NCBI GenBank assembly: GCA_041657955.1
Contig: JBBABA010000001.1
Location: forward strand, 40,578 to 104,577
Length of the DNA: 64,000 nt
Source of the DNA: Thermoplasmata archaeon
Lineage (GTDB): Archaea; Thermoplasmatota; JASEFT01; JBBABA01
Direction of reading: 5' to 3'
Shown here: positions 1-64,000 of the stretch, in pieces
Position numbering within the stretch: position 1 is the stretch's first letter
Layout of the letters: each line of letters begins with the position of its first letter
Translations under genes and position numbers: made by a program
Notes under the pieces: generated by a model
What the model was told of the DNA's origin: nothing
The model's database searches: none
What the model saw: only the letters and a program-made list of their open reading frames with translations

Positions 1-123
1 CTACGCCATTGCATTTTCTATAGTTTGTATTGGTATTAACAGTTTATATTAGTATCAGCAAACTATTAGCAAACTAAATAAGAAGATACGATATTCTGAT
101 GTATTGTTCAGAAGAGGCGCATT

Positions 124-1563
124 ATGTTAAAGACACCGGAGCAATACAAAGAAAGCTTAAGAAAGATGAGACCAAACGTCTACAAGTTTGGCGAGTTGAT
201 CGAGGACGTAACTACGCACCCAGCAACAAGGTCGACCATAGAAGGGCACGCCCAGATTTTTGCGGCGGCACAGAAACCGGAATACGAAAAAATGCTGACT
301 GCGATCTCGAGCTTAAACGGGGAAAAAATCTCCCGCTACCTGTCGATAATAGAAAGCCCCGATGACATGATCGCCAACTCCAAAATGAAACGTTTGATGT
401 TCAATCTTACAGGGACGTGTACGGGCGGCAGATGCGTCGGATGGAACTCCATAAACGCCATGTGGGCAACCACGTACGACGTGGATAAAGAATTCGGAAC
501 GGATTATCACAAGCGGTTGAAAAACTGGCTTACCCGCGCCCAATCCAACGACGTTACGCTGGCAGGTGCCCTCACGGACTCTAAGGGAAATCGCAGTTTA
601 ACGCCGTCACAGCAAAAGGATCCCGACATGAGCCTGCATATCGTAGAAGAAAGAAAGGACGGCATCGTTGTCAGGGGAGCCAAAGTCATGATCGCAGGCG
701 TTGCCGCATCCAACGAAATCTTTGTTTTACCTGGTACGGGATATAAAGAACCCGACAAAGATTATGCGATTTCATTTGTAGTGCCAAGAGATGCTGAAGG
801 TTTAACAATTATAGAGGCAAGGCGCCCGAGCGATACAAGAGAGCAGGAAGAGGGGTTCGATATACCTGTCAAGACAGGCGGAATTACGCAGGCATATCTT
901 TTCTTCGAGGATGTTTTTGTTCCAAAAGAAAGGGTGTTCATGTGCAGGGAGTATAAGTATTCCTTAAATGTTGTCCTAAACTTCATTAACCCATACAGGT
1001 CGGCAATCGGCGGCTGCGTTGCCGGACAGGGCGACGTAATGATGGGCGCCGCAGCCCTGCTCGCGAGGGCTAACGGGCTTTCGGAAAAGGCGTTTAGGGA
1101 GAAATTAACAAAGATGTGCATAAACAACGAAACCACTTTCGGCGTGGGAATAGCCGCGGCAGTTCTCGGAAAGAAGCACCCGTCGGGTGCGTGGTTGTGC
1201 GATCCTTTGCTCGCGAACGTGAACAAAATACATGTTGCTACGTTACCGTACGAAACCAAGATTTTGGCACAGGAGATAGGCGGAGGCATTGCGGAAACAG
1301 GTTGCATGCCTTCTTCCGAGGATCTGCACAACAAGAAATATGGACGCCTCATAGAGAAATATCTAAAGGCCGCTTCACCTGCGGAAACAAGAATGCGTTT
1401 GGCACGGCTTATCGAGTGGCTTACTATAGGTGCAGGCGTGCCGGGGTGCATGCACGGCGGAGGATCTCCGGAGGGTGCAAAACTAATGATATACTCAAAT
1501 ACAGATATAGAGCAATGTATAAAATTTGCGAAACAATTGGCAGGAATTAAGGAAGACATTTAA
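124..1563 (+). CDS. 4-hydroxybutyryl-CoA dehydratase / HpaB-family flavoenzyme (AbfD-like)
   Basis: 479-aa ORF; length and overall similarity to the HpaB/AbfD family; C-x3-C pair (CTGGRC) consistent with the AbfD Fe-S ligands. Confidence 0.7.
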   Translation: MLKTPEQYKESLRKMRPNVYKFGELIEDVTTHPATRSTIEGHAQIFAAAQKPEYEKMLTAISSLNGEKISRYLSIIESPDDMIANSKMKRLMFNLTGTCTGGRCVGWNSINAMWATTYDVDKEFGTDYHKRLKNWLTRAQSNDVTLAGALTDSKGNRSLTPSQQKDPDMSLHIVEERKDGIVVRGAKVMIAGVAASNEIFVLPGTGYKEPDKDYAISFVVPRDAEGLTIIEARRPSDTREQEEGFDIPVKTGGITQAYLFFEDVFVPKERVFMCREYKYSLNVVLNFINPYRSAIGGCVAGQGDVMMGAAALLARANGLSEKAFREKLTKMCINNETTFGVGIAAAVLGKKHPSGAWLCDPLLANVNKIHVATLPYETKILAQEIGGGIAETGCMPSSEDLHNKKYGRLIEKYLKAASPAETRMRLARLIEWLTIGAGVPGCMHGGGSPEGAKLMIYSNTDIEQCIKFAKQLAGIKEDI

Positions 1564-1713
1564 AGGTAGATTCTATACACTCTTCTATAAGCCAAATGGG
1601 TCGGGGGCTTAAGAAAACATTGTAAACTCTTAATTTTTGTAAGCCAAATGATTATATAATAATCAATAATATTTGTGTTTGGAGTGTATTCGAGTTTAGG
1701 GATTTGATAAAAT

Positions 1714-2151
1714 ATGGTAAAAAATGTTAGTGAATTAATGAAAGAGATAAAGAGAGAATACGATAAAAATGCAGAAAATTGGCGCATACTCAGAGGTAGG
1801 GATGATAGAGGCCATTACGATACATTTGTATTTGGTAACGAAAAGTTGTGGCATATGAAGACCGAATGGAAGACTCCGTACCAACCAGTAGGGGTGGGTA
1901 AAAAAATAGAAGATTTTTCTAACAAAGTAGAGAAGATACTTACTGAGAGAGGTGAATATTTCCCCTTCGGTGAAATTTATCCTCAAGCAAAAGACAGCGC
2001 AATTATCGCGATAGGTATAGGCAGGTATTCGCCAAGTTCTACAAAAGAATTAAAACACATAATCTCAGGACAAGAAGATCTTGAAAGGAAATTGAAGGAA
2101 GAACTAAATAGATTATTGAGAGAAGAAGAATTGATGAAAGAGTACTGCTGA
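1714..2151 (+). CDS. hypothetical protein
   Basis: 145-aa ORF in a coding-dense region; no recognisable motif. Confidence 0.4.
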   Translation: MVKNVSELMKEIKREYDKNAENWRILRGRDDRGHYDTFVFGNEKLWHMKTEWKTPYQPVGVGKKIEDFSNKVEKILTERGEYFPFGEIYPQAKDSAIIAIGIGRYSPSSTKELKHIISGQEDLERKLKEELNRLLREEELMKEYC

Positions 2152-2200
2152 GACCGCATTTAAATGTATATTTTAAACCGCACTATTTTCGATGAGTAAC

Positions 2201-2767
2201 CTATTCTACTTCTAATTTTGTCTCCTTTGGTTTTAATTTCTCGGGTATCTTGTCAGTGAATCTCCTAACCTTTGTCTTGCTCTCGTCAAGGAGTTTCTTC
2301 GAGAGCGGGTCCACATACTCCCCATCATAAACAATCTCGACAACGCTTGCATTAATCAGCATCTTCGCGCATATCACGCACGGATAAGTTGTGGAATAAA
2401 TGGTCGTGTCCTTTATGCTTGTTCCAAAGACTGCGGACTGGATAATCGCATTCTGCTCCGCATGCACGCCCCTGCACAATTCATGCCTGTAGCCGGACGG
2501 TATCGGTGTGTTGTATTCCGCAAATAATTTTTTGACTTCCTTAATCTCTTCTTCAGCATACAATTCGATATTCGGCCTGCCCATCCGCATGCACCCGACC
2601 TCTGAACAGTGTTTCAGTCCTTTCGGGGCGCCGTTATATCCGGTAGCCAGCACCCGCGTATCCTTCACGAGCACAGCCCCGACCTGCCTTCTCAAACAGG
2701 TAGAGCGTTGGCTCACCAGGTACGCCATGTTCATGAAGTATTGATCTAAGGATAATCTCTCGCTCAT
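2201..2767 (-). CDS. dCMP (deoxycytidylate) deaminase
   Basis: cytidine/dCMP deaminase zinc motifs H-A-E (HAEQNA) and PCxxC (PCVICAKM). Confidence 0.75.
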   Translation of the reverse strand: MSERLSLDQYFMNMAYLVSQRSTCLRRQVGAVLVKDTRVLATGYNGAPKGLKHCSEVGCMRMGRPNIELYAEEEIKEVKKLFAEYNTPIPSGYRHELCRGVHAEQNAIIQSAVFGTSIKDTTIYSTTYPCVICAKMLINASVVEIVYDGEYVDPLSKKLLDESKTKVRRFTDKIPEKLKPKETKLEVE

Positions 2768-2794
2768 CTGTGCTCTCTGCCTTCAAAAATAAAA

Positions 2795-2989
2795 TTATGC
2801 TTCGTATCTTGCTTTAAAACTTGTAACGTAACCAGCAACCCTGTTTCGCAATTTTTTCTTGCCATTCACGTCAGTAAGTTCTTCTACCATTTTTTTATTG
2901 TGCTGATAGTCGCTAGTAAACTCATTGGGAAATCTCTTAACCAACGCGATGGCGATGTTCTTTATGTGTGTAGATCGGATATTGCCCAT
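2795..2989 (-). CDS. rps17e: 30S ribosomal protein S17e
   Basis: 64-aa ORF; N-terminus MGNIRSTHIKNIA...FTSDYQHNKK typical of S17e. Confidence 0.85.
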   Translation of the reverse strand: MGNIRSTHIKNIAIALVKRFPNEFTSDYQHNKKMVEELTDVNGKKKLRNRVAGYVTSFKARYEA

Positions 2990-3127
2990 TTAGATACCGT
3001 ATGCCAAGAAAGATGCTTCCTGTAGATAAACGTTTCTTTTAATGATTCAGAGCATATGGGAGCATAACACACGATTTATTGGCGCCCCAAAAAACATTTA
3101 TGCGTCTAACAGCTACCTCGTTTTCAG

Positions 3128-6100
3128 ATGTTTAGGCGACCTGTTATTTTCGCAGCATTATGTGTCCTGTTGTGCCTCCTCCCAACCCCATCAGTGGCTG
3201 CTGTGAAAGCATATTCACCTCCTGCATCATATCATACTTTTTCCTCCATGGTCCAGGAACTTCAGAATCTGCAGGCAAGCCATCCGGACCTGGTGAAGAT
3301 GGAGAGCATAGGAAAGACTTGGGAAGGCCGGGATATTTGGGCTGTAAAAATTTCAGATGATGTGGCAACAAACGATTCTAGTGAGCCGGACGTGTTAATT
3401 TTCGGTGGTATCCACGCACGCGAAGTCATGGGAGTAGAGGTTCCCATGTATGTACTGAACTACCTGATAGACAAGTACGGCACGGACGAGGCGTGCACAA
3501 AATACGTCAACACAAGGGAGATATGGTTCGTGCCTATGATCAACCCTGACGGGCATGATTTTGTTGTCGTGCAGGATTACGACTGGCGCAAAAATCGGCG
3601 CCCGACAACAGGAGGAAACATCGGAGTGGACCTAAACCGAAACTGGGGGTATATGTGGGGCACGGACTCAGCTACCAGTTCGAATCCGGCGAGCGAGACC
3701 TACCACGGCCCGTATCCCTTCTCGGAGAGCGAGATAATAGCCCTACGCGATCTGTCACTCAGGCAGCGATTCGCCACATCCCTCTCATTCCATAGCTTTG
3801 GCGAATATGTACTGTTCCCCTGGGGGTATACCAACACCCATTGTCCGGACTATACCGAACTCAGCACGATGGCGAATGTGATGGCGGGCATGAACGGTTA
3901 CACCGCGATGCCAGCATATCAGCTATACGTCACGCATGGTGATTCGGACGACTGGTTATATGGTACCACCAGCACGAAGGCGTTCACAATCGAATTAGAC
4001 GACAGGTTCTATCCACCGGAAAGCTGGATAAGCGCCACCTGCATCCTAAACCGCGGACCGGTGCTATACCTCATAGGCTACCCGCATTCTCAGATTGCTG
4101 ATGCCGGAATATTCGGGCTTACCAGCCCCGCCAACGGAACGGCTATTGGATCAGACAGTGTTTTGAATGTCAACGCAAGGGTGATGAACTATGGCGATTC
4201 TGAAATTGATATTCCTGTAGAACTGGCGATCACCTCGCCGGAAGGCTATACCGATATAAACTCCACCACTGCACATTTGCGGGCGGGACAGGTGAAGGAT
4301 GTTGTTTTCTCATGGTCTCCCCCGTTCCCGGGAACAGAGAACTATACTTTGAGCGTTCGTACTAATCTTACGGGCGACGAATATTCCCGGAACGATTGGA
4401 AGAATTCTTCATTCAAAATCAAGGCAAAATACGGCGTAACCCTCAACGCCACAAATCTTTCACGCAGCGCGTTTCCAGGAGAATCCGTGAACTACTCTTT
4501 CCAGATGTTTAGCTCGAGCAATAGAGAAGACGACGTCCTATTAGCGAAGTCTGGCAACCATGCGGAATGGGTTTCAGCACCGTCTTCCATTCACATTCTG
4601 CCCGGCGGCCAAACCGAGATAAACATAAGCGTTTCCATTCCGAGAAACGCCTCCGCGGGGGGAACTGTTGTTGTTTCCATTGGGGCGCAATCTTCGACTG
4701 GAGAGGGTTCCCCTGCACTCCTCACCACTCGAACTACGATACTAGACGCCACCCCTACAGCCGATGCGGGGAATGACGTTCTAGCAAACATTAGTGAGTC
4801 ATTAGAGTTTGATGGTTCCGGTTCTTCTACGCCTATCGGCACAATATTGCGGTACGCCTGGGACTTTGGAGATGGCAACGGCAGCGAAGGCACAAAGGCG
4901 GCACATTCCTATGAAAAAGCAGGAGATTATACGGTCAAACTAATGGTGTTCAACGATTTGGATTTGCAGGGAAGCGATTATGTTAATGTCACTGTTCAGC
5001 AACTATTCAGGATAAATCTCTCTGCGGAATCCACAGATATAGCGATTGCACCTGACGAATCCGTCAAAGTTAATCTAAGTGTTGTGAACTCGGGTGATGG
5101 CTTGGATGCCGTTAATGTCGATTTAAGCGCTCTGATGTGGAACGCGTCTCTCGACACACGCTACACTTCACTGAACGCTGGGCAAAAGAAGATTATGACA
5201 TTAAACGTCACTGCTCCGGTCGATGCGTTAGCAAACGCTAAGGCACAATTCCAAATCACAACAACATCCGCGGGAAATCCTCTGGCGAAGAGTTCTGTTA
5301 CAATCACAGCTACAGTAAAAGAGACGCGAAACCTGGTGTCGAATATTTCAGAAAGCGCCATGACTGCAAATGCCGGAGACAACGCCACATTTTGGCTGAC
5401 GTTCAATAATTCGGGCAATGTCAAAGAGAAACTCCAGATGTCAGCCGAGGATTTGCCTAAAGACTGGAAGATACTGTTCTCTTCGGATGTGGCAACTGTA
5501 GGGCCGCGGAACACCACGAAAATAAAAGCAAACGTTTCCGTGCCGTCAGATGCTCTCGCAGGAAGATATGTGTTTGCGGTAAACGGCCAGCATCTGGAGG
5601 TAGTTATCAATCCAAAATATGGGTTTGAAGCCTCGGCAAAACAATCGGCAACTGCAGTTGTTTCCGGAGAGCGAGTCCTGTTCGAAGTCGTAGTAAAAAA
5701 CGCCGGCAACGCGCCTGACACCTATTTCTTAAACTTCACAGAATTGCCTGCGGGGTGGTCGATTGAAAATTCCGATGCGTTTATCGTGCCCCCTGGAGAA
5801 AATTATACAAAGAGTACAGGTGTCCGGATTCCGAGTGGCACAACGTCTGGCAAGTACAATTTGACGTTTCAAATCTGCTCAGCCAATTCTACCAATATCA
5901 TAAAAAATTTGACGTTCCAAATAGAAGTGTCTGAAACACCGGTGGATAATGAGATAGCAAGCGAGTCCGAGGGTTTCTTTTCATCTCCAATATTTATCAT
6001 GAGCGCGATAGCTATTTTAATCATCCTGTCTGCGGCGGGCATCGGAATATATTACGTTTCCTGGACTATCCGGAAGAGCGATTCGATGAGCCGACCGTCC

Positions 6101-6391
6101 GCGGGTAGGTCCGGCACACCACCCACGAACATAGCCGGTGCGCCACCGGCGAATATGCCCAGTACATCTGTGATGCCCCCGCCCGAAAAATATCAACCAG
6201 AGGGGCACCCACCAGGGCCCCCACAATCGCAGACCATACTCGTGCAGGATACATACGTACCGTGCTTCCAGTGCCGCATGCCTCTGAATAAAGGCGAGAG
6301 TGGAAGGCTCTGCCCATCATGCGGTGCTGTCTTCCATGAATACTGCGCACATGCTACCGAGAGGTGCCACAGGTGCGGATGGTTGTTTTGA
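3128..6391 (+). CDS. secreted multidomain M14 zinc carboxypeptidase with PKD domain, C-terminal TM helix and cytoplasmic zinc-ribbon tail
   Basis: signal peptide; M14 motifs (GGIHAREV, HSFG); PKD-like WDFGDGN segment; hydrophobic helix near C-terminus followed by Pro-rich stretch and Cys-rich ribbon (CFQC...CPSC...CHRC). Confidence 0.8.
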   Translation: MFRRPVIFAALCVLLCLLPTPSVAAVKAYSPPASYHTFSSMVQELQNLQASHPDLVKMESIGKTWEGRDIWAVKISDDVATNDSSEPDVLIFGGIHAREVMGVEVPMYVLNYLIDKYGTDEACTKYVNTREIWFVPMINPDGHDFVVVQDYDWRKNRRPTTGGNIGVDLNRNWGYMWGTDSATSSNPASETYHGPYPFSESEIIALRDLSLRQRFATSLSFHSFGEYVLFPWGYTNTHCPDYTELSTMANVMAGMNGYTAMPAYQLYVTHGDSDDWLYGTTSTKAFTIELDDRFYPPESWISATCILNRGPVLYLIGYPHSQIADAGIFGLTSPANGTAIGSDSVLNVNARVMNYGDSEIDIPVELAITSPEGYTDINSTTAHLRAGQVKDVVFSWSPPFPGTENYTLSVRTNLTGDEYSRNDWKNSSFKIKAKYGVTLNATNLSRSAFPGESVNYSFQMFSSSNREDDVLLAKSGNHAEWVSAPSSIHILPGGQTEINISVSIPRNASAGGTVVVSIGAQSSTGEGSPALLTTRTTILDATPTADAGNDVLANISESLEFDGSGSSTPIGTILRYAWDFGDGNGSEGTKAAHSYEKAGDYTVKLMVFNDLDLQGSDYVNVTVQQLFRINLSAESTDIAIAPDESVKVNLSVVNSGDGLDAVNVDLSALMWNASLDTRYTSLNAGQKKIMTLNVTAPVDALANAKAQFQITTTSAGNPLAKSSVTITATVKETRNLVSNISESAMTANAGDNATFWLTFNNSGNVKEKLQMSAEDLPKDWKILFSSDVATVGPRNTTKIKANVSVPSDALAGRYVFAVNGQHLEVVINPKYGFEASAKQSATAVVSGERVLFEVVVKNAGNAPDTYFLNFTELPAGWSIENSDAFIVPPGENYTKSTGVRIPSGTTSGKYNLTFQICSANSTNIIKNLTFQIEVSETPVDNEIASESEGFFSSPIFIMSAIAILIILSAAGIGIYYVSWTIRKSDSMSRPSAGRSGTPPTNIAGAPPANMPSTSVMPPPEKYQPEGHPPGPPQSQTILVQDTYVPCFQCRMPLNKGESGRLCPSCGAVFHEYCAHATERCHRCGWLF

Positions 6392-6526
6392 GAAGCGCTG
6401 TGTTTTGGTTGCGTCTACACTAAATTCTTCGAAATGTGTTGTTTAATGCTAAATAGTTCAGATTTTCAGTTTCCCAATAGATTAAATTATAAACCATGAT
6501 GCTATTTTACGAAGAGAATATAAAAC

Positions 6527-6611
6527 GCAGGGGTAGTCAAGCTTGGCCAAAGGCGCAGGACTTAAGATCCTGTCTCGCAGGAGTACATGGGTTCAAATCC
6601 CTTCCCCTGCA
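6527..6611 (+). tRNA. tRNA-Leu (anticodon TAA)
   Basis: cloverleaf folded by hand: acceptor GCAGGGG/CCCCTGC, anticodon loop CTTAAGA, long variable arm, T-loop GGTTCAAATCC. Confidence 0.85.
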
Positions 6612-6676
6612 CTAATTAATCAAGGTACTACAAGTTTTGAATGATAAAAATAAAATTTTTCAAATAAGGTGCTTGT

Positions 6677-7162
6677 ATGGGCGTATTCAGCAAAAGAAAA
6701 AAAGACGACAACAAAGAAACAAAAGACAGTAATAAAGAGGCAAAAGACATTAATAAAGAAACAAAAGAAGAAAAAGAAACTCCTCAAAGGCGCAGAGTCT
6801 GGGGGATCAAAGAAAAAACATTAAAATTAATATTAGAAGTCTCGAAAGAAAGTTACCCGAATGAGTTTGCAGGTTTGCTGCGAGTTAAAAAAGGAATCAT
6901 AAGTGAATTGATCCTCCTGCCAGGGACGTTTTCCGGCGAAGATAACGCTATTTACCATCTTCACATGCTGCCTATCGACCTGAGCATAATCGGCACTGTC
7001 CACAGCCACCCGTCCGGAAACAACAGGCCGTCTGGCGCGGACCTGGCCCTGTTCAGTCATTATGGCAGCACACACATTATAGTGGGCACACCCTACGATA
7101 CGAGGTCTTGGAAAGCGTACGATACTGCTGGGAATTTGATACAATTGGAAGTCGTTGCATAA
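6677..7162 (+). CDS. JAMM/MPN-family metalloprotease (Mov34-like) with lysine-rich N-terminal tail
   Basis: JAMM motif HSHPSGNNRPSGAD (HxHx7SxxD). Confidence 0.75.
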   Translation: MGVFSKRKKDDNKETKDSNKEAKDINKETKEEKETPQRRRVWGIKEKTLKLILEVSKESYPNEFAGLLRVKKGIISELILLPGTFSGEDNAIYHLHMLPIDLSIIGTVHSHPSGNNRPSGADLALFSHYGSTHIIVGTPYDTRSWKAYDTAGNLIQLEVVA

Positions 7163-7294
7163 ATTAGAACAAACAAATAATGAAAGCGCCTAAATTGTAA
7201 AGATTCTAGAAATATTCAATACCCCCATCAAATAACAATAATGAAAATGAATATTTTATTCTGCTTGTCCGCCGTCTTTTTTCTCTGATCCGTA

Positions 7295-9049
7295 TTAGGT
7301 TTTTCTCTTCCTTAACGCGCATGAACAGATACCGACAAGCGGCAAAAGCAACGCAAATTCAAATCCGGGTATGAAGAAACTATCTACCTGCCCGGTCTTT
7401 ACGACTATAGAATCCTTTCCTTCTTTGCCAGAATCGTCAATCACCCTGAATACTGCGCGGTAGACACCGTTTTTTGGATACGTGTAATACACTTCTCCCG
7501 TGGTTGTGGAGTTCCAATCATACATGCCGTCGCCGTCAAAGTCCCATTGATAGTAGATTATTTTTCCGTCGGTGTCCGTGCCTTCGCCGTAGAAATGTAT
7601 TGTTGTGTTTCCTCCGACCGCTATGTCTCTCCCTGCGTTTGCGACCGGCGGTTTCTTGTTCGGATCAAGGTCGCCTATGATTATAGGAATTTTTGATGTA
7701 TCCGCGCTTATTGTCCCTTCGTTGTCCATTACTCTCAGCGAGGCTTCGTATCTCCCGCTGCGGGTGTATGTGTAGCGCGCACTTGGTAAAGTGGTCCATC
7801 CGCTATCAGTGCCGTCGCCGAAAATAAAGATGTATTTTTCAACAGCGCCGTCATTGTCCGTAGATTCCAAGCCATAAAAAGTAACAGATTTTCCTACATC
7901 GGCAACTACCGTATTCACTGTCAGCACGGGTTTCGGTCTTTGATTTGGATACTTCAAGACTTTGCCGCTGGTGCCGACGATTAGGGCATAGCCATTGTAA
8001 TCGCCGCCATACTCGCCCGTATATGGCCTCCAGGATACGGAGTACAAATCCATGTCCATTTCCGTGGATAGTGTTTCGATCGAGCTCTCGTTGCCGTATC
8101 TCAGTACGGTTCCCTTTTCTCCGACAATAATCGCGTATTCGCCGTCCGGTTTCCAGGAAATCTTGGTTAACTGCGTATTTTTCCATGCTACATCCGCATA
8201 TTTTGTTGAATCTACAGCTGTTTTTGTCTTGTAAGTGTTGCCGTCGTATTTCAGTATAACACCCCTGCTGCCCACAATGATCCCGTAATCGTCGTTTGGC
8301 CTCCAGGATATGCTTTGCAGCCAACTGTAACCCGCGGCAGCATCTATATTATACGAAATGTCTGAAAAACTGCTGGAGTAGTATCTCAATACAGTTCCGG
8401 AGTAACCGACACAAACAGCGAACGTGCCTCTTCTGCTCCATGCGATGCCGTGTAAATCGTCTGTCGTACCACTCTTAAACGATAGGTTTTGCACTTCTAC
8501 ACCATTGTATGTAAGCACAGAGCCGCTGTAGCCTACAATCATAGCATAAGTGCCGTCAGGAGACCAGGTAATGCTTCGCAACATGCTGCTGGTTCCGTTT
8601 TTAATAAACTCGCTTGAAAGATTCGTTATAGTGTCTGTCGCATTATCGTATCTCAAGATTGCTCCAAGATAGCTCTTCGCCTTATAGTCACCTACAATCA
8701 GCGCATAATCTTCGTATGGCGACCATGCAACATCATACAAATCGAAGTTCGAGTAATTGACAGATCCGTTTACCGTGGTGAACGCGCTACCATCATATTT
8801 CAAAATCGTGCCGTTGTTGCCAACGACCAGCGCGCAACTGCCGTCGGGTTTCCATGAAACTCCCCGGAGTGTATTTGTTGTCCCCGTGGAGATGACTGCT
8901 TTGTTGTCATAATCTACGAACGCCAAATCATTGTTATCCGCACGAACTGGTACTGTACTCAATAGTGGTGTCAGTATGAAAGTAAGTACGATCGCCCCTG
9001 CGAGCAGTCTTTTTTTCATGTTAATTTCTTCAGCCGCTTCCTTTTTCAT
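7295..9049 (-). CDS. surface protein: PD40-like beta-propeller repeats + PKD domains + PGF-CTERM anchor
   Basis: signal peptide (probable start at M11, 9019); ~8 repeats of W-x-PDG-x-YA-x-IVG; two PKD-like segments; C-terminal ...IPGFEFALLLPLVGI...RKRKT. Confidence 0.7.
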   Translation of the reverse strand: MKKEAAEEINMKKRLLAGAIVLTFILTPLLSTVPVRADNNDLAFVDYDNKAVISTGTTNTLRGVSWKPDGSCALVVGNNGTILKYDGSAFTTVNGSVNYSNFDLYDVAWSPYEDYALIVGDYKAKSYLGAILRYDNATDTITNLSSEFIKNGTSSMLRSITWSPDGTYAMIVGYSGSVLTYNGVEVQNLSFKSGTTDDLHGIAWSRRGTFAVCVGYSGTVLRYYSSSFSDISYNIDAAAGYSWLQSISWRPNDDYGIIVGSRGVILKYDGNTYKTKTAVDSTKYADVAWKNTQLTKISWKPDGEYAIIVGEKGTVLRYGNESSIETLSTEMDMDLYSVSWRPYTGEYGGDYNGYALIVGTSGKVLKYPNQRPKPVLTVNTVVADVGKSVTFYGLESTDNDGAVEKYIFIFGDGTDSGWTTLPSARYTYTRSGRYEASLRVMDNEGTISADTSKIPIIIGDLDPNKKPPVANAGRDIAVGGNTTIHFYGEGTDTDGKIIYYQWDFDGDGMYDWNSTTTGEVYYTYPKNGVYRAVFRVIDDSGKEGKDSIVVKTGQVDSFFIPGFEFALLLPLVGICSCALRKRKT

Positions 9050-9110
9050 ATAGCGTCTCCTTTTTGCGCACTCCGATAAAGTTATGAACCGACGAAATAT
9101 TAAACTAACC

Positions 9111-10889
9111 TCATTCCCTTTTCATAAACGAACCCTTCGGGAGGATTTTGTGGATTCTGTTTTGGATTTTCTTTTTTGCCGCATCAACAAATAGAATCAG
9201 CGAAACAATGCATAAGAGCGCAAGAATATCAAAGGCGGGTAGGAACCATCCTCCAGTTTCGCCGGCCTCTACGATAACCGTGTCCTTTGCGATGCCCCCG
9301 TTGTTATCAGTTACTCTGAAAACAGCACGATATGTACCGTTCTTTGGATAAGTATATGCTGCATTTCCCGTAGTTGTAGAATTCCAATCATATTTGCCGT
9401 CGCCGTCGAAATCCCATTGGTAGTAAACAATTCTTCCATCGGCGTCTATTCCCTCACCATAAAATTGTAAGCTTTTGCCACTCATTACCTTAATGTCCGG
9501 TCCTGCCTTGGCGGAGGGAGGTTTGTTGGTCGAATCTACGACTCCGACGATGACGGGTATTACCGCAACATTTGTGCTATATACATCCTTGTCGTCCCTG
9601 ACCCTAAGCGACGCGTTGTATCTTCCGACTGTATCGTATGCGTGGGTGGTCGCTGGATTGGCCATCCATCCGCTGTCAGTACCGTCACCAAACTCAAAAC
9701 AATATTGCCGAACGGCTCCGTCCGGGTCTCTTGAGTTGTAGCCATAGAACGTAACTATTCGCCCCTGGTTTGTCACCACGTCGTCAATAGTAATTTCTGC
9801 GATTGGCCTCTGATCTGGATACCTAAGCACCAAACCGTCGGTACCTGCTATAACCGCATAGCTCCCATTATACTCCCAAGACACACTGTGTAGGTCGGAA
9901 CCTATCTGCGTAGAAAGAGTTTCAAATTGGACAGGAAGAGACTCGTTGTATTTTATGACGAGCCCGTTGTCTCCCACTATGAGGGCGTATCCTTGGTATC
10001 CGTCCAAATCCGGGCGTTCGTCGGGCTTCCAAGCGATATTTCTCAATGTAGTAAATCTCCCAGCGCCTGCGTATTTTGTTGTGAATATTGTGCCGTCATA
10101 CTTAAGGATTGTTTCGTGTGTGCCGAGTATAAGTGCATATTCCCCGTCCGGGGACCATGTTACAGCCAATAGATCTTGGTCCGTCCTTCCTAGTAGTTCT
10201 ACACCACTCGTGAGGTTTGTGAATTCCTTATTTTTATCGTCGAATTTTATGACAGTACCCTTGTTCCCGACAATTAGTGCATAGCTGCCGTCTGGTTTCC
10301 AAGCGACGCTGGACAAATAAACGGTTTTGTCTTTTATAAACGTGAATCTCGTCTGGTTGTTGTCTGTCCTCGATGGATCAAATGCGGAGATGTGCCCCTC
10401 ATCGCCGACAAGCAGGGCGTAGCTGCCGTCGGGTTTCCATGCGGCGCCACGAATCGTGTTCGGGGTGTCGTGGGTGATAGGCACGTAAGAAACATTTGTG
10501 AGATTGCTGCCATCGTATCGGTATATGGAACCGTACTCCCCAACAATTAGCGCGAAGTCGCCCTGCGGTCGCCATGCTACTGCGTGCCAGTTAAACGCGA
10601 CGCCGAGATCGACTGGGATAAATCCGTTGTCCGTGCATTTTAGCACAGTCCTATCTCCAACAATGAGCCCGTACCTTGCCTTCGGTTTCCAATCTACTGC
10701 ATTGAGTGTTCTGTTTGTATTTGTGGGTGGCAAGGTCGCATCCAGAGGTTGAACACTGTAATGCACAACAAATGCAGGTCCATTGTCGTTTTGGGCACAA
10801 TTATTTGTAGGCAAGAAATTCAAAATCAGCAAAAGCATAACGAAGACGGCAAATATCGACGGTGTTTTTATGAACTTTTCCATTTTCAA
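9111..10889 (-). CDS. surface protein paralog: PD40-like beta-propeller repeats + PKD domains + PGF-CTERM-like (PAF) anchor
   Basis: same architecture as 7295..9049; C-terminal LPAFDILALLCIVSLILF followed by basic tail. Confidence 0.7.
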   Translation of the reverse strand: MKMEKFIKTPSIFAVFVMLLLILNFLPTNNCAQNDNGPAFVVHYSVQPLDATLPPTNTNRTLNAVDWKPKARYGLIVGDRTVLKCTDNGFIPVDLGVAFNWHAVAWRPQGDFALIVGEYGSIYRYDGSNLTNVSYVPITHDTPNTIRGAAWKPDGSYALLVGDEGHISAFDPSRTDNNQTRFTFIKDKTVYLSSVAWKPDGSYALIVGNKGTVIKFDDKNKEFTNLTSGVELLGRTDQDLLAVTWSPDGEYALILGTHETILKYDGTIFTTKYAGAGRFTTLRNIAWKPDERPDLDGYQGYALIVGDNGLVIKYNESLPVQFETLSTQIGSDLHSVSWEYNGSYAVIAGTDGLVLRYPDQRPIAEITIDDVVTNQGRIVTFYGYNSRDPDGAVRQYCFEFGDGTDSGWMANPATTHAYDTVGRYNASLRVRDDKDVYSTNVAVIPVIVGVVDSTNKPPSAKAGPDIKVMSGKSLQFYGEGIDADGRIVYYQWDFDGDGKYDWNSTTTGNAAYTYPKNGTYRAVFRVTDNNGGIAKDTVIVEAGETGGWFLPAFDILALLCIVSLILFVDAAKKKIQNRIHKILPKGSFMKRE

Positions 10890-11023
10890 TCACTACTCAT
10901 CATGGATATCGAGGGGTTATCGTGATGTCCGTTCCAAAACTTGCAACAGTATTTCAATCACTATGCAGTTTTGATAGAGGGGGGAGATAAATAGACAGAG
11001 GTGTTTAAAAATATATCACTATA

Positions 11024-11857
11024 TCACTGCACGACTAACGCGCCGTAGCCAACAACATCATACATGGGTGCCACATCACCAGAGGTGGCATATTTTAACA
11101 ATGCCGCCTTCTCACCACCCACTGCGACGAGCATTGCCATCACCGGCCCATACCCACACATAGATATATCGTGCTGATGAACCACCGATTCGAGTTTTGC
11201 TGCGTCCCTTGATATAATCGCGTCTATTGCCAACTTGTCTTTCTTATACGCCTCATCATTAGGCACGTAATGTGAAAAATCTGTGCTGGCTATAACTACG
11301 GCGTCCTTGCCCTTTATGACATTTGAAATTATTTTACCTAATTCTACAGCAGTTTCATAACTTTGATCCATCATACAGATTGGTACAAACTTGATGTCTT
11401 GTTTTATATACTGGAGAAATGGAAGTTGAACTTCGATAGAGTGCTCGTGCACGTGTGCTCTTTGGTCCTCTTTAATGATGCCTTTTGTCAGTTTCTCTGC
11501 AAGGCCAGTATCTACTGTTACTTCACCCAACGGTGTTTGAAAAGTCTCTGTTGTGACGCTTACGCTACTTCCATATCCAGTATGGTTTGGGCCTATGATG
11601 ATAAATACTTCTGGGAAACCGTCCTCTGCAAGTGCATGATATAAATGAGATGCTACTGGACCAGAATAGATATACCCCGCATGCGGCGCAACTCCTCCTT
11701 TGATGCTTCTCTTCCCTTTTTTTAGGGCAGGAAGCGTTCCTGCTCCAAGTCTGTGCCGAAAACAATTTTCTATTTCATACCTCAGTGTCTTTGGGTCGCT
11801 CGGGTAAAATGTGCCTGCAACAACAGGCTTCCGTATACTCGCCGTACTTTCCTTCAT
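11024..11857 (-). CDS. MEMO1-family protein (AmmeMemoRadiSam system protein B)
   Basis: N-terminal VAGTFYP motif and His/Asp pattern of the Memo family; start overlaps the rps2 stop by 1 nt. Confidence 0.8.
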   Translation of the reverse strand: MKESTASIRKPVVAGTFYPSDPKTLRYEIENCFRHRLGAGTLPALKKGKRSIKGGVAPHAGYIYSGPVASHLYHALAEDGFPEVFIIIGPNHTGYGSSVSVTTETFQTPLGEVTVDTGLAEKLTKGIIKEDQRAHVHEHSIEVQLPFLQYIKQDIKFVPICMMDQSYETAVELGKIISNVIKGKDAVVIASTDFSHYVPNDEAYKKDKLAIDAIISRDAAKLESVVHQHDISMCGYGPVMAMLVAVGGEKAALLKYATSGDVAPMYDVVGYGALVVQ

Positions 11858-12480
11858 CAGAGTGTTGCCTCAAAATCTTCTATGGTCAGCGTGTATTCGC
11901 TATTTTCTTTTATTGAACCCTTTACTTTTAATGTCTCTCTCGCCAAAAGCCAATAAATAACAGCCAATGCACGCCTCCCCTTGTTGTTTGTAGGGATAAC
12001 GAGGTCGACGTTTCTTGTTTCGTTGTTGACGTCGCACAAGCCGAGAATAGGTATGCCGATGTCTATCGCTTCCTTCTGCGGCTGCGCGTCAGCGGCAGGG
12101 TCTGTCACCATAATCACTTCCGGCTCACAAAAATCCTCAAGATGCGGATTGGTTAGCGTCCCTGGCACAAATCGCCCAGCGAACGATTTTGCACCTATCG
12201 TCTTACTAAACACCCGGGCAGGTTTCTGCCCATACTGGCGGGCGGATGTGATGATTATCGTCTCTGGTGAAAACTTCGATAAAAATTTAGCAGCTATGCG
12301 GATTCTTTCATCTGTCTGGTTTATGTCCAATACATACAATCCGTCGCTTCTTACCTTATAAATAAATTGTTTCATGTCCGCGCACTTTTGCTGTGTTCCG
12401 ATGTGTACGCCTGACGTGAGATAAACATCCTCAGGAATAAGAAGCTCCCCCTGATTTTTAATTTGAACGTCCGATAACAT
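11857..12480 (-). CDS. rps2: 30S ribosomal protein S2
   Basis: 207-aa ORF with archaeal S2 signature ([10 protein letters not shown]...). Confidence 0.9.
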
Positions 12481-12547
12481 TTTATGACCTTCCCGATTAT
12501 TTTCATATCTTTCGGATAATCGTGTCTCTGACTATCATCATATACTC

Positions 12548-12730
12548 TTACCCCTTAGATATGTTTTTCTTCGGTGCGATCGGTATCACGTTTGCGTCAT
12601 ACTCTAAAATCGCAATCCGGAGAGGATCTATTAACTCCTTGGGTTTTTCTACTAATACCGGAGCACCGAGTGATATTTGCAGTGCCCTTGCGCCGACAAC
12701 TCTAGCTTTTTCAAAACGTGTGTATCTCAA
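12548..12730 (-). CDS. rpoK: DNA-directed RNA polymerase subunit K (Rpo6)
   Basis: [22 protein letters not shown] motif; adjacent to rps2 as in the conserved archaeal cluster. Confidence 0.8.
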
Positions 12731-12993
12731 GAAACGCCCCCGTTATATGTGGGAAATCCCATATACAATTCTTGTCTATAAAGGTTGTGTTTATATACTT
12801 TGCTGAATAACTTAGGCGCGTTGGCTGTATTTTGACGTGTATCCCACGATTTGCCATCAAATAATCGCAATTTCATCGCCTGGAAGATTGAAGATATAAA
12901 ATATCACAATCAGAGCAACCCATTGGCAGCGAGATATCAACGCAAGAATACAAGATATCGACAAATGGTTGCTCTTTTTATATATAACCTGAG

Positions 12994-14775
12994 TTAATGT
13001 CTTTTAGAGAATGAATCCTGTAATTTCTTCTTTAATTCTTTAATGCGCACCCTTTCCTGTTTTGTTGTGTCCCGGTCCCTAATCGTTACGCTTTCGTTTT
13101 CCAGTGTCTCATAATCTATCGTAACACAATACGGTGTTCCGATCTCGTCCATCCTTGCATAGCGCCTTCCGATCGATCCTGAATCGTCGTAATAAGTAAC
13201 GAGCCCGTGCTCTCTTAATTCCTTGTTTATTTCTTCTGCTTTTTCGTCAATTTTGTCCTTTGAAACGAGCGGAAAAACGCCTACCTGGATCGGCGCTATG
13301 TGCGGCGGGAGATTGAGCGTGACATATTTCTCGTTTTCCTTTGTTTGTTCATTATAAGAATGCTCGAGTATTGTGTAAAATATCCTGTCAATTCCATAGG
13401 ATGGTTCTATCACGTGCGGCACGATTTTGTTTTGTTCTTTTTTCTTAACAACTTCGTAACAGTCACTATTCACAACAATGTTCCTGCCGTCCTTGTGTTT
13501 ACCCAGCCGCACATCATTATCCAGTATGTTGAAGGTGATTTCGCCTTTTTCCTTTGCTGCCTTTACGACATCTTCCGTGGACCCGAACTTTTCTAACCCG
13601 CCCTTTACGAAGTTTGCGTCCCTTTTGTATCTTGGGCCGATTGTTCCCGCTTTTGGAACGACGGTTTCTCTTTCAACTTCAGTGCTGCCATCAGATACCC
13701 TGAGATCCGCCTTAGATTGGTCCATATGCGACTGTAAATCATAGCAAGTCCTGTCCGCGATCCCGACAATCTCTATCCAGCCAAACCCCATAAGCGCTTC
13801 CGCGTCCCAGCAATCTGCGGCATAATGCGCCATCTCTGTGGCGAGGTGTTGTCTGAATCTCAGTTTTTCAGGAGAGACTCCGCATTCTGTTAAGAATCGA
13901 TTGGTTATTGCGACGTGATAGGCGAGCATTTCATTTGCAATAATGTTCTTTGCGGCCGCATCTCCAATAGTTGTTTTCAATGTTTCCCCATTCCTTGGAA
14001 CGAGTGTGATCTTGTCATGTTTTACTTTCTCGAAGTTGGGTGCATTTTTCTTCTTCGGGTTTACAAAAATCTCCGCTTCCGCCATTGTAAATTCCCTAAG
14101 CCGTATTACTCCCTGGCGGGGGGCGATTTCGTTGCGGAATCCCTTGCCTATCTGCACGACGCCGAAAGGAAGTTTTTCCCTGAAAAACCTGTAAAGAAGA
14201 CCGAAATTTACGAACATTCCCTGAGCGGTTTCGGGCCTTAAGTAACCAACTCGTTTAGAGCCGGGGCCGATGTTCGTCTTGAACATGAGATTGAATGGAT
14301 GGGGTGTTCCGAGTTCTGCCCCGCATGTTGAACATTTAACGCCGCATTCGTTGAAAATTTTTGTAATGTCCTCGGTTGTTGCCTCGCAGTTTATCACACG
14401 ATCGAGGCTTGCAAGTTTATTATGATCTGCATCTTTTTTAGTAGAATGTTTGTCTTTAAAAAATTTCGCGAGGTGGTCTGTGCGGTAATATTCGGAACAT
14501 TTTATGCACTCCACCATTGTATCTAAGAATTTCGTAAGGTGTCCTGACGCCTTAAACACCTCTTCAGGTGCGACAAGCGGGCTTTCGATTTCAACAAATC
14601 CTTCTTGCGAGATGTAATACTTCCTCCATAATTTTTCTATGTTTCTTTTCATGCTTGCGCCGAGAGGGCCGTAATCATATAGACCTGCAACGCCGCCGTA
14701 AATTTCATATGCTGGCCAGAGGAAACCGCGCCTCTTGGCCAAGGCCATGACTTTTGTGGATAATCCTTCATCCAT
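12994..14775 (-). CDS. glyS: glycine--tRNA ligase (archaeal/eukaryotic type)
   Basis: 593-aa ORF; FLWPAYEIYGGVAGLYDYGPLG N-terminal signature and class II synthetase core. Confidence 0.9.
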   Translation of the reverse strand: MDEGLSTKVMALAKRRGFLWPAYEIYGGVAGLYDYGPLGASMKRNIEKLWRKYYISQEGFVEIESPLVAPEEVFKASGHLTKFLDTMVECIKCSEYYRTDHLAKFFKDKHSTKKDADHNKLASLDRVINCEATTEDITKIFNECGVKCSTCGAELGTPHPFNLMFKTNIGPGSKRVGYLRPETAQGMFVNFGLLYRFFREKLPFGVVQIGKGFRNEIAPRQGVIRLREFTMAEAEIFVNPKKKNAPNFEKVKHDKITLVPRNGETLKTTIGDAAAKNIIANEMLAYHVAITNRFLTECGVSPEKLRFRQHLATEMAHYAADCWDAEALMGFGWIEIVGIADRTCYDLQSHMDQSKADLRVSDGSTEVERETVVPKAGTIGPRYKRDANFVKGGLEKFGSTEDVVKAAKEKGEITFNILDNDVRLGKHKDGRNIVVNSDCYEVVKKKEQNKIVPHVIEPSYGIDRIFYTILEHSYNEQTKENEKYVTLNLPPHIAPIQVGVFPLVSKDKIDEKAEEINKELREHGLVTYYDDSGSIGRRYARMDEIGTPYCVTIDYETLENESVTIRDRDTTKQERVRIKELKKKLQDSFSKRH

Positions 14776-14938
14776 GTATTATTTCACCGTCTTTTTTCAC
14801 CGTCTTTTTGAATTTATAAATTTAATAAATTATGTTTTTAACAGTTATATTTATATTAATATTCGTATTAAGAGTTATAGTAACATGCATATTAGAATTT
14901 ATATTTACTATCCCCGAGAGTCGTTCTATTATATTCCA

Positions 14939-15745
14939 TTAGTGTTTCTTTTTTAACTCGTTGAGTGCGTCCTCTACTGAAGCGTCGTTTAGAACAATTT
15001 TCGATATTGCACGAGTAACGGCAACGACGTCCTTGTGCTGGAATACGTTTCTTCCGATAGATACGCCGGAAGCGCCGGCATCCATCGCGCCCCTCACCAT
15101 GACAAATAACGCTTTGTCGGAGTCTATTTTCGGCCCGCCTGCAATCAACACTGGCACTGGGCACGATCTGACTACCTCTTTAAACGATTCTTCACTTCCA
15201 GTGTAGTTTGTTTTTACAATGTCCGCTCCAAGTTCTGCTGCAGCCCTTGCGGCGTGTTTTACGTTTTCAACATTATATTCATCCTTGACCTTCGGGCCGC
15301 GCGGATAAGCCATAGCCAGAAGAGGCATTCCCCAATTGTTGCACGCTTCAGAAACAGCGCCGAGATCGAACAGCATCTCGCTCTCGGTCTCCGCACCGAC
15401 ATTTATATGAACAGAAACACCGTCGCCGCCCAATTTTATCACTTCCTCCACAGTGGAAACTAGCACTTTTTTATGCGTGGTGTTGCCTAATGCGGTGCTT
15501 GCGGAAATGTGGACGACCAGGCCGATATTTCTCCCGCCGCCCCCGTATCCTGGCGCGACCAAACCCTTATGAAGAACAACGGCTGTGGCGCCGCCTTCAG
15601 CCACCAGGTCGATCGTCTGCTTCGTGTTAACGATTCCTGCGATTGGGCCGACAGTAACGCCGTGGTCTATCGGAATCAATACGAATTTCTTTGTATTTTT
15701 ATCTGCTATTCGCGTTAATCTGACTTGCTTTCCTATGCTTAACAT
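14939..15745 (-). CDS. class I fructose-bisphosphate aldolase / ADH synthase family (DhnA-type)
   Basis: TIM-barrel DhnA-like motifs; start set at internal Met64 (MLSIGKQV) because the upstream 63 codons are Cys/Arg-rich non-protein-like. Confidence 0.7.
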   Translation of the reverse strand: MLSIGKQVRLTRIADKNTKKFVLIPIDHGVTVGPIAGIVNTKQTIDLVAEGGATAVVLHKGLVAPGYGGGGRNIGLVVHISASTALGNTTHKKVLVSTVEEVIKLGGDGVSVHINVGAETESEMLFDLGAVSEACNNWGMPLLAMAYPRGPKVKDEYNVENVKHAARAAAELGADIVKTNYTGSEESFKEVVRSCPVPVLIAGGPKIDSDKALFVMVRGAMDAGASGVSIGRNVFQHKDVVAVTRAISKIVLNDASVEDALNELKKKH

Positions 15746-16056
15746 ATGAATCTTCCCGAATGAATCTTCGCGAATTGTTGCCGTCGAGATAAACAGTATG
15801 TGTTGCGTCAATGTGTGTGGCGCACAATCGCTGTTAACTCGACGTCTTCTCAATACACAACATATTTTACATATTTTAAGGTTTGTCGGGGTTTTTGTAG
15901 GGTGTGAAGTCGGTGATAACGTGCCGTGCATCACACTTACAACAGGATTAGATTTATTGTTATGATGTTCATTATTTATACATTACATACGATATTTACA
16001 TAGAATATGATTTTATTGAAGCAAAAAATAAATATTGTGACGTTGTTGTGGAGTTG

Positions 16057-16185
16057 CCCGGCTTAGCTCAGACTGGTGGAGCGGGGGACTGTAGTTGGTT
16101 CTCGGAAGCCACAGATCGCATGGTCGAAGGCTTCCGATTCCCCGTTGACATCCTCAGGTCGTTGGTTCAAATCCGACAGCCGGGA
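16057..16185 (+). tRNA. tRNA-Tyr (anticodon GTA) with ~55-nt intron after position 37
   Basis: C1-G72 and A73 (archaeal Tyr identity); anticodon loop CTGTAG|intron; intron has internal helix CGGAAGCC/GGCTTCCG; exon 2 A-TCCTC-AGGTC-GTTGGTTCAAATCCGAC-AGCCGGG-A. Confidence 0.7.
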
Positions 16186-16670
16186 CCACATTATTATGAG
16201 TCTGTCGCGTTTATGATGCGATCGGGTAACTGGAATCTTAAAAGAATTGTTTTGAGGCGTTTTTGCAATATAAGCATATGATTACGAAAATCGCACGTAT
16301 TGCTTCAAATTAATGTATATATTAATAATTTATATCTTAAGTATAGTTTACTAATATATCGTAATTTAATGCTGGTTTTTATAAATAAAAATAAATAATT
16401 TCCTACCCTGGCACCCCTTGGTTTCGTGTGGAAGTGTATTTGTTTGTAGTATAGTAGGGCAACATTCATGAAATATGTGCTTTGGTATAGAAAGAGATAG
16501 TGATGATGTGTGTAGAGGGTGTGTGTTAAAAATCGAAACTGTTTTAAATTTTAATGATAGTTTTTGACATAAGTAACATCATCGATCGTTTTTCCCCAAA
16601 TTGAGATAATACAGATCACACAATCTAAATATACATATGTTGTTCTTGCGTTATAGTAAAGTGTGATTGA

Positions 16671-17870
16671 ATGGATGCTGTCTCTGCAGGTATGGTTGCA
16701 GCCATTGGCGGTGTGGCTGGAAAATTAGTTGAGAGAACGTGGACATCTGGTGAAAAATGGTTGAAATCTTTTTTTAAAGATCATCAGCCAGCAGCACAGC
16801 AAAAGGCACAGCAGAACGCATTAGATTTCTTAAACGAACTCGCCAATCGAGTACATGAAATTGAAAGCACGATAAAAGACAACTCTAGATATAAAAAATT
16901 TGTTGACGATGCATTATCCGATCCTGATTTCTCTGCATTATTAAAAGATGCTATGATTCATTCTAGCCGTACAGATTCAAACGAAAAACATAAATTACTT
17001 GCCCAACTTGTTTCGGAAAGATTGCACACATCACAAGGGTCGATGGTTGCAGCAGCGTGTAATTTAGCGTGTTCCACAATCCCTTATCTTACATCAGATC
17101 AACTTCGTTGTTTGGGTGTTATGTGTATATTGTATGAAGTTCGACCGCACCCTCGTCACCATATACATATAAAAACAAACCGTTTAGAGAAATCAACACA
17201 AACAACACAAGAAGAACAAGACATTGAATATTGGACGAACTGGCTCTCGAAAACATTGGGTCCAATGCTTCCTATCAAAAAAATGGGAAGAATTGATTAC
17301 GCTCACCTAGAATCGTTCTCATGCATCCGCCGTACAGTCTCTACTGGAAACAATACACAAACAATAGACGAATTTATAGAATCGACGATTCCGTCATTGC
17401 GTCTGGAGACGACACTGAAAGTATTCGGTGGTGTTGATAAAGCTACAAAAGAAAATCGCATCTTTAGAAAATATTTACACGAGAAACTTCCACAATATCA
17501 CAACTTATCTGAGATATGGAAAAGTGGTATACGCTTTGCGAGACTCTCAACAACCGGTATGATGATTGGTGCAAGCGTGATTGAAATGCTCGCTAACACC
17601 AAAGTCTATATTAAATGGGACGACGACGAACATGGTACGACTGAACAAAATGAACCGATCATTAACAACCAAAGATCTGAAATAGCGACCGACGTGTTGA
17701 TCAAAAAGCCTGTACTAGAACTAAAAGAATATCAAAACGCAGGTCGGGTAACCTCACAATACATGCACGATGGGGGGTTCGCCACAGGTAAACTATTAAA
17801 AACAACTCGAAAGAAACAAAGAAGCCACCAATATAAAAATAAAATCTCCACCCGAAACCAAGGGGTCTAG
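16671..17870 (+). CDS. orphan protein, function unknown (candidate accessory/defence-type protein)
   Basis: 399-aa ORF; no motif of a known enzyme family; AT-rich flanks; next to tRNA-Tyr; bracketed by an 18/19 inverted repeat. Confidence 0.55.
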   Translation: MDAVSAGMVAAIGGVAGKLVERTWTSGEKWLKSFFKDHQPAAQQKAQQNALDFLNELANRVHEIESTIKDNSRYKKFVDDALSDPDFSALLKDAMIHSSRTDSNEKHKLLAQLVSERLHTSQGSMVAAACNLACSTIPYLTSDQLRCLGVMCILYEVRPHPRHHIHIKTNRLEKSTQTTQEEQDIEYWTNWLSKTLGPMLPIKKMGRIDYAHLESFSCIRRTVSTGNNTQTIDEFIESTIPSLRLETTLKVFGGVDKATKENRIFRKYLHEKLPQYHNLSEIWKSGIRFARLSTTGMMIGASVIEMLANTKVYIKWDDDEHGTTEQNEPIINNQRSEIATDVLIKKPVLELKEYQNAGRVTSQYMHDGGFATGKLLKTTRKKQRSHQYKNKISTRNQGV

Positions 17871-17896
17871 GGGTAACACCCCCAACCCAGACGCAA

Positions 17897-18550
17897 TTAC
17901 TTCTTTACCCACATCCCACCAGTCTCTTTAACTACCTTCTTCTCTTTAAGAACTTCCAGCACTGGTTCGAGGATATTCTCGTTCACATCTATCTGGAACT
18001 GCCTAAAAAGGGCGTTTCTTATCTTTTTGGTAGATTTAGGGGCATCCAGCGTCTTTGGAATGAGAGATTGGAGATCTTCGTTGATATTCCATGGAAATAT
18101 AAACCAAGCCCAGTCCTTCTCGGGAACGATCTCGCCATAGAAGTCAGGGATTATCTTTGAATGTGTGATGTGCAGCAATGTGGCAGATTTCGCGCTCTTT
18201 GGCTTGAGACCTTTCACATGGTTGATCGCGAGCATTAAGCTCTGACCAGTATCTGTGATATCGTCCACGACAAGCACGTTCTTGCCTTTGATGTTCGCGG
18301 TCAGCGGTTGGGCGATCTTTGCTGTGCCGTCCGGCGTGGCAGTCACGCCCCAATGCTCGGTTTTGACGCTGTACAAATTCTTTATAACTAGGTGATCGCA
18401 AACAAGTCTTGCAGGTGCCCAGCCGCCTCTCGTAATTCCGATTACCGCATCTAAATTGAGTTTCGCGATCTTGATTTTTTTTACCAAATTGCTCGTCCAC
18501 TCATGGACTTCATCCCAAGAAACAAGCGTACATTTGAAGGATTCGATCAT
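17897..18550 (-). CDS. phosphoribosyltransferase (type I PRT, purine PRT-like)
   Basis: PRPP-binding motif VLVVDDITDTGQS. Confidence 0.75.
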   Translation of the reverse strand: MIESFKCTLVSWDEVHEWTSNLVKKIKIAKLNLDAVIGITRGGWAPARLVCDHLVIKNLYSVKTEHWGVTATPDGTAKIAQPLTANIKGKNVLVVDDITDTGQSLMLAINHVKGLKPKSAKSATLLHITHSKIIPDFYGEIVPEKDWAWFIFPWNINEDLQSLIPKTLDAPKSTKKIRNALFRQFQIDVNENILEPVLEVLKEKKVVKETGGMWVKK

Positions 18551-18930
18551 TTTTCTACACTCCTATTTTATTTTATCCCTTGTTCTGTTCTTTTATCCTT
18601 TGTTGTATTGATGCAGATAACTCGCCACCCAATAAATTTTTTGTTTTACGCAAAACGACACAAAATCAACGCGATCTGCTACCTATAATAATAAATCATA
18701 ACACAATTCCGCATCTGTTTGCCTCAGGGAATTTCTGTGCAAATTCAAACGCCAGTAATAAAATTACAACAGAACAGTTTTTATAAAATTCACATATTTT
18801 AACCAATGGAATTTAACTCCCGAAACTATAAAAAGTCAATATATATTCTGTTTATCAATAAAACGATACTGTACTCGATAAACAACATTATGCGACACCT
18901 GAAAAAAAACCAGGAGCGAAGAACACCAAT

Positions 18931-20232
18931 ATGGCAAAACAAAATTATGAAGATATGCAACGCAAGCGCGCGAACATGCAAAATCAAGCCCGAAACCGCC
19001 TGACGCATCCAGTAAACGACATATGGGAAACAAAAAGCCAAAAACTGTCTGGAAAAGCCATCGTATTGGGAGTAACTGGAAGCATCGCCGCTGTCGAAAC
19101 AGTAAAGCTGGCGCACGAGCTCGCAAGACACGGCGCAGACGTATGGTGCGTGATGAGCCGCCCGACTGCAAACATCATACACCCGGACGCGCTGGAATTC
19201 GCGACAGGGCACCCCGTGATTTTGGAAATCACAGGTCAGACCGAGCACATATCTTTGTGCGGCGACACAAAAAGAAAGGCAGATATACTTCTTATCGCCC
19301 CCTGTACCGCAAACACGCTGTCAAAAATCGCGTGCGGGATTGACGACACGCCTGTAACGACATTCGCGACAACCGCGATAGGATCCGACATACCGATTCT
19401 CATCGTGCCTGCCATGCACGCATCCATGTATCGCCATCCGATTGTAAAAGAGAACATGGAAAAACTGCGAAAGTACGGGGTAACAATAATAGAACCAAAA
19501 ATCGAGGAAAACAAGGCAAAGATGATGGATGTTGATGAGATTGTTGCAAACGTCTTTAGACGCATCGGAAAAAATGACATGGCTGGAAAAAAAACACTGA
19601 TAATCTCGGGGTCGACCGAAGAGGAAATCGACGACGTCAGGGTGATAACGAACCGGAGCACGGGAAAGACGGGGATTGAAATCGCAAAGGTTGTCTTCGA
19701 ACGCGGCGGCAATGTCACGCTTCTATGCGGGGCAAGCTCAGAAAAACCGCCGAGGTATATTCAGACAGAGAGGTTTTCCTCAGTAAAAAATTTAATGGAT
19801 ACACTAAAAAAGACGGATTTGCATAAATATGATATAATAATCATTCCCGCCGCAATATCCGATTATACTGCAAAGAAGCAAAAAGGAAAAATATCCTCTA
19901 CGAAAAAGAAAATTTCATTGGAGCTAACACAAACGCCAAAGGTTGTGGACTTCATAAGAAAAACATCGACGGCATACCTCGTTGGGTTTAAGGCAGAGCA
20001 CGGGATACCCGAGAAGGAACTGATCGACCGCGCATACGGGCGGTTAAAAGATATGGGCATGGACTTGATAGTAGCCAACGATATTTCGCTTACGACACCA
20101 GACGAAAACGTGGTTTTCATAATAGACAAAACCAAAAAAACCAAAAAAGTTGAGGGCAAAAAACAAAAAATCGCGGAAGAGATAATCGACACCATAGTCG
20201 AAAATGTAAAAAGTATCGGTGGTGGGAGCTGA
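18931..20232 (+). CDS. coaBC: bifunctional phosphopantothenoylcysteine decarboxylase / phosphopantothenate-cysteine ligase
   Basis: flavoprotein N-domain (IVLGVTGSIAA) and CoaB C-domain; start may be a downstream Met. Confidence 0.85.
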   Translation: MAKQNYEDMQRKRANMQNQARNRLTHPVNDIWETKSQKLSGKAIVLGVTGSIAAVETVKLAHELARHGADVWCVMSRPTANIIHPDALEFATGHPVILEITGQTEHISLCGDTKRKADILLIAPCTANTLSKIACGIDDTPVTTFATTAIGSDIPILIVPAMHASMYRHPIVKENMEKLRKYGVTIIEPKIEENKAKMMDVDEIVANVFRRIGKNDMAGKKTLIISGSTEEEIDDVRVITNRSTGKTGIEIAKVVFERGGNVTLLCGASSEKPPRYIQTERFSSVKNLMDTLKKTDLHKYDIIIIPAAISDYTAKKQKGKISSTKKKISLELTQTPKVVDFIRKTSTAYLVGFKAEHGIPEKELIDRAYGRLKDMGMDLIVANDISLTTPDENVVFIIDKTKKTKKVEGKKQKIAEEIIDTIVENVKSIGGGS

Positions 20233-20233
20233 A

Positions 20234-21172
20234 ATGACGACTATGCGACGCAAGGCGTTTGCACCCGGCCACATCAGCGGTTTTTTCCAGATATGCAGAA
20301 ATTCCAGGAATTTAGAAAAATACGGCTCCCGTGGAGCAGGCATCTGCATTAATAAGGGGGTAACTTCTGCCGTGGAAATTAAAGAGAGCGACGCTCAAGC
20401 AATCCGTGTATTTATAAATGGAAAGGAAAGTGCCGCCGAGGTCACCAAACAGGCAATAAAAAATCTCATCTCTGCAGGATCAGCATATAATAAAAAAACG
20501 AAGCAGAAGGGCACAAAAACCCAACCGCCCGACTCGAAATACAGCATCACGATCAACACCGCTCTCGAACTGCCGGTCAGCCAAGGGTTCGGCTTGAGTG
20601 CAGCCGGTGCTTTAAGCGCCGCACTCGCGACAGCATATGCACTCGAACTGAAATATCCAAAGACCGAAGCAGTATCTGCCGCGCACAAAGCAGAGATAGC
20701 ATGCGGAACTGGTTTGGGTGACGTGGTTGCCGAAGCCACCGGGGGTGTAGTGTTCAGGCGGGAACCAGGCATACCGCCGCACGGTGTTGTAGATAGGATA
20801 GACAGCGACAGTGATGTTGTCCTTTGTGTGGTTGGCGAGGAGATATTGACAAAAGACATAATCCTCAACGCAAAGCACATAGAACGCATCAACGACAGCG
20901 GCGAGAGGTGTATGATTGAGTTCCTTGCAGATCCAACAATCGCAAACTTCTTTGAGGTTGCGTATAAATTTACCTTGGAAATCAAATTGATGTCTTCGCC
21001 AGTCATAAACGCGATAAACGAGGCGCGCAAATACGGCGCGGCAAGCGCGTGCATGCTCGGAAACTCTGTTTTTGCGATGGGGGACGTCGATAAAATGACA
21101 AACACCCTCAAAGAATACGGCGAAGTCTATCTGTGCGAGATAGACAAGGACGGAATGAGGGTTTTGACATAA
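20234..21172 (+). CDS. pantoate kinase (archaeal CoA pathway, GHMP-kinase family)
   Basis: AFAPGHISGFF N-terminal signature; ATG 2 nt after the coaBC stop. Confidence 0.7.
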   Translation: MTTMRRKAFAPGHISGFFQICRNSRNLEKYGSRGAGICINKGVTSAVEIKESDAQAIRVFINGKESAAEVTKQAIKNLISAGSAYNKKTKQKGTKTQPPDSKYSITINTALELPVSQGFGLSAAGALSAALATAYALELKYPKTEAVSAAHKAEIACGTGLGDVVAEATGGVVFRREPGIPPHGVVDRIDSDSDVVLCVVGEEILTKDIILNAKHIERINDSGERCMIEFLADPTIANFFEVAYKFTLEIKLMSSPVINAINEARKYGAASACMLGNSVFAMGDVDKMTNTLKEYGEVYLCEIDKDGMRVLT

Positions 21173-21333
21173 GAAGTCACTATCAAATGAGGGTTTTGGC
21201 CTAAGAAATCATTGTCAGACCAGAGCCCAAACATTTGGCGAAGCACGCTTCAAATTACGCATAGAAACAGATAGAACCGCTTTTCCTGGCAATATAAGGG
21301 TGAAACAAAATCTTCTACCTCTCAGTTATACAT

Positions 21334-21500
21334 TTTTATCTCTGTATATATTTTTGTCTCTACCCGTCTGTTTTTATCTCAGTATGTGTTTTTATCTCTA
21401 TCTGTGTGTTTTTATTTCTATATGTGTTTTTTTTTATCTCTATCTGTGTGTTTTTATTTCTATATGTGTTTTTTTTTATCTCTGTCTATGTTTTTATCTA
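21334..21500. repeat. intergenic tandem repeat, ~8 copies of a ~21-bp unit (TTTTTATCTCTATCTGTGTG-like), including an exact 42-bp duplication
   Basis: direct reading: 21394-21435 is identical to 21436-21477; degenerate copies on both sides. Confidence 0.85.
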
Positions 21501-21572
21501 TTACGACCGTCGAGACTGGTGGTCGGTTGATCTTACTGGTGAAATGTTGAAATATCCTTAACATGGCAATCT

Positions 21573-22328
21573 TTGTCTATCGGAGAATACCTTTATAAAC
21601 GGCCATTTCCTTATGTTTTTTCGATGTTCAGAGAAACAATCGAAGGACTCGACCAAATCTTTGAAACTGATATTAAGACAAGAAAGACACTCCTGGTGCT
21701 GGGTGGCGGCGGGACGCTTAAAACAAGTTTTGTATACAATCTTCTATCGCTCCATCTCGCGAAGACAGGAGAGGTCGCATTATATATCACGCTGGAAGAA
21801 AGCGAGGAAAGCATACTGGAGAATATCAGATCTATAAACGCGCCTATTAGCAACAACATTCATATTGTGGATTACAACATTCTTAGATCGCAGTTCAAGG
21901 ATAAGGAAAAGGACCTGGAATTCGCGTATGTTTTGGAAACATTAATGAACTCGTTTAAAAAAGAGTACCCCGACAAATTCAGGTACTTGGCGTTAGACTC
22001 GCTCGGTGCGTTATATTCGTTGATAAAAATTTCAGACGCCAGGTCAGACATATACCACTTCTTTAATACATTAAAGGATTTGAGCTTAACCGGATTCATA
22101 ATCGCAGAAGAAACAGTTGCCGAACAGGGCAAGTTCGGTTATGAGGATTTCCTAACCGATGGAGTAATCACGCTGGGCTTGGTGGAAATAGAGGGACAGG
22201 TAAAACGATACATGCAGGTGAAAAAGATGCGCACCGTAAAGCACCAGATGGACAAATTTGAGATGGCAATCGGAGACAACGGGCTCACGATTGTCGGGCC
22301 ACTTTTCTCTGAAGCGGGATCTTCGTAG
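21573..22328 (+). CDS. KaiC/RadA-like RecA-superfamily ATPase domain protein with atypical P-loop
   Basis: single KaiC-like domain; Walker A region reads LGGGGTLKTS (no Gly before the Lys). Confidence 0.65.
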   Translation: MSIGEYLYKRPFPYVFSMFRETIEGLDQIFETDIKTRKTLLVLGGGGTLKTSFVYNLLSLHLAKTGEVALYITLEESEESILENIRSINAPISNNIHIVDYNILRSQFKDKEKDLEFAYVLETLMNSFKKEYPDKFRYLALDSLGALYSLIKISDARSDIYHFFNTLKDLSLTGFIIAEETVAEQGKFGYEDFLTDGVITLGLVEIEGQVKRYMQVKKMRTVKHQMDKFEMAIGDNGLTIVGPLFSEAGSS

Positions 22329-22582
22329 ATTAATAGCAATTAATTTTTTCAGAAATCAAACAACAATAACCGGCCATATGTTTTGAAAGTCTCAAAGCGC
22401 CCAATGTGAAAAAGGCATTAAACAGATAATAATAAATAAACAAAATAAATTATAGATAAAATACTATTATTAAAAAGTAAGAAAAACTAAAAATACGGCA
22501 AATAAACAATTTATTGCAGTAATCACAAAATCATTGAAACGCAATGTAATAAAAAATAAGATATTAAAAAACAGAAAATTAT

Positions 22583-22654
22583 GCGGCTGTAGTCTAGTGG
22601 TTAGGACTGGAGCTTCCCAAGCTTCAAACTCGGGTTCAAATCCCGGCAGCCGCA
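22583..22654 (+). tRNA. tRNA-Gly (anticodon CCC)
   Basis: acceptor GCGGCTG/CAGCCGC; anticodon loop TTCCCAA; T-loop GGTTCAAATCC. Confidence 0.85.
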
Positions 22655-22960
22655 CATCAACCAACAGAACCAATTAACAGTGATAGGATTTGAACCGAAG
22701 GTGTTGGAAAATTTTTAACTAATTATATTGAAATTTTTTAACTGAGTGGTATAAAGCACCTCTACATCAAATCCCGACAACCGCACATTGGCTGATAGAA
22801 CTAATTTTAACAGTGGCGGGATTTGAAAATGCGACGAACAAATATCATAACATCGCATGGCTCTGAAAAATTTTAATACACATTGTAGAAATTTTTCACT
22901 CCGAAGGAGAAACCCCGGCAGCCGCACATAAAACTCGGGGCAGCGCATACCCCGCGCATA
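22655..22960. repeat. degenerate copies of the tRNA-Gly 3' half (T-arm + acceptor), direct and inverted; att-site-like remnants
   Basis: TCAAATCCCGGCAGCCGCACAT (tRNA end) recurs as CATCAAATCCCGACAACCGCACATTGGCT (~22768) and CCCCGGCAGCCGCACAT (~22913); inverted GGATTTGAA arms at ~22686 and ~22816. Confidence 0.6.
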
Positions 22961-22976
22961 AAATCAGCCGGATGTA

Positions 22977-23543
22977 TCAGAGCGAATCGCCGCGCAACGA
23001 TACCCTTCTTGTAATTTCGCGAAGCAAACGCGAAACCTCTTTTTTTACATAACACGATTCGAGTATCCCAAATATCTTGTCGGCATTGCCCTTGTCGGTT
23101 TTGATTGTGCCGACATACGAGTTGTCCCCCAATTTCGCCCAAATGAGATATGTATCGTCAACAACAATGATCGGGACAGATAAGCGATAAATTGAGGACA
23201 ACCTATAGTTCGAATGCTCCTTCCAGAGTTTCTCCTCCTCCACCAAATTTTGCTCAAATATTGTTAACCGACCCTCGAATCCTATTGTTTTATCTTCAAA
23301 AAACTCGTCTCGTGTGTATGTATACGAATATAATAACAAACACGAACCTCCTTTTCCAACAACACGGCGGATACTATCCTTAGATATCTCCGCAAACTGT
23401 TCTCTATGTTTTTTGTCGGGAGACCGCGTGTCGCAGAGGAGTGATAACGAATTTTGAAATGCCCCTATCCTTTTTTGTGCTTTTTGTACTTCTGCACCAA
23501 TATATTTGTAAACTTCCTCTTCACAATCGATAAACTCAACCAT
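22977..23543 (-). CDS. hypothetical protein
   Basis: 188-aa ORF between the tRNA-derived repeats and the SRP RNA; no motif recognised. Confidence 0.5.
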   Translation of the reverse strand: MVEFIDCEEEVYKYIGAEVQKAQKRIGAFQNSLSLLCDTRSPDKKHREQFAEISKDSIRRVVGKGGSCLLLYSYTYTRDEFFEDKTIGFEGRLTIFEQNLVEEEKLWKEHSNYRLSSIYRLSVPIIVVDDTYLIWAKLGDNSYVGTIKTDKGNADKIFGILESCYVKKEVSRLLREITRRVSLRGDSL

Positions 23544-23794
23544 GTTTACACCAGTTTATCATATGCGCGGTTGTATATTAAAAGTTTCTATACTGGGTAT
23601 AAAACCTTCAACTTATGGAATATTTGGTCCGAATCATCCTTTGATGGGCGAGAATGCTCCGATAAGGCACAGCACCTAAGTCGAAGACATCCAGAGATAT
23701 TCCAAAAAGATTAAAAAGACCGAGAATATAACGAGTATAGGCGCATCGCAGGGCGTACAAATCCTGCAGAGATCGAAAAACCAAGAACCTGGCG

Positions 23795-24118
23795 AAAGAC
23801 GTTGAGATATACCGGGGTGTTAGGCGTACCCTGTGACCTATAAACCGTCTACAGTAGGGGCGAAGTTTGGGGGCAGTGATTCTGCTTGATATTGGACCAA
23901 ATGCTGCCGTTGAGACCACGTCCCTCGGGGGCTTGGGTGAATTTGGTTGCAGCCGGAGGGTTGCAGCCGTTTACTTCATCAGGGGAACCGGGTCAGGTCC
24001 GGAAGGAAGCAGCCTTATCCTGAACTATTGTCGCTCGAGGGGGTGCGGGGTTGAGAAGGTATTTGGAGCACCCAACTATTGAGCAGAGCACCCACCTCAC
24101 ACGCTCTCAGCGTCCGCT
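23795..24118 (+). ncRNA. signal recognition particle RNA (7S/SRP RNA)
   Basis: conserved helix-8 motif GGTCAGGTCCGGAAGGAAGCAGCC at ~23990-24014; GC-rich structured region; candidate terminal helix 23797-23806 / 24105-24114; exact ends uncertain. Confidence 0.65.
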
Positions 24119-24251
24119 AAAATAAATTAATAACCAAGTTAAACTGATATGGAGAGCATTAGCTGTATAATCGAGAGCATTATTTGCCTATTCACACACA
24201 GTTCAACACGCAGCTACTCATAGAAACAGATCGGATGAAAAAAAAAGAGGA

Positions 24252-25373
24252 ATGATTATGAACGACATAAGAATGAACAAACTGGCAAAAAACCTGATCA
24301 ACTACTCGGTTAGATTGAAAAAAGGCGAAAAAATATTGATAGAAACTTTTGACATACCGCCCGAATTCGTGAACGAATTGATAAAAGAAACGGTTGCGGT
24401 CGGCGGCACACCTATAGTCGAGTTGAAAAACAATTTGGTGTTAAGAGAACTTTACAAGAACGCTACCGAGAAAGGCATGAAGATTATCGGCGACTATGAA
24501 TTATATCGAATGAAGAAGGTAGACGCATATATAGGCGCGAGAGGGAGCTTCAACATCTCCGAGATGTCGGATGTTCCAATGGAAAAAATGAAGTTGTACC
24601 AAACACACTGGCTTAAACCCGTGCACCTCCAGCAGCGTGTTCCGCACACAAAATGGGTGGTCCTCAGATGGCCGACGTCTTCAATGGCGCAGCAGGCAGG
24701 CATGAGCACGGAAGCGTTTGAGAATTTCTATTTCGACGTCTGCACCATGAATTACAGCAAGATGTCAAAGGCCATGGACTCGTTAAAATCCTTAATGGAA
24801 GAAACAGACAAAGTACAAATAAAGGGCCCGGGCACAGACCTCAGATTTTCGATAAAAGGCATACCTGTGATAAAATGCGACGGGAAGCTGAACATTCCGG
24901 ACGGCGAAATATTCACAGCACCGGTTAAGAACTCCGTAAACGGCGTTATGACATACAACACACCCACCATATACCAGGGCACGGCGTTTGAAAACATAAA
25001 ACTGAAGTTCAAGAACGGGAAAATAATTGAAGCGACAGCGTCGGACACGGCAAAGCTGAATAAAATACTCGACTCTGACAGCGGAGCCCGCTATATCGGC
25101 GAGTTCGCACTCGGGGTAAACCCGTACATAACCCGCGCAATGAAGGACATACTGTTCGACGAGAAGATAATGGGGTCTTTCCATCTGACGCCCGGCAACT
25201 CATACGACGAGGCAGATAACGGAAATAAATCAGAAATACACTGGGACATGGTCTGCATCCAGACAAAAGAGTTCGGCGGCGGAGAGATATATTTCGACGA
25301 CATGCTTGTAAGGAAAGACGGAATGTTTGTCGGAAAGAAATTGGAATGCTTGAACCCAAAGAATCTGAAATGA
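24252..25373 (+). CDS. M29-family aminopeptidase (aminopeptidase T / AmpS-like)
   Basis: 373-aa ORF; family-typical C-terminal segment HLTPGNSYDE...EIHWDMV. Confidence 0.8.
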   Translation: MIMNDIRMNKLAKNLINYSVRLKKGEKILIETFDIPPEFVNELIKETVAVGGTPIVELKNNLVLRELYKNATEKGMKIIGDYELYRMKKVDAYIGARGSFNISEMSDVPMEKMKLYQTHWLKPVHLQQRVPHTKWVVLRWPTSSMAQQAGMSTEAFENFYFDVCTMNYSKMSKAMDSLKSLMEETDKVQIKGPGTDLRFSIKGIPVIKCDGKLNIPDGEIFTAPVKNSVNGVMTYNTPTIYQGTAFENIKLKFKNGKIIEATASDTAKLNKILDSDSGARYIGEFALGVNPYITRAMKDILFDEKIMGSFHLTPGNSYDEADNGNKSEIHWDMVCIQTKEFGGGEIYFDDMLVRKDGMFVGKKLECLNPKNLK

Positions 25374-25536
25374 TTTCTTTCCTATGTTTTACATGTTCGT
25401 GCATTGAATCGTCGTCGGCTCATTTCTAATAGATGCTAGACAGTATAGTTTAGAAAATGCACCCGATCTATTTACGATGTTCAAAAGAAAAAACAAGAAC
25501 CCCATTTAGGGGCCAAATTGGGCGTACTTGGAATAT

Positions 25537-26148
25537 CTACTCGCTCTTCTTCGGCTTGAACGTCATTATCGGTTTTCCCAGCGGAAGGATCTCAACTCCC
25601 GTGTGTTTGTTCAGCAGTGCTCCTGCAGCTCCGTAGAACGCGGAGAAAGAGGTACCGAGTAATGTAGCCCCGGTGATTCTAGAGTCGAATGGGTAGTATG
25701 AATTTACTATAAGCGCTATCAGCGCCAAGTCAATGAATATCAGGACGACAAACAGCATTTTGTTGGTGTTAAGCGACCCAAAGGTCAGGTATATGCTGAA
25801 TACCAGATAACCTATGAACGCGAATGTTAGGTGCTTAGGTTCTACGGCAACGCCTCCCCACAACATAATGACATATGTTAATGTGAGACCATACCAGAGC
25901 AGTGCGTATCCCGTGAACGCGGTTGCACCAAACAAGTTATTCCTGCGAAAATCTATACTGCCGGCGATAAGCTGTGCAGTTGCACCTAGGAACAAAGTCC
26001 ACGGTATTATGAGTGCCTTTTGAGCGCCTGTCCAACCAAAATCTGCGGAGGCAAGTACTAACGCGGCTACAGCGAGCCCAAATAACCCCAGGCTTGTCGG
26101 GTCCGCAATCGTGGGGCTATTTTGTGTTGTTGTCTCTGACATATCCAC
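25537..26148 (-). CDS. GPR1/FUN34/YaaH-family membrane protein (acetate/succinate channel-like)
   Basis: six hydrophobic helices; N-terminal DPTSLGLFGLAV motif. Confidence 0.7.
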   Translation of the reverse strand: MDMSETTTQNSPTIADPTSLGLFGLAVAALVLASADFGWTGAQKALIIPWTLFLGATAQLIAGSIDFRRNNLFGATAFTGYALLWYGLTLTYVIMLWGGVAVEPKHLTFAFIGYLVFSIYLTFGSLNTNKMLFVVLIFIDLALIALIVNSYYPFDSRITGATLLGTSFSAFYGAAGALLNKHTGVEILPLGKPIMTFKPKKSE

Positions 26149-26276
26149 CTCACCTTGAAATCGGGAAAGGCACGCTATTATTTAATGTTTTCTTGATGCT
26201 TTATATGATTTAGCTCGATATCAGGGTTCAATTTTCTTATACCAGCATATAACAAAATTTCAATTTTAGAAATCAC

Positions 26277-29200
26277 ATGGCAGGCAAATCATTGTGCCAA
26301 AAGCATTATATCTCAGTAGCAGCGTATTTTATAAGTGGCATGCACGAATCAAAAATAAAGACGCAATTAAGCGCAATGTTTGTTGCATCGATACTAGCTA
26401 TATCTGTGCTTGTTGTTAGCGTTAGCTATATCTCCATATCTATGTCTATAAAAAATAGCGATGAGAAAAGAATTGATTTTTATGATGTAAACGGAAACAA
26501 GATAGAAGACGTGTTGGAGAATGTTGTTGCAAACAAACAGGAGAACGAAACCGTAAAAGCGATAGTTTCATTCAACAACAAGGACAACAACCATCACTTG
26601 AACGATTTTGAAGCTATAGGCGCAAAAATTTTGTTTGATTATCAGATAATAAACGGAATTGCCATAGAGCTTCCTTGCAATAACCTGACAAAGATACCAA
26701 ATATTGGGGATGTAGAATACGTCGAGCTCGACCGTGAGTATCGCATCCAATATAATGAAAATGATGCCGAGCTAGACCGCGAATACCGCACCCTGCTTAA
26801 TGACAAAGTCCAGTTGATAGACGCTGACCCGCCCACACTTCAAAAGTATGGTTATGGAGATATCACGGGATGGGGCGTAACAATCGCAGTCATAGACACC
26901 GGAATAGATCCAACCCACGAATCACTAGATGATATGGACGATAACCCTGCTACAACTGACCCAAAAGTTATCGGCTGGTATGATAATGTAAACCATAGGA
27001 CATCTGCTTATGACGACCAAGGGCATGGAACACATTGCGCTGGGATATGTGCGGGCACAGGAGGGCCATCACATACATACCGGGGTGTAGCTCCGGGGGC
27101 GAAATTGGTCGGCGTTAAAGTCATGAACAGCCAGGGTGGTGGCACAGAAAGCACGATGATTGACGGCCTAAACTGGATTATAAACAATAAAGGCAAGTAT
27201 AACATAAGAGTAATCTCGATGAGCTTGGGGCTGCCTTATTATATGGCGGCTATGGCTGGGATGCCATTAAACGGAAAGTCGACCATCGACAAGGCCGCAA
27301 CTGCCGCAGTAAACGCGGGGTTAATATTTGCCGTGGCTGCGGGTAATTCTGGCCATATGGATGTGCAGGGAAACCGCCTAATAGTTACAGAACCGCTTAA
27401 AGAAACCATAGGCCCGCCCGCTACATGCGAAGATGTGATAACTGTTGGAAGCAATTTTCTTTCCGGGAGTGACACGGGCGTAGATTTTTATTCCAGTAGG
27501 GGGCCGACATCGGACGGCAGAACAAAGCCCGACGTCGCGGCACCTGGTACAGACGTAATGGCTCCAAACGTCAACACCAAGACCGGTTATGTAAGGCACT
27601 CTGGCACCTCGATGGCCTGCCCAATGGTTGCTGGTTCTGCAGCGCTTGTTATAAATTATTATCTGAATGCTACGAAAGGGTATGAAAATTACTATCCGCA
27701 AACGACGGGGGGGCTCCCAATGCCTACAAACGCACAGGTAAAAAAACTTCTAGGAGAACTCACGGCAATCGACCTTTTTCCATACAGCGAACCAGGTAAG
27801 GATAACGACACAGGCTGGGGGTTGATAGATGTAAGCGAGGCAATGAACGCAATAAACTTTTTACCTATCGCAAAGGCAACAGCTAACACCACAACCGCGG
27901 TTGCCGGTGAAACAATAACTTTTACGGCTAAGGACACAACAGACATAAACGGTCCAAGGTCACGAGCTGTTTATATGTGGGATTTCGGAGACCAGTATGC
28001 GGACCCGGCAACAAACCCGAATAAGGATTGGTACATGAACACGAGCCACAAATTTACGCGCGGCGGCACGTACACAATAACACTGACAATCACAAACATC
28101 AAGGAAGCCACCTACAGCGAACCAGACGATTTTAAAAAGGCCAACACATGGGACGTCGGGGTTTCAGGCATCAACACCAAATCGATTCAAATAACGATTC
28201 TAAACAGCCCTCCGGTCGCTGTTATAAACAAAGTGAATTTCGCAAGCGACATTGTTCCGACAAATCAGCAGACTTCTTTCGACGCATCGCAATCCTATGA
28301 TAATGACACGAGCACTCCAAACAATCCTCTGCAGTATAAGTGGGCATTTGGGGACGGTTCATCTACTGATTGGGCAAGTTCGCCTACTGCACAGCACACG
28401 TATGTGACCAAAGGCACATACAACGTCGTCTTAACAGTGAAGGATGATGCCGACGCCACGGCCACAGACACCATGACACTAAAGGCGACGAGTCCTCCAG
28501 CCGCAGTACCCGGGCCTAGTCAAACCGTTAAGACAAACGAAGTTGTTTATTTTAACGGTACAGGAACAGACAGCGACGGCTCGATCGCCAAATATTTGTG
28601 GGATTTCGACGGCGACGGCACGTATGATTGGGAGTCTACAACCACAGGAAAGACAACGCATACTTACCAGCACAAAGGAGCGTATGACGCCGCCTTTAAG
28701 ACAATAGACGACATGGGCGCAGAAACAATCACCAAGGTAAAAATAAACATCGAAAACACGCTGCCTGTGCCGATAGTTAAAATAACGAAATCGAACGTTA
28801 CTTACCCAGGCGACACCGTACGTTTTGATGCATCCAGCTCTTACGACACAGACACCCACACACAGCAAAACCCAATATCATTCAAATGGATATTTGGCGA
28901 CGGTGCGACCTCTACCGACGCAGCCACCAACCACATCTATCAGGACAACGGCATATATAATTTGACACTCCAAATAACCGATGACGATTTTGGAATTACA
29001 ATTTATCGACAAAATTTAACAATACTGAACAAAAAACCCATAGCGACAATAGACGAGAATACGCGCCTGACAAACATAACAACAGCAAACAGCGGAGAAG
29101 AGATTTTATTTACATCGCCTAGCGCGTACGACCCTGACACCCATACGCCAAGCGCCCCGATAACTTACCAATGGGACTTCGGCGATGGGAATATCGGATA

Positions 29201-31058
29201 TGGCAAAAATGCAAGACATATTTTTGCGCACAAGGGCAACTATCTCATCAACCTGACAATACTTGACGATGACAACGAAAGCGCAGAAGTCAACCTCACA
29301 ATAAATATCACAATAAATAATAGAAAACCAGCTGTCGACACAGCAAACATCACACAGATGGCGAACATCACCGAAATAACAAGCGGTCAATCAATATCTT
29401 TTACGGCTCCAAACGCAACAGATATAGATACCCACGCATCAGGCAATCCGATAATTTACCAATGGAACTTCGGCGACGGGTGCATAGAGATTGGTAAAGA
29501 AATCGCACACACTTTTGCGCACGGCGGCAATTACAATGTTGTTCTAACAATACTTGACGATGACAACGAAAGCGCAGAAGGCAATTTCACAACGAATGTT
29601 ATTGTAAATAATAGAAAACCAATAGTTAATGTGACTGATACCACGCAGATAGTGAGCGCAAGCGAAACAAAAAGCGGACAATCGATAGCATTTACAGCGC
29701 CGAACGCAACAGACCCCGACACTAACACATCAGATAATCCAGTAACTTACCTATGGGATTTCGGCGATGGAAGTACTAGTGCGGAGAAAACCCCAAATCA
29801 CACCTACAATAAAAGCGGCTTCTTTAATGTGACATTGAAGATAATCGACGATAGTAACGAAACCGTAGTTAAATACATACCAATCCAGATATTAAACACG
29901 CCCCCGCTAGTCAGTAATGTGAGCGCGCCGAAGGCGGGGGACGCAGGCAAAGGACTTTCTTTTGCCGCAAATTGTGCGGATGCCGACGGGGCGATCGTGG
30001 ATTACATATGGGATTTCGGCGACGGCACAACCGAAAAAGGTTCCGAAGTTACCCACGTGTATAAGCGAGGAGGCGCGTACACGGTTACGTTAATCGTTAC
30101 AGATAACGAAGGGGGCGTGACGAACACAACCACAACAGTCAACGTCAGCGGGACGATTGGGGATGTTATCGGTATACCTCTAGATGGAGTCACACTCATT
30201 CTGTTTATTGTGCCGATTATTGTCCTGGTGTGTGTAGCAGTAGTCTATTCTAGAAGACGGGGAAAACGAAAAGAGAAGGAAGCACCGGAAGAAGAGAAAC
30301 CAAAAGAAACACCGGAATCAACAAAAGGAACTGCAGCAACACAAATGTTGGGTGGTGTAGATGGGCACAATGAAAGTTTACCACTTCCAGGGTACCCCGC
30401 GGGAGAGCGGCAGCAAACAGGATATCCCGCATACGGACAGACTGATGCCCAAGCGGCGGATGCTGGGTGGCGGCCGCAGCATATACCGCCGGCACAACCA
30501 GGATATGGAAGTGAAGAAGCAATAGGAAGAGAAACGCAACAGGCACCGGTAGGGCCAGAAGGAAGAAAATCTGTTTATGATGCATACGGCCAGCAGCTAG
30601 ACGCGAGAAAATCCGCGAAACCTGCGGCAACGGCTACACAGACAAGATGCCCCAAATGCCGTTACTCCATATTGGTCACATCGCCCGAGAGGCCAATCAA
30701 GGTGCACTGCCCGAAGTGTGGCACAGTGGGCATATTAAAACAAAAACCAACACAAAAAACACCCGTACCAGAGCAACGCTACGAAACGCCTCCGAGAAAA
30801 CCCGCGCTGGGGACGGTGCAGAAACAGGCAGAAAGACAGCATGGCTATGAACAGCCGCCCGCAAAAAAATCCATACTGGATGGGATGAAGAAAGGGCCGG
30901 AAGGAAAACCTCTTGTAAAAAAACAATCACAAACTAGCACCAAAAACTGTCCAAGATGCCAAACACCAATAGTTATAACCCAGAGCACAAGACCGCTTAC
31001 TATAACCTGCCCGAGTTGCGGGCTTTCATGCGTTCTGCGCAAACAAAAAACCTTATAA
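26277..31058 (+). CDS. secreted subtilisin-like serine protease (S8) with ~8 PKD-like domains, C-terminal TM helix and cytoplasmic tail with two zinc ribbons
   Basis: catalytic triad motifs VIDTGID, HGTHCAG, GTSMACPMVAG; repeated WDFGDG PKD cores; TM LILFIVPIIVLVCVAVV; tail with two CPxC-x17-CPxC ribbons; start may be Met22 or Met34. Confidence 0.85.
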   Translation: MAGKSLCQKHYISVAAYFISGMHESKIKTQLSAMFVASILAISVLVVSVSYISISMSIKNSDEKRIDFYDVNGNKIEDVLENVVANKQENETVKAIVSFNNKDNNHHLNDFEAIGAKILFDYQIINGIAIELPCNNLTKIPNIGDVEYVELDREYRIQYNENDAELDREYRTLLNDKVQLIDADPPTLQKYGYGDITGWGVTIAVIDTGIDPTHESLDDMDDNPATTDPKVIGWYDNVNHRTSAYDDQGHGTHCAGICAGTGGPSHTYRGVAPGAKLVGVKVMNSQGGGTESTMIDGLNWIINNKGKYNIRVISMSLGLPYYMAAMAGMPLNGKSTIDKAATAAVNAGLIFAVAAGNSGHMDVQGNRLIVTEPLKETIGPPATCEDVITVGSNFLSGSDTGVDFYSSRGPTSDGRTKPDVAAPGTDVMAPNVNTKTGYVRHSGTSMACPMVAGSAALVINYYLNATKGYENYYPQTTGGLPMPTNAQVKKLLGELTAIDLFPYSEPGKDNDTGWGLIDVSEAMNAINFLPIAKATANTTTAVAGETITFTAKDTTDINGPRSRAVYMWDFGDQYADPATNPNKDWYMNTSHKFTRGGTYTITLTITNIKEATYSEPDDFKKANTWDVGVSGINTKSIQITILNSPPVAVINKVNFASDIVPTNQQTSFDASQSYDNDTSTPNNPLQYKWAFGDGSSTDWASSPTAQHTYVTKGTYNVVLTVKDDADATATDTMTLKATSPPAAVPGPSQTVKTNEVVYFNGTGTDSDGSIAKYLWDFDGDGTYDWESTTTGKTTHTYQHKGAYDAAFKTIDDMGAETITKVKINIENTLPVPIVKITKSNVTYPGDTVRFDASSSYDTDTHTQQNPISFKWIFGDGATSTDAATNHIYQDNGIYNLTLQITDDDFGITIYRQNLTILNKKPIATIDENTRLTNITTANSGEEILFTSPSAYDPDTHTPSAPITYQWDFGDGNIGYGKNARHIFAHKGNYLINLTILDDDNESAEVNLTINITINNRKPAVDTANITQMANITEITSGQSISFTAPNATDIDTHASGNPIIYQWNFGDGCIEIGKEIAHTFAHGGNYNVVLTILDDDNESAEGNFTTNVIVNNRKPIVNVTDTTQIVSASETKSGQSIAFTAPNATDPDTNTSDNPVTYLWDFGDGSTSAEKTPNHTYNKSGFFNVTLKIIDDSNETVVKYIPIQILNTPPLVSNVSAPKAGDAGKGLSFAANCADADGAIVDYIWDFGDGTTEKGSEVTHVYKRGGAYTVTLIVTDNEGGVTNTTTTVNVSGTIGDVIGIPLDGVTLILFIVPIIVLVCVAVVYSRRRGKRKEKEAPEEEKPKETPESTKGTAATQMLGGVDGHNESLPLPGYPAGERQQTGYPAYGQTDAQAADAGWRPQHIPPAQPGYGSEEAIGRETQQAPVGPEGRKSVYDAYGQQLDARKSAKPAATATQTRCPKCRYSILVTSPERPIKVHCPKCGTVGILKQKPTQKTPVPEQRYETPPRKPALGTVQKQAERQHGYEQPPAKKSILDGMKKGPEGKPLVKKQSQTSTKNCPRCQTPIVITQSTRPLTITCPSCGLSCVLRKQKTL

Positions 31059-31110
31059 ACACATAATATATTAAAGCGGACTCTATATAAATAAAAATAG
31101 GAGAATTGTT

Positions 31111-31884
31111 ATGGATGAAATATCACTAGCAGTTGGAGTAATAGGGCTAGTCGTGGGGCTAGTTGCGTTGTTGATAGTCTATCTCCAAGTTATACAAAAA
31201 GCCCTGCCTTCCTTGAGAAATAACCTGACCACAACTAACGAAAGACTCGACAGGTTCGAAGCGGTCCTTACGCAAAAGACTGACTTTACGATAGATGAAT
31301 TGTTTGAATCGATAAAAACATCCACTATAATCAGGGAAAGAATCGCCGAGGGGCTGGAAGAGAACACATATACGATCGAGGGCGGAGACCAGATTTTCCA
31401 GAAAGCGCTCTCCATGTTGAGGGACGCAAAGAAGAGCATATTGTCAATCTGGTGTTTGCCGAGCGAGGAGCCGCCGAAATGGTATAGCGAAACCATAGAA
31501 GAAAAAATCAAAGAAGGCGTGCAGATCACCCGCCTGATGAACCTCAGAAATCCTGCGATACGGGCCAATGCTATAGAGTTGATGAAGAAATTCTACAATG
31601 TAAAGAATTTCGCCATATATCACACAGATCAAACAAGTTCGGAAACAATGATAGTGGACGACAGGCAGGCGATTATTACATTCCCGACCGCGGAACAGAT
31701 CTCGAACATCAATTCTGCAGTATACACCGACAACCAAAAGTTCGTAAACGCAATCAGGGCATGGTACCAGCAGTACATATATACAGAAAAGAACAGGATC
31801 AAGAGCGTAAACGACATAATGAAGTATTCTGAGCAGGCGAGCAAAACAGCAGAAGCAACAACAGAGACAAAACCGGCAGAGTAA
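31111..31884 (+). CDS. membrane-anchored hypothetical protein
   Basis: N-terminal TM helix; 257 aa; immediately downstream of the S8 protease. Confidence 0.45.
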   Translation: MDEISLAVGVIGLVVGLVALLIVYLQVIQKALPSLRNNLTTTNERLDRFEAVLTQKTDFTIDELFESIKTSTIIRERIAEGLEENTYTIEGGDQIFQKALSMLRDAKKSILSIWCLPSEEPPKWYSETIEEKIKEGVQITRLMNLRNPAIRANAIELMKKFYNVKNFAIYHTDQTSSETMIVDDRQAIITFPTAEQISNINSAVYTDNQKFVNAIRAWYQQYIYTEKNRIKSVNDIMKYSEQASKTAEATTETKPAE

Positions 31885-31978
31885 ATGTGCTATGTTATTT
31901 TGTGTACTGGTGTCTGTATCGGGTAGGCTATAGCATCAATAATTTTTGTATTAATCTTGTTAGTAGTTGTTAGTAAAT

Positions 31979-33220
31979 CTAGCCAATTAGCAGTGCGGCA
32001 TATACCTTCGCATCGTTTAGCATGTTTTCAATAACACAATATTCATTCGGCGTGTGCGGCACTTCGTCGAGCTTCGACCAGACAACAGCATCAAATCCGG
32101 CTTTTCTAAACATTGCGGCGCATGTGCCCCCTCCTATGCCGCCGACATAGGGCTCGTTTTTGTAAACTGTTTTAATCGCGGTCTTCAGGTTGGTCACAAT
32201 CCATGAGTTTTGGCTTGTGGGCGGCGCCGCAGGCTCGTGATTTGCGGCTCCTATTTTCATCTTTACATTGAACTGCTTTTCATATTTGGATGCGAGGTCT
32301 GTCACAGTCTTCAAGACGTCGTCGGTTTTGTATTCGGGAAGGATCCTCATGTCCATATAGAATACGTCGTCTCCTGGTATTGTGTTAACGTTCGGTACGT
32401 TAGCCTCTTTTTTCGTAGGCTCGAATGTAGATACTGGGGGGTCGAACAGCGTGTTTTTTGCATTATACTTCGAGTACAACAAGGTATCAAGTTCGTTTGC
32501 AAATTTTATTGCTGTCTTAAACGCATTTATGCCCTTCTCAGGCGTGCTGCCGTGCGTCTGCTTCCCCTCTGTAGTCACTTTCAGCCACATGATCGATTTT
32601 TCCGCAATCTCGATTAATGTGCCTTGTTCGTTCCCGCCGTCAGGCACTATAAAGAAATCCCGGTTATGCTCGAATATTCCCTTGTTCACGATATGCTTTA
32701 TTCCATATTTGCTGCCTGTCTCCTCATCAGCAACAAGCGCGAGGCCGACGTCATACTTCGGCGTTATTCCCATGTCCTTCAGGATTTTTAGGGCATACAT
32801 CGCGGCAACCATTTCCTGGTTGTTGTCCTCAGTGCCTCTGCCATATACCTTCCCGTCCTTTACCACAGGTTTAAACGGGTCGCTGTTCCATTTTTTCATA
32901 TCGCCTGGAGGAACTACATCAGTGTGGCAGGCTATCCAGATCGTCTTTTCGCTGCTCTTTCCCTTCATCTTTACAACAATATTTGGTCTTATCTTCGTCG
33001 GGGATTTATCGTCAGGAGCGTCGAAATGCTGGATGTCCGTGAAACCGAACGACTTCAGCATTTTCTCCAATAAAATGACTTTTTTAGTCTCCCCTTCTCC
33101 GCCTGATCGCGGGTCTATCGCAGGGATTTTTACAAGCTCGCAAAGCGAGGAAACTATCTCGTCCTTAGATTCCTCGATCTTCGCAAAAACATCCTCTAAA
33201 TTATGCTCTGTCTTCGTCAT
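31979..33220 (-). CDS. M20-family metallopeptidase (ArgE/DapE/ACY1-like)
   Basis: His/Asp/Glu metal-site motifs (ACHTDVV, ADEETG) and dimerisation domain. Confidence 0.8.
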   Translation of the reverse strand: MTKTEHNLEDVFAKIEESKDEIVSSLCELVKIPAIDPRSGGEGETKKVILLEKMLKSFGFTDIQHFDAPDDKSPTKIRPNIVVKMKGKSSEKTIWIACHTDVVPPGDMKKWNSDPFKPVVKDGKVYGRGTEDNNQEMVAAMYALKILKDMGITPKYDVGLALVADEETGSKYGIKHIVNKGIFEHNRDFFIVPDGGNEQGTLIEIAEKSIMWLKVTTEGKQTHGSTPEKGINAFKTAIKFANELDTLLYSKYNAKNTLFDPPVSTFEPTKKEANVPNVNTIPGDDVFYMDMRILPEYKTDDVLKTVTDLASKYEKQFNVKMKIGAANHEPAAPPTSQNSWIVTNLKTAIKTVYKNEPYVGGIGGGTCAAMFRKAGFDAVVWSKLDEVPHTPNEYCVIENMLNDAKVYAALLIG

Positions 33221-33344
33221 AGGCCTTCGATGGATAAGACGAATGCGGATATATTAAAATATCCTAAATGTTGACTTTTAACCGCGATGGGCAGGCGATT
33301 CCTTTTTGAAATATTTGAGACAACCAATATTTCTATTCACAGTC

Positions 33345-33833
33345 TCAAACCTCTCCCACCTCAATATACGGAATCACAGTATTTGACGTCACGTGAGTCA
33401 ATTTTAAATTATGTGCGCCGGCAGACAACGTAAACGTGGCGTTATCGTTTGATGCAAGTCTCAGATCGCTCTTCAAAATATATCTCTGCTCATCGCTTCC
33501 AGAAAACTTGTACCTGATTACGCTGCCGTACGTGCCGTTTATTGCGTCACCGATCTTCACGTATTCGATGGTGCTGAACGCATTGTTCTTGAATTCCACA
33601 GTCACTGGTAGGGATGTTCCGCCCCCGCCGTTGGATACTTGCCTTGCTGTTGTCTCTATCCTGCTGAATTCGTTTATCAGCATGGTTTCAGCCTGTGTTT
33701 TCGAATAAGTGGAAAGCCCGTATAACGCTATAGGGATTGTCATGCCAGCGACGATAACAACTAATATCAATCTAAGGGGAAGACCTTCAATACCATCATT
33801 ATTTTTGTAAAAGTTCAAGAGATCACCATACAC
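33345..33833 (-). CDS. pilin-like protein with N-terminal GIEGLPL + hydrophobic segment (class III signal-peptide-like)
   Basis: N-terminus NNDGIEGLPLRLILVVIVAGM, then Ser/Thr-rich beta-type domain; paralog at 54370..54819. Confidence 0.5.
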   Translation of the reverse strand: MYGDLLNFYKNNDGIEGLPLRLILVVIVAGMTIPIALYGLSTYSKTQAETMLINEFSRIETTARQVSNGGGGTSLPVTVEFKNNAFSTIEYVKIGDAINGTYGSVIRYKFSGSDEQRYILKSDLRLASNDNATFTLSAGAHNLKLTHVTSNTVIPYIEVGEV

Positions 33834-33946
33834 TTTTACTTTAAATATAATTATATTTTATTATTATGCCTCATCATGCTTTTAATTTAATCAATTTAAT
33901 GCTGGACTGTTTAACGCCGCGATTCACAAACACTCGGGGCAACGTG

Positions 33947-34585
33947 TTATTTACGTTCCTCCAACTTTTCCTCCTCCACCTCTCCCCGTGGAGATTTCTC
34001 TACGAATATCTGGGCGGAAAAGCTGTAGAATTTTGTTTTTGGGTTCTTCCAGGAGTCGATGTTCAGGCCTGCCTTCATGCATGTGTGCCCCAGGAATTCC
34101 TCTACACCCCATTTCCATTCGACAGGCACCTGGGGGAGAAGAAGCCCGCGGCCGTAGCCCAGCGAGACGATAAGACCGTCCCGCCCGATCTTTATCTTCT
34201 TCAGGTATTCCTTCGGCTCTTTGACTTCCACTAATTTCGGAACGCTGAGCAGGCTTACCTCGATAACGATATTTCCGAGTTCGCCCTTGTCTACAGGCGG
34301 GAATCTGGGATCCTCTGTTGAAGCGTTTATTGCGGAATCCGTGAGTGCGTCTATAAGCTCCATTATCGGCTCGGGATAGCCGATGCAACCGCGAAGTTCC
34401 TTGCCCGGATAGGTGTTTATGGTCACGAACACACCTGATTTCTGCTTAAACGACTCAGGAATATTTGGGTGCTTCGGGAGTGTTTTTCCGGCAACGTGGT
34501 TTTCGACTGTTTCCCTTGCGATTTTAATCGCGAGTTTTCCTTCTTCGAGAGAGAACATACTGATCAATACGGAATAAATATGCAT
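33947..34585 (-). CDS. AMMECR1-domain protein (AmmeMemoRadiSam system protein A)
   Basis: AMMECR1 core with conserved CIGY motif (RGCIGYPEP). Confidence 0.8.
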   Translation of the reverse strand: MHIYSVLISMFSLEEGKLAIKIARETVENHVAGKTLPKHPNIPESFKQKSGVFVTINTYPGKELRGCIGYPEPIMELIDALTDSAINASTEDPRFPPVDKGELGNIVIEVSLLSVPKLVEVKEPKEYLKKIKIGRDGLIVSLGYGRGLLLPQVPVEWKWGVEEFLGHTCMKAGLNIDSWKNPKTKFYSFSAQIFVEKSPRGEVEEEKLEERK

Positions 34586-34721
34586 TCTATAAAGAGTTTG
34601 GGTTTATCGGCAAAAATTTCAACTAGAACCTGTCTGAAAATCCCTTTGTGCGAGTTCGTTCGATTGCACTACTATGCAGGCTGCACTGATGATGGATATT
34701 TGCAAGATGGGGTTTGCTCGG

Positions 34722-36038
34722 CTACTCCCGCACTCTGCCCCTTATCCACTTTTTTATCTTTTCTTTCTTCAATATTGCCAATCTTGCGGCGCGCTCTATG
34801 TCGTCTTTAGCATCTTCAAAGCGTCTTGATGTACCCTTATCCACAACTTTTTTTATCGGCGTATACGGAGATTCTCTAAACAACTTTGGCAGCGGCTTTA
34901 TTTTGTTTTTGGATTTAATGAACACTCCTCTGCCCTTTTCCACTCTGCCTACAACTTCGACCTTCATTTTCTTTTTATTCATAAATTTCATTAAATCGCT
35001 GACATGAATTTGCGGAAGAATGAAAACAAAAGAATCTAGGGAAACTCCCAAGAAATCTATGTCTAGTTTCTCAAGCATCCTGAGGACTTTAGGGTTCACT
35101 ACGCTTCTTATCTTTTCCTCATCTAGTATTATCCTGACGCCTGCCCCTTCAGAGGTTTCGTGCGCGTCGCCCCTTATCCCGCCGTTGGTCACATCAAGCA
35201 TCGCATGTACGTTTTTTATGTGCGGGGATTTAAGAAGTGCAATGCCTGTTTGTATGTTATCTACATTAAGCGTTTCCTTAACCGCCGCATGATAGTTGTT
35301 GTAAAGCGCGGTTGTTGTGATAGTGCCTCCGCCGCACCCCTCGGTCATAAGAATGACATCTCCCGGAACCGCATCTTTTCTCGGGGTTATGTTCTTGGAA
35401 TGGCCTACCGCGCCCACGCAGCCTGTCAATCTGTCGCCCAAAACCAAATCGCCGCCGATTCTCAGTGTGCTTCCTGTCACCAGCGGAACATTCGACAGCT
35501 CGCTGACAGCAACAATCCCCGCAGTATAATCAAAGACCTTCCCCACGTCACCGTCGTTGGCAAGGTGTATGTCAGAAAACATTGATATCGGAACTGAACC
35601 CATCACTATGATATCCCTCAAGGCAGCCCTTGCTGCATGGAAACCCGCAAGGAACGGAAAACAGCTCAATCTTGAATGCATCCCGTCTACGGCAACTGAA
35701 ATATAATCGTCGTCAACAAACACGACGCCCGCATCGTCCTGGTGCGTCGGATCGATGACCGCAGAGGTTCTTCCTATAATGTCTGCGATCTTGCGGTGAA
35801 TAAAGAAGTCTCCGGTTCCCCTGCAGCCTAGACCTGAATCGTTTGCGCTGATCTTTGCCTCAGGGCATTCGCACAAAAATTTTGTAAATTTGTCTGAGAT
35901 GTTTCGCATCGATTTTATCTCTTCTATAATCGCCTTTGCTTTTGCGGCCGACGTGTATTTTTTTCCTTCGGAGAGGATTTTCTCCTCATCTCCTTTGTAT
36001 CTGACGTACAATTTTCGAAACTGTTCTTCTAGGTCCAA
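34722..36038 (-). CDS. AIR synthase-related (PurM-like superfamily) protein
   Basis: PurM-like N and C domains with Gly-rich nucleotide-binding segments; exact function not assignable. Confidence 0.6.
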   Translation of the reverse strand: MDLEEQFRKLYVRYKGDEEKILSEGKKYTSAAKAKAIIEEIKSMRNISDKFTKFLCECPEAKISANDSGLGCRGTGDFFIHRKIADIIGRTSAVIDPTHQDDAGVVFVDDDYISVAVDGMHSRLSCFPFLAGFHAARAALRDIIVMGSVPISMFSDIHLANDGDVGKVFDYTAGIVAVSELSNVPLVTGSTLRIGGDLVLGDRLTGCVGAVGHSKNITPRKDAVPGDVILMTEGCGGGTITTTALYNNYHAAVKETLNVDNIQTGIALLKSPHIKNVHAMLDVTNGGIRGDAHETSEGAGVRIILDEEKIRSVVNPKVLRMLEKLDIDFLGVSLDSFVFILPQIHVSDLMKFMNKKKMKVEVVGRVEKGRGVFIKSKNKIKPLPKLFRESPYTPIKKVVDKGTSRRFEDAKDDIERAARLAILKKEKIKKWIRGRVRE

Positions 36039-36042
36039 AATT

Positions 36043-37983
36043 TCACCGTTTACCTTTAGGTTTTCTTAACACAACATATGCGAGGATTAGGATAATTATG
36101 AGGAATACGAAAATACTTAGAATGCCCTTGGGGCTGTCAATCATACACAACTCTTCGCTGACACCTATAATTCCGGCGGCAACCAACGCGGCCACCACTA
36201 CACCGGTTATCGCCTCGCCTGCAATCAAGCCCGAGCTGAAAAGAACACCGCGGCTATAGGTCTCATCCTTTTCTGCGTTGCATTTTTCGAGCTCCTTTGT
36301 TTCAGCGCGGGTCATCCTTTCTTTCTGGGTTGTGGTGGTAAATCCAGTTTCTATCTTCCTATCCACGAAGTGTTTTATGCCGCCGCCTATCAGGATAGGT
36401 ATGGATAAGGTAAAAGGAAGGTACATGCCCACAGCTATTGCCATTACTGGTTTTCTGAGTATTATAAACAAGATTCCGAGCTCTACACCCATCAGGAAAT
36501 ACGGCCAATTCATCGTGCCTCCGAATATGCCGTTTGTCACCATTGCCATAAGACCTGCCTGGGGGGCGGGTAGGGCTTTGCTTCCAAATGTGTAAGCTGC
36601 GCTTAAGACACCGAGAACAGGGGGTATGATAATCGCGGAGACTATGACGCCGATCATCAGGGCTATCTGCAGGTTTCTGGGAGTGGAGCCCAAAAGATAC
36701 CCGGTTTTAAGATTCTGAAGGTTGTCGCCTGCTATTGATGCTGCACAACAAACTATCGCGGCTACAAGAATAGTTGCCGACGCGCCTACCGCGCTCGGCA
36801 CCCCCAGCGCTACAAGCAAAAGTGCGGTAAATATCAGCGTTGCGATTGTTACGCCAGATATTGGGTTGTTTGAACTGCCTATGATCCCTGCCATATACCC
36901 CGCTATCGCCGAGAAAAAGAATGCGGCGATGACCATGATGATCGATGTTACGAGAGCTACTGCGAAAGTCTGCAGTACATACCAATACATCAAAAAGATG
37001 CAGACACTTATCAAGCCCGCGAGAATAAACGTAAATGCAGTCGGAAGGTCCAGTTCAGTCCTGATAACCTTTTCCTTATCCTTGGACTTGCTGCCGCCTA
37101 TTACGCCTCGGACGCCTTTTGTTATTGCGTTTCTCATGCTCCATATCGCAGAAAGGCCGCCGACAATCATAGCGCCTATGCCTACATAACGTACCCGATC
37201 ACTCCACACAATTGTAAGCGCGTCTACGGGATTGTCTGCAAGCGGAAGGCCGTTAGCTAAGACTACCAACGGAACCAGGAGCATCCAAGCGATTACGCCG
37301 CCCAAAAAAACGAAAAACGCTATGCTGGGCCCCACTATGTAGCCCACGCCCAGCAGCGCAGGGGACAGGTCGCTTCCAAAATAGAAATATGCCCTGCCCG
37401 CGCCTATCGCTTGTTCGACTTTGCCGGAAAGAGCTTTCATTCCTGAAGATATAAACTTAAAAACAACCCCGATGACTAGCGCCGAAAGGACGTATGTTAT
37501 CTGCTTTCCGCCCCGCTCTCCTGCCTTAAGTATCTCTGCGCACGCTATACCCTCAGGATAAGGCAGCTTCATTTCTTGTATGAGTATCTTCCGAAGCGAG
37601 ATAGTGAAAAGTACGCCTAAAAGTCCGCCCAGCGCGGCCACAACAGATACTGTAATGTAGTCAATCTCATGCCATACTCCCATTATGAGAAGCGCGGGAA
37701 TAGTGAATATGATGCCTGCAGCGAGTGCTTCTCCGGATGATGCTATAGTCTGGGCGATGTTATTTTCGAGTATGGTACCTGTCTTAAACAATCCTTTGAG
37801 TATCGCCATGGATATTACAGCTGCCGGTATCGTCGCCGCCACTGTCATGCCCGCATAAAGCCCAAGATAGGCGTTTGCAGCAGCCATGACAACCGCTAAA
37901 ATTACGCCGAGAAGAATGGCACGTACAGTCAATTCAGGTATGGTTTTTCCTGGAGGTATATAAGGAACAAACTTCACCATCAC
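36043..37983 (-). CDS. OPT-family oligopeptide transporter
   Basis: 646 aa, ~16 predicted TM helices, OPT-family organisation. Confidence 0.8.
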   Translation of the reverse strand: MMVKFVPYIPPGKTIPELTVRAILLGVILAVVMAAANAYLGLYAGMTVAATIPAAVISMAILKGLFKTGTILENNIAQTIASSGEALAAGIIFTIPALLIMGVWHEIDYITVSVVAALGGLLGVLFTISLRKILIQEMKLPYPEGIACAEILKAGERGGKQITYVLSALVIGVVFKFISSGMKALSGKVEQAIGAGRAYFYFGSDLSPALLGVGYIVGPSIAFFVFLGGVIAWMLLVPLVVLANGLPLADNPVDALTIVWSDRVRYVGIGAMIVGGLSAIWSMRNAITKGVRGVIGGSKSKDKEKVIRTELDLPTAFTFILAGLISVCIFLMYWYVLQTFAVALVTSIIMVIAAFFFSAIAGYMAGIIGSSNNPISGVTIATLIFTALLLVALGVPSAVGASATILVAAIVCCAASIAGDNLQNLKTGYLLGSTPRNLQIALMIGVIVSAIIIPPVLGVLSAAYTFGSKALPAPQAGLMAMVTNGIFGGTMNWPYFLMGVELGILFIILRKPVMAIAVGMYLPFTLSIPILIGGGIKHFVDRKIETGFTTTTQKERMTRAETKELEKCNAEKDETYSRGVLFSSGLIAGEAITGVVVAALVAAGIIGVSEELCMIDSPKGILSIFVFLIIILILAYVVLRKPKGKR

Positions 37984-38098
37984 AAAACCTTGAAGGAGGA
38001 TTGCAGCGAGGGAATATAATGTTACCGCAGTTACAATGCTTTATTTGTTAGTTATCTTTTTTTATTAAAAGCATCATCTTGTTATGAAGGTGTAATTA

Positions 38099-38896
38099 AT
38101 GAACAATAAAAAAATCATTGCAAGCATCGGAATCATCGGAGGCACTGGAATGTACGATCAAAGCCTCTTTAAAAATGTGAAGGAAGTAAAACTCTCTACG
38201 CCCTACGGAGAAACGTCGAGCCTTATCGAGGTCGGCGACTTTGTCGGCAAAAAGGCGGCATTCATCCCGCGCCATGGAAAGCATCACACTATACCTCCCC
38301 ACGAGGTGAACTATCGGGCGAACATCTGGGCGATGAAAGAGCTCGGGGTTACAAGAATAATATCTCCGTGCGCTGTCGGCTCCCTGAAAAAGGAGTACAA
38401 ACCGGGCGAGATAGCCATAGCGGATCAATTCATAGACTTCACAAAGAATAGGGAATATACATTTTACGACAGCGGAAAGGCAATGCACATTTCAACAGCA
38501 GATCCTTTCTGCGAAGAACTCCGGGATATTTTTTACAGGGAAGCAAAAAAACTGAAAATACCGGTGCACAACGATGGAACGTATATCTGCATAGAGGGCC
38601 CAAGATTTTCCACCCGTGCAGAGAGTAAAATGTTTAGAAACTTTGCAGATATTATAGGAATGACGCTAGTACCCGAAGCACAATTGGCAAGGGAATTGGA
38701 GATATGCTACGTCTCACTTGCCATGATAACGGATTATGATGTTTGGATGGAAAAGCCAGTAGACGCAAGAGAGATAATCGAAACGATGCGGGCGAATACC
38801 GAGAATGTTAGGAAATTACTGAGGAACGGCATAGAAAAAATACCGACAAAAAGAACATGCGAATGCAAGGATGCGCTCAGATTTGCGGCGATCTAA
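38099..38896 (+). CDS. mtnP: S-methyl-5'-thioadenosine phosphorylase
   Basis: PNP/MTAP motifs [24 protein letters not shown]. Confidence 0.85.
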
Positions 38897-49632: not shown

Positions 49633-50448
49633 TTATTGCGGTTCGTCCCTTTTTCCCAGACTCTTGGACCTTGTAGTCGCAATCTCCACTGCGTCCATAA
49701 GAAGCGCCCTCATGCCCGACTTCTCTATTGTGTGGAGAGCGGATATTGCGGTGCCTGCAGGCGACGTTACCATGTCCTTTAGGTAGCTCGTGTGCTTCGT
49801 GGTTTCCCTCACCATCTTGGCGGATCCAAGGACGGTTTGGGTGGAGAGTATATTTGCCACATCCCTGGGCAGCCCCATTCTTACGCCCGCATCCGACAGC
49901 GCCTCGATTATGACGAATATATACATCGGACCCGTGCCAGAGAGTCCCGTGACAGCATCCATCAGTTCCTCATCGACTTCTACGCAATGACCAACAGCTT
50001 CAAACAGCTTTTTAGCGTACTCCGCATCCTTCTTCGTGGCCGTGTCGCTGTGGCATATCGCGGTGGCGCCTTCGCAAACCTGGATTGGAAGATTGGGCAT
50101 GGCTCTTATTACTCTTGCATCCCGCATCATTTTTTCCACGTGCTTTGTCGGCACTCCCGCGGCAAAAGAGATAACGAGTTTATTTTTGCAGCCGCCTGCA
50201 ATTGTTTTCATAATGCCATCCATATCCTGCGGTTTTACGGCAAGAACCACAGTCTCTGCAGATATGGCTGCGGCGAGATTGTCAGTGGTGGTTGTTATCT
50301 CGTACTCCTTCTCCAGCATCTTAAGTTTCTTTGGGGTGCGGCCGGTCCCGATAATGTCGCCAGGATCGAAATAGCCGGATGCCAATAGACCTTTAATCAT
50401 AGACTGGGCTATATTGCCAGTACCTATAAATCCTATTTTTTTCTTCAT
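49633..50448 (-). CDS. proC: pyrroline-5-carboxylate reductase
   Basis: NADP-binding IGFIGTGNIAQ and ProC C-terminal dimerisation domain. Confidence 0.85.
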   Translation of the reverse strand: MKKKIGFIGTGNIAQSMIKGLLASGYFDPGDIIGTGRTPKKLKMLEKEYEITTTTDNLAAAISAETVVLAVKPQDMDGIMKTIAGGCKNKLVISFAAGVPTKHVEKMMRDARVIRAMPNLPIQVCEGATAICHSDTATKKDAEYAKKLFEAVGHCVEVDEELMDAVTGLSGTGPMYIFVIIEALSDAGVRMGLPRDVANILSTQTVLGSAKMVRETTKHTSYLKDMVTSPAGTAISALHTIEKSGMRALLMDAVEIATTRSKSLGKRDEPQ

Positions 50449-50542
50449 ATGTTCACATCACATAGAGCATCAAAACCGTATTTTATCTTTATGGTTTATG
50501 ATTTTTTATAACATTTGGATTAATTCGCACATTTCCATTACT

Positions 50543-51565
50543 TCATACAATGTACAGAATGTCGTTATATCGTATTACCTTCACGGTTTTTCCCTTCACG
50601 TTAAACTTTTTCGGTTTCTCTATCTCTACCTCTGTGCGGGTTTCCGGATCCAAAATCTTTATCAGTTTATCCCCTGTCGAAACCACCGCCGCATTCGATA
50701 TCAGACCCTCATCACCCAATACCTCTGCATTGGAGATAGATTCCATATCTGTAACGCGTGTTTCTCTCATAGACAGGTCGAATAGTTTTATCACGGATTT
50801 TCGAACATCGAGGATGCGCGACACGTTTTCATCAATGGCTATAAAGTCTCCCTCTTTGTATTTCGGGATCCTGATAAGAATCGTCGTACGATAAATGTCC
50901 ACACCGTCCTTTCTGCCCGCAATGCTTGCGGTCTCAAACGTTCTGGTGTTAAACTTATCGCGGAGGATCGCCGCAACGGCGCGTGCGGCGGTCGTACTGC
51001 TTAAATAAAAATCCACGCCGCCCCTGACAGCTTCTTGTTTTGTGATAAATTCCTTCTCGTTTCTTTCCTTGCTGAAGTAATCTGCAATTATGATACTCGC
51101 CTCGCGGACATCCTTTTCTCTTATCTTGTTGCTCTCGTATCCGCGAATCTGGATTATCGCTTCGTAGTATCCCCTGAATGCCCTGCTGCACTGCTTGCAA
51201 ACGCTGTATTTTATTCTGACATCTCTTTGGTACTGCTCTTTGATTACCAGCTTGCCCACCATAAGCGTTATCTCGATTTTTGCGGTCAGGGTTCTTTTAT
51301 CCTTGTAATTGAGCGCGGAGCTGACTTCAACGACCTCTGCATTTTTGTTTACAGATACGCTGTCGTTTATTACCTTTTTTACGGATGCATCTGTTGAATC
51401 CGTCATTATCCATCTGGCGCCTATATTGACTGCGTTGCAATATGTGCATACGGGCGCATCTATTATTTCCGGCAATTTTACGAACGTCTTTTTTTTTCTG
51501 AAACAATCCTCGCACAAATGCTCGTAAAGTTCGCATTCCTTGCCGCATTCTACACAGAATTCCAT
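50543..51565 (-). CDS. NMD3-family ribosomal export/assembly protein homolog
   Basis: N-terminal Cys4 cluster (CVECGK...CEDC...CTYC) and NMD3 core. Confidence 0.75.
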   Translation of the reverse strand: MEFCVECGKECELYEHLCEDCFRKKKTFVKLPEIIDAPVCTYCNAVNIGARWIMTDSTDASVKKVINDSVSVNKNAEVVEVSSALNYKDKRTLTAKIEITLMVGKLVIKEQYQRDVRIKYSVCKQCSRAFRGYYEAIIQIRGYESNKIREKDVREASIIIADYFSKERNEKEFITKQEAVRGGVDFYLSSTTAARAVAAILRDKFNTRTFETASIAGRKDGVDIYRTTILIRIPKYKEGDFIAIDENVSRILDVRKSVIKLFDLSMRETRVTDMESISNAEVLGDEGLISNAAVVSTGDKLIKILDPETRTEVEIEKPKKFNVKGKTVKVIRYNDILYIV

Positions 51566-51596
51566 AATTCCATCACTTCGTTTAAGTCGTATATGC

Positions 51597-51893
51597 TCAA
51601 AACTTTACTATCTGGACGTGCGGTATGCCGGCGACGGTCATAACGTCTTTCTCGCCAATAAATCCCGCCCTTTTAGTGCAATCTATTACAAATTTCCCGA
51701 GGAGGTTGGATATCATGGATTGATGAAGTGCACTTATGAAAGTTTCCTCATTCACTTGCATATCGCCGTAAAATGACGAGGACACGTCAAGTTTGAGTTT
51801 TCCTTCTTTAAACGTCTTGCCTACCAAATCTGTATCGCACGCGGCAACCAGACATTCACCACTCGCGGTACGGTGTATTTTCATGGTGATCAT
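51597..51893 (-). CDS. DUF424-family archaeal protein
   Basis: 98-aa conserved small archaeal protein pattern. Confidence 0.5.
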   Translation of the reverse strand: MITMKIHRTASGECLVAACDTDLVGKTFKEGKLKLDVSSSFYGDMQVNEETFISALHQSMISNLLGKFVIDCTKRAGFIGEKDVMTVAGIPHVQIVKF

Positions 51894-52118
51894 TCAACAA
51901 CTCCAATCTCTATTGGATGGCATTATGTGGTTCATTTATTAAAACTCATCTTTGACAAGATGGTATACTGGACATCTTGTCCCATTTTCATCGAGATGGG
52001 AACTTCATTTTACTACCACATCTTCCGAATGCTGTTTGGGGGTGTCAAAGACGAGTTAAAACGGTTCTGTATTGACTGCTAGTGGGCATATCAAAAACAT
52101 CGATGCCGTAATTGTGGC

Positions 52119-54266
52119 TTATTCAGAAGTACGCCTATAGCCGCCGCCGCTTTTCGGCTCGTATATGCTCCCGTCCCTTAACAGTCTATTCAAGTTTTCC
52201 TCTATCTTGCTTCTGGGCATGCCCGCCTCTTCAGCGGCATTTATTATATCGTTTCTCGGGGCCACTCCTTCCCCTCCGCTTTCTTTTGACTTTTTACACA
52301 GGTCCTTTATTATGTCGTATATCTTGCTGATAATGTCGCGCTGGGAATGGCTTATGCCGCTTGTGATCATGTCTATATCCCACACGCCAGTTTCAGACAT
52401 CGCTATCCTGTTCATGTATTTGACAATAATATCGTCCGCGCGATTAACATCCTCTATGGCCACCTCGTCGCTCAATCTGGCTTTTGCGCTTGCTTCGGCT
52501 AGGCGGACAAATCCTTCAAGGTATCTCGGCGTAATGGGAACTGGTGTATTTTCCCCCCCGCCTCTCTTTCTGATATTGACGTAAGTTTCCTTAATCTTCT
52601 CAAGAGTGTCTGGAGTCATTACTGGAATCACGTTTTTCTTGGCATATGCAACGTATTTTCGAAGGAGTTCGCGGTCTATGACAGGCATTACTCCGGTCGC
52701 AGATTCGATTTCGTCCTTTTCTTTAAACTTTTCGTCCCCTTTTAATGCCCTGTGTTTCTTTATCTCTCCGAATAGGTGTGCCTTCAAAACATGCTCAGCC
52801 AGCTCGCCGTCTATGGCCTCATTCGGTTTGTCCCGTATCGAGAATATGATGTCGAATCTGGAAAGCAGGGCCGGGGGCAGGTCTATCTGGTCGGCTATTG
52901 ATTTATTCTCTTCAAATCTCCCAAATTTTGGGTTTGCAGCCGCTAATAACGAACATCGCGCATGAAGCGATGCCGTGATGCCTGCCTTTGCAACGCTTAT
53001 TGTTTGCTGCTCCATTGCCTCGTGGAGGGCGCTCCTGTCCTGTTCTGTCATCTTGTCCATTTCATCAATGCAGGCGACGCCATGATCCGCCATTACAAGG
53101 GCTCCTGCTTCCAACGTCCATCTGCCGCCACCCCATGGCGAAGTATCCTTTACAGCGGCCGCTGTCAGGCCAGCAGCAGAACTTGATTTTCCAGAAGCAT
53201 ATATCCCTCTTGGCGCCAAATCCGAGATATACCGGAGGAGTTGGGATTTTGCTGTGCCTGGGTCTCCAACCAATATTACGTGTATGTCGCCGCGTATCCT
53301 CGTCTTGTCAGGCATCTCTTTCGGGACACCGCCGAACAACTGAAGGGCAAGCGCGCTTTTTTCCACATCCATTCCGTATATTGTTGGTGCTATAGAATGA
53401 ATAATCTTATCATAGCAATCCGGATCCCTGCTCAGCTTTTTAATCGCTTTCTCTTCTGCCGGCGAGATGGATATCTCCTCGAATTCCTGCTCTATCGGTT
53501 CAATACTGTTCACATCTAAGAATATGTCAAACCTGGTTAGTTTTCTCAAACCACTTACGTGCACATGGCTTCGGAGTATGCCGTTTATCACTACCCTGTC
53601 GCCGGGAGAAACTATGCTGGCTACGTCGTCCTCGGCGTACGCGGTCAGGCTTTGCGGCTGTTCGCCGCCGCGAAGGCCTTCCGGACTCTCCTGTATGCCT
53701 ATCGACTGCGTATCTGTAAATTTAGAGTCTTCGGTAATCAGTTTAAATCTTGTTGCCGGTGGAATCTTTCCGCACCCGCCGTTTTCTTTACTGCATTCCA
53801 GCGGCTCTTTTAAATCCATCTCCAATTGTTGGATTTTATGGAATGTGTGGCATCTCGTACACTCAAATATCCCTTCTTGCACTTTAGGTCTAACTTCGCT
53901 TGCACTTCTAACAAGTCCTTCTATCGCTACAAATTTGCCTTGGTGCGCACTTCTCAGGTTCTTAATCGGAATCTTGGATATGTTTGCTGGAAGCCCCCTA
54001 ACCCTAAAACGTATAGGCACCTTTTTATCCGGCGGCATAAGAGAGGCGATAGTTTTTTCTGCGGCATAGATGGCCTTGCTGGGATGATCCAACAGATACT
54101 CCGCTAGCTCCGAATCATACCTATCTATCTCTTCGTAACTAACAATAATGCTTCTCTCGGAGGGGTATATATCAACGACTTTTGTGATCTTTGGCTTATA
54201 GTCGTATTCTACGAAGAACTCCTCCCATTTTGCGAGGAGCGTCTCTTTAGTAAATGGTACTGGCAT
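52119..54266 (-). CDS. mcm: minichromosome maintenance (MCM) replicative helicase
   Basis: Walker A GDPGTAKSQ, Walker B CIDEMDKM, zinc finger, arginine finger. Confidence 0.95.
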   Translation of the reverse strand: MPVPFTKETLLAKWEEFFVEYDYKPKITKVVDIYPSERSIIVSYEEIDRYDSELAEYLLDHPSKAIYAAEKTIASLMPPDKKVPIRFRVRGLPANISKIPIKNLRSAHQGKFVAIEGLVRSASEVRPKVQEGIFECTRCHTFHKIQQLEMDLKEPLECSKENGGCGKIPPATRFKLITEDSKFTDTQSIGIQESPEGLRGGEQPQSLTAYAEDDVASIVSPGDRVVINGILRSHVHVSGLRKLTRFDIFLDVNSIEPIEQEFEEISISPAEEKAIKKLSRDPDCYDKIIHSIAPTIYGMDVEKSALALQLFGGVPKEMPDKTRIRGDIHVILVGDPGTAKSQLLRYISDLAPRGIYASGKSSSAAGLTAAAVKDTSPWGGGRWTLEAGALVMADHGVACIDEMDKMTEQDRSALHEAMEQQTISVAKAGITASLHARCSLLAAANPKFGRFEENKSIADQIDLPPALLSRFDIIFSIRDKPNEAIDGELAEHVLKAHLFGEIKKHRALKGDEKFKEKDEIESATGVMPVIDRELLRKYVAYAKKNVIPVMTPDTLEKIKETYVNIRKRGGGENTPVPITPRYLEGFVRLAEASAKARLSDEVAIEDVNRADDIIVKYMNRIAMSETGVWDIDMITSGISHSQRDIISKIYDIIKDLCKKSKESGGEGVAPRNDIINAAEEAGMPRSKIEENLNRLLRDGSIYEPKSGGGYRRTSE

Positions 54267-54369
54267 ACAATTTCTCCGAAAGGGGGAAGCGTTATCTATC
54301 TGCGATTATATCAACTTTTTTAAAGAAGATAACAACTAACAATAAAAATAAAGGAAAGGGGTAGTGAAA

Positions 54370-54819
54370 TTAAGTACTAGATCTCACAACCAATATTGTA
54401 GTCGTCTTAGTGGTTTTCCCCCAGGTGCTGTCATACTGCGCTTCCACAGTTATCGTTCCTGTGTTTATATTCGCAGGTAATGTGGAGGTCACAACAAAGT
54501 ATGCTGAGCCGTTACTCTCTGTTCTCTTCGCAGTGTCTGAACCACAACCAGTCAATGTGATTATCGCATTGTTAAGTGCCTTTCCGTTCTGGTCTAGTAC
54601 TGTCACAATGAAACTATCTGTCGAGTTGCCGACAACTTTCGACACGGTTATTGTATCTGGTTTTACAGTAATGCTTCCAACTTCCGTCTTGCTAAAACTC
54701 ATCCAACCTACAACAATCCCGATTCCTACGCCCGCTATGATTACCATTATCAGTAGTTGCAATGGCAAGCCCTCGATAGCACCGCTATCGTTCGCTCTAA
54801 ATTTCATTAATTTTTTCAT
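54370..54819 (-). CDS. pilin-like protein with N-terminal GIEGLPL + hydrophobic segment (paralog of 33345..33833)
   Basis: N-terminus DSGAIEGLPLQLLIMVIIAGVGIG; Thr-rich beta-type domain. Confidence 0.5.
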   Translation of the reverse strand: MKKLMKFRANDSGAIEGLPLQLLIMVIIAGVGIGIVVGWMSFSKTEVGSITVKPDTITVSKVVGNSTDSFIVTVLDQNGKALNNAIITLTGCGSDTAKRTESNGSAYFVVTSTLPANINTGTITVEAQYDSTWGKTTKTTTILVVRSST

Positions 54820-54883
54820 AATTCACCTTGCGAGAGTATTATCAAATTGATATTTAAATATAACCACACTTTTAGTATGTTCA

Positions 54884-55516
54884 TCACACACCTCTCCTTT
54901 CATTTCCCCATATAATCTTATGCAGTTGTGGGAGGACTCGCACCTCTAAGCCATCCTTCAAAACCTTCTCTACAAGCGATTTTAGGTTTGTGCCGTCGAC
55001 GGGTGTGAATATGATATTGCAGACCGGGCTGTGCTTTCCTATTATCTCTTTTGCATATTCGTAGTCGGTTTCGTCTGCAATAATAAATTTCAATTGGTCG
55101 TTGCTGCCAAGGAGTTCGATATTCGAAAAATCCATCTTTTGATGCATGCCAGACGATGGGCATTTGATATCAAGGCATGTTAGCAGGTCTTCAGTGCAAC
55201 TTAATTCCCTTATGGAGACAGAACCGTTTGTCTCGACACACATATTGTACCCTCTATCTAATAATTTATTGATAATCGCGGTGGTTTCCTTCTGAAGTAA
55301 AGGTTCGCCGCCAGTGACACAGACGTGTTTTGTCGGATATTTTTCAACAGCACGTATTAACTGTTCAACACTCATCTCTTTGCCCTCAGAGAACGCATAC
55401 TGCGTATCACACCAAGCACAACGAAGATTGCAACCTGTTGTTCTGATGAAAACTGTCGGGATACCCATCCATATGCCTTCTCCCTGGATCGAGAAGAAAA
55501 TCTCGTTGATTTTCAT
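54884..55516 (-). CDS. queE: 7-carboxy-7-deazaguanine synthase (radical SAM)
   Basis: INEIFFSIQGEG ... GCNLRCAWCDT signature. Confidence 0.8.
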   Translation of the reverse strand: MKINEIFFSIQGEGIWMGIPTVFIRTTGCNLRCAWCDTQYAFSEGKEMSVEQLIRAVEKYPTKHVCVTGGEPLLQKETTAIINKLLDRGYNMCVETNGSVSIRELSCTEDLLTCLDIKCPSSGMHQKMDFSNIELLGSNDQLKFIIADETDYEYAKEIIGKHSPVCNIIFTPVDGTNLKSLVEKVLKDGLEVRVLPQLHKIIWGNERRGV

Positions 55517-55544
55517 ATGTTGTTAGATACATCATCATCAATAT

Positions 55545-56639
55545 ATGAAAATTCCTATCGAGAATCAGAAAAATACTTATCGCAAACCACACATGCCAAT
55601 AACAGAGAACGTGACGTCTAATATTATAATCGGGAACTACGAACTCAAAATGAGTGCGGTCTGCAGTCGTATCAAGAAAAGCAGATACAAATATGTCGGG
55701 ATTCAACTGCCAGATGGACTGCGGAGACACCACCAACAGATTATGGATTTTATTAAAAAACGAACCGGGGCAGAAACCATTACGTTTGTGGAACATTGTT
55801 ACGGTGCTTGTGATATTGCAGATAATGATTTTGAAAGCATAGGCGTAGATTGTCTGCTGCACTTCGGGCATGCTGAATTACATGGTAAACACAGATACAA
55901 AATACATACATTGTTCGTCGAAATACAATCGAGGATAGACGTGCTCAGTTCCGTAGCAAAGGCTTGCAGTTACATAACCGGAAACGTGGGCATAGTAACG
56001 ACAGTGCAGCACATCCACACTTTACCCGCTGTAAAAAAATTCCTTAAAGAAAAGAAAATCAAGGCATTCGTCGGTCGTGGCGACTCTAGGATAAAATATC
56101 CCGGACAGGTTTTGGGGTGTAACCTTACGGCTGCCATTAATATTATTGATAAGGTAGATAATTTCCTTTTTATAGGAACTGGGAATTTCCACCCGCTTAG
56201 CATAGCATTGGCGACAGACAAAGAGGTAATAATCGCAGATCCAGAGAAGAACGAAGCGAGAAAAGTGTCCGATATTAAAGAGACCATTTTAAAACAGAGA
56301 TATGGGGCAATTCAACGCGCCTTTGATGCAAACTCTTTTGGCATATTGATAGGAACGATGACCTTTCAACGAAGGATCGACCTCGCTAAAAGATTAAAAG
56401 AGAAGATTGAAAGGCATAACAAAAAAGCGTTTCTGATGGCGGGGAGGGATTTCAAGCCTGAAGATGTTGCGTATATGGGCATAGACGCAGCAGTTTCTAC
56501 GGCATGCCCGAGAATTGCTATAGATGATTATTTAAGGTACCCTATCCCGATAATTACACCGATAGAATTAGAAATTATACTCAAAGAGAGAAAATTAGAA
56601 GACTACACCATGGATCAGATATTCGGAAATGAAGTGTAG
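55545..56639 (+). CDS. dph2: 2-(3-amino-3-carboxypropyl)histidine synthase (diphthamide biosynthesis)
   Basis: three-domain Dph2 pattern with conserved Cys; start may be Met17 or Met36. Confidence 0.8.
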   Translation: MKIPIENQKNTYRKPHMPITENVTSNIIIGNYELKMSAVCSRIKKSRYKYVGIQLPDGLRRHHQQIMDFIKKRTGAETITFVEHCYGACDIADNDFESIGVDCLLHFGHAELHGKHRYKIHTLFVEIQSRIDVLSSVAKACSYITGNVGIVTTVQHIHTLPAVKKFLKEKKIKAFVGRGDSRIKYPGQVLGCNLTAAINIIDKVDNFLFIGTGNFHPLSIALATDKEVIIADPEKNEARKVSDIKETILKQRYGAIQRAFDANSFGILIGTMTFQRRIDLAKRLKEKIERHNKKAFLMAGRDFKPEDVAYMGIDAAVSTACPRIAIDDYLRYPIPIITPIELEIILKERKLEDYTMDQIFGNEV

Positions 56640-56640
56640 T

Positions 56641-56952
56641 CTAGCCGAACAATGCGCTAAGCCCTGATGCTGCTTCTTCCTCAGAGACTTTCGGCTCTTT
56701 TGGCGTCTCTTCCTTTTTGGCCTCTTTTCTCTCTCCTGCTGCGGGTTGTTGTGTTGCTGCTGGTGCGGCTGCTACCACTGCCGGCGTTGCTATGGCCTCT
56801 GTTATGTTTATGCCCTGTAGGGAAGCGGTTAATGCTTTTATTCTCGCGGCATCAGCCTCTACGCCCACTGCTTTAAGTATGCTTTCTACGTTCTTTTCGT
56901 TAATCTCCTTCTTAGCAGAATGGAGAAGTAGTGCTGCGTATATGTATTCCAT
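56641..56952 (-). CDS. rpl12: 50S ribosomal protein L12 (P1 stalk protein)
   Basis: [12 protein letters not shown]-terminus, Ala/Pro hinge, acidic C-terminus ending GLSALFG. Confidence 0.85.
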
Positions 56953-57840
56953 TTATTTCACCTCCTCGTTGGTTGTTTTATTCTTCTCTTCTGATTTTGG
57001 TAAGCGCGATGATAGCGAGAGCATGTGTCCGTGCCCGATTCTGAGTATTGTTTCTATCGTTTCTTTTGTTGGGACATCTGCGTTTACGGATAAATTAAAT
57101 GCATTTCTGTGTGCTTTCTGGATTAATGGGACAATTGACAGTTTGGTCGGATATGAAATGAAGACTCCGAGATTAAGCGCGGCAGTGGCCGCAGTCATTA
57201 TGTTGTTCTTTACGGCGGCATCATCAATCTTCAGAACGTCTGGTTTGTAAATTATACCGTCCTCATAAGCCGCAAGCAAGTCTAAACCTACAATCAGCGG
57301 GTATATCTCTAGACGACTGAGCATCGGTGCCAATTCTCTTGGGATTCTGTCTCCGCATTTTACCAACAGTTTGTCTTCTTTTATGACTACCTTGCCCCTA
57401 TCTATGCCCGCGGGTATGCCTGCCTTCTGCAGTTCACTGACAATCGGTCCTGGTTTAAACGAGGTTTCGCCCTTGGATACTGCGATATCAATGGGCGATA
57501 TTTCTCCGCCCTTTGCTGGTGATTTTGCTTTTGTACCATCTACCTCTCTGAACAATTTAAACGGATTTTCCTTTGTGGCGATTATGGCAACTTGATCGTC
57601 TATGTCGGCCACCAGTTTGTCAATGTTTTTCTTTGTTTTTGCGGCCTCTTTCAACGCGAGGGCGAATAGCGTATTTTTCGAAACCTTCATCTGCATTTTG
57701 CTTCTTAGGTTTCTTTTCATTATCTGAAGGTTTGATGCTGGGATGCTCCTTATTTTTGCTATGCCTATGACTGGATAGTTGGACATCATCTGAATAAGTT
57801 CGTTCAAATCGTCTTTTTTCCATTGTGCAACATGTGCCAA
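56953..57840 (-). CDS. rpl10: 50S ribosomal protein L10 (P0)
   Basis: 295-aa ORF with archaeal P0 N-terminal signature; conserved position between rpl1 and rpl12. Confidence 0.9.
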   Translation of the reverse strand: MAHVAQWKKDDLNELIQMMSNYPVIGIAKIRSIPASNLQIMKRNLRSKMQMKVSKNTLFALALKEAAKTKKNIDKLVADIDDQVAIIATKENPFKLFREVDGTKAKSPAKGGEISPIDIAVSKGETSFKPGPIVSELQKAGIPAGIDRGKVVIKEDKLLVKCGDRIPRELAPMLSRLEIYPLIVGLDLLAAYEDGIIYKPDVLKIDDAAVKNNIMTAATAALNLGVFISYPTKLSIVPLIQKAHRNAFNLSVNADVPTKETIETILRIGHGHMLSLSSRLPKSEEKNKTTNEEVK

Positions 57841-57850
57841 TCAGATCACC

Positions 57851-58489
57851 TTAAAATAGTTTTATCGGCGTGCCCATCGTGGTTTTTACATACACGGATT
57901 TTATGTTCATTTTCCCTCGCTCTAATCTATTTTCGAGGCGTTTCATCACAACTTCAATGTTTTCTGCAATTTTTTCTGGCGGAATTTCCCTTGTACCGAC
58001 GGGTATATGAAATGTAGTTTTATCTTTCGTCCTCATCCTCACGCTTGTTCTGAGCGATTCTACAATCGACTTTGGATCCGCACCCAGCGGTATCGGCTTC
58101 GGCATTTTTCCCCGCGGGCCTAGCACTGAACCCATCTGTTTACCAATCGCTAGCATAAGTGGCGCTTCTGCCACAAGGAAATCATATTCGTTTGCCAATT
58201 TTTTCACACTCTTTTTGTTGCCCGCTATTTCATTCAACTCGTTTGGCTGGATAACTCGGTCTGCCACTCCTTTTGCCTTTGCAGCAAGCTCGCTAGAACC
58301 AAAAACAAGCACTTTTACACCCCTGCCTCTTCCATTTGGCAGTTGGATTTCTTCCTCGATCCTGTTCTTTGGGTTGGACATGTCGATATCTTTTAGATTG
58401 ATCGCTAATTCTATGCTCTCTTTAAAATTCCTTTTTTTTGAAGTTTCAAGTAAGGTCTTTACGTTTTTTAATACATCTTCGTTTACCAC
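57851..58489 (-). CDS. rpl1: 50S ribosomal protein L1
   Basis: 212-aa ORF with L1 signature; conserved cluster position. Confidence 0.9.
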   Translation of the reverse strand: MVNEDVLKNVKTLLETSKKRNFKESIELAINLKDIDMSNPKNRIEEEIQLPNGRGRGVKVLVFGSSELAAKAKGVADRVIQPNELNEIAGNKKSVKKLANEYDFLVAEAPLMLAIGKQMGSVLGPRGKMPKPIPLGADPKSIVESLRTSVRMRTKDKTTFHIPVGTREIPPEKIAENIEVVMKRLENRLERGKMNIKSVYVKTTMGTPIKLF

Positions 58490-58546
58490 AAAGCATCACC
58501 TGATGTAGTATTAGCGAGTTTCCTCTCCTACATATGTTGATATTAA

Positions 58547-59026
58547 CTAATGGAGTATCTCGGTATATCCTCCCTCATTTATCAATCTTTGCACTTCTCT
58601 CGGATCTTTCCCGGCCACAGTTACGCCCATAGATACGCACGTTCCCAGCACTTCATTTACTGCTTTTCTTATGTTTTTTCCGAGAACATTGTCAGCCTTC
58701 ATTTCAGCAATCTTCTTTGCCTGCTCTATGGTTAGATCTCCCTTCTTGTCGGTTTTTGGGTTTCCAGAGCCCTTTTCTATGCCAATCTCCTTCATAATCA
58801 ATGCGGAGGTGGGCGGCGTTCCTACCTCAACGTCGAATCCGGTTTTCAGTTTTGGATTTATAATAACCTTGACTGGAACCTTCATGCCTTCAAATTGCTT
58901 TGTTTTCTCGTTTATCATCTGGACTACCTGGACGACATTCACACCTGTCGGGCCGAGTGCCGGTCCCAATGGCGGCCCTGGTGTCGCTTTTCCGCCCTCA
59001 ACTAGTACACTAATCGTTTCTGGCAT
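58547..59026 (-). CDS. rpl11: 50S ribosomal protein L11
   Basis: [15 protein letters not shown] motif. Confidence 0.9.
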
Positions 59027-59709
59027 TATCTCTCTCCCTTCTCCTCCTTCTCTTTCTCTAGTACTCTTACATGTTCGGCTCGAACGGTAACGGGTATGGG
59101 TACCATGGATTCAAACATTTCTACAGTGATCTCCTCTTTTGTTTTATCTATATGCTTTACCCTCGCTTTTTCTCCTTTAAACGGACCAGATATCAGTTCT
59201 ACGATGCTCCCTTCGGTAATGCCCGATACTGTGGGTTTGGGTGTTAGAAAATGGTTGATTTCGGAGAATGGAGTGGTTCCCTGCACAACACCCCGCACAT
59301 GCTGGACATTCTTCACGAGCTTCTGTACGGTTACGATGCTTGAGGATTCCATTAAAAGATAACCTCGAAGTTTGGTCGGTACCAGTATTGAATATATCTC
59401 GATGCCCAGTCTTTTGGCCTTGTTTGCTATGATGTCCGCGACAATTTTTTCATGTCCGACCGCAACTTTTACGGCGAAGATGTGCACTACTGTTTTCTTT
59501 TCCGTTTTCTTAGGGAGTTCTCCAGAGGGTACCGCCTCTTTTGTTTCGACAAGAACGGCTTTCTCCCCAACATCTAAGGGTGCTGTTAAAGGCGTTTTGT
59601 CGATATTTGGCACTATGGAAATTTCCTCCTTTTTTTCGATAGCGGGGGAATCCTTTACATCCCCCAAGTCGTTTGTAGTCGTGTCTTTTTGTTCGGAATC
59701 AAAATTCAT
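59026..59709 (-). CDS. spt5: transcription elongation factor Spt5 (NusG homolog); ORF carries a ~74-aa low-complexity N-terminal extension, true start may be GTG at 59487
   Basis: NGN domain ([12 protein letters not shown]) and KOW motif ([18 protein letters not shown]); secE-spt5-rpl11 order. Confidence 0.8.
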
Positions 59710-59726
59710 TTAGCAACCTCCTAATT

Positions 59727-59966
59727 TTACAACCCCAGAATACCCCTAAGGTATCCAGGTAAAAAATTCCACATCAAATATATCAAGAAACCTATGGCTC
59801 CAATCAAGATTATCCCTATACCCGTAATCTGCAGTACTTTGCCGTATTCTTCATTGTCTGGTTTCCTCGCCATCCTCATTACTCGGCCATATCTTCCTTT
59901 ACCGAGATGCTTGACGAAGTCCTCTAATCTTCTCTCGTATTTCCATGAAATTTCAATTATGTCCAT
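59727..59966 (-). CDS. secE: protein translocase subunit SecE (Sec61 gamma)
   Basis: 79 aa, single C-terminal TM helix; conserved position upstream of spt5. Confidence 0.8.
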   Translation of the reverse strand: MDIIEISWKYERRLEDFVKHLGKGRYGRVMRMARKPDNEEYGKVLQITGIGIILIGAIGFLIYLMWNFLPGYLRGILGL

Positions 59967-60222
59967 AATTTCACCGATTTGTTATGTATGGCTAGCACTA
60001 CATCTAAGGAGATTGCTCAACTACAACACATTCAATACTATAAAATATTTTGCCTGATACAATTTGCACATTTAATGCCGACCAATTTGGGCCGCAGTCC
60101 AAGTTTTGTTAAGATAAGTTTATCTATCACCCAAACATTATATTTCCCACCGCCACTCTATGGTGGTCGTAGTGAGAAACACATTACCTGTTTCAAAGAA
60201 AAGGGTGGTCTTTCTGAAAATA

Positions 60223-64000: not shown

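Follow-up and report, generated by a model that had tools for sequence, protein, structure and literature searches.

A tandem pair of propeller-PKD surface proteins carrying a Loki-CTERM-like C-terminal tag in a Thermoplasmata archaeon

Two adjacent genes of a Thermoplasmata archaeon raise the question of how their products are held at the cell surface and what they do there. According to a preliminary description of the locus, tandem paralogs on the same strand encode surface proteins with a signal peptide, about eight PD40-like blades, two PKD-like domains and a C-terminal helix with a basic tail; the C-terminus was regarded as the PGF-CTERM hallmark of archaeosortase A substrates, and the pair was linked to neighbouring peptidases. 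In this study, the window is the whole 64-kb stretch of DNA that was analysed, and all of the features located below lie on its minus strand.

The gene pair and its domain plan

Gene A (7295..9049) is an ORF of 584 aa and gene B (9111..10889) is an ORF of 592 aa that begins with TTG, and each encodes a surface protein in which a propeller is followed by two PKD domains and a C-terminal tag. An alternative start of B, the ATG at 10883, yields a protein of 590 aa that matches the database entry P0001, and this ATG is probably the true start. The two proteins are 41% identical over their full length (E 3e-138) and are paralogs. The spacer between B and A (9050..9110, 61 bp) contains an AT-rich stretch (TTTAATATTT) and a GGAG located 8 nt before the start codon of A. 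The tandem arrangement and the general plan are therefore as first described, and the data support the reading of A and B as tandem paralogous, secreted and surface-anchored proteins, each joining a propeller to two PKD domains and ending in a tripartite tail.

Both proteins begin with a hydrophobic, signal-like segment and end with a helix. The signal peptide of A (8939..9049, residues 1-37, with a start possibly at Met11) would be cleaved, as judged by eye, after V-R-A, and that of B (10794..10889, residues 1-32, N-terminal hydrophobicity 3.49) after N-C-A; in the predicted structure of A, the N-terminus is a helix (residues 2-30) followed by a disordered linker. Each protein contains about 10 N-glycosylation sequons, so both are probably glycosylated. 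The sequon density of 1.7 per 100 aa is twice the compositional expectation, and the corresponding values are 2.0-2.6 in the secreted M14 and S8 peptidases and 0.2-0.4 in cytoplasmic proteins. Together, the signal-like N-terminus, the C-terminal helix and a sequon density like that of the secreted peptidases suggest, at the level of sequence, that A and B are extracellular.

The propeller of A (7949..8896, residues 52-367) has blade motifs at residues 61, 104, 157, 199, 244, 294 and 335, and the propeller of B (9819..10757, residues ~45-357) is colinear with it, with motifs at 62, 101, 146, 192, 240, 282 and 333. The blade repeat, W-x-PDG-x-YALIVG-x-x-G-x-hh-x-Y-DG, matches WD40-type profiles. 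Over the whole proteins, the WD40 profile gives 31.2 and 29.7 bits for the pair (cutoff 27) and the ANAPC4_WD40 profile gives 32.6 and 25.9 bits (cutoff 22.9), with no single repeat significant alone in either case. The structure prediction run on A returned a propeller fold with 28 strands in seven blades. Judged by profile and predicted fold, this is a seven-bladed propeller of the WD40 type. The eight blades proposed earlier are ruled out by the seven motifs in each protein and by the predicted structure, and the proposed PD40 identity (PF07676, cutoff 20.9 bits) is likewise rejected because only B matches that profile, with 10.5 bits and an E value of 0.65. The likeness of the W-x-PDG-x-YA motif to PD40 is visual only. 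By sequence, the propeller has no relative among solved structures (the best match is IFT122, E 4e-4), and the fold matches are generic.

Two PKD domains in each protein follow in tandem, at residues 368-460 and 461-552 of A (7394..7948) and at residues ~358-450 and ~451-542 of B (9264..9818). Membership was defined by a score above the Pfam gathering score for PF18911, PF00801 or PF22352 together with an Ig-like beta-sandwich. The PKD_4 profile covers two stretches in each protein (A 92.4 bits, B 101 bits, cutoff 27), the K319L-like PKD profile gives 31.4 bits for A and 37.2 bits for B (residues 462-540 of B, cutoff 27), and beta-sandwiches occupy both segments of the predicted A structure. 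This part of the preliminary description holds in full. The PKD domain of the clostridial collagenase ColH matches across both PKD domains with an E value of 9e-21.

The C-terminal tag

The tag of A (7298..7393) consists of FFIPGFE (residues 558-564, nt 7358-7378), a hydrophobic core of 15 residues and RKRKT, and the C-terminal helix of the predicted structure spans residues 564-583. The tag of B (9114..9263) consists of WFLPAFD (residues 548-554, nt 9228-9248), a core of 14 residues bounded by Asp at both ends, and then, after the second Asp, AA-KKK and a non-conserved tail of 18 residues. The helix and basic tail are thus present in both proteins, and the consensus for the tag reads F-[IL]-P-[GAS]-F-[DE].

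If A and B were bona fide PGF-CTERM proteins, they would be cleaved and lipid-anchored by archaeosortase A (ArtA). A literal PGF does stand beside the helix, ahead of a basic cluster, in A and in its ortholog P0002, and long tails would be tolerable because ArtA can process a tripartite signal located away from the extreme C-terminus (PMC6098224). However, the PGF-CTERM model TIGR04126 (cutoff 24.5 bits) finds no match in the full A and B proteins at E<=1 and none at E<=10 on the isolated tails of A, B, P0002, the A-ortholog P0004 and the B-ortholog beside it on contig L081, whereas a canonical halophile-type tail, used as a positive control, scores 51.1 bits. On the tails of other matches, the model gives 32.2 bits for the PGFT tail of P0200, 17 bits for PGFG and only ~6 bits for PGFE-type tails. 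Moreover, the tripeptide varies: A and P0002 have PGF, P0004 has VGF, B and the B-ortholog have PAF and P0066 has PSF, and only the Phe and the following Asp or Glu are invariant in the A- and B-type tags. A direct reading of both sequences reveals no Ser/Thr-rich linker before the motif, and no artA gene is present in the window. Judged by the family's own model with its positive control, the PGF-CTERM identity originally claimed is rejected, and anchoring by archaeosortase A is a very improbable account of this pair.

The Loki-CTERM model NF033507 (cutoff 19.9 bits) comes closer. It gives A 13.6 bits as a full protein and 18.8 bits when the tail is scored in isolation, with the tail aligned to positions 1-24 of the 27 in the model; P0002 reaches 15.8 bits, and all of these scores lie below the cutoff. 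No Loki-CTERM match was obtained for B or P0004, and the WFLPAFD tail of B matched no CTERM model, either isolated or within the full protein; the sequence GGWFLPAFDIL is nevertheless kept in the B-ortholog on L081. In related archaea, the same model is passed by the tails of P0066 (28.3 bits), P0210 (20.7 bits) and P0214 (20.0 bits), and the Heimdall-CTERM model is passed by the tail of P0045 (24.3 bits). The passing tails read [FIL]-[IL]-P-[GS]-F-E, followed by about 15-18 hydrophobic residues and then K/R. An acidic residue after the Phe is common to the A- and B-type tags and the tails that pass Loki-CTERM. The closest model for the tag is Loki-CTERM rather than PGF-CTERM, and we consider the tag to be Loki-CTERM-like in its sequence, with A below the threshold and B matching no model. 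Because both tags fall under the curated cutoffs, annotation pipelines would return "WD40/PKD domain proteins" and miss them.

The tag is not confined to this architecture. The alignment of relatives comprised 33 sequences. The pattern [PV][GAS]F[DEG] abuts the C-terminal helix in 11 of the 39 propeller-family relatives that have such a helix, compared with 1 of 109 C-terminal-helix ORF ends in ~1.3 Mb of other archaeal loci, and this difference places the motif beyond chance. Proteins with a propeller, CARDB and He_PIG, propeller-only proteins and multi-PKD proteins of related archaea carry the tag. One tagged protein, P0043, is encoded on contig L086, which comes from the same run as a strain contig 98-99% identical to the window and has a tetranucleotide correlation to the window of 0.945, equal to within-window values; it is likely to be a third tagged protein of the same or a sister genome. 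In 80 Thermoplasmata loci around GlyRS, neither relatives of A and B nor such tags were found.

These observations bear on a simpler explanation, in which A and B are plain type-I membrane proteins with a permanent transmembrane anchor, the basic residues are a positive-inside stop-transfer cluster, and the motif is an uncleaved juxtamembrane segment. The sub-threshold or absent CTERM scores of A and B agree with this explanation, as do the long cytoplasmic tails that it would assign to B and P0002. The tail of P0002 is not conserved and measures 26 aa when counted from the KK, or about 24 beyond it. Such long non-conserved stretches after the basic cluster are unusual for sorting tags. The S8 and M14 proteins of the same organism are clearly anchored permanently, with uncharged stretches of 22 and 33 residues ahead of long cytoplasmic tails. 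By contrast, the hydrophobic core of A and B comprises only 14-15 residues (16 in the PGF-CTERM control) and has acidic flanks, the motif directly adjoins the helix and is found on ectodomains that are unrelated to one another, and the tails of relatives pass curated sorting-domain models. Abutment without a spacer and recurrence on unrelated ectodomains are features of exosortase/archaeosortase-type signals (Haft preprint). A permanent anchor is, on balance, unlikely, although it retains appreciable weight.

A sorting enzyme was not found within the window, as a plain anchor would lead one to expect. No archaeosortase, rhomboid-like or CPBP-like candidate occurs in its 64 kb; of the four ORFs with at least four predicted TM segments, three are YaaH, OPT and MFS by profile, and the fourth carries the GMHCAAC heavy-metal-binding (heavy-metal-ATPase) motif. 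In 88 loci, ORFs of 200-420 aa with at least six TM segments gave 17 candidates, none of them archaeosortase-like by eye, and our literature search turned up neither a processing enzyme nor an experiment reported for Loki-CTERM or Heimdall-CTERM. Because unrelated ectodomains share the tag and its core is short, the tag is most likely seen by a dedicated intramembrane sorting enzyme. By analogy with known sorting systems, processing of A and B by such an enzyme is plausible.

Conservation and neighbourhood of the pair

In the second organism, represented by contig L081, a fragment of the B-ortholog (71% identity) lies directly upstream of the A-ortholog P0004 (73%), and the conserved order of B followed by A suggests that the two proteins act together. 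Among 1.84 billion representatives, just two clusters at 50% identity have the full architecture of A and B. The search of these representatives was dominated by multi-PKD giants.

Propellers are common binding modules, which is compatible with the earlier proposal that the pair may form an array capturing substrates for the neighbouring peptidases; these would be the M14, S8 and C25 enzymes, with OPT as the peptide transporter. The gene for the M14 carboxypeptidase, which has a PKD domain, lies ~900 bp from A, with a tRNA-Leu and a JAB gene between them, and the window also encodes an S8 subtilase with eight PKD domains, the C25 peptidase and the OPT transporter. However, each of the latter three lies 15-30 kb away, and the other flank of the pair consists of the housekeeping genes Memo, uS2, RpoK and GlyRS. 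Furthermore, the adjacency is not conserved; on L081 the genes after the pair encode GT4 and GT2 glycosyltransferases and a CarboxypepD_reg/PKD protein, and in a strain variant a 1.9-kb insertion separates the JAB gene next to the pair from the M14 peptidase gene. The link to the peptidases is not supported by this comparison, and we regard a capture array as improbable.

The preferred reading and known systems

A and B are best read as surface proteins with a binding or envelope role, anchored at the C-terminus and probably N-glycosylated. Our explanation as a whole, which we hold to be somewhat probable, is that they are an old, conserved surface pair of deep-branching Thermoplasmata whose Loki-CTERM-like tag is likely sorted by an enzyme. 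According to this explanation, A and B would be exported by the Sec pathway through their N-terminal signal peptides and probably N-glycosylated at their sequons. The profiles and the model show the propeller, a putative generic platform for binding ligands or proteins, at the tip of a stalk made of the two PKD domains. The tripartite tag seen in both sequences (F-[IL]-P-[GA]-F-[DE] ahead of a short hydrophobic helix and Lys/Arg) would hold each protein in the membrane until, by analogy with ArtA and PGF-CTERM, a dedicated intramembrane enzyme removed the helix and left a different anchor. More speculatively, A and B might form a heteromer in the cell envelope. A bolder version, which we think doubtful, is that the tag belongs to an uncharacterised sorting system outside Asgard, in deep Thermoplasmata, served by an enzyme other than ArtA, that B and A are components of a heteromeric envelope structure sorted by this system, and that WFLPAFD...FVD is a second flavour of the tag, one missed by all current models.

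Should the tag prove to be a genuine sorting signal, the Loki/Heimdall-CTERM class would extend to Thermoplasmata, and A, B and probably P0043 would provide a small, well-defined set of cargo proteins with which phylogenetic profiling could seek the enzyme, so that this orphan signal would become testable. Otherwise, A and B simply add to the lineage-specific archaeal surface proteins assembled from common modules.

In overall build, A and B resemble the surface-layer-related YVTN/PKD proteins of Methanosarcina, reportedly described by Jing et al. in Structure in 2002, which are also secreted archaeal proteins with a seven-bladed propeller and Ig-like PKD domains. They differ in having blades of the WD40 type and in combining a single propeller with exactly two PKD domains and a tag. 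Among solved structures, the PKD domains of the clostridial collagenases ColH and ColG alone resemble A and B at the sequence level; the similarity is confined to the PKD stalk, and A and B have no catalytic domain.

[quoted passage not shown] In that system, removal of the helix and lipid anchoring have been proposed, and processing fails in H. volcanii when PGF is permuted (PMC6098224). In A and B, the residue after the Phe is acidic rather than small and the Pro and Gly are replaceable, in addition to the lack of a model match, of a linker and, within the window, of artA noted above. The Loki-CTERM (NF033507) and Heimdall-CTERM (NF045529) systems differ from A and B in that the host of the latter is a Thermoplasmata archaeon rather than an Asgard archaeon; as for Loki-CTERM, the isolated tail of A lies ~1 bit below the cutoff, and B, with Asp at both ends of its helix, goes undetected. 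Nevertheless, the tripartite layout and the signature of A and B match those of the tails that pass these models.

A conserved pair of propeller proteins

The two minus-strand genes, A (7295-9049, 584 aa) and B (9111-10889, 592 aa when read from a TTG), are separated by a spacer of 61 bp. The TTG is probably two codons too early as the start of B, and P0001, the database copy of this protein, has 590 aa and uses the ATG at 10883. The preliminary description of adjacent same-strand paralogs is confirmed by an end-to-end alignment with 41% identity (E 3e-138), and the identity per domain is 62% in PKD2, 50% in PKD1, 42% in the propeller and 28% in the tail.

Two PKD domains, as originally described, were detected in each protein well over the Pfam threshold. 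The propeller had been described as about eight PD40-like blades; however, exactly seven copies of the repeat L-x-x-[IV]-x-W-x-PDG-x-YALIVG-x-x-G-x-hh-x-Y-DG are present in each of the two proteins, and a PD40 identity was ruled out by the lack of a profile match (E 0.65). Profile matches in this region are instead limited to WD40-clan models, among which WD40 and ANAPC4_WD40 exceed their whole-protein cutoffs with no individual repeat being significant. A 33-sequence alignment was used to model A with AlphaFold, and the resulting structure (mean pLDDT 80) contains seven four-stranded blades (residues 52-367) rather than eight, two beta-sandwiches (368-460 and 461-552), a linker of low confidence and a helix (564-583) that begins directly after PGF. 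The solved structures related by sequence cover PKD domains only, namely those of the collagenases ColH and ColG. The domain architecture of both proteins is observed directly, and their extracellular location is suggested by the signal-like N-terminus, the C-terminal helix and the density of N-x-S/T sequons. Each protein has 10 sequons, approximately twice the compositional expectation, and this density is similar to that of the secreted peptidases of the window and 5-10 times as high as in its cytoplasmic proteins. In the best-supported interpretation, A and B are a conserved pair of surface proteins that are anchored at the C-terminus and probably N-glycosylated, and each would present its propeller, a generic binding platform, on a stalk of two PKD domains.

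The same W-x-PDG-x-YALIVG propellers are also fused to C-terminal winged-helix (MarR/ArsR-type) DNA-binding domains in the database proteins P0035, P0069, P0099 and P0118-P0120. These are annotated as "predicted transcriptional regulator" and would form a cytoplasmic branch of this family.

The C-terminal tag

Protein A ends in GQVDSFFIPGFE-FALLLPLVGICSCAL-RKRKT, and B ends in GGWFLPAFD-ILALLCIVSLILFV-DAAKKK-IQNRIHKILPKGSFMKRE. Both tails have a short motif (with PGF in A and PAF in B), a helix and basic residues. The PGF-CTERM model TIGR04126 had no match at E<=10 on the isolated tails and none on the full proteins, and the positive control, a canonical tail of the halophile type, scored 51 bits. 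Classical ArtA/PGF-CTERM membership was rejected by this defining test. The only model approached by A is Loki-CTERM (NF033507), with 18.8 bits for the isolated tail and 13.6 bits for the full protein against a cutoff of 19.9; the B tail matched no CTERM model, even when cut after KKK. Despite these sub-cutoff or absent scores, the tag is real. The pattern [PV][GAS]F[DEG] abuts the C-terminal helix in 11 of the 39 propeller-family relatives with such a helix, vs. 1 of 109 in other archaeal loci, and its carriers differ in ectodomain (propeller with CARDB and He_PIG, propeller only, or multi-PKD). The consensus is F-[IL]-P-[GAS]-F-[DE], in which the acidic residue is invariant. The tails of the relatives P0066, P0210 and P0214 passed the Loki-CTERM cutoff and that of P0045 passed the Heimdall-CTERM cutoff, whereas PGFT and PGFG tails score on PGF-CTERM instead. 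Therefore, the acidic variant represents a distinct, database-described class. Neither Loki-CTERM nor Heimdall-CTERM was the subject of any paper in our literature search.

Recurrence, geometry and similarity to curated models point to a cleaved sorting signal, and we give this reading and a plain transmembrane anchor about equal weight. The hydrophobic core following the motif is 14-19 residues long, and that of the PGF-CTERM control has 16; the uncharged runs of the permanent anchors in the S8 and M14 peptidases of the window span 22 and 33 residues and are followed by long zinc-ribbon tails.

Some propeller-family relatives (P0007 and P0050) end in IPEFPSP, a helix and RRKR, with weak scores of 11-12 bits on the PEF-CTERM and PEFG-CTERM models. 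Several tag flavours thus exist within the family.

Conservation and genomic setting

Among 1.84 billion representatives, full-length matches were confined to two clusters at 50% identity, an A-type (P0004) and a B-type (P0001). The A-type orthologs, P0002 and P0004, share 72-73% identity with A and carry the motifs FFVPGFD and FFIVGFD with tails of 26 and 8 residues, respectively. Directly upstream of P0004 on its own contig lies a truncated B-ortholog (71% identity over 203 aa) that ends in GGWFLPAFDILTLLYIISLVVFVDVIRRRNKKDGTK. Therefore, the B-then-A tandem and the PAF-D...FVD flavour of B are conserved, and this comparison places the duplication before the split of the organisms. The neighbours of P0004 are two glycosyltransferases and a CarboxypepD_reg/PKD protein, with no peptidases. 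The earlier suggestion that the propellers feed neighbouring peptidases draws on nothing beyond proximity, which is not conserved. Another protein, P0043, has the tag GFLPGFES; its 22-kb contig derives from the sequencing run that also yielded L082, a strain contig 98-99% identical to the window (Logan SRR29054603). The tetranucleotide correlation of the P0043 contig with the window (0.945) equals within-window values, and P0043 probably belongs to the same or a sister genome, as a third protein with the tag.

L082 contains approximately 1.9 kb of extra sequence (L082 9141-11063) between the JAB and M14 genes, at window site 6615-6714 beside tRNA-Leu (6527-6612). This extra sequence encodes a 436-aa DUF4352 and fn3 protein. 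A second variable spot occurs at window 1565-2256, and an indel lies within the GlyRS gene (593 aa in the window vs. 630 aa in L082).

The window is archaeal, because it contains an archaeal SRP RNA (23800-24112). No species representative is more than 54% identical to its GlyRS, for which the best matches are all Thermoplasmata or Methanomassiliicoccales MAGs; therefore, the host is a deep-branching member of the Thermoplasmata without a close reference genome. The A/B pair is flanked by Memo, uS2, RpoK and GlyRS on one side and by the JAB-domain gene, tRNA-Leu and a secreted M14 carboxypeptidase on the other, and an S8 subtilase with eight PKD domains, a C25 peptidase and an OPT transporter are located farther away.

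An extracellular proteolysis gene cluster, comprising M14 (3128-6391), S8 (26277-31058), gingipain-like C25 (36043-37983) and the OPT oligopeptide transporter (38897-41647), points to an organism that degrades proteins, a way of life also proposed for Thermoplasmata from sediment. The S8 and M14 enzymes, both on the plus strand, are secreted type-I membrane proteins whose long cytoplasmic tails contain CxxC...CxxC zinc-ribbon motifs, in two copies of the form CPKCRYSILVTSPERPIKVHCPKCGTVGILK in S8. A tail of the same kind ends several propeller-family relatives (P0023, P0030 and P0042), and the cytoplasmic zinc ribbon is recurrent on extracellular enzymes. A 129-nt tRNA match (16057-16185, plus strand; Rfam, 46 bits) without an ARAGORN call may be an intron-containing archaeal tRNA.

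Comparison with archaeosortase A

No archaeosortase-like ORF is present in the 64-kb window. Only four of its ORFs have at least four predicted transmembrane segments; profile scans identified three as YaaH, OPT and MFS family members, and a heavy-metal-ATPase motif is present in the fourth. It is conceivable, but in our view rather unlikely, that an orphan sorting system exists in Thermoplasmata and has an A/B heteromer as its cargo. In the known system, ArtA cuts off the PGF-CTERM helix, after which the protein is lipid-anchored, and processing is blocked when PGF is permuted (PMC6098224). A tripartite signal followed by a long extension is still processable by ArtA (PMC6098224). Therefore, the long tail of B is atypical, yet compatible with processing.

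Follow-up and report, generated by a model that had tools for sequence, protein, structure and literature searches.

Predicted origin recognition boxes probably bracket an exchanged gene slot beside tRNA-Tyr in a Thermoplasmata archaeon

The locus lies in a 64-kb stretch of DNA from a Thermoplasmata archaeon (the window), between a tRNA-Tyr gene and a phosphoribosyltransferase (PRTase) gene, and its features are collected in Table 1. The intron-containing tRNA-Tyr, already described in the initial annotation, was recovered by Rfam (RF00005 at 16057-16185, 46.2 bits) and by ARAGORN, which called tRNA-Tyr(GTA) with its 55-nt intron when introns were allowed and missed the gene with default settings. 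It shares 93-96% identity with the tRNA-Tyr of two relatives (L147 and L146). The stretch of about 480 bp of AT-rich non-coding DNA noticed behind this gene is also present: it covers 482 bp (16189-16670), with a GC content of 0.26 at 16189-16403 and 0.31 at 16433-16670. The AT-richness alone is not distinctive, because several other intergenic regions of the 64-kb window are as AT-rich as this spacer. The part next to the tRNA aligns to the relatives with 43-47% identity and many gaps, and the block that follows it is 74-81% identical to L147 and L146, with the inner ~35 nt near-invariant and a GC content of only 0.16 over 16330-16403. This block could be a candidate unwinding element or a promoter.

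Table 1. Features of the locus between tRNA-Tyr and the PRTase gene (window positions).
Feature	Position	Strand	Remarks
tRNA-Tyr(GTA)	16057..16188	+	55-nt intron at the canonical anticodon-loop position; encoded CCA end
AT-rich spacer 3' of the tRNA, poorly conserved	16189..16346	.	GC ~0.26
Conserved AT-rich block on the outer (G-string) side of the left box, GCTGGTTTTTATAAATAAAAATAAATAATTTCC...	16347..16403	.	
Left origin recognition box (ORB-L), by sequence	16404..16432	-	minus strand reads TCCACACGAAACCAAGGGGTgccAGGGTA
Lineage-specific inter-ORB segment, 1414 bp	16433..17846	.	no similarity to relatives' inter-ORB DNA
5' non-coding part of the putatively acquired segment	16433..16670	+	GC 0.307
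LPO_1073/Vpar_1526-family gene core, residues 1-315	16671..17615	+	spans the family's full length
Atypical 85-codon C-terminal tail	17616..17870	+	ends at TAG inside ORB-R
Right origin recognition box (ORB-R), by sequence	17847..17875	+	TCCACCCGAAACCAAGGGGTctaGGGGTA; strict ORB-pattern match
Phosphoribosyltransferase gene, conserved right flank	17897..18550	-	PF00156

Behind the spacer, the 399-aa ORF (16671-17870) was confirmed. It had been regarded as an orphan, and this does not hold: the protein is a full-length member of NCBIfam NF045477 / Pfam PF28206, the LPO_1073/Vpar_1526 family. It matches NF045477 over residues 17-314 (model positions 1-253 of 257; E=5.3e-49), and the score of 167.2 bits lies well above the curated cut-off of 45, while the PF28206 assignment is precomputed for an identical protein (P0001). 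The family comprises about 930 clusters (representatives) at 50% identity, and a search with the family profile recovers the window protein at E=6e-107. A Pfam search of the ORF gave only sub-threshold noise in a Pfam set without PF28206, and in PHROGs the N-terminal 158 residues matched phrog_19542 (E=7e-25), whose function is uncharacterised. Nothing was found at E<=10 among solved structures searched by sequence with the family profile; tblastn of the ORF protein against plasmid and phage collections gave no matches, nor did viral contigs when scanned with patterns from the family alignment. Vpar_1526 itself is an uncharacterised entry in the protein table of a subcellular-fractionation (outer-membrane proteome) study of Veillonella parvula (PMC5491611). 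The composition of the ORF is deviant, as had been suspected: its GC content (0.398) is the second-lowest among the 42 long ORFs in the window, and its GC3 (0.343) is the lowest (mean 0.496, sd 0.059).

The C-terminal end of the protein departs from the family. All 18 aligned homologues end at W314-D/E and lack the tail; of the 150 best family representatives, most have about 270-300 aa. The predicted structure is all-helical, with pLDDT of 80-95 in the core helices and below 50 for residues 320-399, and the tail has the poorest codon-usage score in the gene. The last seven codons of the ORF and its stop fall in the resident right box. The tail is probably a read-through or disordered extension, and it would exist because the usual stop of the family is missing and translation runs on to the TAG in ORB-R. 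At the other end of the gene, the 5' non-coding part has no Rfam match at E<=1; it presumably holds the putative promoter of the ORF and, lying inside ORB-L, may also act as an unwinding region.

An abortive-infection role had been proposed for the protein. PADLOC found no match for the ORF to any defence profile, and two of the three homologue contexts examined adjoin defence-type genes (SMODS+SLATT; type I R-M). Such a role is possible, and it is neither supported nor excluded by these results. The protein is possibly an accessory factor, putatively membrane-associated and putatively defence-related.

The inverted repeat around this gene is real. The 19-mer at 16413-16431 has an inverted second copy at 17848-17866 with one mismatch (18/19), and the similarity extends to 29 nt at 83% identity (16404-16432 and 17847-17875). 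The right arm had been placed in the last seven codons of the ORF; the overlap stands but was understated, the stop codon being inside the arm as well. At up to 3 mismatches, these two are the only matches to the 19-mer in 64 kb, with 0.03 expected from shuffles. Both arms read TCCAC-N-CGAAACCAAGGGGT (N = A/C) followed by a second G-run, and TCCA-N3-GAAAC-N-AA-GGGGT with the second G-run fits both of them. The published consensus of the archaeal origin recognition box (ORB) is CTTCCAGTGGAAACGAAAGGGGT for Archaea and GTTCCAGTGGAAATGG-AGGGGTA for Methanomassiliicoccales (PMC4153887, Table 2), and the same paper remarks on an extra GGGGGT beside it. Both arms agree with the consensus that we tested (TTCCA-N3-GGAAAC-N2-4-GGGGT, with the G-string); in an ungapped scan ORB-L agrees with the Archaea consensus at 16 of 23 positions, and the Methanomassiliicoccales form, one base shorter, fits both arms as judged by eye. 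A strict ORB pattern occurs in the 64-kb window only at ORB-L and ORB-R, and in 1.44 Mb of unselected loci only at this locus, in its relatives and in a cluster of three ORBs directly upstream of a cdc6 gene (L049), which served as positive control. Further, degenerate ORBs or mini-ORBs were not found above background at the locus. By sequence, the repeat arms are thus canonical archaeal ORBs, that is, predicted Orc1/Cdc6 binding sites. A reading of the arms as long-range RNA pairing or a bulge-helix-bulge (BHB) structure was rejected, as they have no BHB geometry and the ORB identity accounts for them.

The same box is found at orc1/cdc6 loci of other archaea. The exact 20-mer ACCCCTTGGTTTCGNGTGGA is present in 43 metagenome stretches, and in at least 27 of these 43 loci an orc1/cdc6 gene lies within about 0.1-0.8 kb (tblastn; Pfam Cdc6_lid, Cdc6_C). 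The linked initiators are annotated as ORC1-type, for example in Methanoregula, Methanoculleus and Nanosalinarum. At the cdc6-linked loci the boxes form inward-facing -/+ pairs, 87-350 nt apart, around AT-rich DNA, and the pair in the window, 16432 (-) / 17847 (+), has the same orientation. ORBs on both sides of cdc6 are reported for 'Ca. M. alvus' (PMC4153887), and one metagenome locus (L093) also carries ORBs on either side of its cdc6. The 19-mer also matches viral contigs and a few metagenome stretches in conserved, coding-looking sequence with GC ~0.5, and these matches were judged unrelated to ORBs.

To see what is conserved around the ORF, orthologous tRNA-Tyr loci were compared. It turned out that relatives at about 78-92% nucleotide identity keep the flanks, with aldolase and tRNA-Tyr on one side and PRTase on the other, and both boxes between tRNA-Tyr and the PRTase gene, with the ORF replaced by other genes, so that the ORF is lineage-specific at this locus. 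In L147 the order is aldolase, tRNA-Tyr, AT block, ORB-L, 1271 nt with two small genes, ORB-R and PRTase. ORB-L adjoins tRNA-Tyr in L146, and ORB-R adjoins PRTase in L142, L143 and L144; the closest relatives are short metagenome contigs, and the inter-ORB state of L142/L146 is joined from two contigs of one sample. L142, L143, L144/L145 and L147 share an identical ORB-R core, which in each case lies immediately 3' of the PRTase gene, and ORB-L is 90-93% conserved at the same position in L146 and L147, against 43-47% for the neighbouring spacer. The PRTase proteins of the relatives (P0034-P0037) share 84-97% amino acid identity with that of the window. The blastn alignments to L142, L143, L144, L146 and L147 end at 16432 and restart at 17844-17847, and the segment between has a GC content of 0.38 against 0.445 for the window. 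The slot of the relatives holds two or three small genes of other kinds, and the inter-ORB genes of all lineages are small, uncharacterised and low in GC. A scan of a genome collection with the neighbouring GlyRS is silent on the presence or absence of the ORF, because its best match has 54% identity and none of the 80 loci is syntenic. Around the PRTase gene of Aciduliprofundum boonei and a related MAG, synteny is different, and neither cdc6 nor an ORB is present.

Both boxes are kept and the homology ends at their inner edges, which therefore points to a conserved, initiator-less ORB pair bracketing a variable slot. We consider it quite probable that a resident ORB pair brackets a replaced gene slot. 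The pair is kept between tRNA-Tyr and PRTase, inward-facing and 1.3-1.4 kb apart, with no initiator gene nearby. In this genome the slot is probably occupied by an LPO_1073/Vpar_1526-family gene that came in by horizontal transfer along with its own upstream sequence. Judging from its sequence and context, the ORF is a recently acquired member of a known, uncharacterised family rather than a gene carried in by a small transposon. The turnover between the boxes may be bounded by selection on them, or aided by recombination at them. Orc1/Cdc6 would bind both boxes with defined polarity, and for this reason the locus may be, or may have been, an origin-type module, whether active, dormant or relic.

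Is the locus a replication origin? At least two ORBs in inverted orientation are expected of an oriC, and 16432 (-) / 17847 (+) form such a pair; no initiator gene (orc1/cdc6 or whiP), a usual hallmark of archaeal origins (PMC4010727, PMC3528665), adjoins it. With three Cdc6 proteins as tblastn queries, nothing was found at E<0.6 in the 64-kb window, and there is no orc1/cdc6 in the 10-kb locus of L147 and no cdc6 remnant between the boxes. The DNA inside ORB-L is 238 nt at 31% GC, and outside it lies the conserved 16%-GC block. A gene separates the boxes, and their spacing of 1.3-1.4 kb is far wider than in the cdc6-linked examples (~0.09-0.35 kb). GC skew in the 64-kb window follows gene orientation and gives no clear origin signal, and a ranking by AT-richness and duplex stability does not set the locus apart from other intergenic regions. 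That the locus is an actively firing origin is possible but doubtful.

The absence of an initiator gene could also reflect history. A plasmid or virus with an ORB-flanked initiator may have integrated next to tRNA-Tyr in an ancestor, and its initiator gene of about 1.2-1.3 kb may later have been replaced, leaving the boxes about one gene-length apart; we regard this history as unlikely. In archaea, tRNA genes commonly serve as sites of integration, and Sulfolobus oriC3 has been suggested to derive from an extrachromosomal element by origin capture (Robinson and Bell 2007, cited in PMC4010727). The boxes without an initiator gene, their spacing of 1271-1414 nt, which approximates the length of a cdc6 gene (in L093 and 'Ca. 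M. alvus' cdc6 is ORB-flanked), and the small, low-GC genes that fill the slot in every lineage are consistent with such a capture. Against it, att repeats, an integrase and a cdc6 remnant are all absent, and the pair is conserved down to ~78% nucleotide identity; such strong conservation of the boxes suggests current function, not decay. A captured replicon is compatible with the resident pair and replaced slot that we prefer, and differs from it only in the assumed history.

It is rather improbable that the boxes are Orc1-family sites that do not serve initiation but, for example, control transcription or shape the chromosome around the tRNA-Tyr/PRTase interval. In Sulfolobus, non-initiator Orc1 paralogues are described as having a global regulatory role (PMC9738581), Methanomassiliicoccales are reported to have isolated ORBs away from cdc6 (PMC4153887), and the lack of a nearby initiator gene and the unusual spacing would agree with such a role. 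However, each box is a full initiator-type ORB with G-strings, identical to cdc6-linked boxes, the inward-facing geometry of the pair is canonical, and the literature consulted documents no regulatory function for such pairs.

A stronger form of our preferred reading gives the boxes a part in the exchange itself. The ORBs would then be fixed boundaries, and perhaps recombination substrates, of the slot, and the cassette of an initiator-less pair would be swapped wholesale between lineages, a proposal that we also hold to be rather improbable. The swap might proceed via recombination with ORB-bearing extrachromosomal replicons, or via breakage and repair at a firing origin, and accessory genes, the present Vpar_1526-family gene among them, would be installed precisely between two Orc1 sites, in an origin-proximal, high-dosage position.

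The initial annotation had read the locus as a small insertion targeted to tRNA-Tyr, bounded by terminal inverted repeats (TIRs) and carrying one cargo gene, possibly for abortive infection. Part of this stands: one acquired gene makes up a small islet, because the ORF is lineage-specific at the locus and compositionally deviant (low GC3). The inverted repeat is real and non-random, the locus adjoins a tRNA gene, and some family members lie near defence genes. The mobile-element ends and the tRNA targeting do not stand, and the whole model is very improbable. The arms are not the ends of the insertion, since they occupy the same positions in relatives without the ORF, and the foreign, non-homologous DNA lies strictly between them, the arms themselves excluded. 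They are also canonical ORBs, found likewise at cdc6-linked origins in archaea that are unrelated. The sequence on either side of the arms shows no target-site duplication, no partial copy of tRNA-Tyr (>=12 nt) that could serve as an att direct repeat occurs elsewhere in the 64-kb window, the ORF has no transposase or integrase domain, the neighbourhood has no integrase gene, and the window has no additional copy of an arm. Moreover, the left arm does not abut the 3' end of the tRNA but stands 215 bp away. L147, L142 and L146 in effect refute the model. That the repeat is a chance match without significance is scarcely credible: by our own estimate an 18/19 inverted match occurs about once per 64-kb window at any distance, but shuffles predict only 0.03 matches to this 19-mer, the relatives have conserved both arms, and each arm shows the motif that occurs at dozens of cdc6-linked sites. 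The last two points, conservation and association with cdc6, refute it.

An active or dormant origin at this locus would mean that an uncultured Thermoplasmata archaeon has an origin without an initiator gene alongside and with exchangeable coding DNA of more than 1 kb between its boxes; this would bear on how far archaeal origins tolerate disruption and on the co-evolution of origins with accessory genes. Besides, the locus gives a caution, as short conserved inverted repeats around a foreign-looking archaeal gene can be ORBs and not transposon ends. For the LPO_1073/Vpar_1526 family it is a clean natural gain event, although the role of the protein is not revealed thereby.

Compared with known systems, the window protein has the same invariants as the LPO_1073/Vpar_1526 family (G13, G14, G17, W30, D37-H38, P85-D86-F87, H107, D209, H212, S217-C218 and W283), and differs from typical members of about 270-300 aa by two internal insertions and the 85-residue tail. 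With tRNA-targeted elements and TIR transposons or MITEs, the locus shares the tRNA adjacency, an inverted repeat around one foreign gene and the low GC; unlike them it has no att or target-site duplication, integrase or transposase, and its arms are resident, conserved host sequence outside the foreign DNA. The likeness to known archaeal ORB origins lies in the ORB sequence, including the G-string and second G-run, in the inward-facing inverted orientation, in the adjacent AT-rich DNA and in the strong conservation of the boxes relative to their surroundings. Here, however, the 16 kb upstream and the 46 kb downstream contain no initiator gene, lineage-variable protein-coding genes lie between the boxes, and there are two boxes only, without mini-ORBs, at a spacing of 1.3-1.4 kb. 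The orphan ORBs of Methanomassiliicoccales, a related archaeal group, are likewise ORB-type motifs away from orc1/cdc6, such as ORB3 downstream of ftsZ and ORB4 downstream of nifH/nifE in 'Ca. M. intestinalis' (PMC4153887, Table 2). Those are single boxes without a partner ORB, whereas the present locus has a conserved inverted pair with a variable gene slot.

The conserved core ACCCCTTGGTTTCGNGTGGA of the arms of an inverted repeat downstream of tRNA-Tyr was found in 43 stretches when public metagenome contigs were scanned. A dozen of these contain two inverted copies about 185 nt apart with AT-rich DNA between them, and the genes flanking such paired motifs are orc1/cdc6 (Pfam Cdc6_lid, Cdc6_C). 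By tblastn, orc1/cdc6 lies within ~0.1-0.8 kb of the motif in at least 27 of the 43 loci, and the motif-linked initiators, annotated as ORC1-type in Methanoregula, Methanoculleus and Nanosalinarum, have a mutual identity down to ~44%. The motif of the arms fits the published consensus of origin recognition boxes (ORBs), the binding sites of Orc1/Cdc6 (Archaea CTTCCAGTGGAAACGAAAGGGGT; Methanomassiliicoccales GTTCCAGTGGAAATGG-AGGGGTA; PMC4153887 Table 2), and the second G-run in both arms agrees with the extra GGGGGT remarked in that paper. In the 64-kb window the strict ORB pattern matches the two arms only, and in 1.44 Mb of otherwise-fetched loci its matches are confined to the present locus and its relatives, apart from a single cluster of three ORBs next to a cdc6 gene in L049. 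The cdc6-linked pairs are always arranged -/+ (TCCA ends inward) with a spacing of 87-350 nt; the two arms in the window are oriented likewise, with a spacing of 1414 nt. Taken together, the arms are very probably ORBs resident at the locus (ORB-L and ORB-R). Motif matches in viral contigs and in a few metagenome contigs fall in conserved sequence that looks coding, and they are apparently unrelated. The L049 cluster served as positive control for the pattern; it belongs to a Methanosarcinales chromosome locus from the GlyRS scan, and its three ORBs directly upstream of orc1/cdc6 likely mark an oriC, ~3.5 kb from the GlyRS gene.

Positions of features in the window and in the contigs compared
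Sequence	Feature	Position (strand)	Remark
Window	tRNA-Tyr	16057-16185	Rfam
Window	AT-rich block	16347-16403	GCTGGTTTTTATAAATAAAAATAAATAATTTCC
Window	ORB-L	16404-16432 (-)	left arm, 29 nt
Window	19-mer and inverted match	16413-16431; 17848-17866	one mismatch
Window	399-aa ORF	16671-17870	stop TAG at 17868-17870
Window	ORB-R	17847-17875 (+)	right arm, 29 nt
Window	PRTase gene	17897-18550	
Window	tRNA-Gly(CCC)	22583-22655	
Window	~95-100-nt element	22686-22785 (+)	
Window	209-aa ORF	46314-46943 (-)	
Window	~95-100-nt element	47720-47818 (inverted)	
Window	tRNA-Gly(GCC)	47849-47923	
L142	slot gene trio	3446-4573	
L147	slot gene trio	2910-4002	
Relatives	slot gene 1, 131-133 aa		motif HWVWVAGVDET
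Relatives	slot gene 2, 163 aa		hydrophobic, lipoprotein-like N-terminus
Relatives	slot gene 3, 139 aa		marginal PD-(D/E)XK nuclease match; 63 aa (truncated) in L147
L049	three ORBs	15203-15675	
L049	orc1/cdc6	15770-16969	
L006	Vpar_1526 homologue and 267-aa gene	8001-9677	
L007	Vpar_1526 homologue and 267-aa gene	232-1908	

The window is from an uncultured Thermoplasmata archaeon. The sequence features described by the initial annotation are all present, namely a tRNA-Tyr with an intron, an AT-rich spacer, a 399-aa ORF and an 18/19 inverted repeat. The tRNA is a tRNA-Tyr(GTA) with a 55-nt canonical intron (ARAGORN, introns allowed), and it is followed by 482 bp of non-coding, AT-rich DNA (GC 0.26-0.31); Rfam (15900-18000, E<=1) gave no structured RNA family besides the tRNA. 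With up to 3 mismatches allowed, the window holds no third match to the repeated 19-mer (0.03 expected), and the inverted repeat turned out to be longer, 29 nt at 83%. The ORF is AT-rich as proposed, with the lowest GC3 among 42 long ORFs (0.343 against 0.496 +/- 0.059), and a protein identical to its product is annotated in a MAG, where the contig is ~458 kb long.

To compare the locus with relatives, we reached their contigs through close homologues of two flanking proteins. L147 (~78-81% nt identity) holds the whole interval on one contig in the order Memo to aldolase, tRNA-Tyr, AT-rich DNA, ORB-L, 1271 nt, ORB-R and PRTase, and its slot between the boxes holds genes for two small proteins of 133 and 163 aa as well as a truncated nuclease-like ORF. 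From one and the same sample, L146 (92%) contains tRNA-Tyr and ORB-L, while L142 (91%) contains ORB-R, PRTase, CoaBC and pantoate kinase. Ahead of these, L142 has a 1245-nt stretch encoding three small proteins; this stretch is partially homologous to the inter-ORB DNA of L147 and has no similarity to the window. ORB-R also lies beside PRTase in L143 and L144/L145 (83%). In every comparison the similarity to the window stops at 16432 and restarts at 17844-17847, which are the inner box edges. ORB-L is 90-93% conserved and the ORB-R core is identical, against 43-47% identity in the post-tRNA spacer. Directly outside ORB-L, a 57-nt AT-rich block is 74-81% conserved and almost invariant across the relatives (L147 and L146), whereas their neighbouring spacer is below 50% identity. 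The block might serve in unwinding, as a promoter or as a binding site for another protein. The small slot proteins of the relatives form a conserved gene trio with no family assignment beyond the marginal nuclease match. Beyond PRTase, the 83%-identity relatives (L143, L144 and L147 compared) are joined to the window's 25.7-26.2 or 52.9-54.9 kb sequence, indicating that close lineages differ by rearrangements in this region but share the ORB-R/PRTase junction.

Since the similarity breaks at the inner edges of boxes that the relatives keep, the 399-aa ORF and its 238-nt upstream region have very probably replaced other genes in a slot that two conserved host elements delimit. Because its stop codon lies inside the resident right box, the ORF has a chimeric 3' end. 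The proposal of an acquired single-gene islet is thus upheld by the comparison and by the GC3 of the ORF, and the reading of the repeat as mobile-element ends is wrong. Two explanations may account for the breakpoints. Either unconstrained DNA is gained and lost time and again up to limits set by selection on the boxes, or exchange is promoted by the boxes, through recombination with ORB-bearing replicons or origin-associated breaks. In its inner half, the window's ORB-L has CGAAAC, as in ORB-R, while relatives have GGAAAC or GGAAAT, which makes the arms more alike in the window (18/19) than in relatives (2-4 mismatches); this is a weak hint that conversion or crossover could have occurred within the box. 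A transposon bounded by terminal inverted repeats is rejected, because the arms persist in relatives without the gene and lie outside the foreign DNA; besides, there is no target-site duplication at the arms, no further copy of them in the window and no transposase in the ORF. A tRNA-targeted insertion is not supported either, with no tRNA-Tyr fragment of at least 12 nt elsewhere in the window, no integrase and the left box 215 bp away from the tRNA.

The ORF is not an orphan as first described. NF045477 (NCBIfam, LPO_1073/Vpar_1526 family) covers residues 17-314 (E=5e-49), PF28206 is precomputed for this protein and 32 homologues with 29-46% identity in a large protein database, and searching 1.84 billion representatives with a profile gave 930 family clusters (239 at E<=1e-30). 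Typical members have ~270-300 aa and stop where the window protein has W314-D315. The window protein runs on for another 85 residues, which are modelled as disordered (pLDDT below 50) and have the worst codon-usage score within the gene. PADLOC gave no match to the protein, while one PHROG of unknown function matches its N-terminal half. Two of three homologue contexts adjoin defence-type genes (SMODS+SLATT; type I R-M with YhcG) and the third lies among housekeeping genes; no family copies were found in plasmid, phage and viral-contig collections. The only mention found in the literature is Vpar_1526 as an uncharacterised entry in a protein table of a Veillonella parvula subcellular-fractionation (outer-membrane proteome) study (PMC5491611). 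Our guess is a membrane-associated accessory or defence factor. In one bacterial-type context (L006 and L007), a conserved 267-aa gene without Pfam or PADLOC match follows the homologue after 34 nt, and the pair, which may be a two-gene module, adjoins YhcG, GIY-YIG, Bro-N and type I R-M genes.

Elsewhere in the window, a 209-aa ORF resembles the Vpar_1526-family ORF in composition: no other ORF of the window is as low in GC (0.379), and its GC3 (0.357) is close to the minimum. This ORF, which has tRNA-Gly(GCC) close by, may have been acquired too. Just 3' of both tRNA-Gly genes there is a ~95-100-nt repeated element in which pieces resembling a T-arm and an acceptor stem (GGATTTGAACC ... TCAAATCCCGAC..CCGCA) have a ~60-nt AT-rich spacer between them. 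ARAGORN and Rfam made no call on it; by its appearance it could derive from a tRNA fragment or be a tRNA-like sequence of an unusual kind, split or with an intron.

What deserves attention is a conserved ORB pair without initiator gene that brackets a variable gene slot. The canonical sequences and inverted geometry of the boxes, their strong conservation, the adjacent AT-rich DNA and the local gene divergence (minus-strand at 7.3-15.9 kb, plus-strand at 18.9-22.3 kb) speak for an origin. Against it, the boxes, of which there are two only, lie four to fifteen times as far apart as those of cdc6-linked pairs; no orc1/cdc6 was found in the window and L147, nor a cdc6 remnant between the boxes. 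The AT-richness and duplex stability are equalled by other intergenic regions of the window, and GC skew is uninformative. Judged from sequence, an active origin is possible yet the smaller share of the probability, and the rest would be divided among an origin that is dormant or a relic (a captured replicon's relic included) and an Orc1 binding role other than initiation. According to reviews, an archaeal origin usually adjoins an initiator gene and has a short unwinding element with ORBs on its flanks (PMC4010727, PMC3528665, PMC12141716), whereas the window pair lacks such a gene and its boxes are far wider apart. In Methanomassiliicoccales, isolated ORBs away from cdc6 have nevertheless been reported (PMC4153887).

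Follow-up and report, generated by a model that had tools for sequence, protein, structure and literature searches.

Between the pantoate kinase gene and a gene for a KaiC-like ATPase, the chromosome of an uncultured Thermoplasmata archaeon carries a run of short, T-rich direct repeats. What kind of element is this array, how did it come to lie there, and does it act on either of the flanking genes? The initial annotation of this DNA had left three readings side by side, namely an array of regulator binding sites, a phase-variable promoter and a replication or partition iteron. In the following, the array is examined within the whole stretch of DNA that was analysed (64,000 nucleotides, hereafter the window), in independently assembled contigs and in related lineages.

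Structure and setting of the array

The array consists of nine head-to-tail units on the + strand, each made of an 11-nt core, TTTTTATCTCT, and a linker of 7–11 nt. Allowing at most one mismatch, the cores start at positions 21333, 21351, 21371, 21389, 21409, 21431, 21451, 21473 and 21491, which gives core-to-core spacings of 18/20/18/20/22/20/22/18. At this threshold, the core is found 16 times in the window compared with 2.3 times expected from shuffles, and not one of 100 shuffles reached 16; nine of the 16 matches belong to the array, and the single core-like matches elsewhere all lie inside ORFs. TRF describes the same tract as a repeat of period 20 with 7.4 copies and of period 42 with 2.6 copies (95% matches). 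The core scan and TRF therefore confirm the array where the initial annotation had placed it; the head-to-tail arrangement described there stands, while the count of "about eight" copies becomes nine cores. The 42-bp duplication that had been pointed out (21394–21435 = 21436–21477) is exact and forms part of a longer perfect match of 53 bp at offset 42 (21389–21441 = 21431–21483).

On the + strand, the array is 63% T and 76% pyrimidine. Its units begin with T5–T9 on the sense strand, resulting in nine T-runs, and a second T9 run is found at 21427–21435 in addition to the one listed in Table 1. Among the seven distinct units, every position of the core is conserved in six or seven of seven, compared with two to six of seven for the linker. 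Since the units differ in length (18, 20 or 22 bp, mostly not multiples of three), no constant reading frame is kept and the array is non-coding, which rules out a coding repeat. In one of the contigs described below (L129, 2780–2941, about 21445–21564 of the window), the public annotation places a minus-strand gene of 53 aa across the 3' end of the array and the adjoining downstream DNA; this is almost certainly a spurious ORF.

Two further arrays with TRF scores near or above 100 are coding amino-acid repeats unrelated to the minisatellite. The first is a 24-bp repeat of about ten copies at 45427–45661, which encodes the eight-residue motif KIESDKAx in a loop of an MFS-like membrane protein (44813–46192, minus strand). 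The second is a 21-bp repeat of 3.7 copies at 6693–6768, which encodes the K/E-rich N-terminal tail of a JAB-domain protein (6677–7162) that follows a tRNA-Leu gene.

A CRISPR array is ruled out as well, in line with the earlier remark that unique spacers are missing: the units abut directly, their 7–11-nt linkers are related to one another, and the fold z-scores are +1.16 and −1.38. Cas domains were not found among 40 ORFs scanned against Pfam, every large one included. With the same z-scores and no Rfam match at the array, a role as structured RNA or ssDNA was also rejected. The hairpin that follows the last unit (Table 1) was the sole yield of a scan for sigma-70 promoters and hairpin terminators, a scan not applicable to archaea.

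Table 1. Coordinates of the array and of the features discussed in the text (positions in the window).
Feature	Position	Strand	Remarks
coaBC	18931–20232	+	upstream of the pantoate kinase gene
Pantoate kinase gene	20234–21172	+	last of the coaBC–pantoate kinase pair
32-bp tandem duplication of the pantoate kinase 3' end	21154–21217	+	84% identity; includes the stop codon region
Lineage-specific junction DNA	21173–21573	.	no homologue in related species
Minisatellite array	21333–21501	+	nine units; linker type RTMTRTG
42-bp double unit, copy 1	21389–21430	+	A = TTTTTATCTCTATCTGTGTG, B = TTTTTATTTCTATATGTGTTTT
42-bp double unit, copy 2	21431–21472	+	identical to copy 1; missing in L127, L128, L129 and L134
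T9 homopolymer at the junction of B and unit 8	21469–21477	+	
Imperfect 9-pair hairpin	21504–21525	+	directly after the last unit
Solitary unit-like 12-mer	21569–21580	+	ATCTTTGTCTAT; 11 bp upstream of the KaiC-like TATA box
KaiC-like promoter	21585–21599	+	GAATA + CC + TTTATAAA; TATA box 21592–21599
Single-domain KaiC-like (RecA-superfamily) ATPase gene	21624–22328	+	234 aa; = MFA5771158.1
Archaeal SRP RNA	23800–24112		Rfam
MCM	52119–54266		30 kb from the array

The array sits between two annotated genes whose products match deposited proteins, being identical to MFA5771157.1 and MFA5771158.1 of a Thermoplasmata archaeon MAG. The ATPase matches the KaiC family PF06745, and its NCBIfam matches include no ParA family. 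Its gene is followed by tRNA-Gly and then SRP RNA, and the rest of the window is ordinary chromosome, with ribosomal proteins, an aminoacyl-tRNA synthetase, peptidases, MCM and FEN1. The distance of 70 bp from the array to this gene, as given in the initial annotation, was measured to a TTG at 21573 that is the start of the longest ORF only. The deposited protein begins at ATG 21624, and all orthologues begin likewise with MF(R/K)xTIEGL; the array ends 122 bp upstream of this codon and 90 bp upstream of the TATA box. The promoter motif GAATA-nn-TTTATAA is invariant in the window and in three related species (four species altogether). As the ATG follows about 28 nt after the centre of the TATA box, the KaiC-like mRNA is expected to be leaderless or nearly so.

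Some tRNA loci of the window deserve a separate mention. At the tRNA-Gly(CCC) locus (22583–22930), the 3' end of the gene recurs downstream in two decayed copies (about 22767–22790 and 22905–22930), which resemble relics of former integrase att sites. Within this locus, 22583–22790 is also 72.5% similar to the tRNA-Gly(GCC) region at 47723–47931 on the opposite strand. In an AT-rich intergenic region of 735 bp between a divergent gene pair, a 129-nt Rfam tRNA match without an ARAGORN call (16057–16185) is probably an intron-containing archaeal tRNA.

Copy number in natural populations

Polymorphism was assessed in independently assembled contigs that carry the exact KaiC-like and pantoate kinase proteins. 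A 458.5-kb contig from ENA (ERZ27247322, here L127) can be aligned with 6,705 bp of the window without a mismatch; the only gap, of 42 bp, falls within the array and corresponds to exactly one missing AB double unit. One double unit is also found in three Logan contigs (L128, L129 and L134, from SRR29054603, 606 and 607), which have T8 in place of T9 and are 97.7–98.7% identical to the window over their aligned lengths (about 98–99% with 34–35 mismatches for L128 and L129, 98.7% for L134). In a more divergent strain (L001; 97–99% DNA identity to the window, with a pantoate kinase from the same sample that is 97% identical), the T9 site of the window is occupied by T5, together with two substitutions. 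With 451 bp, the intergenic region of the window is longer than that of L127 (409 bp) and that of L128 and L129 (408 bp); outside the array, it is identical. Among all covering contigs, the 123 bp from the end of the array to the ATG (21501–21623) depart from the window at one base only, position 21507, where L001 has G for A; over 113 bp between array and gene, L001 is unchanged. A comparison of copy number among strains or metagenomes had been proposed at the outset; copy number does vary, and so does the length of the T-run.

Tandem repeats can mislead assemblers, and five short-read contigs are interrupted within the array: L130, L131, L132 and L133 begin there, and L137 stops there. From the array onward, L130, L132 and L133 are 100% identical to the window, while the first 2.6 kb of L131 contain 5 mismatches. 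That the duplication or the whole array has been mis-assembled is nevertheless extremely unlikely. The array is seen in at least seven independent assemblies (ENA, Logan, JGI, NCBI), and the contig breaks fit, to the base, what a graph predicts for a real two-copy allele. A simulated de Bruijn graph (k=31) built from the window allele branches only at 21389–21418 and 21454–21483. The contigs of sample SRR8449812 match these positions: on the left, L137 stops precisely at 21418, and on the right, L130 begins precisely at 21454. For the one-copy allele, such a graph is free of branch nodes, which explains why L128 and L129 run through the array without a break. For the pair formed by the window and L127, assembly collapse could account for the difference, since their flanks are identical. 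As an independent sample contains the two-copy allele and other samples contain the one-copy allele, the array must be regarded as a genuine VNTR that is polymorphic between natural populations of one uncultured Thermoplasmata archaeon.

A lineage-specific junction and a local origin

Six relative lineages have contigs that cover the region upstream of the KaiC-like gene, and the array is absent from all of them. Neither a tandem repeat nor the core was found in L003 (KaiC-like protein 78% identical), L004 (69%), L138 and L139 (47%) or L140–L143 (38%); the contig of L002 (83%) reaches no further than 66 bp upstream of the gene and gives no information on the array. The upstream intergenic region of L003 has 183 bp, that of L004 is GC-rich, and those of the 47% and 38% lineages comprise just 82–114 bp. 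TRF returned tandem repeats solely for the intergenic region of the window, and the core motif was present in none of the nine upstream segments examined. The array is not a conserved control element of either flanking gene.

The genes that flank the array are not neighbours in the relatives. In L003, the order is C25 peptidase–DUF357–KaiC–tRNA-Gly, and the homologues of the C25 peptidase and DUF357 genes (L003 76–1883) lie at 40251–42128 in the window, 20 kb from the KaiC-like gene. In L006 (pantoate kinase 71% identical), the gene next to pantoate kinase is an LSM gene and not a KaiC-like gene. Nucleotide similarity to the relatives (the L003 species) resumes at 21574. From these gene orders and the point at which similarity starts, the DNA between the pantoate kinase stop codon and this position can be assigned to one lineage and to a rearrangement junction. 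Judged from gene order, the displacement of the C25 and DUF357 genes documents a rearrangement with its breakpoint at about 21574. Next to the array, the 3' end of the pantoate kinase gene is itself duplicated in tandem (Table 1); this 32-bp duplication is present in the strain with 97% identity (L005) and absent in the species with 71% identity (L006), and points to a duplication-prone junction.

Within the window, the unit is confined to this locus, apart from the unit-like 12-mer beside the TATA box. The condition under which the array was to be dismissed as a generic satellite, namely invariance together with presence at many random loci, does not apply, as the unit is not scattered in the 64-kb window: comparing the intergenic region by self-blast with the window and the fetched loci revealed no second copy. 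A blastn search of the same region against plasmids and phages gave no match, nor did a search of JGI metagenome contigs with a specific two-unit pattern and the left flank. A scan of reference genome contigs for the KaiC-like protein returned no relatives. A permissive two-unit DNA pattern run on reference genomes says little, as the matches listed were isolated chance occurrences, mostly from bacteria rich in A+T; among those listed, L033 is the sole match from Thermoplasmatota and has two cores only and no array.

Several observations concern similar DNA in other places. A Eubacterium MAG (L065, 1540–1700) has a 19-bp tandem array of its own, TTTTTTATCTCTTTGCTTA, which shares the TTTTTATCTCT core, apparently by coincidence. 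An identical 13-mer, CATAGAAACAGAT, occurs upstream of the array (21260–21272) and just upstream of the start codon of an M29 peptidase (24219–24231). Its reverse complement resembles a compressed array unit, and with a blast E-value of 0.5 the pair may be due to chance. Beside tRNA-Gly(GCC), T-rich intergenic DNA at 47930–48120 contains the array words TCTAT and ATCTC and T5 runs, though not in tandem; the vocabulary of the array may partly reflect the general composition of the spacers of this organism.

With these properties, the closest known kind of element is the prokaryotic minisatellite or VNTR, a class used in MLVA typing. The array shows all testable defining features: tandem units in the range of about 10–100 bp above chance, variable copy number between conserved flanks and a non-coding position. 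As in other prokaryotic minisatellites, head-to-tail units of 10–30 bp are confined to one locus, perfect recent duplications lie between older units that have degenerated, close strains differ in copy number, and the array was generated locally rather than transposed. It differs in its host, an uncultured Thermoplasmata archaeon represented by a MAG, in its strongly conserved oligo-T core and in its position at a synteny breakpoint. Short-repeat satellites that arise locally through duplication errors are documented in Archaea, and the survey of Subirana & Messeguer (2019) names Methanosarcina as the satellite-rich archaeal group (PMC6749651). We infer that the present array originated by slippage.

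The setting next to an ATPase gene had also suggested a replication-origin iteron or ORB cluster, or a partition centromere of the sopC/parC type that is served by the neighbouring ATPase. Plasmid iterons are direct repeats of about 20 bp, and the sopC repeat of the F plasmid measures 43 bp; repeats of this size beside an ATPase gene recall both. Direct repeats, a conserved core and spacing in helical register are shared with these systems, but neither initiator or partition genes nor an adjacent unwinding element accompany the array. None of the 40 Pfam-scanned ORFs is Orc1/Cdc6, Rep or ParA/ParB, the NCBIfam scan found no initiator either, no ParB-like or RHH gene is adjacent, and KaiC-like proteins are neither ParA nor initiators. 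The cumulative GC-skew profile has no turning point at about 21.4 kb, plasmid or phage similarity is lacking, and the context is chromosomal and housekeeping. Moreover, replication origins are conserved between close species, whereas this array is not conserved in position among related genomes and does not accompany the adjacent ATPase gene in its orthologous loci. The likeness to iterons and sopC is one of unit size only, and their defining tests fail; the reading as origin or partition site is largely refuted and must be regarded as highly improbable.

Termination, regulation and the KaiC-like promoter

If the array has any effect on its neighbours, the T-runs of its units are the most obvious candidates. 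Intrinsic termination by archaeal RNA polymerase takes place at runs of T5 or more and does not require a hairpin, and natural archaeal genes carry consecutive back-up oligo-T terminators, such as the four T-tracts that act as consecutive oligo-dT terminators at hpyA1 of Pyrococcus furiosus (Spitalny & Thomm 2008, PMC2253867). The nine T5–T9 runs of the array lie on the non-template strand, 3' of a transcription unit. Because archaeal RNA polymerase stops at T5 or more by established enzymology, a transcript that enters the array should terminate. The parallel extends to the presence of several T-runs, to their position on the downstream side of a gene, to the fact that no hairpin is needed and to the principle that back-up sites catch read-through.

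On balance, we consider it probable that the array is a young, species-specific, non-coding VNTR at a gene-order breakpoint, with T-runs that most likely serve as stacked back-up terminators. It would have been born, and would still be changing, by replication slippage or unequal recombination within about 400 bp of novel DNA between two co-directional units, coaBC–pantoate kinase and the KaiC-like ATPase gene. The T5–T9 runs of the sense strand would end the transcript of the upstream operon, and the stack would shield the leaderless KaiC-like promoter 90 bp downstream from read-through. By analogy with the archaeal terminators, the array thus probably acts as a terminator and insulator.

There are also differences from the archaeal precedent. 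The nine T-tracts are embedded in a repeated unit and begin 160 nt past the stop codon: unit 1 holds the first T5 run downstream of the pantoate kinase gene, and no T5+ run occurs between its stop codon (21172) and that unit. Nor are T-runs general after genes in the window, where T5+ runs show no enrichment after stop codons (29% within 60 nt, compared with 37% for A-runs), and the relatives have no T5 runs after pantoate kinase. For these two reasons, oligo-T termination is not demonstrated for this organism. The better conservation of the core relative to the linker could reflect selection on a putative protein-binding site rather than neutral drift; selection for the T-runs would give a similar pattern.

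Such a binding site is the basis of the main rival of the terminator-bearing minisatellite, in which the array, together with a promoter-proximal site, controls the KaiC-like gene by activating, repressing or titrating, through a putative DNA-binding regulator. An 11-nt core with a variable linker is reminiscent of iterons and operator arrays, and the spacings of 18–22 bp correspond to about two helical turns, the 42-bp step to four. Regulators in archaea usually bind near the TATA box, which draws attention to the solitary 12-mer at this place (Table 1). Over both strands (128 kb), ATCTYTRTMTRT has no match beyond the array other than this 12-mer: the window holds five matches, four in the array and this one, with 0.2 expected per window, a post hoc statistic given that the pattern was written after the proximal site had been seen. 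Unit 8 at no more than one mismatch, a count that is not post hoc, has just five further matches elsewhere in the window, and four of these fall in T-rich intergenic DNA.

Against this stands the absence of the array from the orthologous promoters of the six lineages covered, although the TATA region is invariant in the three nearest relatives aligned with the window. At 90–260 bp upstream of the TATA box, the array is far away for an archaeal regulator; the repeats are direct and not palindromic, no DNA-binding gene is adjacent, and the single core-like matches elsewhere in the window all lie in coding regions. The proximal 12-mer itself may be the seed from which the array was copied. The regulator-site reading of the initial annotation has gained no support beyond the hint given by this 12-mer, and we regard it as unlikely. 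A more elaborate version makes the array a copy-number-variable operator built on TTTTTATCTCT and ATCTYTRTMTRT, in which a putative protein occupies the nine sites and the proximal 12-mer, and changes of 42 bp tune the KaiC-family ATPase between subpopulations. To our knowledge, no contingency-type switch by a variable operator array has been described in Archaea, and this version is rather improbable.

That populations differ in copy number and homopolymer length, and may also vary internally, could likewise suggest a contingency locus, that is, a phase-variable promoter at which slippage switches or tunes KaiC-like expression. Bacterial contingency loci consist of simple-sequence repeats with units of 1–7 bp in promoters. 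They share with the array slippage-prone repeats near a promoter and length variation in the population, including a homopolymer tract, but the units of the array have 18–22 bp and lie upstream of the core promoter and the ORF rather than within them. Being 90 bp upstream of the TATA box, and neither between BRE/TATA and the transcription start nor in the coding sequence, the repeats cannot alter promoter geometry in the classical way when their number changes. Furthermore, a 42-bp step preserves helical phase and would leave an upstream element on the same face of the DNA, the DNA from the array to the ATG is the same in all covering contigs but for one base in L001, and we know of no effect in archaea of one-base T8/T9 changes 115 bp from a TATA box. 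This second proposal of the initial annotation is consequently very unlikely.

Lastly, T5–T9 tracts every 18–22 bp, with a 42-bp step of four helical turns, could form intrinsically curved DNA that organises the local chromatin. In a wedge model with parameters taken from general knowledge, the ratio of end-to-end to contour length is 0.907 for the array, compared with a mean of 0.935 (sd 0.046) in the window, about the 20th percentile; the array ranks 1246th of 6383 sub-windows, and when it is shuffled, 43% of the resulting sequences are bent to an equal or greater degree. A control of phased A6 tracts reached 0.32, and the mean spacing of 19.75 bp is out of phase with 10.5 bp. A ratio near the background of the window and equally bent shuffles lead to the rejection of intrinsic curvature as predicted by this model, and a structural role of this kind has scarcely any probability.

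As a base-resolved polymorphic minisatellite in an uncultured Thermoplasmata archaeon, the array is of modest importance and touches no major open question. It explains the breaks of short-read assemblies at this locus and could be used as a strain marker to follow the population across samples. If it is true that the oligo-T units insulate the KaiC-like promoter, the locus would illustrate how a fresh gene-order junction gains a terminator through local duplication.

Follow-up and report, generated by a model that had tools for sequence, protein, structure and literature searches.

A clade of archaeal KaiC-like ATPases appears to carry a hydrophobic residue at the Walker A glycine and to keep the rest of the nucleotide site intact

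The glycine directly before the Walker A lysine is among the most conserved positions in biology, and a protein with any other residue there is usually read as a dead enzyme. The window analysed here, a 64-kb stretch of DNA from a Thermoplasmata archaeon, contains a forward-strand ORF at 21573..22328 (its translation includes LVLGGGGTLKTSF) whose product has a leucine at this position, raising the question of whether the gene encodes a decaying ATPase or one that works with an altered P-loop. The original prediction, made from the sequence alone, described a single-domain KaiC-like ATPase with a non-canonical P-loop, and went on to suggest that it may be a "degenerate or regulatory ATPase".

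The description of the protein was correct, as seen in its match to PF06745, its AF2/Foldseek fold, and its P-loop, GGGGTLKT. The Pfam KaiC family (PF06745) covers residues 22-241 of the 251-aa ORF with E=1.1e-34 (120.3 bits against a cut-off of 26.6 bits), and an AF2 model computed from a 37-sequence alignment reached a pLDDT of 89.9 (95-98 around the P-loop) and a pTM of 0.89. When the model was searched against the PDB with Foldseek, the top matches were KaiC-CI, PH0186, and PH0284 (E about 1e-17, TM 0.75-0.82), and the best solved-structure relatives by sequence were KaiC proteins along with the archaeal single-domain proteins PH0186, PH0284, and SSO2452. The window protein is thus a member of the KaiC superfamily by both sequence and fold.

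The extent of the gene required correction. Its main features are the following:

21573..21623, forward strand: mechanical TTG-started 5' extension, most likely untranslated, which contains the putative promoter (orthologue and database proteins start at the ATG)
21592..21599, forward strand: TTTATAAA, an archaeal TATA-box-like element 32 nt 5' of the ATG (conserved block, position, and consensus)
21624..22328 including the stop codon, forward strand: single-domain KaiC-like CDS of 234 aa (Pfam, identical database protein P0001, AF2, and Foldseek)

The start coordinate first assigned to the gene, 21573, lies 51 nt too far upstream. Judging from sequence comparison, ATG 21624 is almost certainly the true coding start and TTG 21573 is not, because the database protein P0001, which is identical to the window protein over its 234 aa, and the orthologues P0002-P0004 all begin with MF[RK], and because the conserved TTTATAAA lies inside the extension. 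With database proteins opening at the ATG and a conserved TATA box within the extension, we rejected TTG 21573 as a start. When the DNA upstream of three orthologues is aligned, the block AGAATAyyTTTATAAr proves to be kept in the window, L087, and L088, with diverging flanks. Its position and consensus suggest that TTTATAAA is an archaeal TATA box and serves as the promoter, and its placement relative to the ATG would therefore point to a leaderless or near-leaderless mRNA.

The residues of the nucleotide site were placed by alignment of the 234-aa protein to KaiC, as follows (all on the forward strand):

21702..21725: Walker A/P-loop, G27-G-G-G-T-L32-K33-T34, aligned to GTxGTGKT of KaiC
21717-21719: codon ctt of Leu32, in the Gly-before-Lys column of Walker A
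21795..21800: catalytic glutamate pair E58-E59, equivalent to KaiC-CI E77/E78, aligned to TFEES/TFEET of KaiC
21984..21998: Walker B strand R-Y-L-A-L-D125, with D125 aligned to IDS/VDS of KaiC
22107..22109: E162, a conserved acidic residue closing the strand that follows Walker B, present in 103/106 clade domains (see below)
22146..22151: D175-F176, at the positions of the KaiC-CII phosphosites S431/T432 ("dfltd" opposite "(S/D)TITD" of KaiC domain 2)
22224..22232: K201-M202-R203, the counterpart of K224-L-R226 in KaiC-CI (the trans-acting Lys/Arg-finger segment), aligned to KLRGTSH

In the phmmer alignments to KaiC structures, GGGGTLKT lies opposite GTPGTGKT or GTSGTGKT with the leucine in the Gly-before-Lys column, LEES lies opposite FEES or FEET of the catalytic Glu pair, LALDS opposite the (V/I)DS of Walker B, and KKMRTVKH opposite the K(L/F/M)RGxxH of the Lys/Arg-finger segment. 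These alignments confirm the claim that a leucine replaces the glycine before the lysine of Walker A, and the check on Walker A, Walker B, and the catalytic glutamates proposed along with it placed each of these residues. Neither the alignments nor a scan of the whole protein for [GA]xxxxGK[ST] turned up a canonical Walker A formed by other residues. The AF2 model has a strand at residues 22-27, then a 5-residue loop, and a helix starting at K33; the P-loop as modelled is canonical in its geometry, with no shift in register. An alternative Walker A or a register shift was rejected on the strength of the motif scan and of the canonical length of this modelled loop. The protein therefore does not have the canonical Walker A, GxxxxGK[ST], its P-loop reading GGGGTLKT, and it does have the Walker B aspartate (D125), the catalytic glutamates (E58/E59), and the trans-acting Lys/Arg pair (K201/R203), whose role as a finger is probable from its alignment to KaiC. 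On this reading of the sequence, the constellation for ATP/Mg binding and hydrolysis is intact except for the Gly-to-Leu change. The positions of the KaiC-CII phosphosites lack Ser/Thr, being occupied by D175/F176.

Several named branches of the superfamily were considered for this protein and rejected. For circadian KaiC, the models NF006799 and TIGR02655 score 99.7 against a cut-off of 408 bits and 65.9 against 546 bits, respectively; the protein is a single domain of 234 aa with no equivalents of S431/T432, and no Kai family occurs among the ten flanking ORFs. ArlH/FlaH (NCBIfam NF052589) scores 21.3 bits against a cut-off of 215, with no archaellum gene among the Pfam-annotated flanking ORFs. 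The archaeal KaiC_arch and thermo_KaiC families (TIGR03877-TIGR03881) give 23-76 bits against cut-offs of 232-307, and within this NCBIfam series TIGR03877, TIGR03880, and TIGR03881 give 70-76 bits against cut-offs of about 250-307. An assignment to the inactivated "iKaiC" proteins (DUF835 PF05763 or MEDS PF14417) fails because PF06745 is the only match and the Lys and Asp are retained. As for an anti-phage defence function or a phage origin, PADLOC gave no match and PHROGs only a marginal DnaB-like one (E=0.0015). Database names for the clade to which the protein belongs are generic ("RAD55 family ATPase", "KaiC/GvpD/RAD55 family RecA-like ATPase").

That clade became apparent from the homologues. 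In a set of 103 homologues (E<=1e-5), the roughly 95 with a readable P-loop have GxxGx[L/M/F/V]K[ST], save the three most distant (P0101-P0103), which have GTGK[ST]; three orthologues at 69-83% identity carry GGGG[TA][LM]K[TS]. A scan of one genome per GTDB species found the family motif DSLGALYSL in 327 genomes. Position 32 was hydrophobic in 80/80 of the loci listed from these genomes and, with four loci fetched earlier added to the 80, is M in 73, L in 10, and F in 1. A profile search of 1.84 billion 50%-identity representatives returned 281 clusters at E<=1e-30; all profile-matched domains with at least 135 bits were hydrophobic at position 32, and all those with at most 107 bits, mostly from two- or three-domain KaiC homologues, had Gly there, apart from one Ala. 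We define the clade by at least 135 bits on the A2 profile together with three sequence features: a hydrophobic residue preceding the Walker A Lys, the motif DS[LI]xxLYSL following Walker B, and KMRxxxH. The window protein has these motifs and reaches 327 bits on the A2 profile, in which its own sequence is included. Its gene is an ordinary member of this archaeal clade, which is large, conserved, and uncharacterised and has representatives in Thermoplasmatota (Methanomassiliicoccales among them) and in methylotrophic Methanosarcinales; P0056 of the cultured Methanococcoides burtonii is one of its members. No clade member is among the solved structures in the PDB. The best homologues point to an archaeal source that is probably related to Thermoplasmatota. 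The closest protein in a GTDB species genome is 48% identical and metagenomic orthologues reach 69-83%; the lineage of the window therefore seems to be unrepresented among the species genomes.

For 106 clade domains that share no more than 50% identity with one another, and for 52 canonical KaiC-like domains neighbouring the clade, the counts by position were as follows:

Position 32: clade M48 L48 F5 Y3 V1 I1 G0; canonical G51 A1
K33: clade 106/106; canonical 52/52
S/T34: clade 106/106; canonical 52/52
E58: clade 100/106; canonical 36/52
D125: clade 106/106; canonical 52/52
E162: clade 103/106; canonical 31/52
D179: clade 106/106; canonical 51/52
K201: clade 104/104; canonical 51/52
R203: clade 96/103 (K in 5); canonical 52/52
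H207: clade 98/103; canonical 33/52

Among the catalytic positions in this alignment, the only other systematic departure of the clade is at the second catalytic glutamate, E59, which is Glu in 35/106 and Gln in 66/106 clade domains, against Glu in 49/52 canonical domains; the window protein retains Glu59. The position equivalent to T432 is F/Y in 99/106 clade domains, and further clade-specific positions include aromatics at 38 and 147 and the loss of a Gly at position 5. Taken together, the sequences indicate that the Gly-to-hydrophobic change is a conserved trait that defines the clade and is not decay, and the clade as a whole appears to be an uncharacterised variant of the KaiC-like ATPases, hydrophobic at the Walker A Gly with the rest of the site intact. 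A literature search retrieved nothing specific on a KaiC with a non-canonical Walker A, although Makarova et al. 2017 (mBio 8:e01959-17) may list the clade, and a preprint on the P-loop mechanism stated nothing about the Gly-before-Lys position.

These comparisons leave virtually no chance that the leucine stems from a lineage-specific degeneration, a pseudogene, or a sequencing error confined to the window. Nothing beyond the first impression of a broken motif speaks for such an origin, and against it stand the intact reading frame, the confident AF2 model, the occurrence of the same class of substitution in hundreds of homologues, and dN/dS values of 0.06-0.14 among three orthologues of the window lineage, which indicate that the gene is under strong purifying selection. 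A sequencing artefact is ruled out because the identical protein occurs in an independent assembly and the three orthologues carry their own versions of the motif. Homologues, identical protein, and dN/dS alike led us to reject one-off explanations of this kind. The word "degenerate" in the original prediction is thus misleading, with 106/106 clade domains hydrophobic at position 32, the other site residues near-invariant, and the gene evolving at such low dN/dS; "regulatory" is plausible and is the reading we favour, in the putative role proposed below. The finding itself stands, with a changed significance: what looked like a single degenerate gene is an exception to the P-loop rule that a whole family conserves.

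The surroundings of the gene in the window are as follows:

18931-20232: CoaBC, upstream of the KaiC-like gene (Pfam)
20219-21172: GHMP-type kinase, upstream (Pfam)
21327-21499: pyrimidine-rich tandem array, upstream
22583-22655: tRNA-Gly(CCC), downstream
Between the tRNA-Gly copies and the SRP RNA, minus strand: a 188-aa ORF that could not be annotated
23800-24112: SRP RNA, downstream
After the SRP RNA, downstream: M29 peptidase, YaaH-family protein, and a 1593-aa subtilase with eight PKD domains (Pfam)

Two more partial copies of the 3' end of the tRNA-Gly(CCC) follow the tRNA. The ten Pfam-annotated flanking ORFs (16671-33220) are CoaBC, GHMP kinase, M29 peptidase, YaaH, subtilase, or without a Pfam match, and none is kaiA, kaiB, or a member of another Kai family. 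A six-frame search of the 64 kb revealed no second KaiC-like gene. HMMs of six clusters of genes that neighbour the relatives, run against all six frames, found no homologue of these partners within the window, and tblastn across the window likewise found no coiled-coil partner. The window copy is therefore an orphan, and with no partner genes within 64 kb its own context is uninformative as to its role in the cell.

Among its relatives, a crude clustering of ORFs at 84 loci finds, at 61 of them, a co-directional downstream gene whose product of about 400 aa combines a long coiled coil with Zn ribbons at the C-terminus (Zn_ribbon_3/DZR). What follows this gene is often one for a TPR protein or for a protein of about 1500 aa (archaeal pilin N-terminus, CARDB, VWA). 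The closest relatives (L002, L003, L005, and L007) resemble the window in being without this coiled-coil/Zn-ribbon partner. On the upstream side the genes differ between loci, among them gyrB/gyrA, a gene for a triple-Zn-ribbon protein, and one for a DnaA-type AAA+ domain fused to DUF835. In Methanococcoides the order is REC-PAS, PAS-DUF835, a 375-aa wHTH-like protein, the KaiC-like gene, and a PAS-GAF histidine kinase. Four loci (L022, L048, L072, and L078) contain a second, more divergent paralogue whose P-loop also has Met (GSPGTMKTS). Fusions to TPR, HhH+TPR, or Zn-ribbon modules occur in some members of the clade. Published work has put forward KaiC-family ATPases as hubs of archaeal signal transduction and describes inactivated KaiC (DUF835) domains (PMC5847659), and the family has been linked to type IV pilus loci (PMC4858521); the neighbourhoods of the relatives are of the kind described in these works. 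The clade is also a candidate for inclusion in the KaiC-based signalling network proposed for archaea, its recurrent partners being the coiled-coil/Zn-ribbon protein, DUF835 proteins, histidine kinases, and giant pilin-like proteins.

As to what such a protein might do, we lean, by a modest degree, towards an oligomeric nucleotide-binding switch or adaptor with slow or altered turnover, like KaiC-CI or FlaH, and not a dead enzyme. The protein would form a RecA-type ring with nucleotide sites at the subunit interfaces, where ATP-Mg would be bound through K33, T34, D125, and E58, and K201/R203 would be supplied by the neighbouring subunit; we infer the interfacial position of the nucleotide because the conserved, trans-acting K201/R203 would otherwise be without rationale. 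The bulky hydrophobic residue at position 32 may remodel the P-loop such that nucleotide exchange or hydrolysis becomes slow or gated by a partner, and the protein would then be neither a motor nor an autokinase but a nucleotide-state switch or adaptor in the manner of KaiC-CI and FlaH/ArlH, with a putative role in signalling, for which the signalling- and adaptor-type neighbours and fusions of its relatives speak. Since the Lys, Ser/Thr, Asp, Glu, and trans-acting Lys/Arg are all held among domains of at most 50% mutual identity, a plain loss of nucleotide binding is not to be expected, and the large hydrophobic side chain at position 32 would seem to be selected for and not merely tolerated.

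Counting against a switch of this kind is the special nature of the substituted position. In P-loop NTPases, the Gly before the Lys takes up a backbone conformation that disfavours side chains, and its substitution, as in Ras G15A, strongly weakens nucleotide binding, so that binding could be lost here despite the retained Lys/Thr. The replacement of the second Glu by Gln in most of the clade also hints at weakened catalysis in the family, although the window protein keeps its Glu. On the other hand, the MCM helicases, with the Walker A GDPxx[A/S]KS, are an active ATPase family with a residue other than Gly before the Lys, which shows that the glycine is not absolutely required. MCM differs in having a small Ala/Ser where the clade has a large Leu/Met/Phe, and in being an AAA+ protein and not of the RecA/KaiC fold. 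We know of no precedent for Leu or Met at the Gly before the Walker A Lys.

Should the bulky residue instead block the phosphate nest, the protein would bind no nucleotide and would be a pseudo-ATPase resembling the inactive Rad51 paralogues, its function that of a purely structural or adaptor subunit, perhaps within hetero-oligomers that include other KaiC-like or DUF835 "iKaiC" proteins. The change does fall on the most conserved position of Walker A, 62% of the clade lacks the second catalytic Glu, clade genes recurrently adjoin those for DUF835 (inactivated KaiC-like) proteins in two distant lineages, the four loci named above hold two paralogues in one cluster, and the existence of inactivated KaiC domains in archaea is accepted (PMC5847659). 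We nonetheless hold this to be unlikely, if well worth keeping in view, given that conservation at no more than 50% identity is 93-100% for the Lys, the Ser/Thr, the Walker B Asp, the first Glu, and both residues of the Lys/Arg finger, a degree that is difficult to account for unless a nucleotide or phosphate ligand is bound. The inactive RecA/KaiC derivatives DUF835 and MEDS, moreover, have lost the Walker residues altogether, which also counts against a pseudo-ATPase.

The strictness of position 32, which is a large hydrophobic M/L/F/Y and never a small residue, suggests a positive role for the side chain, and family-specific aromatics at positions 38 and 147 occur along with it. Both observations would fit a remodelled P-loop that binds some other ligand, be it a different nucleotide, an oligonucleotide messenger (cyclic or linear), or a partner in phosphorylated form, with the hydrophobic residue forming part of a new specificity pocket. 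The remainder of the site, as far as the alignment can tell, is the standard ATP-Mg site of KaiC, and we regard a change of ligand as quite improbable.

A bolder version of the nucleotide-binding switch, which we put forward only tentatively and do not expect to hold in full, is that a functional P-loop with Leu/Met in place of the near-universal Gly forms a new nucleotide site, either an ultra-slow or partner-gated switch or one with an altered ligand, and that it works with the coiled-coil/Zn-ribbon, TPR, and DUF835 partners on surface or pilus-like structures and in two-component signalling. Whichever of these accounts applies, hundreds of divergent archaeal proteins have Leu/Met at this position with their other catalytic residues under strong selection. 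If nucleotide binding survives the bulky residue, the rules for calling pseudo-ATPases would be refined; alternatively, a pseudo-enzyme would be preserving the full catalytic constellation for another reason. A functional P-loop would further amount to a natural exception to the GxxxxGK[ST] rule, in which the side chain has a positive mechanistic role.

The clade can be set against four groups of related proteins. With KaiC-CI of cyanobacterial KaiC (e.g., PDB 4TL7 and 4TLC), the window protein shares the fold (TM about 0.8), the Glu pair, the Walker B Asp, and the Lys/Arg finger, as well as the lack of Ser/Thr at the CII phosphosite positions. It differs from KaiC in being a single domain where KaiC has CI and CII in about 500 aa, in its Leu for the Walker A Gly, in its identity of only about 22-24%, and in having no kaiA or kaiB among its Pfam-annotated neighbours. 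The archaeal proteins PH0186 (2ZTS), PH0284 (2DR3), and SSO2452 (2W0M) share its size of about 230-250 aa and single RecA-like domain and are its best single-domain structural matches, but none of them exceeds 105 bits on the clade profile, where clade members reach 135 or more, and the canonical-like group they fall with carries the Gly.

FlaH is also a single-domain KaiC-like protein, one that binds ATP tightly with no detectable hydrolysis and whose binding to its partner is nucleotide-dependent (PMC5019145). Like the window protein, FlaH/ArlH has one deviant motif in its nucleotide site, and it offers the nearest analogy in function to a "switch, not motor". In FlaH/ArlH, however, the deviation is in Walker B (Glu to Ser/Thr) and Walker A is canonical, and no arl genes occur among the Pfam-annotated neighbours of the window gene. 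The iKaiC proteins (DUF835 and MEDS) are likewise archaeal members of the KaiC superfamily with a compromised ATPase site and signalling neighbourhoods (PMC5847659), and DUF835 proteins are frequent neighbours of clade members. In contrast to iKaiC, the window protein keeps the Lys, Thr, Asp, Glu, and Arg finger and matches PF06745. Genes of the clade should be annotated neither as degenerate nor as circadian KaiC/Rad55.

The KaiC-like gene (21624-22328, +) belongs to a clade of archaeal KaiC-like proteins with Leu or Met before the Walker A lysine, and in relatives its members recur within gene clusters. A cluster conserved in Thermoplasmata and Methanomassiliicoccales, exemplified by locus L008 (2303-12700) and found in similar form in L011, L022, L048, L072, L078, and L082, begins with a gene for a DnaA-type AAA+ domain fused to DUF835, the inactivated KaiC-like domain of archaeal signalling proteins, followed in some loci by a second KaiC-like paralogue with a Met P-loop. 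A triple-Zn-ribbon protein encoded on the opposite strand precedes the KaiC-like gene, which is followed by genes for a coiled-coil and Zn-ribbon protein and then a protein of about 1500 aa, the latter carrying Pilin_N, CARDB, and VWA domains in L084. In Methanococcoides (L085:3158-9063 and L086:1-5606), the clade gene is embedded in the gene order REC-PAS, PAS-DUF835, a 375-aa wHTH-like protein, the KaiC-like protein, and a PAS-GAF-HisKA-HATPase histidine kinase. Two paralogues lie about 2.6 kb from one another in M. methylutens.

The window holds the following features besides the KaiC-like gene:

16057-16185 (+), tRNA match of 129 nt (Rfam)
16671-17870 (+), 399-aa ORF matching phrog_19542
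21327-21499, pyrimidine-rich tandem array with periods of about 20/42 nt, consensus TTTTTATCTCTATCTGTGTG
22977-23543 (-), 188-aa ORF flanked by the tRNA-Gly repeat units and the SRP RNA
23800-24112 (+), archaeal SRP RNA (Rfam RF01857, 170.8 bits)
26277-31058 (+), secreted-type S8 subtilase of 1593 aa with a Tk-SP-like propeptide and eight PKD domains

Large proteins that cluster with this subtilase are encoded upstream of the KaiC-like gene at three loci from haloalkaliphilic Thermoplasmata (L046, L054, and L055).

About 90 nt separate the tandem array from the downstream predicted TATA box of the KaiC-like gene. An independent contig encoding the identical protein (L001) ends within the array, and the contig of an orthologue (L087) ends 66 nt upstream of that orthologue's ATG, which together suggest that the array repeats cause assemblies to break. 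A 79%-identical orthologue (L088) has no such array upstream.

Downstream of the KaiC-like gene, the 3' end of a tRNA-Gly(CCC), TCAAATCCCGGCAGCCGCACA, is repeated in two more copies at about 22767 and about 22910 (region 22636-22932). These copies sit in units of about 131-141 nt that also have further segments in common (families D2, D4, D6, and D7), and they resemble a stack of att-site remnants left by elements that had integrated at the tRNA. The 188-aa ORF beyond them retrieved no matches in Pfam, PADLOC, or PHROGs and is called as a gene on L001 as well. Mechanically called ORFs across the SRP RNA are spurious.

Further upstream, the 129-nt tRNA match, which ARAGORN did not report, is probably an intron-containing archaeal tRNA. 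Next to it is the 399-aa ORF, for which Pfam gave nothing credible and whose match is to a virus-associated family of unknown function (E = 7e-25). The stretch holding this ORF is the GC minimum of the window (0.388), and the ORF may be a mobile-element remnant.

What the first reader, a model, noticed from the sequence alone, without database searches (positions are those of the whole stretch)
22583..22960. Decayed copies of the tRNA-Gly(CCC) 3' half, sharing motifs with the tRNA-Gly(GCC) locus 25 kb away
Downstream of tRNA-Gly(CCC) the last ~22 nt of the tRNA recur at least twice in degenerate form (~22768-22790 and ~22913-22929), each followed by an inverted GGATTTGAA arm. The motifs AAATTTTTTAAC and CATTGGCT(A/G)AT occur here (22731-22742, 22787-22797) and at the other tRNA-Gly locus (47789-47800, 47821-47831). 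This looks like stacked att-site scars from repeated integration and excision of an element targeting tRNA 3' ends, or a small tRNA-derived non-autonomous repeat family. No integrase is present in the window.
Basis: seen in the sequence. Interest (0 to 1): 0.6.

Follow-up and report, generated by a model that had tools for sequence, protein, structure and literature searches.

The report
Stacked mini-insertions behind two tRNA-Gly genes
Both glycine tRNA genes in this archaeal window are followed by stacked ~130-base insertion modules, each ending in a copy of the tRNA's last ~20 bases and holding an inverted copy of its T-arm; related species have none, one or two modules, so these are insertion products, not chance or plain tRNA conservation.

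Summary
Downstream of tRNA-Gly(CCC) (22583-22655) the tRNA's T-loop-to-3'-end segment recurs at 22767-22785 and 22910-22926. Inverted T-arm copies (GGATTTGAA) lie at 22686 and 22819. About 190-250 nt downstream of the two tRNA-Gly genes are homologous, including an exact 20-mer found nowhere else in the window.

Related species decide the reading. One relative (L137) has an empty tRNA-Gly(CCC) site. Another (L136) has a single unit flanked by a 33-nt direct repeat. The window has that unit plus an extra 133-nt segment (22695-22827) bounded by GGATTTGAA on both sides. The nearest relative of this segment is the tRNA-Gly(GCC) locus. The L137 relative does carry the 20-mer unit at its tRNA-Gly(GCC) gene.

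No integrase lies in the 64 kb. ORFan genes sit next to both arrays.

Best reading (about 0.5): stacked, non-autonomous, att-flanked mini-elements or scars made by recombination at T-arm sequences. This is a miniature form of tandem island accretion at tRNA genes. Homology-driven copying without a dedicated recombinase is the main rival.

A biased survey found the same layout (tRNA, inverted T-arm, hairpin, direct 3'-end copy; median period 135 nt) at many tRNA genes in archaea and bacteria. Island-finding pipelines discard candidates this short.

The parts
22583..22655 (+). tRNA-Gly(CCC), complete. Its T-loop-to-3'-end segment (22636-22655, 'dir1') is the first copy of the direct repeat.
   Evidence: ARAGORN; Rfam tRNA 65.1 bits; D1/D2 repeat families.
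22656..22694 (+). Spacer S1 (22656-22685) plus inverted T-arm copy inv1 (GGATTTGAA[CC], 22686-22696). It forms an 11-bp perfect inverted repeat with the tRNA T-arm. This is the resident part, orthologous to L136.
   Evidence: I6 inverted repeat; DNA fold; the block tRNA+S1+inv1 (22583-22694) is 94.6% identical to L136 967-1078.
22695..22827 (+). Window-specific 133-nt inserted segment, bounded by GGATTTGAA on both sides. Contents: CCGAAGGTGTT; AT palindrome pal1 (about 22703-22742, GTTGGAAAATTT / AAATTTTTTAAC); stem-loop SL1 (22746-22764); dir2 (22767-22785, TCAAATCCCGACAACCGCA); spacer S2 (22786-22815, CATTGGCTGAT...); inv2 (22816-22827).
   Evidence: Absent from L136, whose tRNA+S+inv continues straight into the unit-2 homologue. 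Its closest relative is the locus behind tRNA-Gly(GCC): 90.7% over 54 nt and the shared 20-mer. The dir2:inv2 hairpin has z = -4.4.
22828..22929 (+). Older unit 2. Contents: hairpin ATGCGA..TCGCAT (22832-22861); AT palindrome pal2 (22864-22898); stem-loop SL2 CTCCGAAGGAG (22899-22909); dir3 (22910-22926, AAACCCCGGCAGCCGCA) plus CAT.
   Evidence: The block dir2 to dir3 (22767-22929) is 79% identical to the single unit of L136 (1020-1179). Homology ends right after ...CCGCACAT. Compensatory T-A to C-G changes occur in pal2 and SL2 between the window and L136.
22930..23700 (-). Variable segment carrying the ORFan ORF188 (22977-23543, minus strand), which converges on the tRNA. L136 has about 185 unrelated nt here instead.
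   Evidence: Its only match among 5.8 billion proteins is itself. No Pfam or PHROG family. Homology with L136 resumes at about 23701.
47849..47923 (-). tRNA-Gly(GCC), complete.
   Evidence: ARAGORN; Rfam 64.6 bits.
47735..47848 (-). Locus B unit 1. Contents: spacer with a T5 run; inverted arm GCGTCGGGATTTGAACC (plus-strand coordinates 47805-47821; 17-bp perfect inverted repeat with the tRNA end); the 20-mer (47796-47815); AT palindrome GTTAAAAAATTT..AAATTTTTTTAAC; 7-bp stem-loop (47738-47756).
   Evidence: Alignment A1; fold z = -5.2. The same unit start follows tRNA-Gly(GCC) in relative L139.
47662..47736 (-). Locus B module 2. Contents: direct fragment TCAAATCCCGACGCCCC (47723-47734 core); spacer AATTGGCT...; inverted arm GGGATTTGAA (47670-47678); then GGTGCGAC.
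   Evidence: fold.
47225..47644 (+). ORF139 (no family assigned). It lies between module 2 and module 3 of locus B and converges on the tRNA. It may be cargo of an older insertion.
   Evidence: ORFan status was not tested for lack of searches.
47075..47130 (-). Locus B module 3. Contents: CCCCGCA (tRNA 3'-end remnant), spacer TATTAACC..AGCCAAT, inverted arm GCGAAGGGATTTGAAC. It is about 80% identical to the module directly behind the tRNA.
   Evidence: blastn 80% over 50 nt and 92% over 26 nt; sequence.

Best explanation
The region holds two arrays of small non-autonomous insertion modules, one behind each tRNA-Gly gene. A full unit is about 131-141 nt. Its plan is: direct copy of the tRNA from the T-loop to the 3' end; about 30 nt of spacer; an inverted T-arm copy; a short hairpin; an AT-rich palindrome (GAAAAATTT-N15-AAATTTTTC type); a GC stem-loop; then the next direct copy. 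The units were added one after another by recombination at T-arm sequences (shown: presence/absence and junctions; inferred: the enzyme). A first event duplicated the tRNA's T-loop-to-3'-end segment, as in site-specific integration into a tRNA gene, giving an attL-attR pair. A later event in the window's lineage put a 133-nt segment of the tRNA-Gly(GCC)-associated type into the resident inverted T-arm copy, with GGATTTGAA (the T-loop read backwards) at both junctions. No unit encodes a recombinase, so any movement must be driven in trans. The driver would be an integrase encoded elsewhere in the genome or on a visiting element, or the host's own recombination machinery. The AT palindromes carry oligo-T runs on both strands. 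They probably act as archaeal terminators or promoters, which would make the units tolerable next to a tRNA gene (inference). ORF188 and perhaps ORF139 look like cargo left at the same hot spots.
For: Each of the five points below gives the finding and the calls behind it. (1) Junction anatomy. The direct repeats begin in the T-loop and end at the tRNA 3' end plus 3 nt (window) or plus 17 nt (L136, 33-nt repeat AAATCCCGGCAGCCGCACATTAGCCAACAGARCC). This is the pattern of T-loop-type att cores. [quoted passage not shown] (2) Presence/absence in relatives, found through the neighbouring KaiC-like gene. L137 (78% aa identity) has tRNA-Gly(CCC) with no module. L136 (83% aa) has one unit. The window has two. 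(3) Exact insert. L136 967-1078 matches window 22583-22694 at 94.6%, and L136 1020-1179 matches window 22767-22929 at 79%. So 22695-22827 is extra and is flanked by GGATTTGAA. (4) Links between loci. The extra segment's best match is behind tRNA-Gly(GCC). Its direct fragment reads CCCGAC, like tRNA-Gly(GCC), not CCCGGC. L139, from the same sample as L137, has the 20-mer unit behind tRNA-Gly(GCC) although that species' CCC site is empty. (5) ORFan and variable DNA adjoins the arrays, and only the two tRNA-Gly genes are affected.
Against: No integrase, transposase or Cas1 lies in the 64 kb. The only one nearby is a DDE transposase about 5.7 kb past the right end. No full-length parent element was found. 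The 20-mer is absent from genome, metagenome and viral collections except for one chance hit. The generic hairpin pattern has 0 hits in 2.9 million viral contigs. No plasmid or phage shows similarity. A 133-bp excised circle would be very small. Classical integration does not predict the inverted T-arm copy. Fourteen population-level contigs are 99.7-100% identical, so there is no sign of ongoing mobility. In 129 ORFs next to similar modules in other genomes, the integrase family was not among the families matched by two or more members, so at most one ORF can carry it. Copying between the two loci by homologous recombination would give the same end product.
Confidence: 0.5

Rival explanations
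1. Homology-driven copying without a dedicated recombinase. Gene conversion, unequal crossing-over or replication template switching between the two tRNA-Gly loci, and within each array, would use the identical T-arm (AACTCGGGTTCAAATCCCG) and the repeated modules as short homologies. The T-arm hairpin would promote fold-back and strand switching, giving direct-inverted-direct arrangements.
For: The two tRNAs share a 19-nt identical T-arm block, and the modules share further stretches. The 133-nt insert is bounded by 9-10-nt identities that could serve as microhomology. In haloarchaeal examples, the tRNA end, spacer and inverted copy form one long near-perfect palindrome, as fold-back synthesis would give. 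Perfect tandem units in L024 and long repeat extensions in 7 of 49 loci fit unequal exchange. No recombinase gene is nearby.
Against: In the window and L136 the inverted copy covers only the T-loop and T-stem, not the acceptor end or spacer, so it is not a faithful fold-back copy. The unit interior (AT palindrome, stem-loops) copies no local sequence. The A insert and locus B are only about 76-90% identical, so the present locus B is not a recent donor. Repeat starts cluster in the T-loop/T-stem and repeat ends at the tRNA 3' end in 42 of 49 surveyed loci, which looks site-specific.
Confidence: 0.25
2. A functional, selected feature of the tRNA-Gly loci rather than mobile DNA. The AT palindromes would be bidirectional oligo-T terminators and/or TATA-like promoters, and the hairpins would be processed small RNAs or protein-binding sites. 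The array would then be a set of small transcription units whose first member is the tRNA.
For: Two hairpins (pal2, SL2) keep pairing through double T-A to C-G changes between the window and L136. tRNA-Gly(CCC) has no T-run before pal1, so the unit supplies the first oligo-T stretch (inference). Haloarchaeal tRNA-Gly(TCC) loci of five species, from Halorubrum (two), Haloplanus, Halorientalis and Haloarcula, all carry such modules. Hairpin folds are well below shuffles, z = -4.4 and -5.2.
Against: Close relatives lack the units (L137) or have fewer (L136). No Rfam family matches even at E up to 5. The stem-loop SL1 is perfect in locus B but degenerate in locus A. Function would not explain why every unit ends in a copy of the local tRNA's 3' end.
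Confidence: 0.12
3. Decayed tRNA pseudogenes: remnants of tandem and inverted duplications of whole tRNA-Gly genes, of which only the most conserved part survives.
For: The fragments are clearly tRNA-derived. There is faint similarity between the sequence after inv1 and the reverse complement of the anticodon arm (by eye).
Against: Only 3' fragments starting in the T-loop are present, never 5' halves. The fragment length is fixed at about 17-20 nt. Units have a constant non-tRNA interior shared between loci and species. Spacing of 131-141 nt leaves no room for a decayed tRNA plus flanks once the shared interior is counted. Rfam finds no tRNA-like remnant at E up to 5.
Confidence: 0.04

Closest known systems
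Tandem genomic islands / cis-mobilizable elements (CIMEs) at tRNA and tmRNA genes, e.g. Dehalococcoides ssrA islands (PMC3146451) and Islander-type tDNA islands (PMC4383910)
   Same: An intact tRNA gene is followed by displaced 3' fragments in direct orientation. The repeat starts in the T-loop and runs to the 3' end. Several units are stacked behind one gene. Some members lack recombination genes. Relatives differ in presence or absence.
   Different: Units here are 131-141 bp rather than kilobases and have no integrase. Each carries an inverted T-arm copy, which is not part of the classical picture. The youngest insertion used the inverted copy, not the tRNA, as its crossover site. Islander rejects candidates under 2 kb or without an integrase, so such units are outside its scope.
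MITEs (miniature inverted-repeat transposable elements)
   Same: Small, non-coding and non-autonomous. Inverted repeats are present (inverted T-arm against the direct T-arm copy).
   Different: There are no defined terminal inverted repeats abutting a short target duplication. Copies are not dispersed: they lie only behind the two tRNA-Gly genes. No transposase family is linked.
Integron cassette arrays with attC hairpin sites
   Same: Arrays of short units, each ending in an imperfect palindrome of about 60-80 nt that could fold as single-stranded DNA to rebuild a double-stranded copy of the primary site. One slot at locus B holds an ORF.
   Different: There are no R''/R' core sites (RYYYAAC/GTTRRRY) in the modules and no IntI. 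Most 'cassettes' are 65-80 nt without an ORF. The resemblance is architectural only.
Casposon target duplication at tRNA 3' ends
   Same: Duplication of a tRNA 3'-end segment flanking an insert, in Thermoplasmata-related archaea (from my own knowledge of Aciduliprofundum casposons).
   Different: There are no terminal inverted repeats next to the duplication and no cas1 or polB. The repeats are 17-33 nt rather than 14-15 nt (checked by eye).
Integrase-mediated recombination between tRNA genes in Thermococcus (Int-pTN3, PMC5495485)
   Same: An archaeal integrase can recombine different tRNA genes through shared identical stretches, producing insertions and inversions. This could explain transfer between the two tRNA-Gly loci and the inverted copies.
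   Different: Those events are large chromosomal inversions driven by a known plasmid integrase. No such enzyme has been identified here.

Membership tests
tDNA-integrated island / att-site scar (tyrosine-integrase type) | Intact tRNA gene plus a displaced 3' fragment of the same tRNA in direct orientation downstream | tested here: met
   D1: 22638-22660, 22769-22791, 22910-22932; L136 has a 33-nt repeat.
tDNA-integrated island / att-site scar (tyrosine-integrase type) | Repeat begins at the T-loop (or anticodon loop) and extends to the tRNA 3' end | tested here: met
   The copies start at TCAAAT/AAATCC of the T-loop and end at ...CCGCA(+CAT).
tDNA-integrated island / att-site scar (tyrosine-integrase type) | Integrase gene inside or next to the element | tested here: not met
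   Precomputed Pfam annotation of called genes or a direct Pfam scan covers the window's called genes and long ORFs, and none is an integrase.
tDNA-integrated island / att-site scar (tyrosine-integrase type) | Occupied and empty site in related genomes | tested here: met
   L137 is empty, L136 has one unit, the window has two.
tDNA-integrated island / att-site scar (tyrosine-integrase type) | Excision and integration by a recombinase (circular intermediate) | not testable with these tools
   This needs read-level data or experiments.
Cis-mobilizable element (CIME) | attL and attR flank DNA that lacks recombination and transfer genes; the element can sit in tandem with others (accretion) | tested here: met
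   Structure only: the units are flanked by repeats, have no genes and are stacked. Mobilisation was not tested.
MITE | Terminal inverted repeats at the element ends, flanked by a short target-site duplication | tested here: not met
   Sequence next to the direct repeats shows no terminal inverted repeats. The inverted T-arm copy lies 30-45 nt inside.
MITE | Many dispersed copies in the genome | tested here: not met
   Within the 64 kb, copies lie only at the two tRNA-Gly loci. The rest of the genome was not available.
Integron cassette array / attC | attC sites with R''/R' core sites RYYYAAC...GTTRRRY, and an IntI integrase | tested here: not met
   The modules' arms are TCAAATCC/GGATTTGA with no GTT/AAC cores. 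There is no integrase.
Casposon-derived miniature element | 14-15-bp target duplication, terminal inverted repeats, Cas1 casposase | tested here: not met
   Repeats are 17-33 nt, there are no terminal inverted repeats, and no Cas1 appears in the window annotation.
Split tRNA genes (separate 3' halves) | No full-length gene for that tRNA; the half gene has its own leader complementary to a 5'-half trailer | tested here: not met
   Both tRNA-Gly genes are complete and score 65 bits. The fragments cover only the last 17-20 nt.
Known RNA family (Rfam) | Covariance-model match | tested here: not met
   Only tRNA matches, even at E up to 5.

The most novel reading that the evidence does not exclude
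The window may show one lineage of a widespread, overlooked class of module of about 60-290 bp (median 135) at tRNA gene 3' ends. The plan is: tRNA, spacer, inverted T-arm copy, hairpin, then a direct copy of the tRNA's own last 18-26 nt, often in tandem. These could be minimal 'att-only' mobile units, or cassette-like units whose hairpin site (direct plus inverted T-arm) rebuilds the tRNA target. They accumulate at tRNA genes across archaea and bacteria without nearby integrases. I collected loci only for having a T-arm plus an inverted copy 25-55 nt later. Among them, 49 of 92 also had a direct copy of that tRNA's 3' end 42-275 nt downstream, against 3 upstream. Haloarchaeal units at tRNA-Gly and tRNA-Glu share an internal motif. 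Island finders reject candidates under 2 kb.
Probability: 0.3. Interest if true: 0.75.

Novelty: new variant of a known kind. Interest (0 to 1): 0.55.

Why it matters
tRNA genes are the main landing sites for integrating elements in bacteria and archaea. Current surveys count only kilobase-sized islands that carry an integrase. If ~130-bp modules flanked by tRNA 3'-end repeats are themselves products of that recombination, or substrates for it, three things follow. First, they record past integration activity in genomes that look free of islands. Second, they can mislead tRNA and island annotation, and they coincide with assembly breaks: several contigs end inside these repeats. Third, they point to recombination at T-arm sequences in either orientation, which bears on how integrases or host recombination reshuffle DNA around tRNA genes. 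In this uncultured Thermoplasmata lineage they also mark two hot spots where ORFan genes were acquired.

Tried and rejected
Searches that led nowhere:
- Exact 20-mer scans of genome contigs, viral contigs and metagenome contigs gave nothing. The single metagenome hit, L015, is a chance match in a high-GC bacterial contig.
- A family-specific dir-spacer pattern in viral contigs gave one chance hit inside a phage gene.
- blastn against plasmids and phages found nothing.
- Rfam at permissive E-values found nothing beyond tRNA.
- ORF188, ORF139 and ORF209 have no Pfam or PHROG family and are unrelated to each other.
- TRF does not detect the 131-141-nt units because they are too diverged.

Tests that did not support an idea:
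- I tested for integrase enrichment next to similar modules in other genomes. Pfam on 129 neighbouring ORFs returned housekeeping families only.
- I tested the idea that the inverted T-arm is part of a viral attP. There were 0 hits in viral contigs.

Readings considered and rejected:
- Split-tRNA halves: both tRNAs are complete.
- Casposon or MITE termini: no terminal inverted repeats.
- Convergent tRNA pairs: only 1 of 120 survey loci, and Rfam on 18 loci found no second tRNA under the inverted arm.
- IS200/IS605-type hairpin ends: the loops are 30-45 nt and no TnpA or TnpB is present.

Other points:
- The orthologue contig L140 was too short to reach the tRNA.
- The within-survey control (other tRNAs in the same loci, 9 of 44 with a direct copy) is contaminated. 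At least 4 of those 9 belong to the same kind of array: they are cognate tRNAs just upstream of second-unit modules.
Full report
**What the window is.** The window is archaeal. It has an archaeal SRP RNA at 23800-24112 and about 44% G+C. It is the same DNA as contig k141_203906 of ENA assembly ERZ27247322. NCBI names one of its proteins as coming from a 'Thermoplasmata archaeon' MAG. ARAGORN finds tRNA-Leu(TAA) at 6527-6612, tRNA-Gly(CCC) at 22583-22655 (+) and tRNA-Gly(GCC) at 47849-47923 (-). Rfam adds an intron-containing tRNA at 16057-16185.

**Check of the observation.** The repeats are there.
- The repeat finder reports three in-register copies of the tRNA-Gly(CCC) 3' end: 22638-22660, 22769-22791 (78%) and 22910-22932 (91%), spaced 131 and 141 nt.
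- It also reports inverted T-arm copies, including an 11-bp perfect pair GGTTCAAATCC/GGATTTGAACC.
- TCAAATCCCGRC occurs 6 times against 0.79 expected. GGATTTGAA occurs 10 times against 1.08 expected.
- The 20-mer GGATTTGAACCGAAGGTGTT occurs only behind the two tRNA-Gly genes.
- Aligned in tRNA orientation, the two loci agree at 76% mean column identity, with clear homology for about 180 nt past the tRNA.
- Only one detail fails: the third direct copy has no inverted arm after it.
- I found one more module at 47075-47130, beyond ORF 47225-47644.
- The other tRNA genes in the window have nothing similar.

**Anatomy.** Read in tRNA orientation, both loci have the same plan:
1. the tRNA, whose T-loop-to-3'-end is the first direct copy;
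2. about 30 nt of spacer;
3. an inverted T-arm copy;
4. CCGAAGGTGTT;
5. an AT palindrome (GTTAAAAAATTT-N15-AAATTTTTTAAC);
6. a stem-loop;
7. a second direct copy (TCAAATCCCGAC...);
8. a second spacer (CATTGGCT...);
9. a second inverted copy;
10. (A/G)(A/G)TGCGAC.

Locus A then continues with a hairpin, a second AT palindrome, the stem-loop CTCCGAAGGAG and the third direct copy. Each direct copy and the inverted copy after it form a long imperfect palindrome. As single-stranded DNA these fold well below shuffled controls (z = -4.4 and -5.2).

**Same-population contigs.** Fourteen contigs from other samples that encode the identical neighbouring proteins are 99.7-100% identical across both regions. 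So there is no length polymorphism at that level. Several of these contigs end inside the repeats.

**Related species decide the interpretation.** I found orthologous tRNA-Gly(CCC) loci through the KaiC-like gene just upstream.
- L137 (78% protein identity) has the tRNA, here with a 26-nt intron, and no module. Another tRNA follows about 75 nt later.
- L136 (83%) has a tRNA 99% identical to the window's, followed by a single unit. That unit is flanked by a 33-nt direct repeat, AAATCCCGGCAGCCGCACATTAGCCAACAGA(G/A)CC.
- blastn shows that L136's tRNA, spacer and inverted arm equal window 22583-22694 at 94.6%. L136's unit equals window 22767-22929 at 79%.
- It follows that window 22695-22827 (133 nt) is extra. 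It is bounded on both sides by GGATTTGAA, which is the T-loop sequence read backwards.
- The best match of this extra segment is the locus behind tRNA-Gly(GCC): 90.7% over 54 nt. Its direct fragment reads CCCGAC, like tRNA-Gly(GCC).
- I found L139 through ProC. It comes from the same sample as L137. It has tRNA-Gly(GCC) followed by a spacer and CGGGATTTGAACCGAAGGTGTTAAAAAATTT, where the contig ends. So this unit type is old at the GCC locus and arrived later at the CCC locus of the window's lineage.
- Beyond the third direct copy, the window has about 770 nt with ORF188 where L136 has about 185 unrelated nt. ORF188 matches nothing but itself among 5.8 billion proteins.

**No recombinase nearby.** The window's called genes and long ORFs were covered by precomputed Pfam annotation or by direct scans. 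There is no integrase, transposase or Cas1. A DDE transposase lies about 5.7 kb beyond the right end.

**Mechanism.** What is shown: units were inserted, stacked and shared between the two tRNA-Gly loci; the repeats have the shape of T-loop-type att cores; and the junctions of the youngest insert lie in a T-arm copy. What is inferred: the process itself.
- The best fit is recombination at T-arm sequences that leaves attL-attR-like pairs around a very small interior. In other words, these are non-autonomous mini-elements or scars, stacked as in tandem island accretion.
- There are precedents. Dehalococcoides ssrA islands are stacked, have 20-bp repeats, insert in the T-loop, and include members without integration genes (PMC3146451). 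An archaeal integrase recombines different tRNA genes through shared stretches (PMC5495485).
- The main rival is homology-driven copying: gene conversion, template switching or unequal exchange. It needs no enzyme that I failed to find, and it fits the palindromic haloarchaeal examples. It explains less well the constant non-tRNA interior and the site-specific repeat boundaries.
- A purely functional reading has some support. Two hairpins are kept by compensatory T-A to C-G changes between the window and L136, and oligo-T runs sit on both strands of the AT palindromes. But it does not explain the presence/absence pattern.
- Decay of whole tRNA duplicates is unlikely.

**A wider pattern, seen in passing.**
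- I scanned one genome per species for a T-arm followed 25-55 nt later by its inverted copy. Most are archaeal (Halobacteria, Thermoplasmata, DPANN), with some CPR and other bacteria.
- Only one locus is a convergent tRNA pair. Rfam on 18 loci found no hidden tRNA under the inverted arm.
- Of 92 loci with one tRNA on an arm, 49 also have a direct copy of that tRNA's own last 18 nt (at most 2 mismatches) 42-275 nt downstream, against 3 upstream.
- The period has a median of 135 nt. The repeats start 18-26 nt from the tRNA end, in the T-arm. In 42 of 49 loci they end 0-14 nt past the tRNA end. In the other 7 the repeats run longer (38-122 nt past the tRNA end), and 5 of the 49 loci carry two or more direct copies within 400 nt.
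- Neighbouring ORFs are housekeeping genes. The integrase family was not among the families matched by two or more of the 129 ORFs, so at most one can carry it.
- Haloarchaeal units behind tRNA-Gly(TCC) and tRNA-Glu share an interior motif: AGTCGCAG..CAG...GAGCAGGAAYGTCT.
- A Thermoplasmata MAG (L132) has the same layout behind its tRNA-Gly(CCC), without sequence similarity to the window's units.
- The generic hairpin pattern is absent from 2.9 million viral contigs.
- This survey is biased by its search pattern, and its internal control is contaminated. It is therefore a lead, not a measurement.
- It does matter that the standard island finder rejects candidates under 2 kb or without an integrase (PMC4383910). 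Units like these would not have been catalogued. My literature searches found only kilobase-scale tRNA-fragment cases.

**Verdict.** The finding is real and is not explained by T-arm conservation. Comparative evidence shows insertion and stacking, but the enzyme is unknown and there is no sign of current mobility. I class it as a new variant of a known kind: tandem, integrase-less elements at tRNA genes, in miniature and with an unexplained inverted T-arm copy. Interest is moderate, 0.55. It would be higher if the wider pattern holds up in an unbiased census.

Noticed in passing
window 16057-16185 (+): An intron-containing tRNA found by Rfam (46.2 bits) but missed by ARAGORN. By eye it has a GTA anticodon and an intron of about 55 nt.
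   Followed up: no
L137 2920-3018: In a related species the tRNA-Gly(CCC) orthologue carries a 26-nt intron after the anticodon loop. ARAGORN miscalls it tRNA-Leu(CAA). The window's copy has no intron.
   Followed up: partly
L016-L135 (genome-contig loci), e.g. L024, L040, L074, L084, L094, L134: Many tRNA genes of different identities in archaea and bacteria share one layout: spacer, inverted T-arm, hairpin, then a direct copy of the tRNA's own 3' end. The median period is 135 nt and units are sometimes in perfect tandem. 49 of 92 loci have the direct copy downstream, against 3 upstream.
   Followed up: partly
L018, L019, L020, L084, L097 (Halobacteria): Units behind tRNA-Gly(TCC) and tRNA-Glu(CTC) in different haloarchaeal genera share an interior motif (AGTCGCAG..CAG..GAGCAGGAAYGTCT). 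This suggests an element family that sits at several tRNA types.
   Followed up: no
L132 6742-7107: A Thermoplasmata MAG has tRNA-Gly(CCC) followed by an inverted T-arm, a partial T-arm copy, and a near-exact direct copy of the tRNA 3' end (at most 1 mismatch) about 275 nt downstream. It shows no sequence similarity to the window's units.
   Followed up: partly
window 22779, 22799, 22899, 22583 and 47879; L139 end: Several independent metagenome contigs (L004, L008, L005, L007, L012, L139) end inside the repeat arrays. The likely causes are assembly breaks at repeats or local population heterogeneity.
   Followed up: no
window 21327-21499: An intergenic tandem repeat (period about 20/42 nt, up to 7 copies) lies between the pantoate-kinase-like gene and the KaiC-like gene.
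   Followed up: no
window 45427-45661: About 10 copies of a 24-nt repeat lie inside the MFS transporter gene (44813-46192). They encode a repetitive KIESDKA-like insert.
   Followed up: no
window 48161-48857 (-): A HEPN / nucleotidyltransferase toxin-antitoxin-like gene pair lies directly upstream of tRNA-Gly(GCC). In relative L139 the tRNA follows the nucleotidyltransferase gene within about 120 nt, which leaves no room for a HEPN gene.
   Followed up: partly
window about 42400-44750, compared with L010/L012 1-2342: Gene content differs at strain level left of the MFS gene. The window and L009 have a P-type ATPase. Contigs L010 and L012 have Band_7 and zinc-ribbon genes instead.
   Followed up: no
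L142 1-53 (about 5.7 kb beyond the window's right end): A DDE_Tnp_1 (IS4-like) transposase gene. It is the only mobile-element enzyme seen near the window.
   Followed up: no

Follow-up and report, generated by a model that had tools for sequence, protein, structure and literature searches.

The window, by which we mean the whole 64,000-nucleotide stretch of Thermoplasmata archaeon DNA analysed here, contains a long open reading frame for a secreted-type subtilase (hereafter the S8 protein), whose features are collected in Table 1 along with the gene of a neighbouring M14 enzyme. The product is 100% identical to a public protein (P0001, 'MAG: Thermoplasmata archaeon') annotated with Met22 (nt 26340) as its first residue and a length of 1572 aa; this is likely the true start, and a sequence located approximately 30 nt upstream of it, CATTATAT, may serve as the TATA-like element of the gene. 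Orthologs of the S8 protein were not found in the databases, the next match after P0001 being 28% identical. Neighbouring genes for peptide catabolism encode M29, M20, M14, and C25 peptidases and an OPT transporter.

Table 1. Features of the S8 protein gene and the neighbouring M14 gene (positions are those of the window).
Feature	Position	Strand	Basis or remarks
Whole S8 ORF	26277..31058	+	1593 aa, stop codon included; Met22 start favoured by P0001 annotation
N-terminal hydrophobic segment LSAMFVASILAISVLVVSVSYISI	26367..26438	+	Hydropathy scan and position
Probable N-propeptide, Tk-SP type, aa 72-132	26490..26672	+	Pfam Tk-SP_N-pro, below cutoff; 3afg_A alignment
S8 catalytic domain, aa 200-466	26874..27674	+	Pfam Peptidase_S8, E 2.6e-53; motif positions
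PKD stalk, eight domains, aa ~535-1296	27879..30164	+	Pfam PKD_4
Single TM helix LILFIVPIIVLVCVAVV, aa 1307-1323	30195..30245	+	Hydropathy scan; followed by positive cluster YSRRRGKRKEKE
Predicted cytoplasmic tail, 270 aa	30246..31055	+	Composition; AF2 pLDDT
Zinc ribbon 1, aa 1454-1490	30636..30746	+	CPKC-x16-CPKC, Arg-Pro at aa 1472-1473
Zinc ribbon 2, aa 1554-1590	30936..31046	+	CPRC-x16-CPSC, Arg-Pro at aa 1572-1573
M14 carboxypeptidase gene	3128..6391		Neighbouring type I surface peptidase, same genome

The protease part of the protein is ordinary. In the Pfam scan, PF00082 (Peptidase_S8) scored 181.7 bits against a curated cutoff of 21.8, and the catalytic triad is present in Asp-His-Ser order at D207 (VIDTGID, aa 205-211), H250 (HGTHCAG, aa 250-256), and S445 (GTSMACP, within GTSMACPMVAG at aa 443-453), with N357 in AAGNSG as the oxyanion Asn. 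Both the family-model score and these residues place the protein in the Peptidase S8 (subtilase) family, in agreement with the original prediction of a 1593-aa subtilase, and it is predicted to be proteolytic. Upstream of the catalytic core, the hydrophobic segment is predicted to direct export, as either a signal peptide or a signal anchor. The residues assigned to the probable propeptide matched Tk-SP_N-pro at 20.5 bits, under the cutoff of 26.5, and the alignment to Tk-SP of Thermococcus kodakarensis (PDB 3afg_A, E 2.1e-56) begins at chain residue 33, ahead of the core. Tk-SP, likewise an archaeal secreted S8 enzyme, is the closest solved structure for the catalytic domain and also, across the N-terminal 440 residues, the best relative with a known structure. 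The stalk, for which about eight PKD domains had been anticipated, gave eight PKD_4 stretches in the domain scan (381 bits, E 1.5e-116) and the same number of core motifs, seven WxFGDG and one WDFDGDG, and no tandem repeat was detected in this stretch at the DNA level. Tk-SP itself is secreted in soluble form and carries a beta-jelly-roll domain at its C-terminus; in contrast with the S8 protein, it is not known to have a PKD stalk, a TM helix, or a cytoplasmic tail.

The positive cluster YSRRRGKRKEKE directly follows the TM helix, and by the positive-inside rule these signals predict that the tail lies on the cytoplasmic side. The proposed arrangement of a TM helix and a cytoplasmic tail with two tandem zinc ribbons was recovered, with a tail of 270 aa instead of the roughly 280 first estimated. 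This tail is basic (net charge +20), with abundant P, K, G, T, and Q, and outside the two ribbons it is predicted to be disordered, with an AF2 pLDDT below 50 for the linker between them. An anchor of the PGF-CTERM/archaeosortase type was not found in the S8 protein, which has no PGF motif and continues for 270 residues after the helix where such an anchor would have a short basic end. Another protein encoded in the window (7295..9049, minus strand) ends in a PGF-CTERM-type sequence, FIPGFEFALLLPLVGICSCALRKRKT, and the S8 protein does not. The combination of a subtilase with a PKD array is shared with archaeal surface proteases from Poseidoniia and Thermoplasmata MAGs (hundreds of matches, most approximately 1040 aa), but most of these homologs end in a short hydrophobic anchor followed by 4-10 residues, and a PGF-like motif is present in some of them. 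The nearest S8-PKD-TM relatives (L004, L005, P0016, and P0003) have a TM helix and a P/Q-rich tail of 100-165 aa devoid of Cys, and thus the ribbons are not required for the protease itself; one other homolog (P0009) carries a different short ribbon, CGTC-x10-CPSC.

The C4 knuckles of the two ribbons span aa 1458-1481 and 1558-1581. The copies lie 100 aa apart, the first of them 135 aa past the TM helix, with 12 residues behind the last. They are true repeats, aligning with a local BLOSUM62 score of 91, compared to 25.8 ± 5.4 for shuffled sequences, of which none in 2000 reached 91 (z ~12). The CPxC pairs are separated by 16 residues in both copies, not by 17. The net charges of the ribbons are +6 and +7, and each is predicted to bind zinc through its four Cys residues. 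An AF2 model of ribbon 1 built with the family alignment described below consists of two hairpins with four strands in all (pLDDT 81), and ribbon 2 was modelled at a pLDDT of approximately 80.

The S8 tail had been thought to duplicate that of the M14 carboxypeptidase. The two enzymes do resemble each other in being type I surface peptidases whose TM helix is followed by a proline-rich linker and then, at the C-terminus, by a cytoplasmic zinc module. However, the M14 module (C-x2-C-x12-C-x2-C-x4-H-x2-C-x6-C-x2-C) is a RING-like C4HC3 cross-brace with eight ligands, probably binuclear, as opposed to four Cys per S8 ribbon. The alignment between them is confined to the CxxC knuckles, and none of the 79 ribbon proteins was retrieved when the M14 tail served as the phmmer query; the idea of a duplication was not supported. 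Conservation of the Cys spacing, proposed along with it, held, although in the 177 repeats of a wider family and not in orthologs. Prok-RING_1 (PF14446) scored 24.8 bits on the M14 tail, under its cutoff of 29.1, and did not match the S8 tail; the S8 ribbons were rejected as members of that family, each having four Cys and no eight-ligand cross-brace pattern.

An exhaustive HMMER search with the S8 tail over 1.84 billion representatives detected the module in a further 78 protein clusters at E <= 1e-3, of which 11 reached E <= 1e-10, indicating that the S8 ribbons are more than a chance resemblance. We named the module the RP ribbon, defined as CPxC-x10-RP-x4-CPxC in which the strand positions are occupied by hydrophobic residues. 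Its hosts, some 80 protein clusters, come from uncultured Euryarchaeota/Thermoplasmata. Among 177 repeats, Arg is present in 87% and Pro in 96%, the four Cys are nearly invariant, and the spacer is 16 residues throughout, the repeats having been gathered with an x16 pattern; an alignment of 56 repeats (A1) shows C, C, R, P, C, and C as its invariant positions. The signature C..C-x10-[RK]P-x4-C..C was absent from approximately 80 unrelated loci (1.33 Mb, six frames). Tandem arrays of two to eight copies, a median of 59 aa apart, are usual, and a TM helix precedes the first ribbon in 40 of the 71 members, with medians of 75 aa from helix to first ribbon and 8 residues behind the last. Both S8 ribbons have the full C-P-x-C-x10-R-P-x4-C-P-x-C signature together with this tandem, C-terminal layout behind a TM helix and belong to the family, and RP ribbons were not found in any of the S8-PKD surface protease homologs. 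The outer domains of the members vary, with PKD in 11, beta-helix/NosD in 3, and an unknown domain of approximately 300 aa in others. Two clusters carry RP ribbons on DnaK, and the module also occurs in small proteins that lack a TM helix. Neither Pfam nor NCBIfam has a dedicated model for it. The RP-ribbon tail module is an undescribed variant, conserved but so far unnamed, that is common to dozens of archaeal surface proteins and shared with the chaperone DnaK.

The best-matching model family for the S8 ribbons was the MJ0042 type (TIGR02098; Zn_ribbon_4/5; ZitP, 2nb9; GltJ/AgmX, 7zok), which resembles the RP ribbon in its C4 pattern, in its place on the cytoplasmic side of membrane proteins, and, going by the AF2 model, probably in its two beta-hairpins. 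The S8 tail missed both curated cutoffs (18.9 against 20.9 for TIGR02098 and 22.5 against 30.3 for Zn_ribbon_4), and relatives with more ribbons reach the MJ0042-type cutoffs on summed scores only, no single stretch doing so. In a Foldseek search with the ribbon model, the best PDB fold was the ZitP ZnR, with a TMq of 0.68 and an E of 0.32, a weak statistic that is expected for a domain of just 42 aa, and the AgmX/GltJ ZnR appears among the profile matches. The ZitP and GltJ domains are bacterial and present as a single N-terminal copy with CxxC-x19-CxxC (C5, C8, C28, C31), whereas RP ribbons are archaeal and form C-terminal tandem arrays that follow a type I TM helix, their spacing being x16 and their RP pair invariant. 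With a spacer of 16 rather than 19 and scores under both cutoffs, the S8 ribbons were not accepted as MJ0042-type members.

The ZnR of ZitP binds PopZ (PMC5182065), and that of GltJ recruits MglB (PMC11135422). By analogy with these single domains and with the C-terminal ribbon of CdpC discussed below, we infer that RP ribbons most likely act as multivalent cytoplasmic protein-docking modules. The presence of the module on DnaK, a soluble cytoplasmic protein, implies that the module is cytoplasmic and has a binding target in that compartment. Taken as a whole, the explanation that we find moderately probable is that the S8 protein is a type I membrane-anchored extracellular subtilisin with a zinc-ribbon docking tail, belonging to an uncultured, protein-degrading Thermoplasmata archaeon. 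The N-terminal hydrophobic segment would direct export, the Tk-SP-like propeptide and catalytic domain would be held off the membrane by the eight-PKD stalk, and the single TM helix would fix the enzyme to the cell, with the neighbouring OPT transporter presumably importing the released peptides and the M29, M20, and M14 peptidases completing their breakdown. On the inner side, the tail would be a flexible, basic, proline-rich tether for the two ribbons, which may link the enzyme at the cell surface to a shared partner or scaffold in the cytoplasm and so serve its positioning, clustering, or quality control. We counted against docking that no conserved neighbour gene was seen in the five gene contexts examined, that the S8 protein has no ortholog in the databases, that S8-PKD-TM relatives without ribbons exist, and that the fold match is weak.

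The charge of the ribbons bears on two other explanations. Most RP ribbons are strongly basic, with a consensus dominated by lysine and a mean net charge of +5.9 per 42 aa, and this basicity, also counted against docking, would fit nucleic-acid or anionic-lipid binding equally. The tail might tether DNA, RNA, or ribosomes to the membrane, or be freed by intramembrane or cytoplasmic proteolysis as a transcription regulator reporting on the extracellular protease domain, a function that we regard as unlikely even though weak profile matches to RNA polymerase subunit P/Rpo12, ribosomal eS27, TFIIB, and 'Zn-ribbon RNA-binding protein' point in its direction, as do matches of seven family members to Zn_ribbon_Brz, which models the ribbon found in a transcription regulator of haloarchaea. 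These profile matches are all at the level of the knuckles and under curated cutoffs, the neighbourhoods examined contain no linked site-2 protease or regulator, and arrays of up to eight ribbons at a spacing of approximately 59 aa with flexible linkers are unlike known DNA-binding domains. Moreover, the ribbons fused to DnaK retain the C4 and RP signature although their charge is neutral to acidic, and this speaks against a binding of lipid or nucleic acid through charge alone. An electrostatic or structural role close to the membrane seems similarly improbable to us; here zinc-folded ribbons on the cytoplasmic side would lock the type I topology, rest on anionic lipid, and, without any specific partner, make the anchor more stable in a cell whose wall is slight or absent. 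While the tail charge of +20, the lysine-rich consensus, and the fact that the tail stands in for the PGF-CTERM-type anchors of other PKD proteins in the window and of most S8-PKD homologs are consistent with such a role, the invariant Arg-Pro and the spacer fixed at 16 residues across the 177 repeats, which were gathered with the x16 pattern, indicate a specific fold and surface beyond charge. The occurrence of the module on soluble DnaK and on small TM-less proteins, and, in some members, as far as 580 residues away from the TM helix, also argues against it.

If the RP ribbons do dock to a protein, a cytoskeletal polymer such as FtsZ is one candidate ligand. In CdpC (HVO_0399, DUF7093), the FtsZ1 anchor of Haloferax volcanii, the C-terminal ribbon binds FtsZ1 and is separated from the membrane anchor by a 243-aa disordered linker, and distant multi-zinc-ribbon homologs have been reported by its authors in all Thermoplasmatota classes (bioRxiv 10.64898/2026.07.16.738847). 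The S8 protein follows the same logic, being archaeal and membrane-attached and ending, after a long linker predicted to be disordered, in a ribbon close to the C-terminus, and a CdpC-like tail could position surface enzymes, or confine them, with respect to the division ring or a lattice of the cytoskeleton. We consider this specific version of docking to have the lowest probability of the readings discussed here, as there is no obvious reason for a protease, beta-helix proteins, and DnaK all to bind FtsZ. CdpC differs in being peripheral through an amphipathic helix, in having no ectodomain, and in carrying one ribbon at the N-terminus and another at the C-terminus. The complete hit lists contain no DUF7093 match for either the S8 protein (E <= 0.01) or the family members P0125, P0128, and P0139 (E <= 0.001), and membership of the S8 tail in the CdpC/DUF7093 family, compared through the Pfam family model only, was rejected.

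The 257-aa gene immediately downstream had been suggested as a possible partner of the protease. Its homologs on contigs L002 and L003 are 84-85% identical, and these contigs share approximately 80% nucleotide identity with the window in a homology that starts at nt 31046. No protease lies beside these homologs, the upstream neighbour in L002 being a divergent CoaBC gene, and the suggested partnership was not supported. A BRE/TATA-like block, AAAAACCTTATAAAC, is conserved upstream of the 257-aa gene in all three sequences (window, L002, and L003) and in the window overlaps the stop codon of the S8 gene, indicating that the 257-aa gene is an independent transcription unit with its own promoter.

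The S8 gene is an uninterrupted ORF of 1593 codons, and its product is identical to a database entry (P0001, 'MAG: PKD domain-containing protein [Thermoplasmata archaeon]', encoded on a contig of 458,766 bp) whose annotated start at Met22 (nt 26340) gives a protein of 1572 aa. Pfam assigned a Peptidase_S8 domain (E 2.6e-53) and eight PKD_4 stretches (E 1.5e-116), in agreement with the roughly eight PKD repeats of the original prediction, and the three catalytic motifs named there were also located, defining a D207/H250/S445 triad with N357 as the oxyanion residue. The nearest solved structure is the pro-form of Tk-SP from Thermococcus kodakarensis (3afg_A, E 2.1e-56), with an alignment that starts upstream of the catalytic core, and Pfam returned a sub-threshold match to the Tk-SP N-propeptide. 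A hydropathy scan detected an N-terminal hydrophobic segment that can be read as a possible export signal, and a sole other hydrophobic helix, preceded by acidic residues and followed by YSRRRGKRKEKE. According to the positive-inside rule, this charge distribution places the last 270 residues in the cytoplasm, as had been proposed. We regard this architecture as solid, and the protease and PKD part as a further example of a well-known kind.

Coordinates of features in the window, in the S8 and M14 proteins, and in fetched loci
Feature	Location	Strand	Remarks
M14 carboxypeptidase	3128..6391	+	TM helix at aa 955-973
Surface protein, WD40-like beta-propeller and PKD	7295..9049	-	paralog of the next
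Surface protein, WD40-like beta-propeller and PKD	9111..10889	-	paralog of the preceding
CoaBC and pantoate-kinase-like genes	18931..21172		
tRNA-Gly	22583..22655		
188-aa ORF	22977..23543		
M29 aminopeptidase	24252..25373		
S8 gene	26277..31058	+	
S8 protein, hydrophobic segment	aa 31-54		
S8 protein, Tk-SP N-propeptide match	aa 72-132		
S8 protein, Peptidase_S8	aa 200-466		
S8 protein, catalytic motifs	aa 205-211, 250-256, 443-453		
S8 protein, TM helix	aa 1307-1323		
S8 protein, ribbon 1	aa 1458-1481		CPxC-x16-CPxC
S8 protein, ribbon 2	aa 1558-1581		CPxC-x16-CPxC
AAAAACCTTATAAAC block	31043..31060		L002 ~4977, L003 ~965
257-aa gene	31111..31884		N-terminal TM helix
M20 peptidase	31979..33220		
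OPT oligopeptide transporter	36043..37983		
C25-like peptidase	38897..41647		916 aa, N-terminal anchor
MCM helicase	52119..54266	-	
CoaBC and pantoate-kinase-like genes, L002	2420..4741		
Ribbon-bearing gene, L083	4915..6798		
Ribbon-bearing gene, L083	8001..10763		
DnaK with three ribbons (P0133), L084	4823..7093		

P, K, G, T, and Q abound in the tail of the S8 protein, which has a net charge of +20 and contains two ribbon units. Both repeats of the original prediction are thus present, but the spacer between the Cys pairs is 16 residues rather than the 17 it implied. Local alignment of the two units spans 40 residues and scores 91 with BLOSUM62, a value reached by none of 2000 shuffles (25.8 +/- 5.4). 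At the DNA level they are identical at 53 of 111 positions (48%), and no tandem DNA repeats were detected in either the PKD array or the tail, indicating that the duplication is old and that the shared residues have been kept. When the tail was modeled alone with AlphaFold2, two small beta modules (block pLDDT 73-89) flanked a linker whose pLDDT was below 50. A single-ribbon model built from an alignment of 56 repeats (pLDDT 81) consisted of four strands that pair into two hairpins tipped by the CPxC knuckles. Both ribbons carry the complete family signature described below and are predicted to bind zinc.

A word-indexed homolog search with a 302-aa tail query returned no matches, not even the identical P0001. 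We discounted this null because the query protein itself was missed and an exhaustive search recovered it; indexed-search nulls with low-complexity queries are untrustworthy. The exhaustive phmmer search with aa 1445-1593 against 1.84 billion cluster representatives retrieved the protein itself and 78 other clusters at E <= 1e-3, 11 of them at E <= 1e-10, most with 2-10 matched stretches. Extraction of every CxxC-x16-CxxC unit from this family yielded 177 repeats with the consensus t[IV]kCPkCxtx[IL]k[VI]tSpkRPlk[IV]xCPkCgakgtLKgK, in which spacer positions 11 and 12 are Arg in 87% and Pro in 96%. In the alignment of 56 non-redundant repeats (A1), the four Cys and the intervening Arg-Pro pair (C, C, R, P, C, C) are invariant. 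None of ~80 unrelated loci fetched for their PKD or S8 content (1.33 Mb, six frames) contains the pattern C..C-x10-[RK]P-x4-C..C; it is confined to the window gene and the two loci that were fetched because they encode ribbon proteins. The few members with a named source derive from 'Euryarchaeota archaeon' or 'Thermoplasmata archaeon' MAGs, and the gene orders around ribbon genes are archaeal. The window protein is the sole family member to join an S8 domain to the ribbons, and no description of this architecture was found in the searchable literature. The RP ribbon, as we call it, is a sizeable family that databases leave unnamed, and this family-level finding is both new and testable.

Neither Pfam nor NCBIfam holds a dedicated model for the RP ribbon. 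Single ribbons match dozens of generic zinc-ribbon models, all below cutoffs, the best for the S8 tail being Zn_ribbon_4 (22.5 bits versus a cutoff of 30.3) and TIGR02098 MJ0042_CXXC (18.9 versus 20.9). Multi-ribbon relatives pass these two cutoffs by summed scores only, with no single stretch passing, and Zn_ribbon_4 is the commonest family across the 79 ribbon proteins (29/79). A search of solved structures with the raw S8 tail gave only compositional matches (SFPQ) and weak ones to TFIIB and LysW. The A1 profile gave weak, knuckle-level matches among PDB sequences to LysW, the AgmX/GltJ ZnR (7zok), RNA polymerase subunit P, and eS27, and a Foldseek search with the ribbon model placed the ZitP zinc finger first (2nb9, TMq 0.68, E 0.32) and LysW next. 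Based on these model, profile, and fold matches, we describe the RP ribbon as a divergent relative of MJ0042-type ribbons that falls short of the curated membership thresholds. What sets it apart from them is the invariant RP, the use of tandem C-terminal copies in archaea, and a spacer of x16, compared to x19 in ZitP and GltJ. The tail is a new version of a known theme, that of membrane proteins with a zinc ribbon facing the cytoplasm; it has a signature of its own, is placed in tandem at the C-terminus, occurs in archaea, and lacks a database name. We also noticed that the C-terminus of the MCM helicase encoded in the window weakly matches DUF5817_CT (22.5 bits versus a cutoff of 29), and that the N-terminal half of DUF5817, a haloarchaeal zinc-ribbon model, is weakly matched by RP ribbons; this link is probably a coincidence.

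The S8 tail had been thought to duplicate that of the neighboring M14 carboxypeptidase. The latter protein contains Peptidase_M14, PKD, and NPCBM_assoc/FixG_C Ig-like domains, and its TM helix is followed by a proline-rich cytoplasmic tail that ends in a C4HC3 module, C-x2-C-x12-C-x2-C-x4-H-x2-C-x6-C-x2-C, resembling Prok-RING_1 (24.8 bits, cutoff 29.1). Only the CxxC knuckles of this module align with the S8 ribbons, and a database search with the M14 tail retrieved no ribbon-family members, which rules out homology between the two. The tails share topology and theme, but not the module, so that the M14 enzyme is a second surface peptidase in the window with a zinc-module tail of a different type.

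Among the 71 family members with at least one strict repeat, a TM helix lies N-terminal to the first ribbon in 40 and after it in one. The distance from TM helix to first ribbon has a median of 75 residues (range 12-580), the median spacing between ribbons is 59 residues, and a median of 8 residues follow the last ribbon; the strict pattern occurs in 1-7 copies per protein, and in up to 8 when looser spacing is allowed. The extracellular parts differ widely, and include PKD arrays (11 members, some of them 1900-2600 aa long and also bearing beta-helix/NosD domains), FixG_C/NPCBM_assoc Ig-like domains, and a recurrent ~300-aa domain lacking a Pfam match. Approximately 30 members are short and have no TM helix; some of these may be gene fragments. 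Two clusters are Hsp70 proteins: P0133, a full-length DnaK with three C-terminal RP ribbons encoded directly upstream of DnaJ, and P0165, a DnaK C-terminal fragment with two. The ribbons of membrane proteins are basic; those of DnaK are neutral to acidic. No conserved neighbor of ribbon-tailed genes was found in five contexts. One of the fetched loci (L083, Euryarchaeota MAG GCA_016874675.1) carries two ribbon-bearing genes ~1.2 kb apart that adjoin a family B DNA polymerase, which suggests local paralog expansion.

Taken together, these features describe an exported, zymogen-like S8 head carried on a PKD stalk and a single TM helix, which leads to a cytoplasmic tail with two family-typical zinc ribbons. 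We infer that the ribbons act as multivalent docking modules, given that their signature residues are kept across very different carrier proteins, that they hold a fixed position at the ends of flexible linkers, and that a zinc ribbon serves as the protein-binding head in three membrane-attached proteins that have been studied experimentally. These are ZitP, whose ribbon binds PopZ via a basic patch and W35 (PMC5182065), GltJ (PMC11135422), and CdpC, in which a disordered linker of 243 aa connects the membrane anchor to an FtsZ1-binding ribbon at the extreme C-terminus, and for which the authors noted distant multi-ribbon relatives in Thermoplasmatota (bioRxiv 10.64898/2026.07.16.738847). Less probably, the ribbons instead bind nucleic acid, or the tail is a released regulator; the weak matches to RNA polymerase subunit P and TFIIB may be set beside the first of these ideas. 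The basic ribbons of membrane proteins would also suit a non-specific association with the membrane, in which case they would be mere charge anchors and the finding a modest gain in annotation, but the non-basic ribbons on soluble DnaK argue for a specific cytoplasmic ligand and not charge alone. Binding to FtsZ would be a specific sub-case of docking. The presence of the module on ~80 otherwise unrelated clusters, including DnaK, without a database name points to a shared intracellular binding partner. More tentatively, and with low confidence, we propose that RP ribbons constitute a new archaeal docking system in the cytoplasm, in which flexible tails bearing a dedicated zinc ribbon in arrays would link surface proteins (proteases and beta-helix/PKD adhesin-like giants), small soluble proteins, and DnaK to one intracellular hub, perhaps a polymer of the cytoskeleton or of a scaffold (for instance FtsZ, which CdpC binds). 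If so, docking would give Thermoplasmata an inside-out way to organize or quality-control their surface, and docking to a scaffold or cytoskeleton would offer a handle on the spatial organization of the archaeal cell surface. The 42-residue A1 profile would allow RP-ribbon proteins to be annotated.

No orthologs of the S8 protein in which ribbon conservation could be assessed were found in protein databases, the best full-length matches being 28-29% identical and having tails without Cys. The nearest S8-PKD-TM relatives have long, P/Q-rich, Cys-free tails, which counts against an essential role of the ribbons for the protease itself. Another S8-PKD relative, P0009, has a short ribbon of a different kind in its tail, and surface-hydrolase tails in these archaea seem to be sites where various zinc modules were added. 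S8-PKD-TM relatives (from L004 and L005 of Thermoplasmata MAG SRR26215686_concoct_192, and P0016) have ~165-aa cytoplasmic tails that are P/Q/M-rich, lack Cys, and share the motif TGMT(P/S)EQEEFFTELYG(I/V)(P/T)PQKFMQY, a different conserved tail element that is likewise uncharacterized.

The 257-aa gene immediately 3' of the S8 gene had been put forward as its partner. Its product matches no family in Pfam, NCBIfam, or PDB and has no similarity to that of the 188-aa ORF in the window. Homologs that are 84-85% identical occur on two contigs, L002 and L003, without the protease, and the nucleotide homology of both to the window begins at nt 31046, 13 nt before the S8 stop codon. At exactly this point all three sequences contain a AAAAACCTTATAAAC block, ~55 nt before the ATG of the 257-aa gene, which looks like an archaeal BRE/TATA element and in the window overlaps the final S8 codons and their TAA stop. 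These contexts and the shared block imply that the 257-aa gene is an independent unit and that its place beside the protease is not conserved, and, together with an unrelated downstream gene at the P0009 locus, rule out the partner hypothesis. In L002, CoaBC and pantoate-kinase-like genes adjoin the 257-aa homolog on its upstream side in divergent orientation; in the window they are 10 kb from the 257-aa gene on the same strand. The difference in order and strand implies an inversion or rearrangement bounded on one side by the 3' end of the S8 gene. The rearranged segment includes a tRNA-Gly gene; an integrated element was considered here, and no integrase was seen.

Thermoplasmata have little or no cell wall, and the extracellular proteases of uncultured members are regarded as drivers of protein breakdown in sediments and waters, although little is known of how these proteases stay attached to the cell. 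Peptide-catabolism genes are abundant in the window: M29, M20, and C25-like peptidases and an OPT oligopeptide transporter cluster around the protease in addition to the M14 enzyme, and this content fits a role of the S8 enzyme as a supplier of peptides to the cell. Unlike the usual PGF-CTERM-type ends, the S8 gene encodes a genuine type I anchor, followed by a long tail in the cytoplasm that ends in a zinc module. Of the two paralogous WD40-like/PKD surface proteins in the window, the first has a clear PGF-CTERM-like anchor at its end, FIPGFEFALLLPLVGICSCALRKRKT, whereas that of the second is degenerate, so that PKD proteins in this genome use at least two modes of anchoring.
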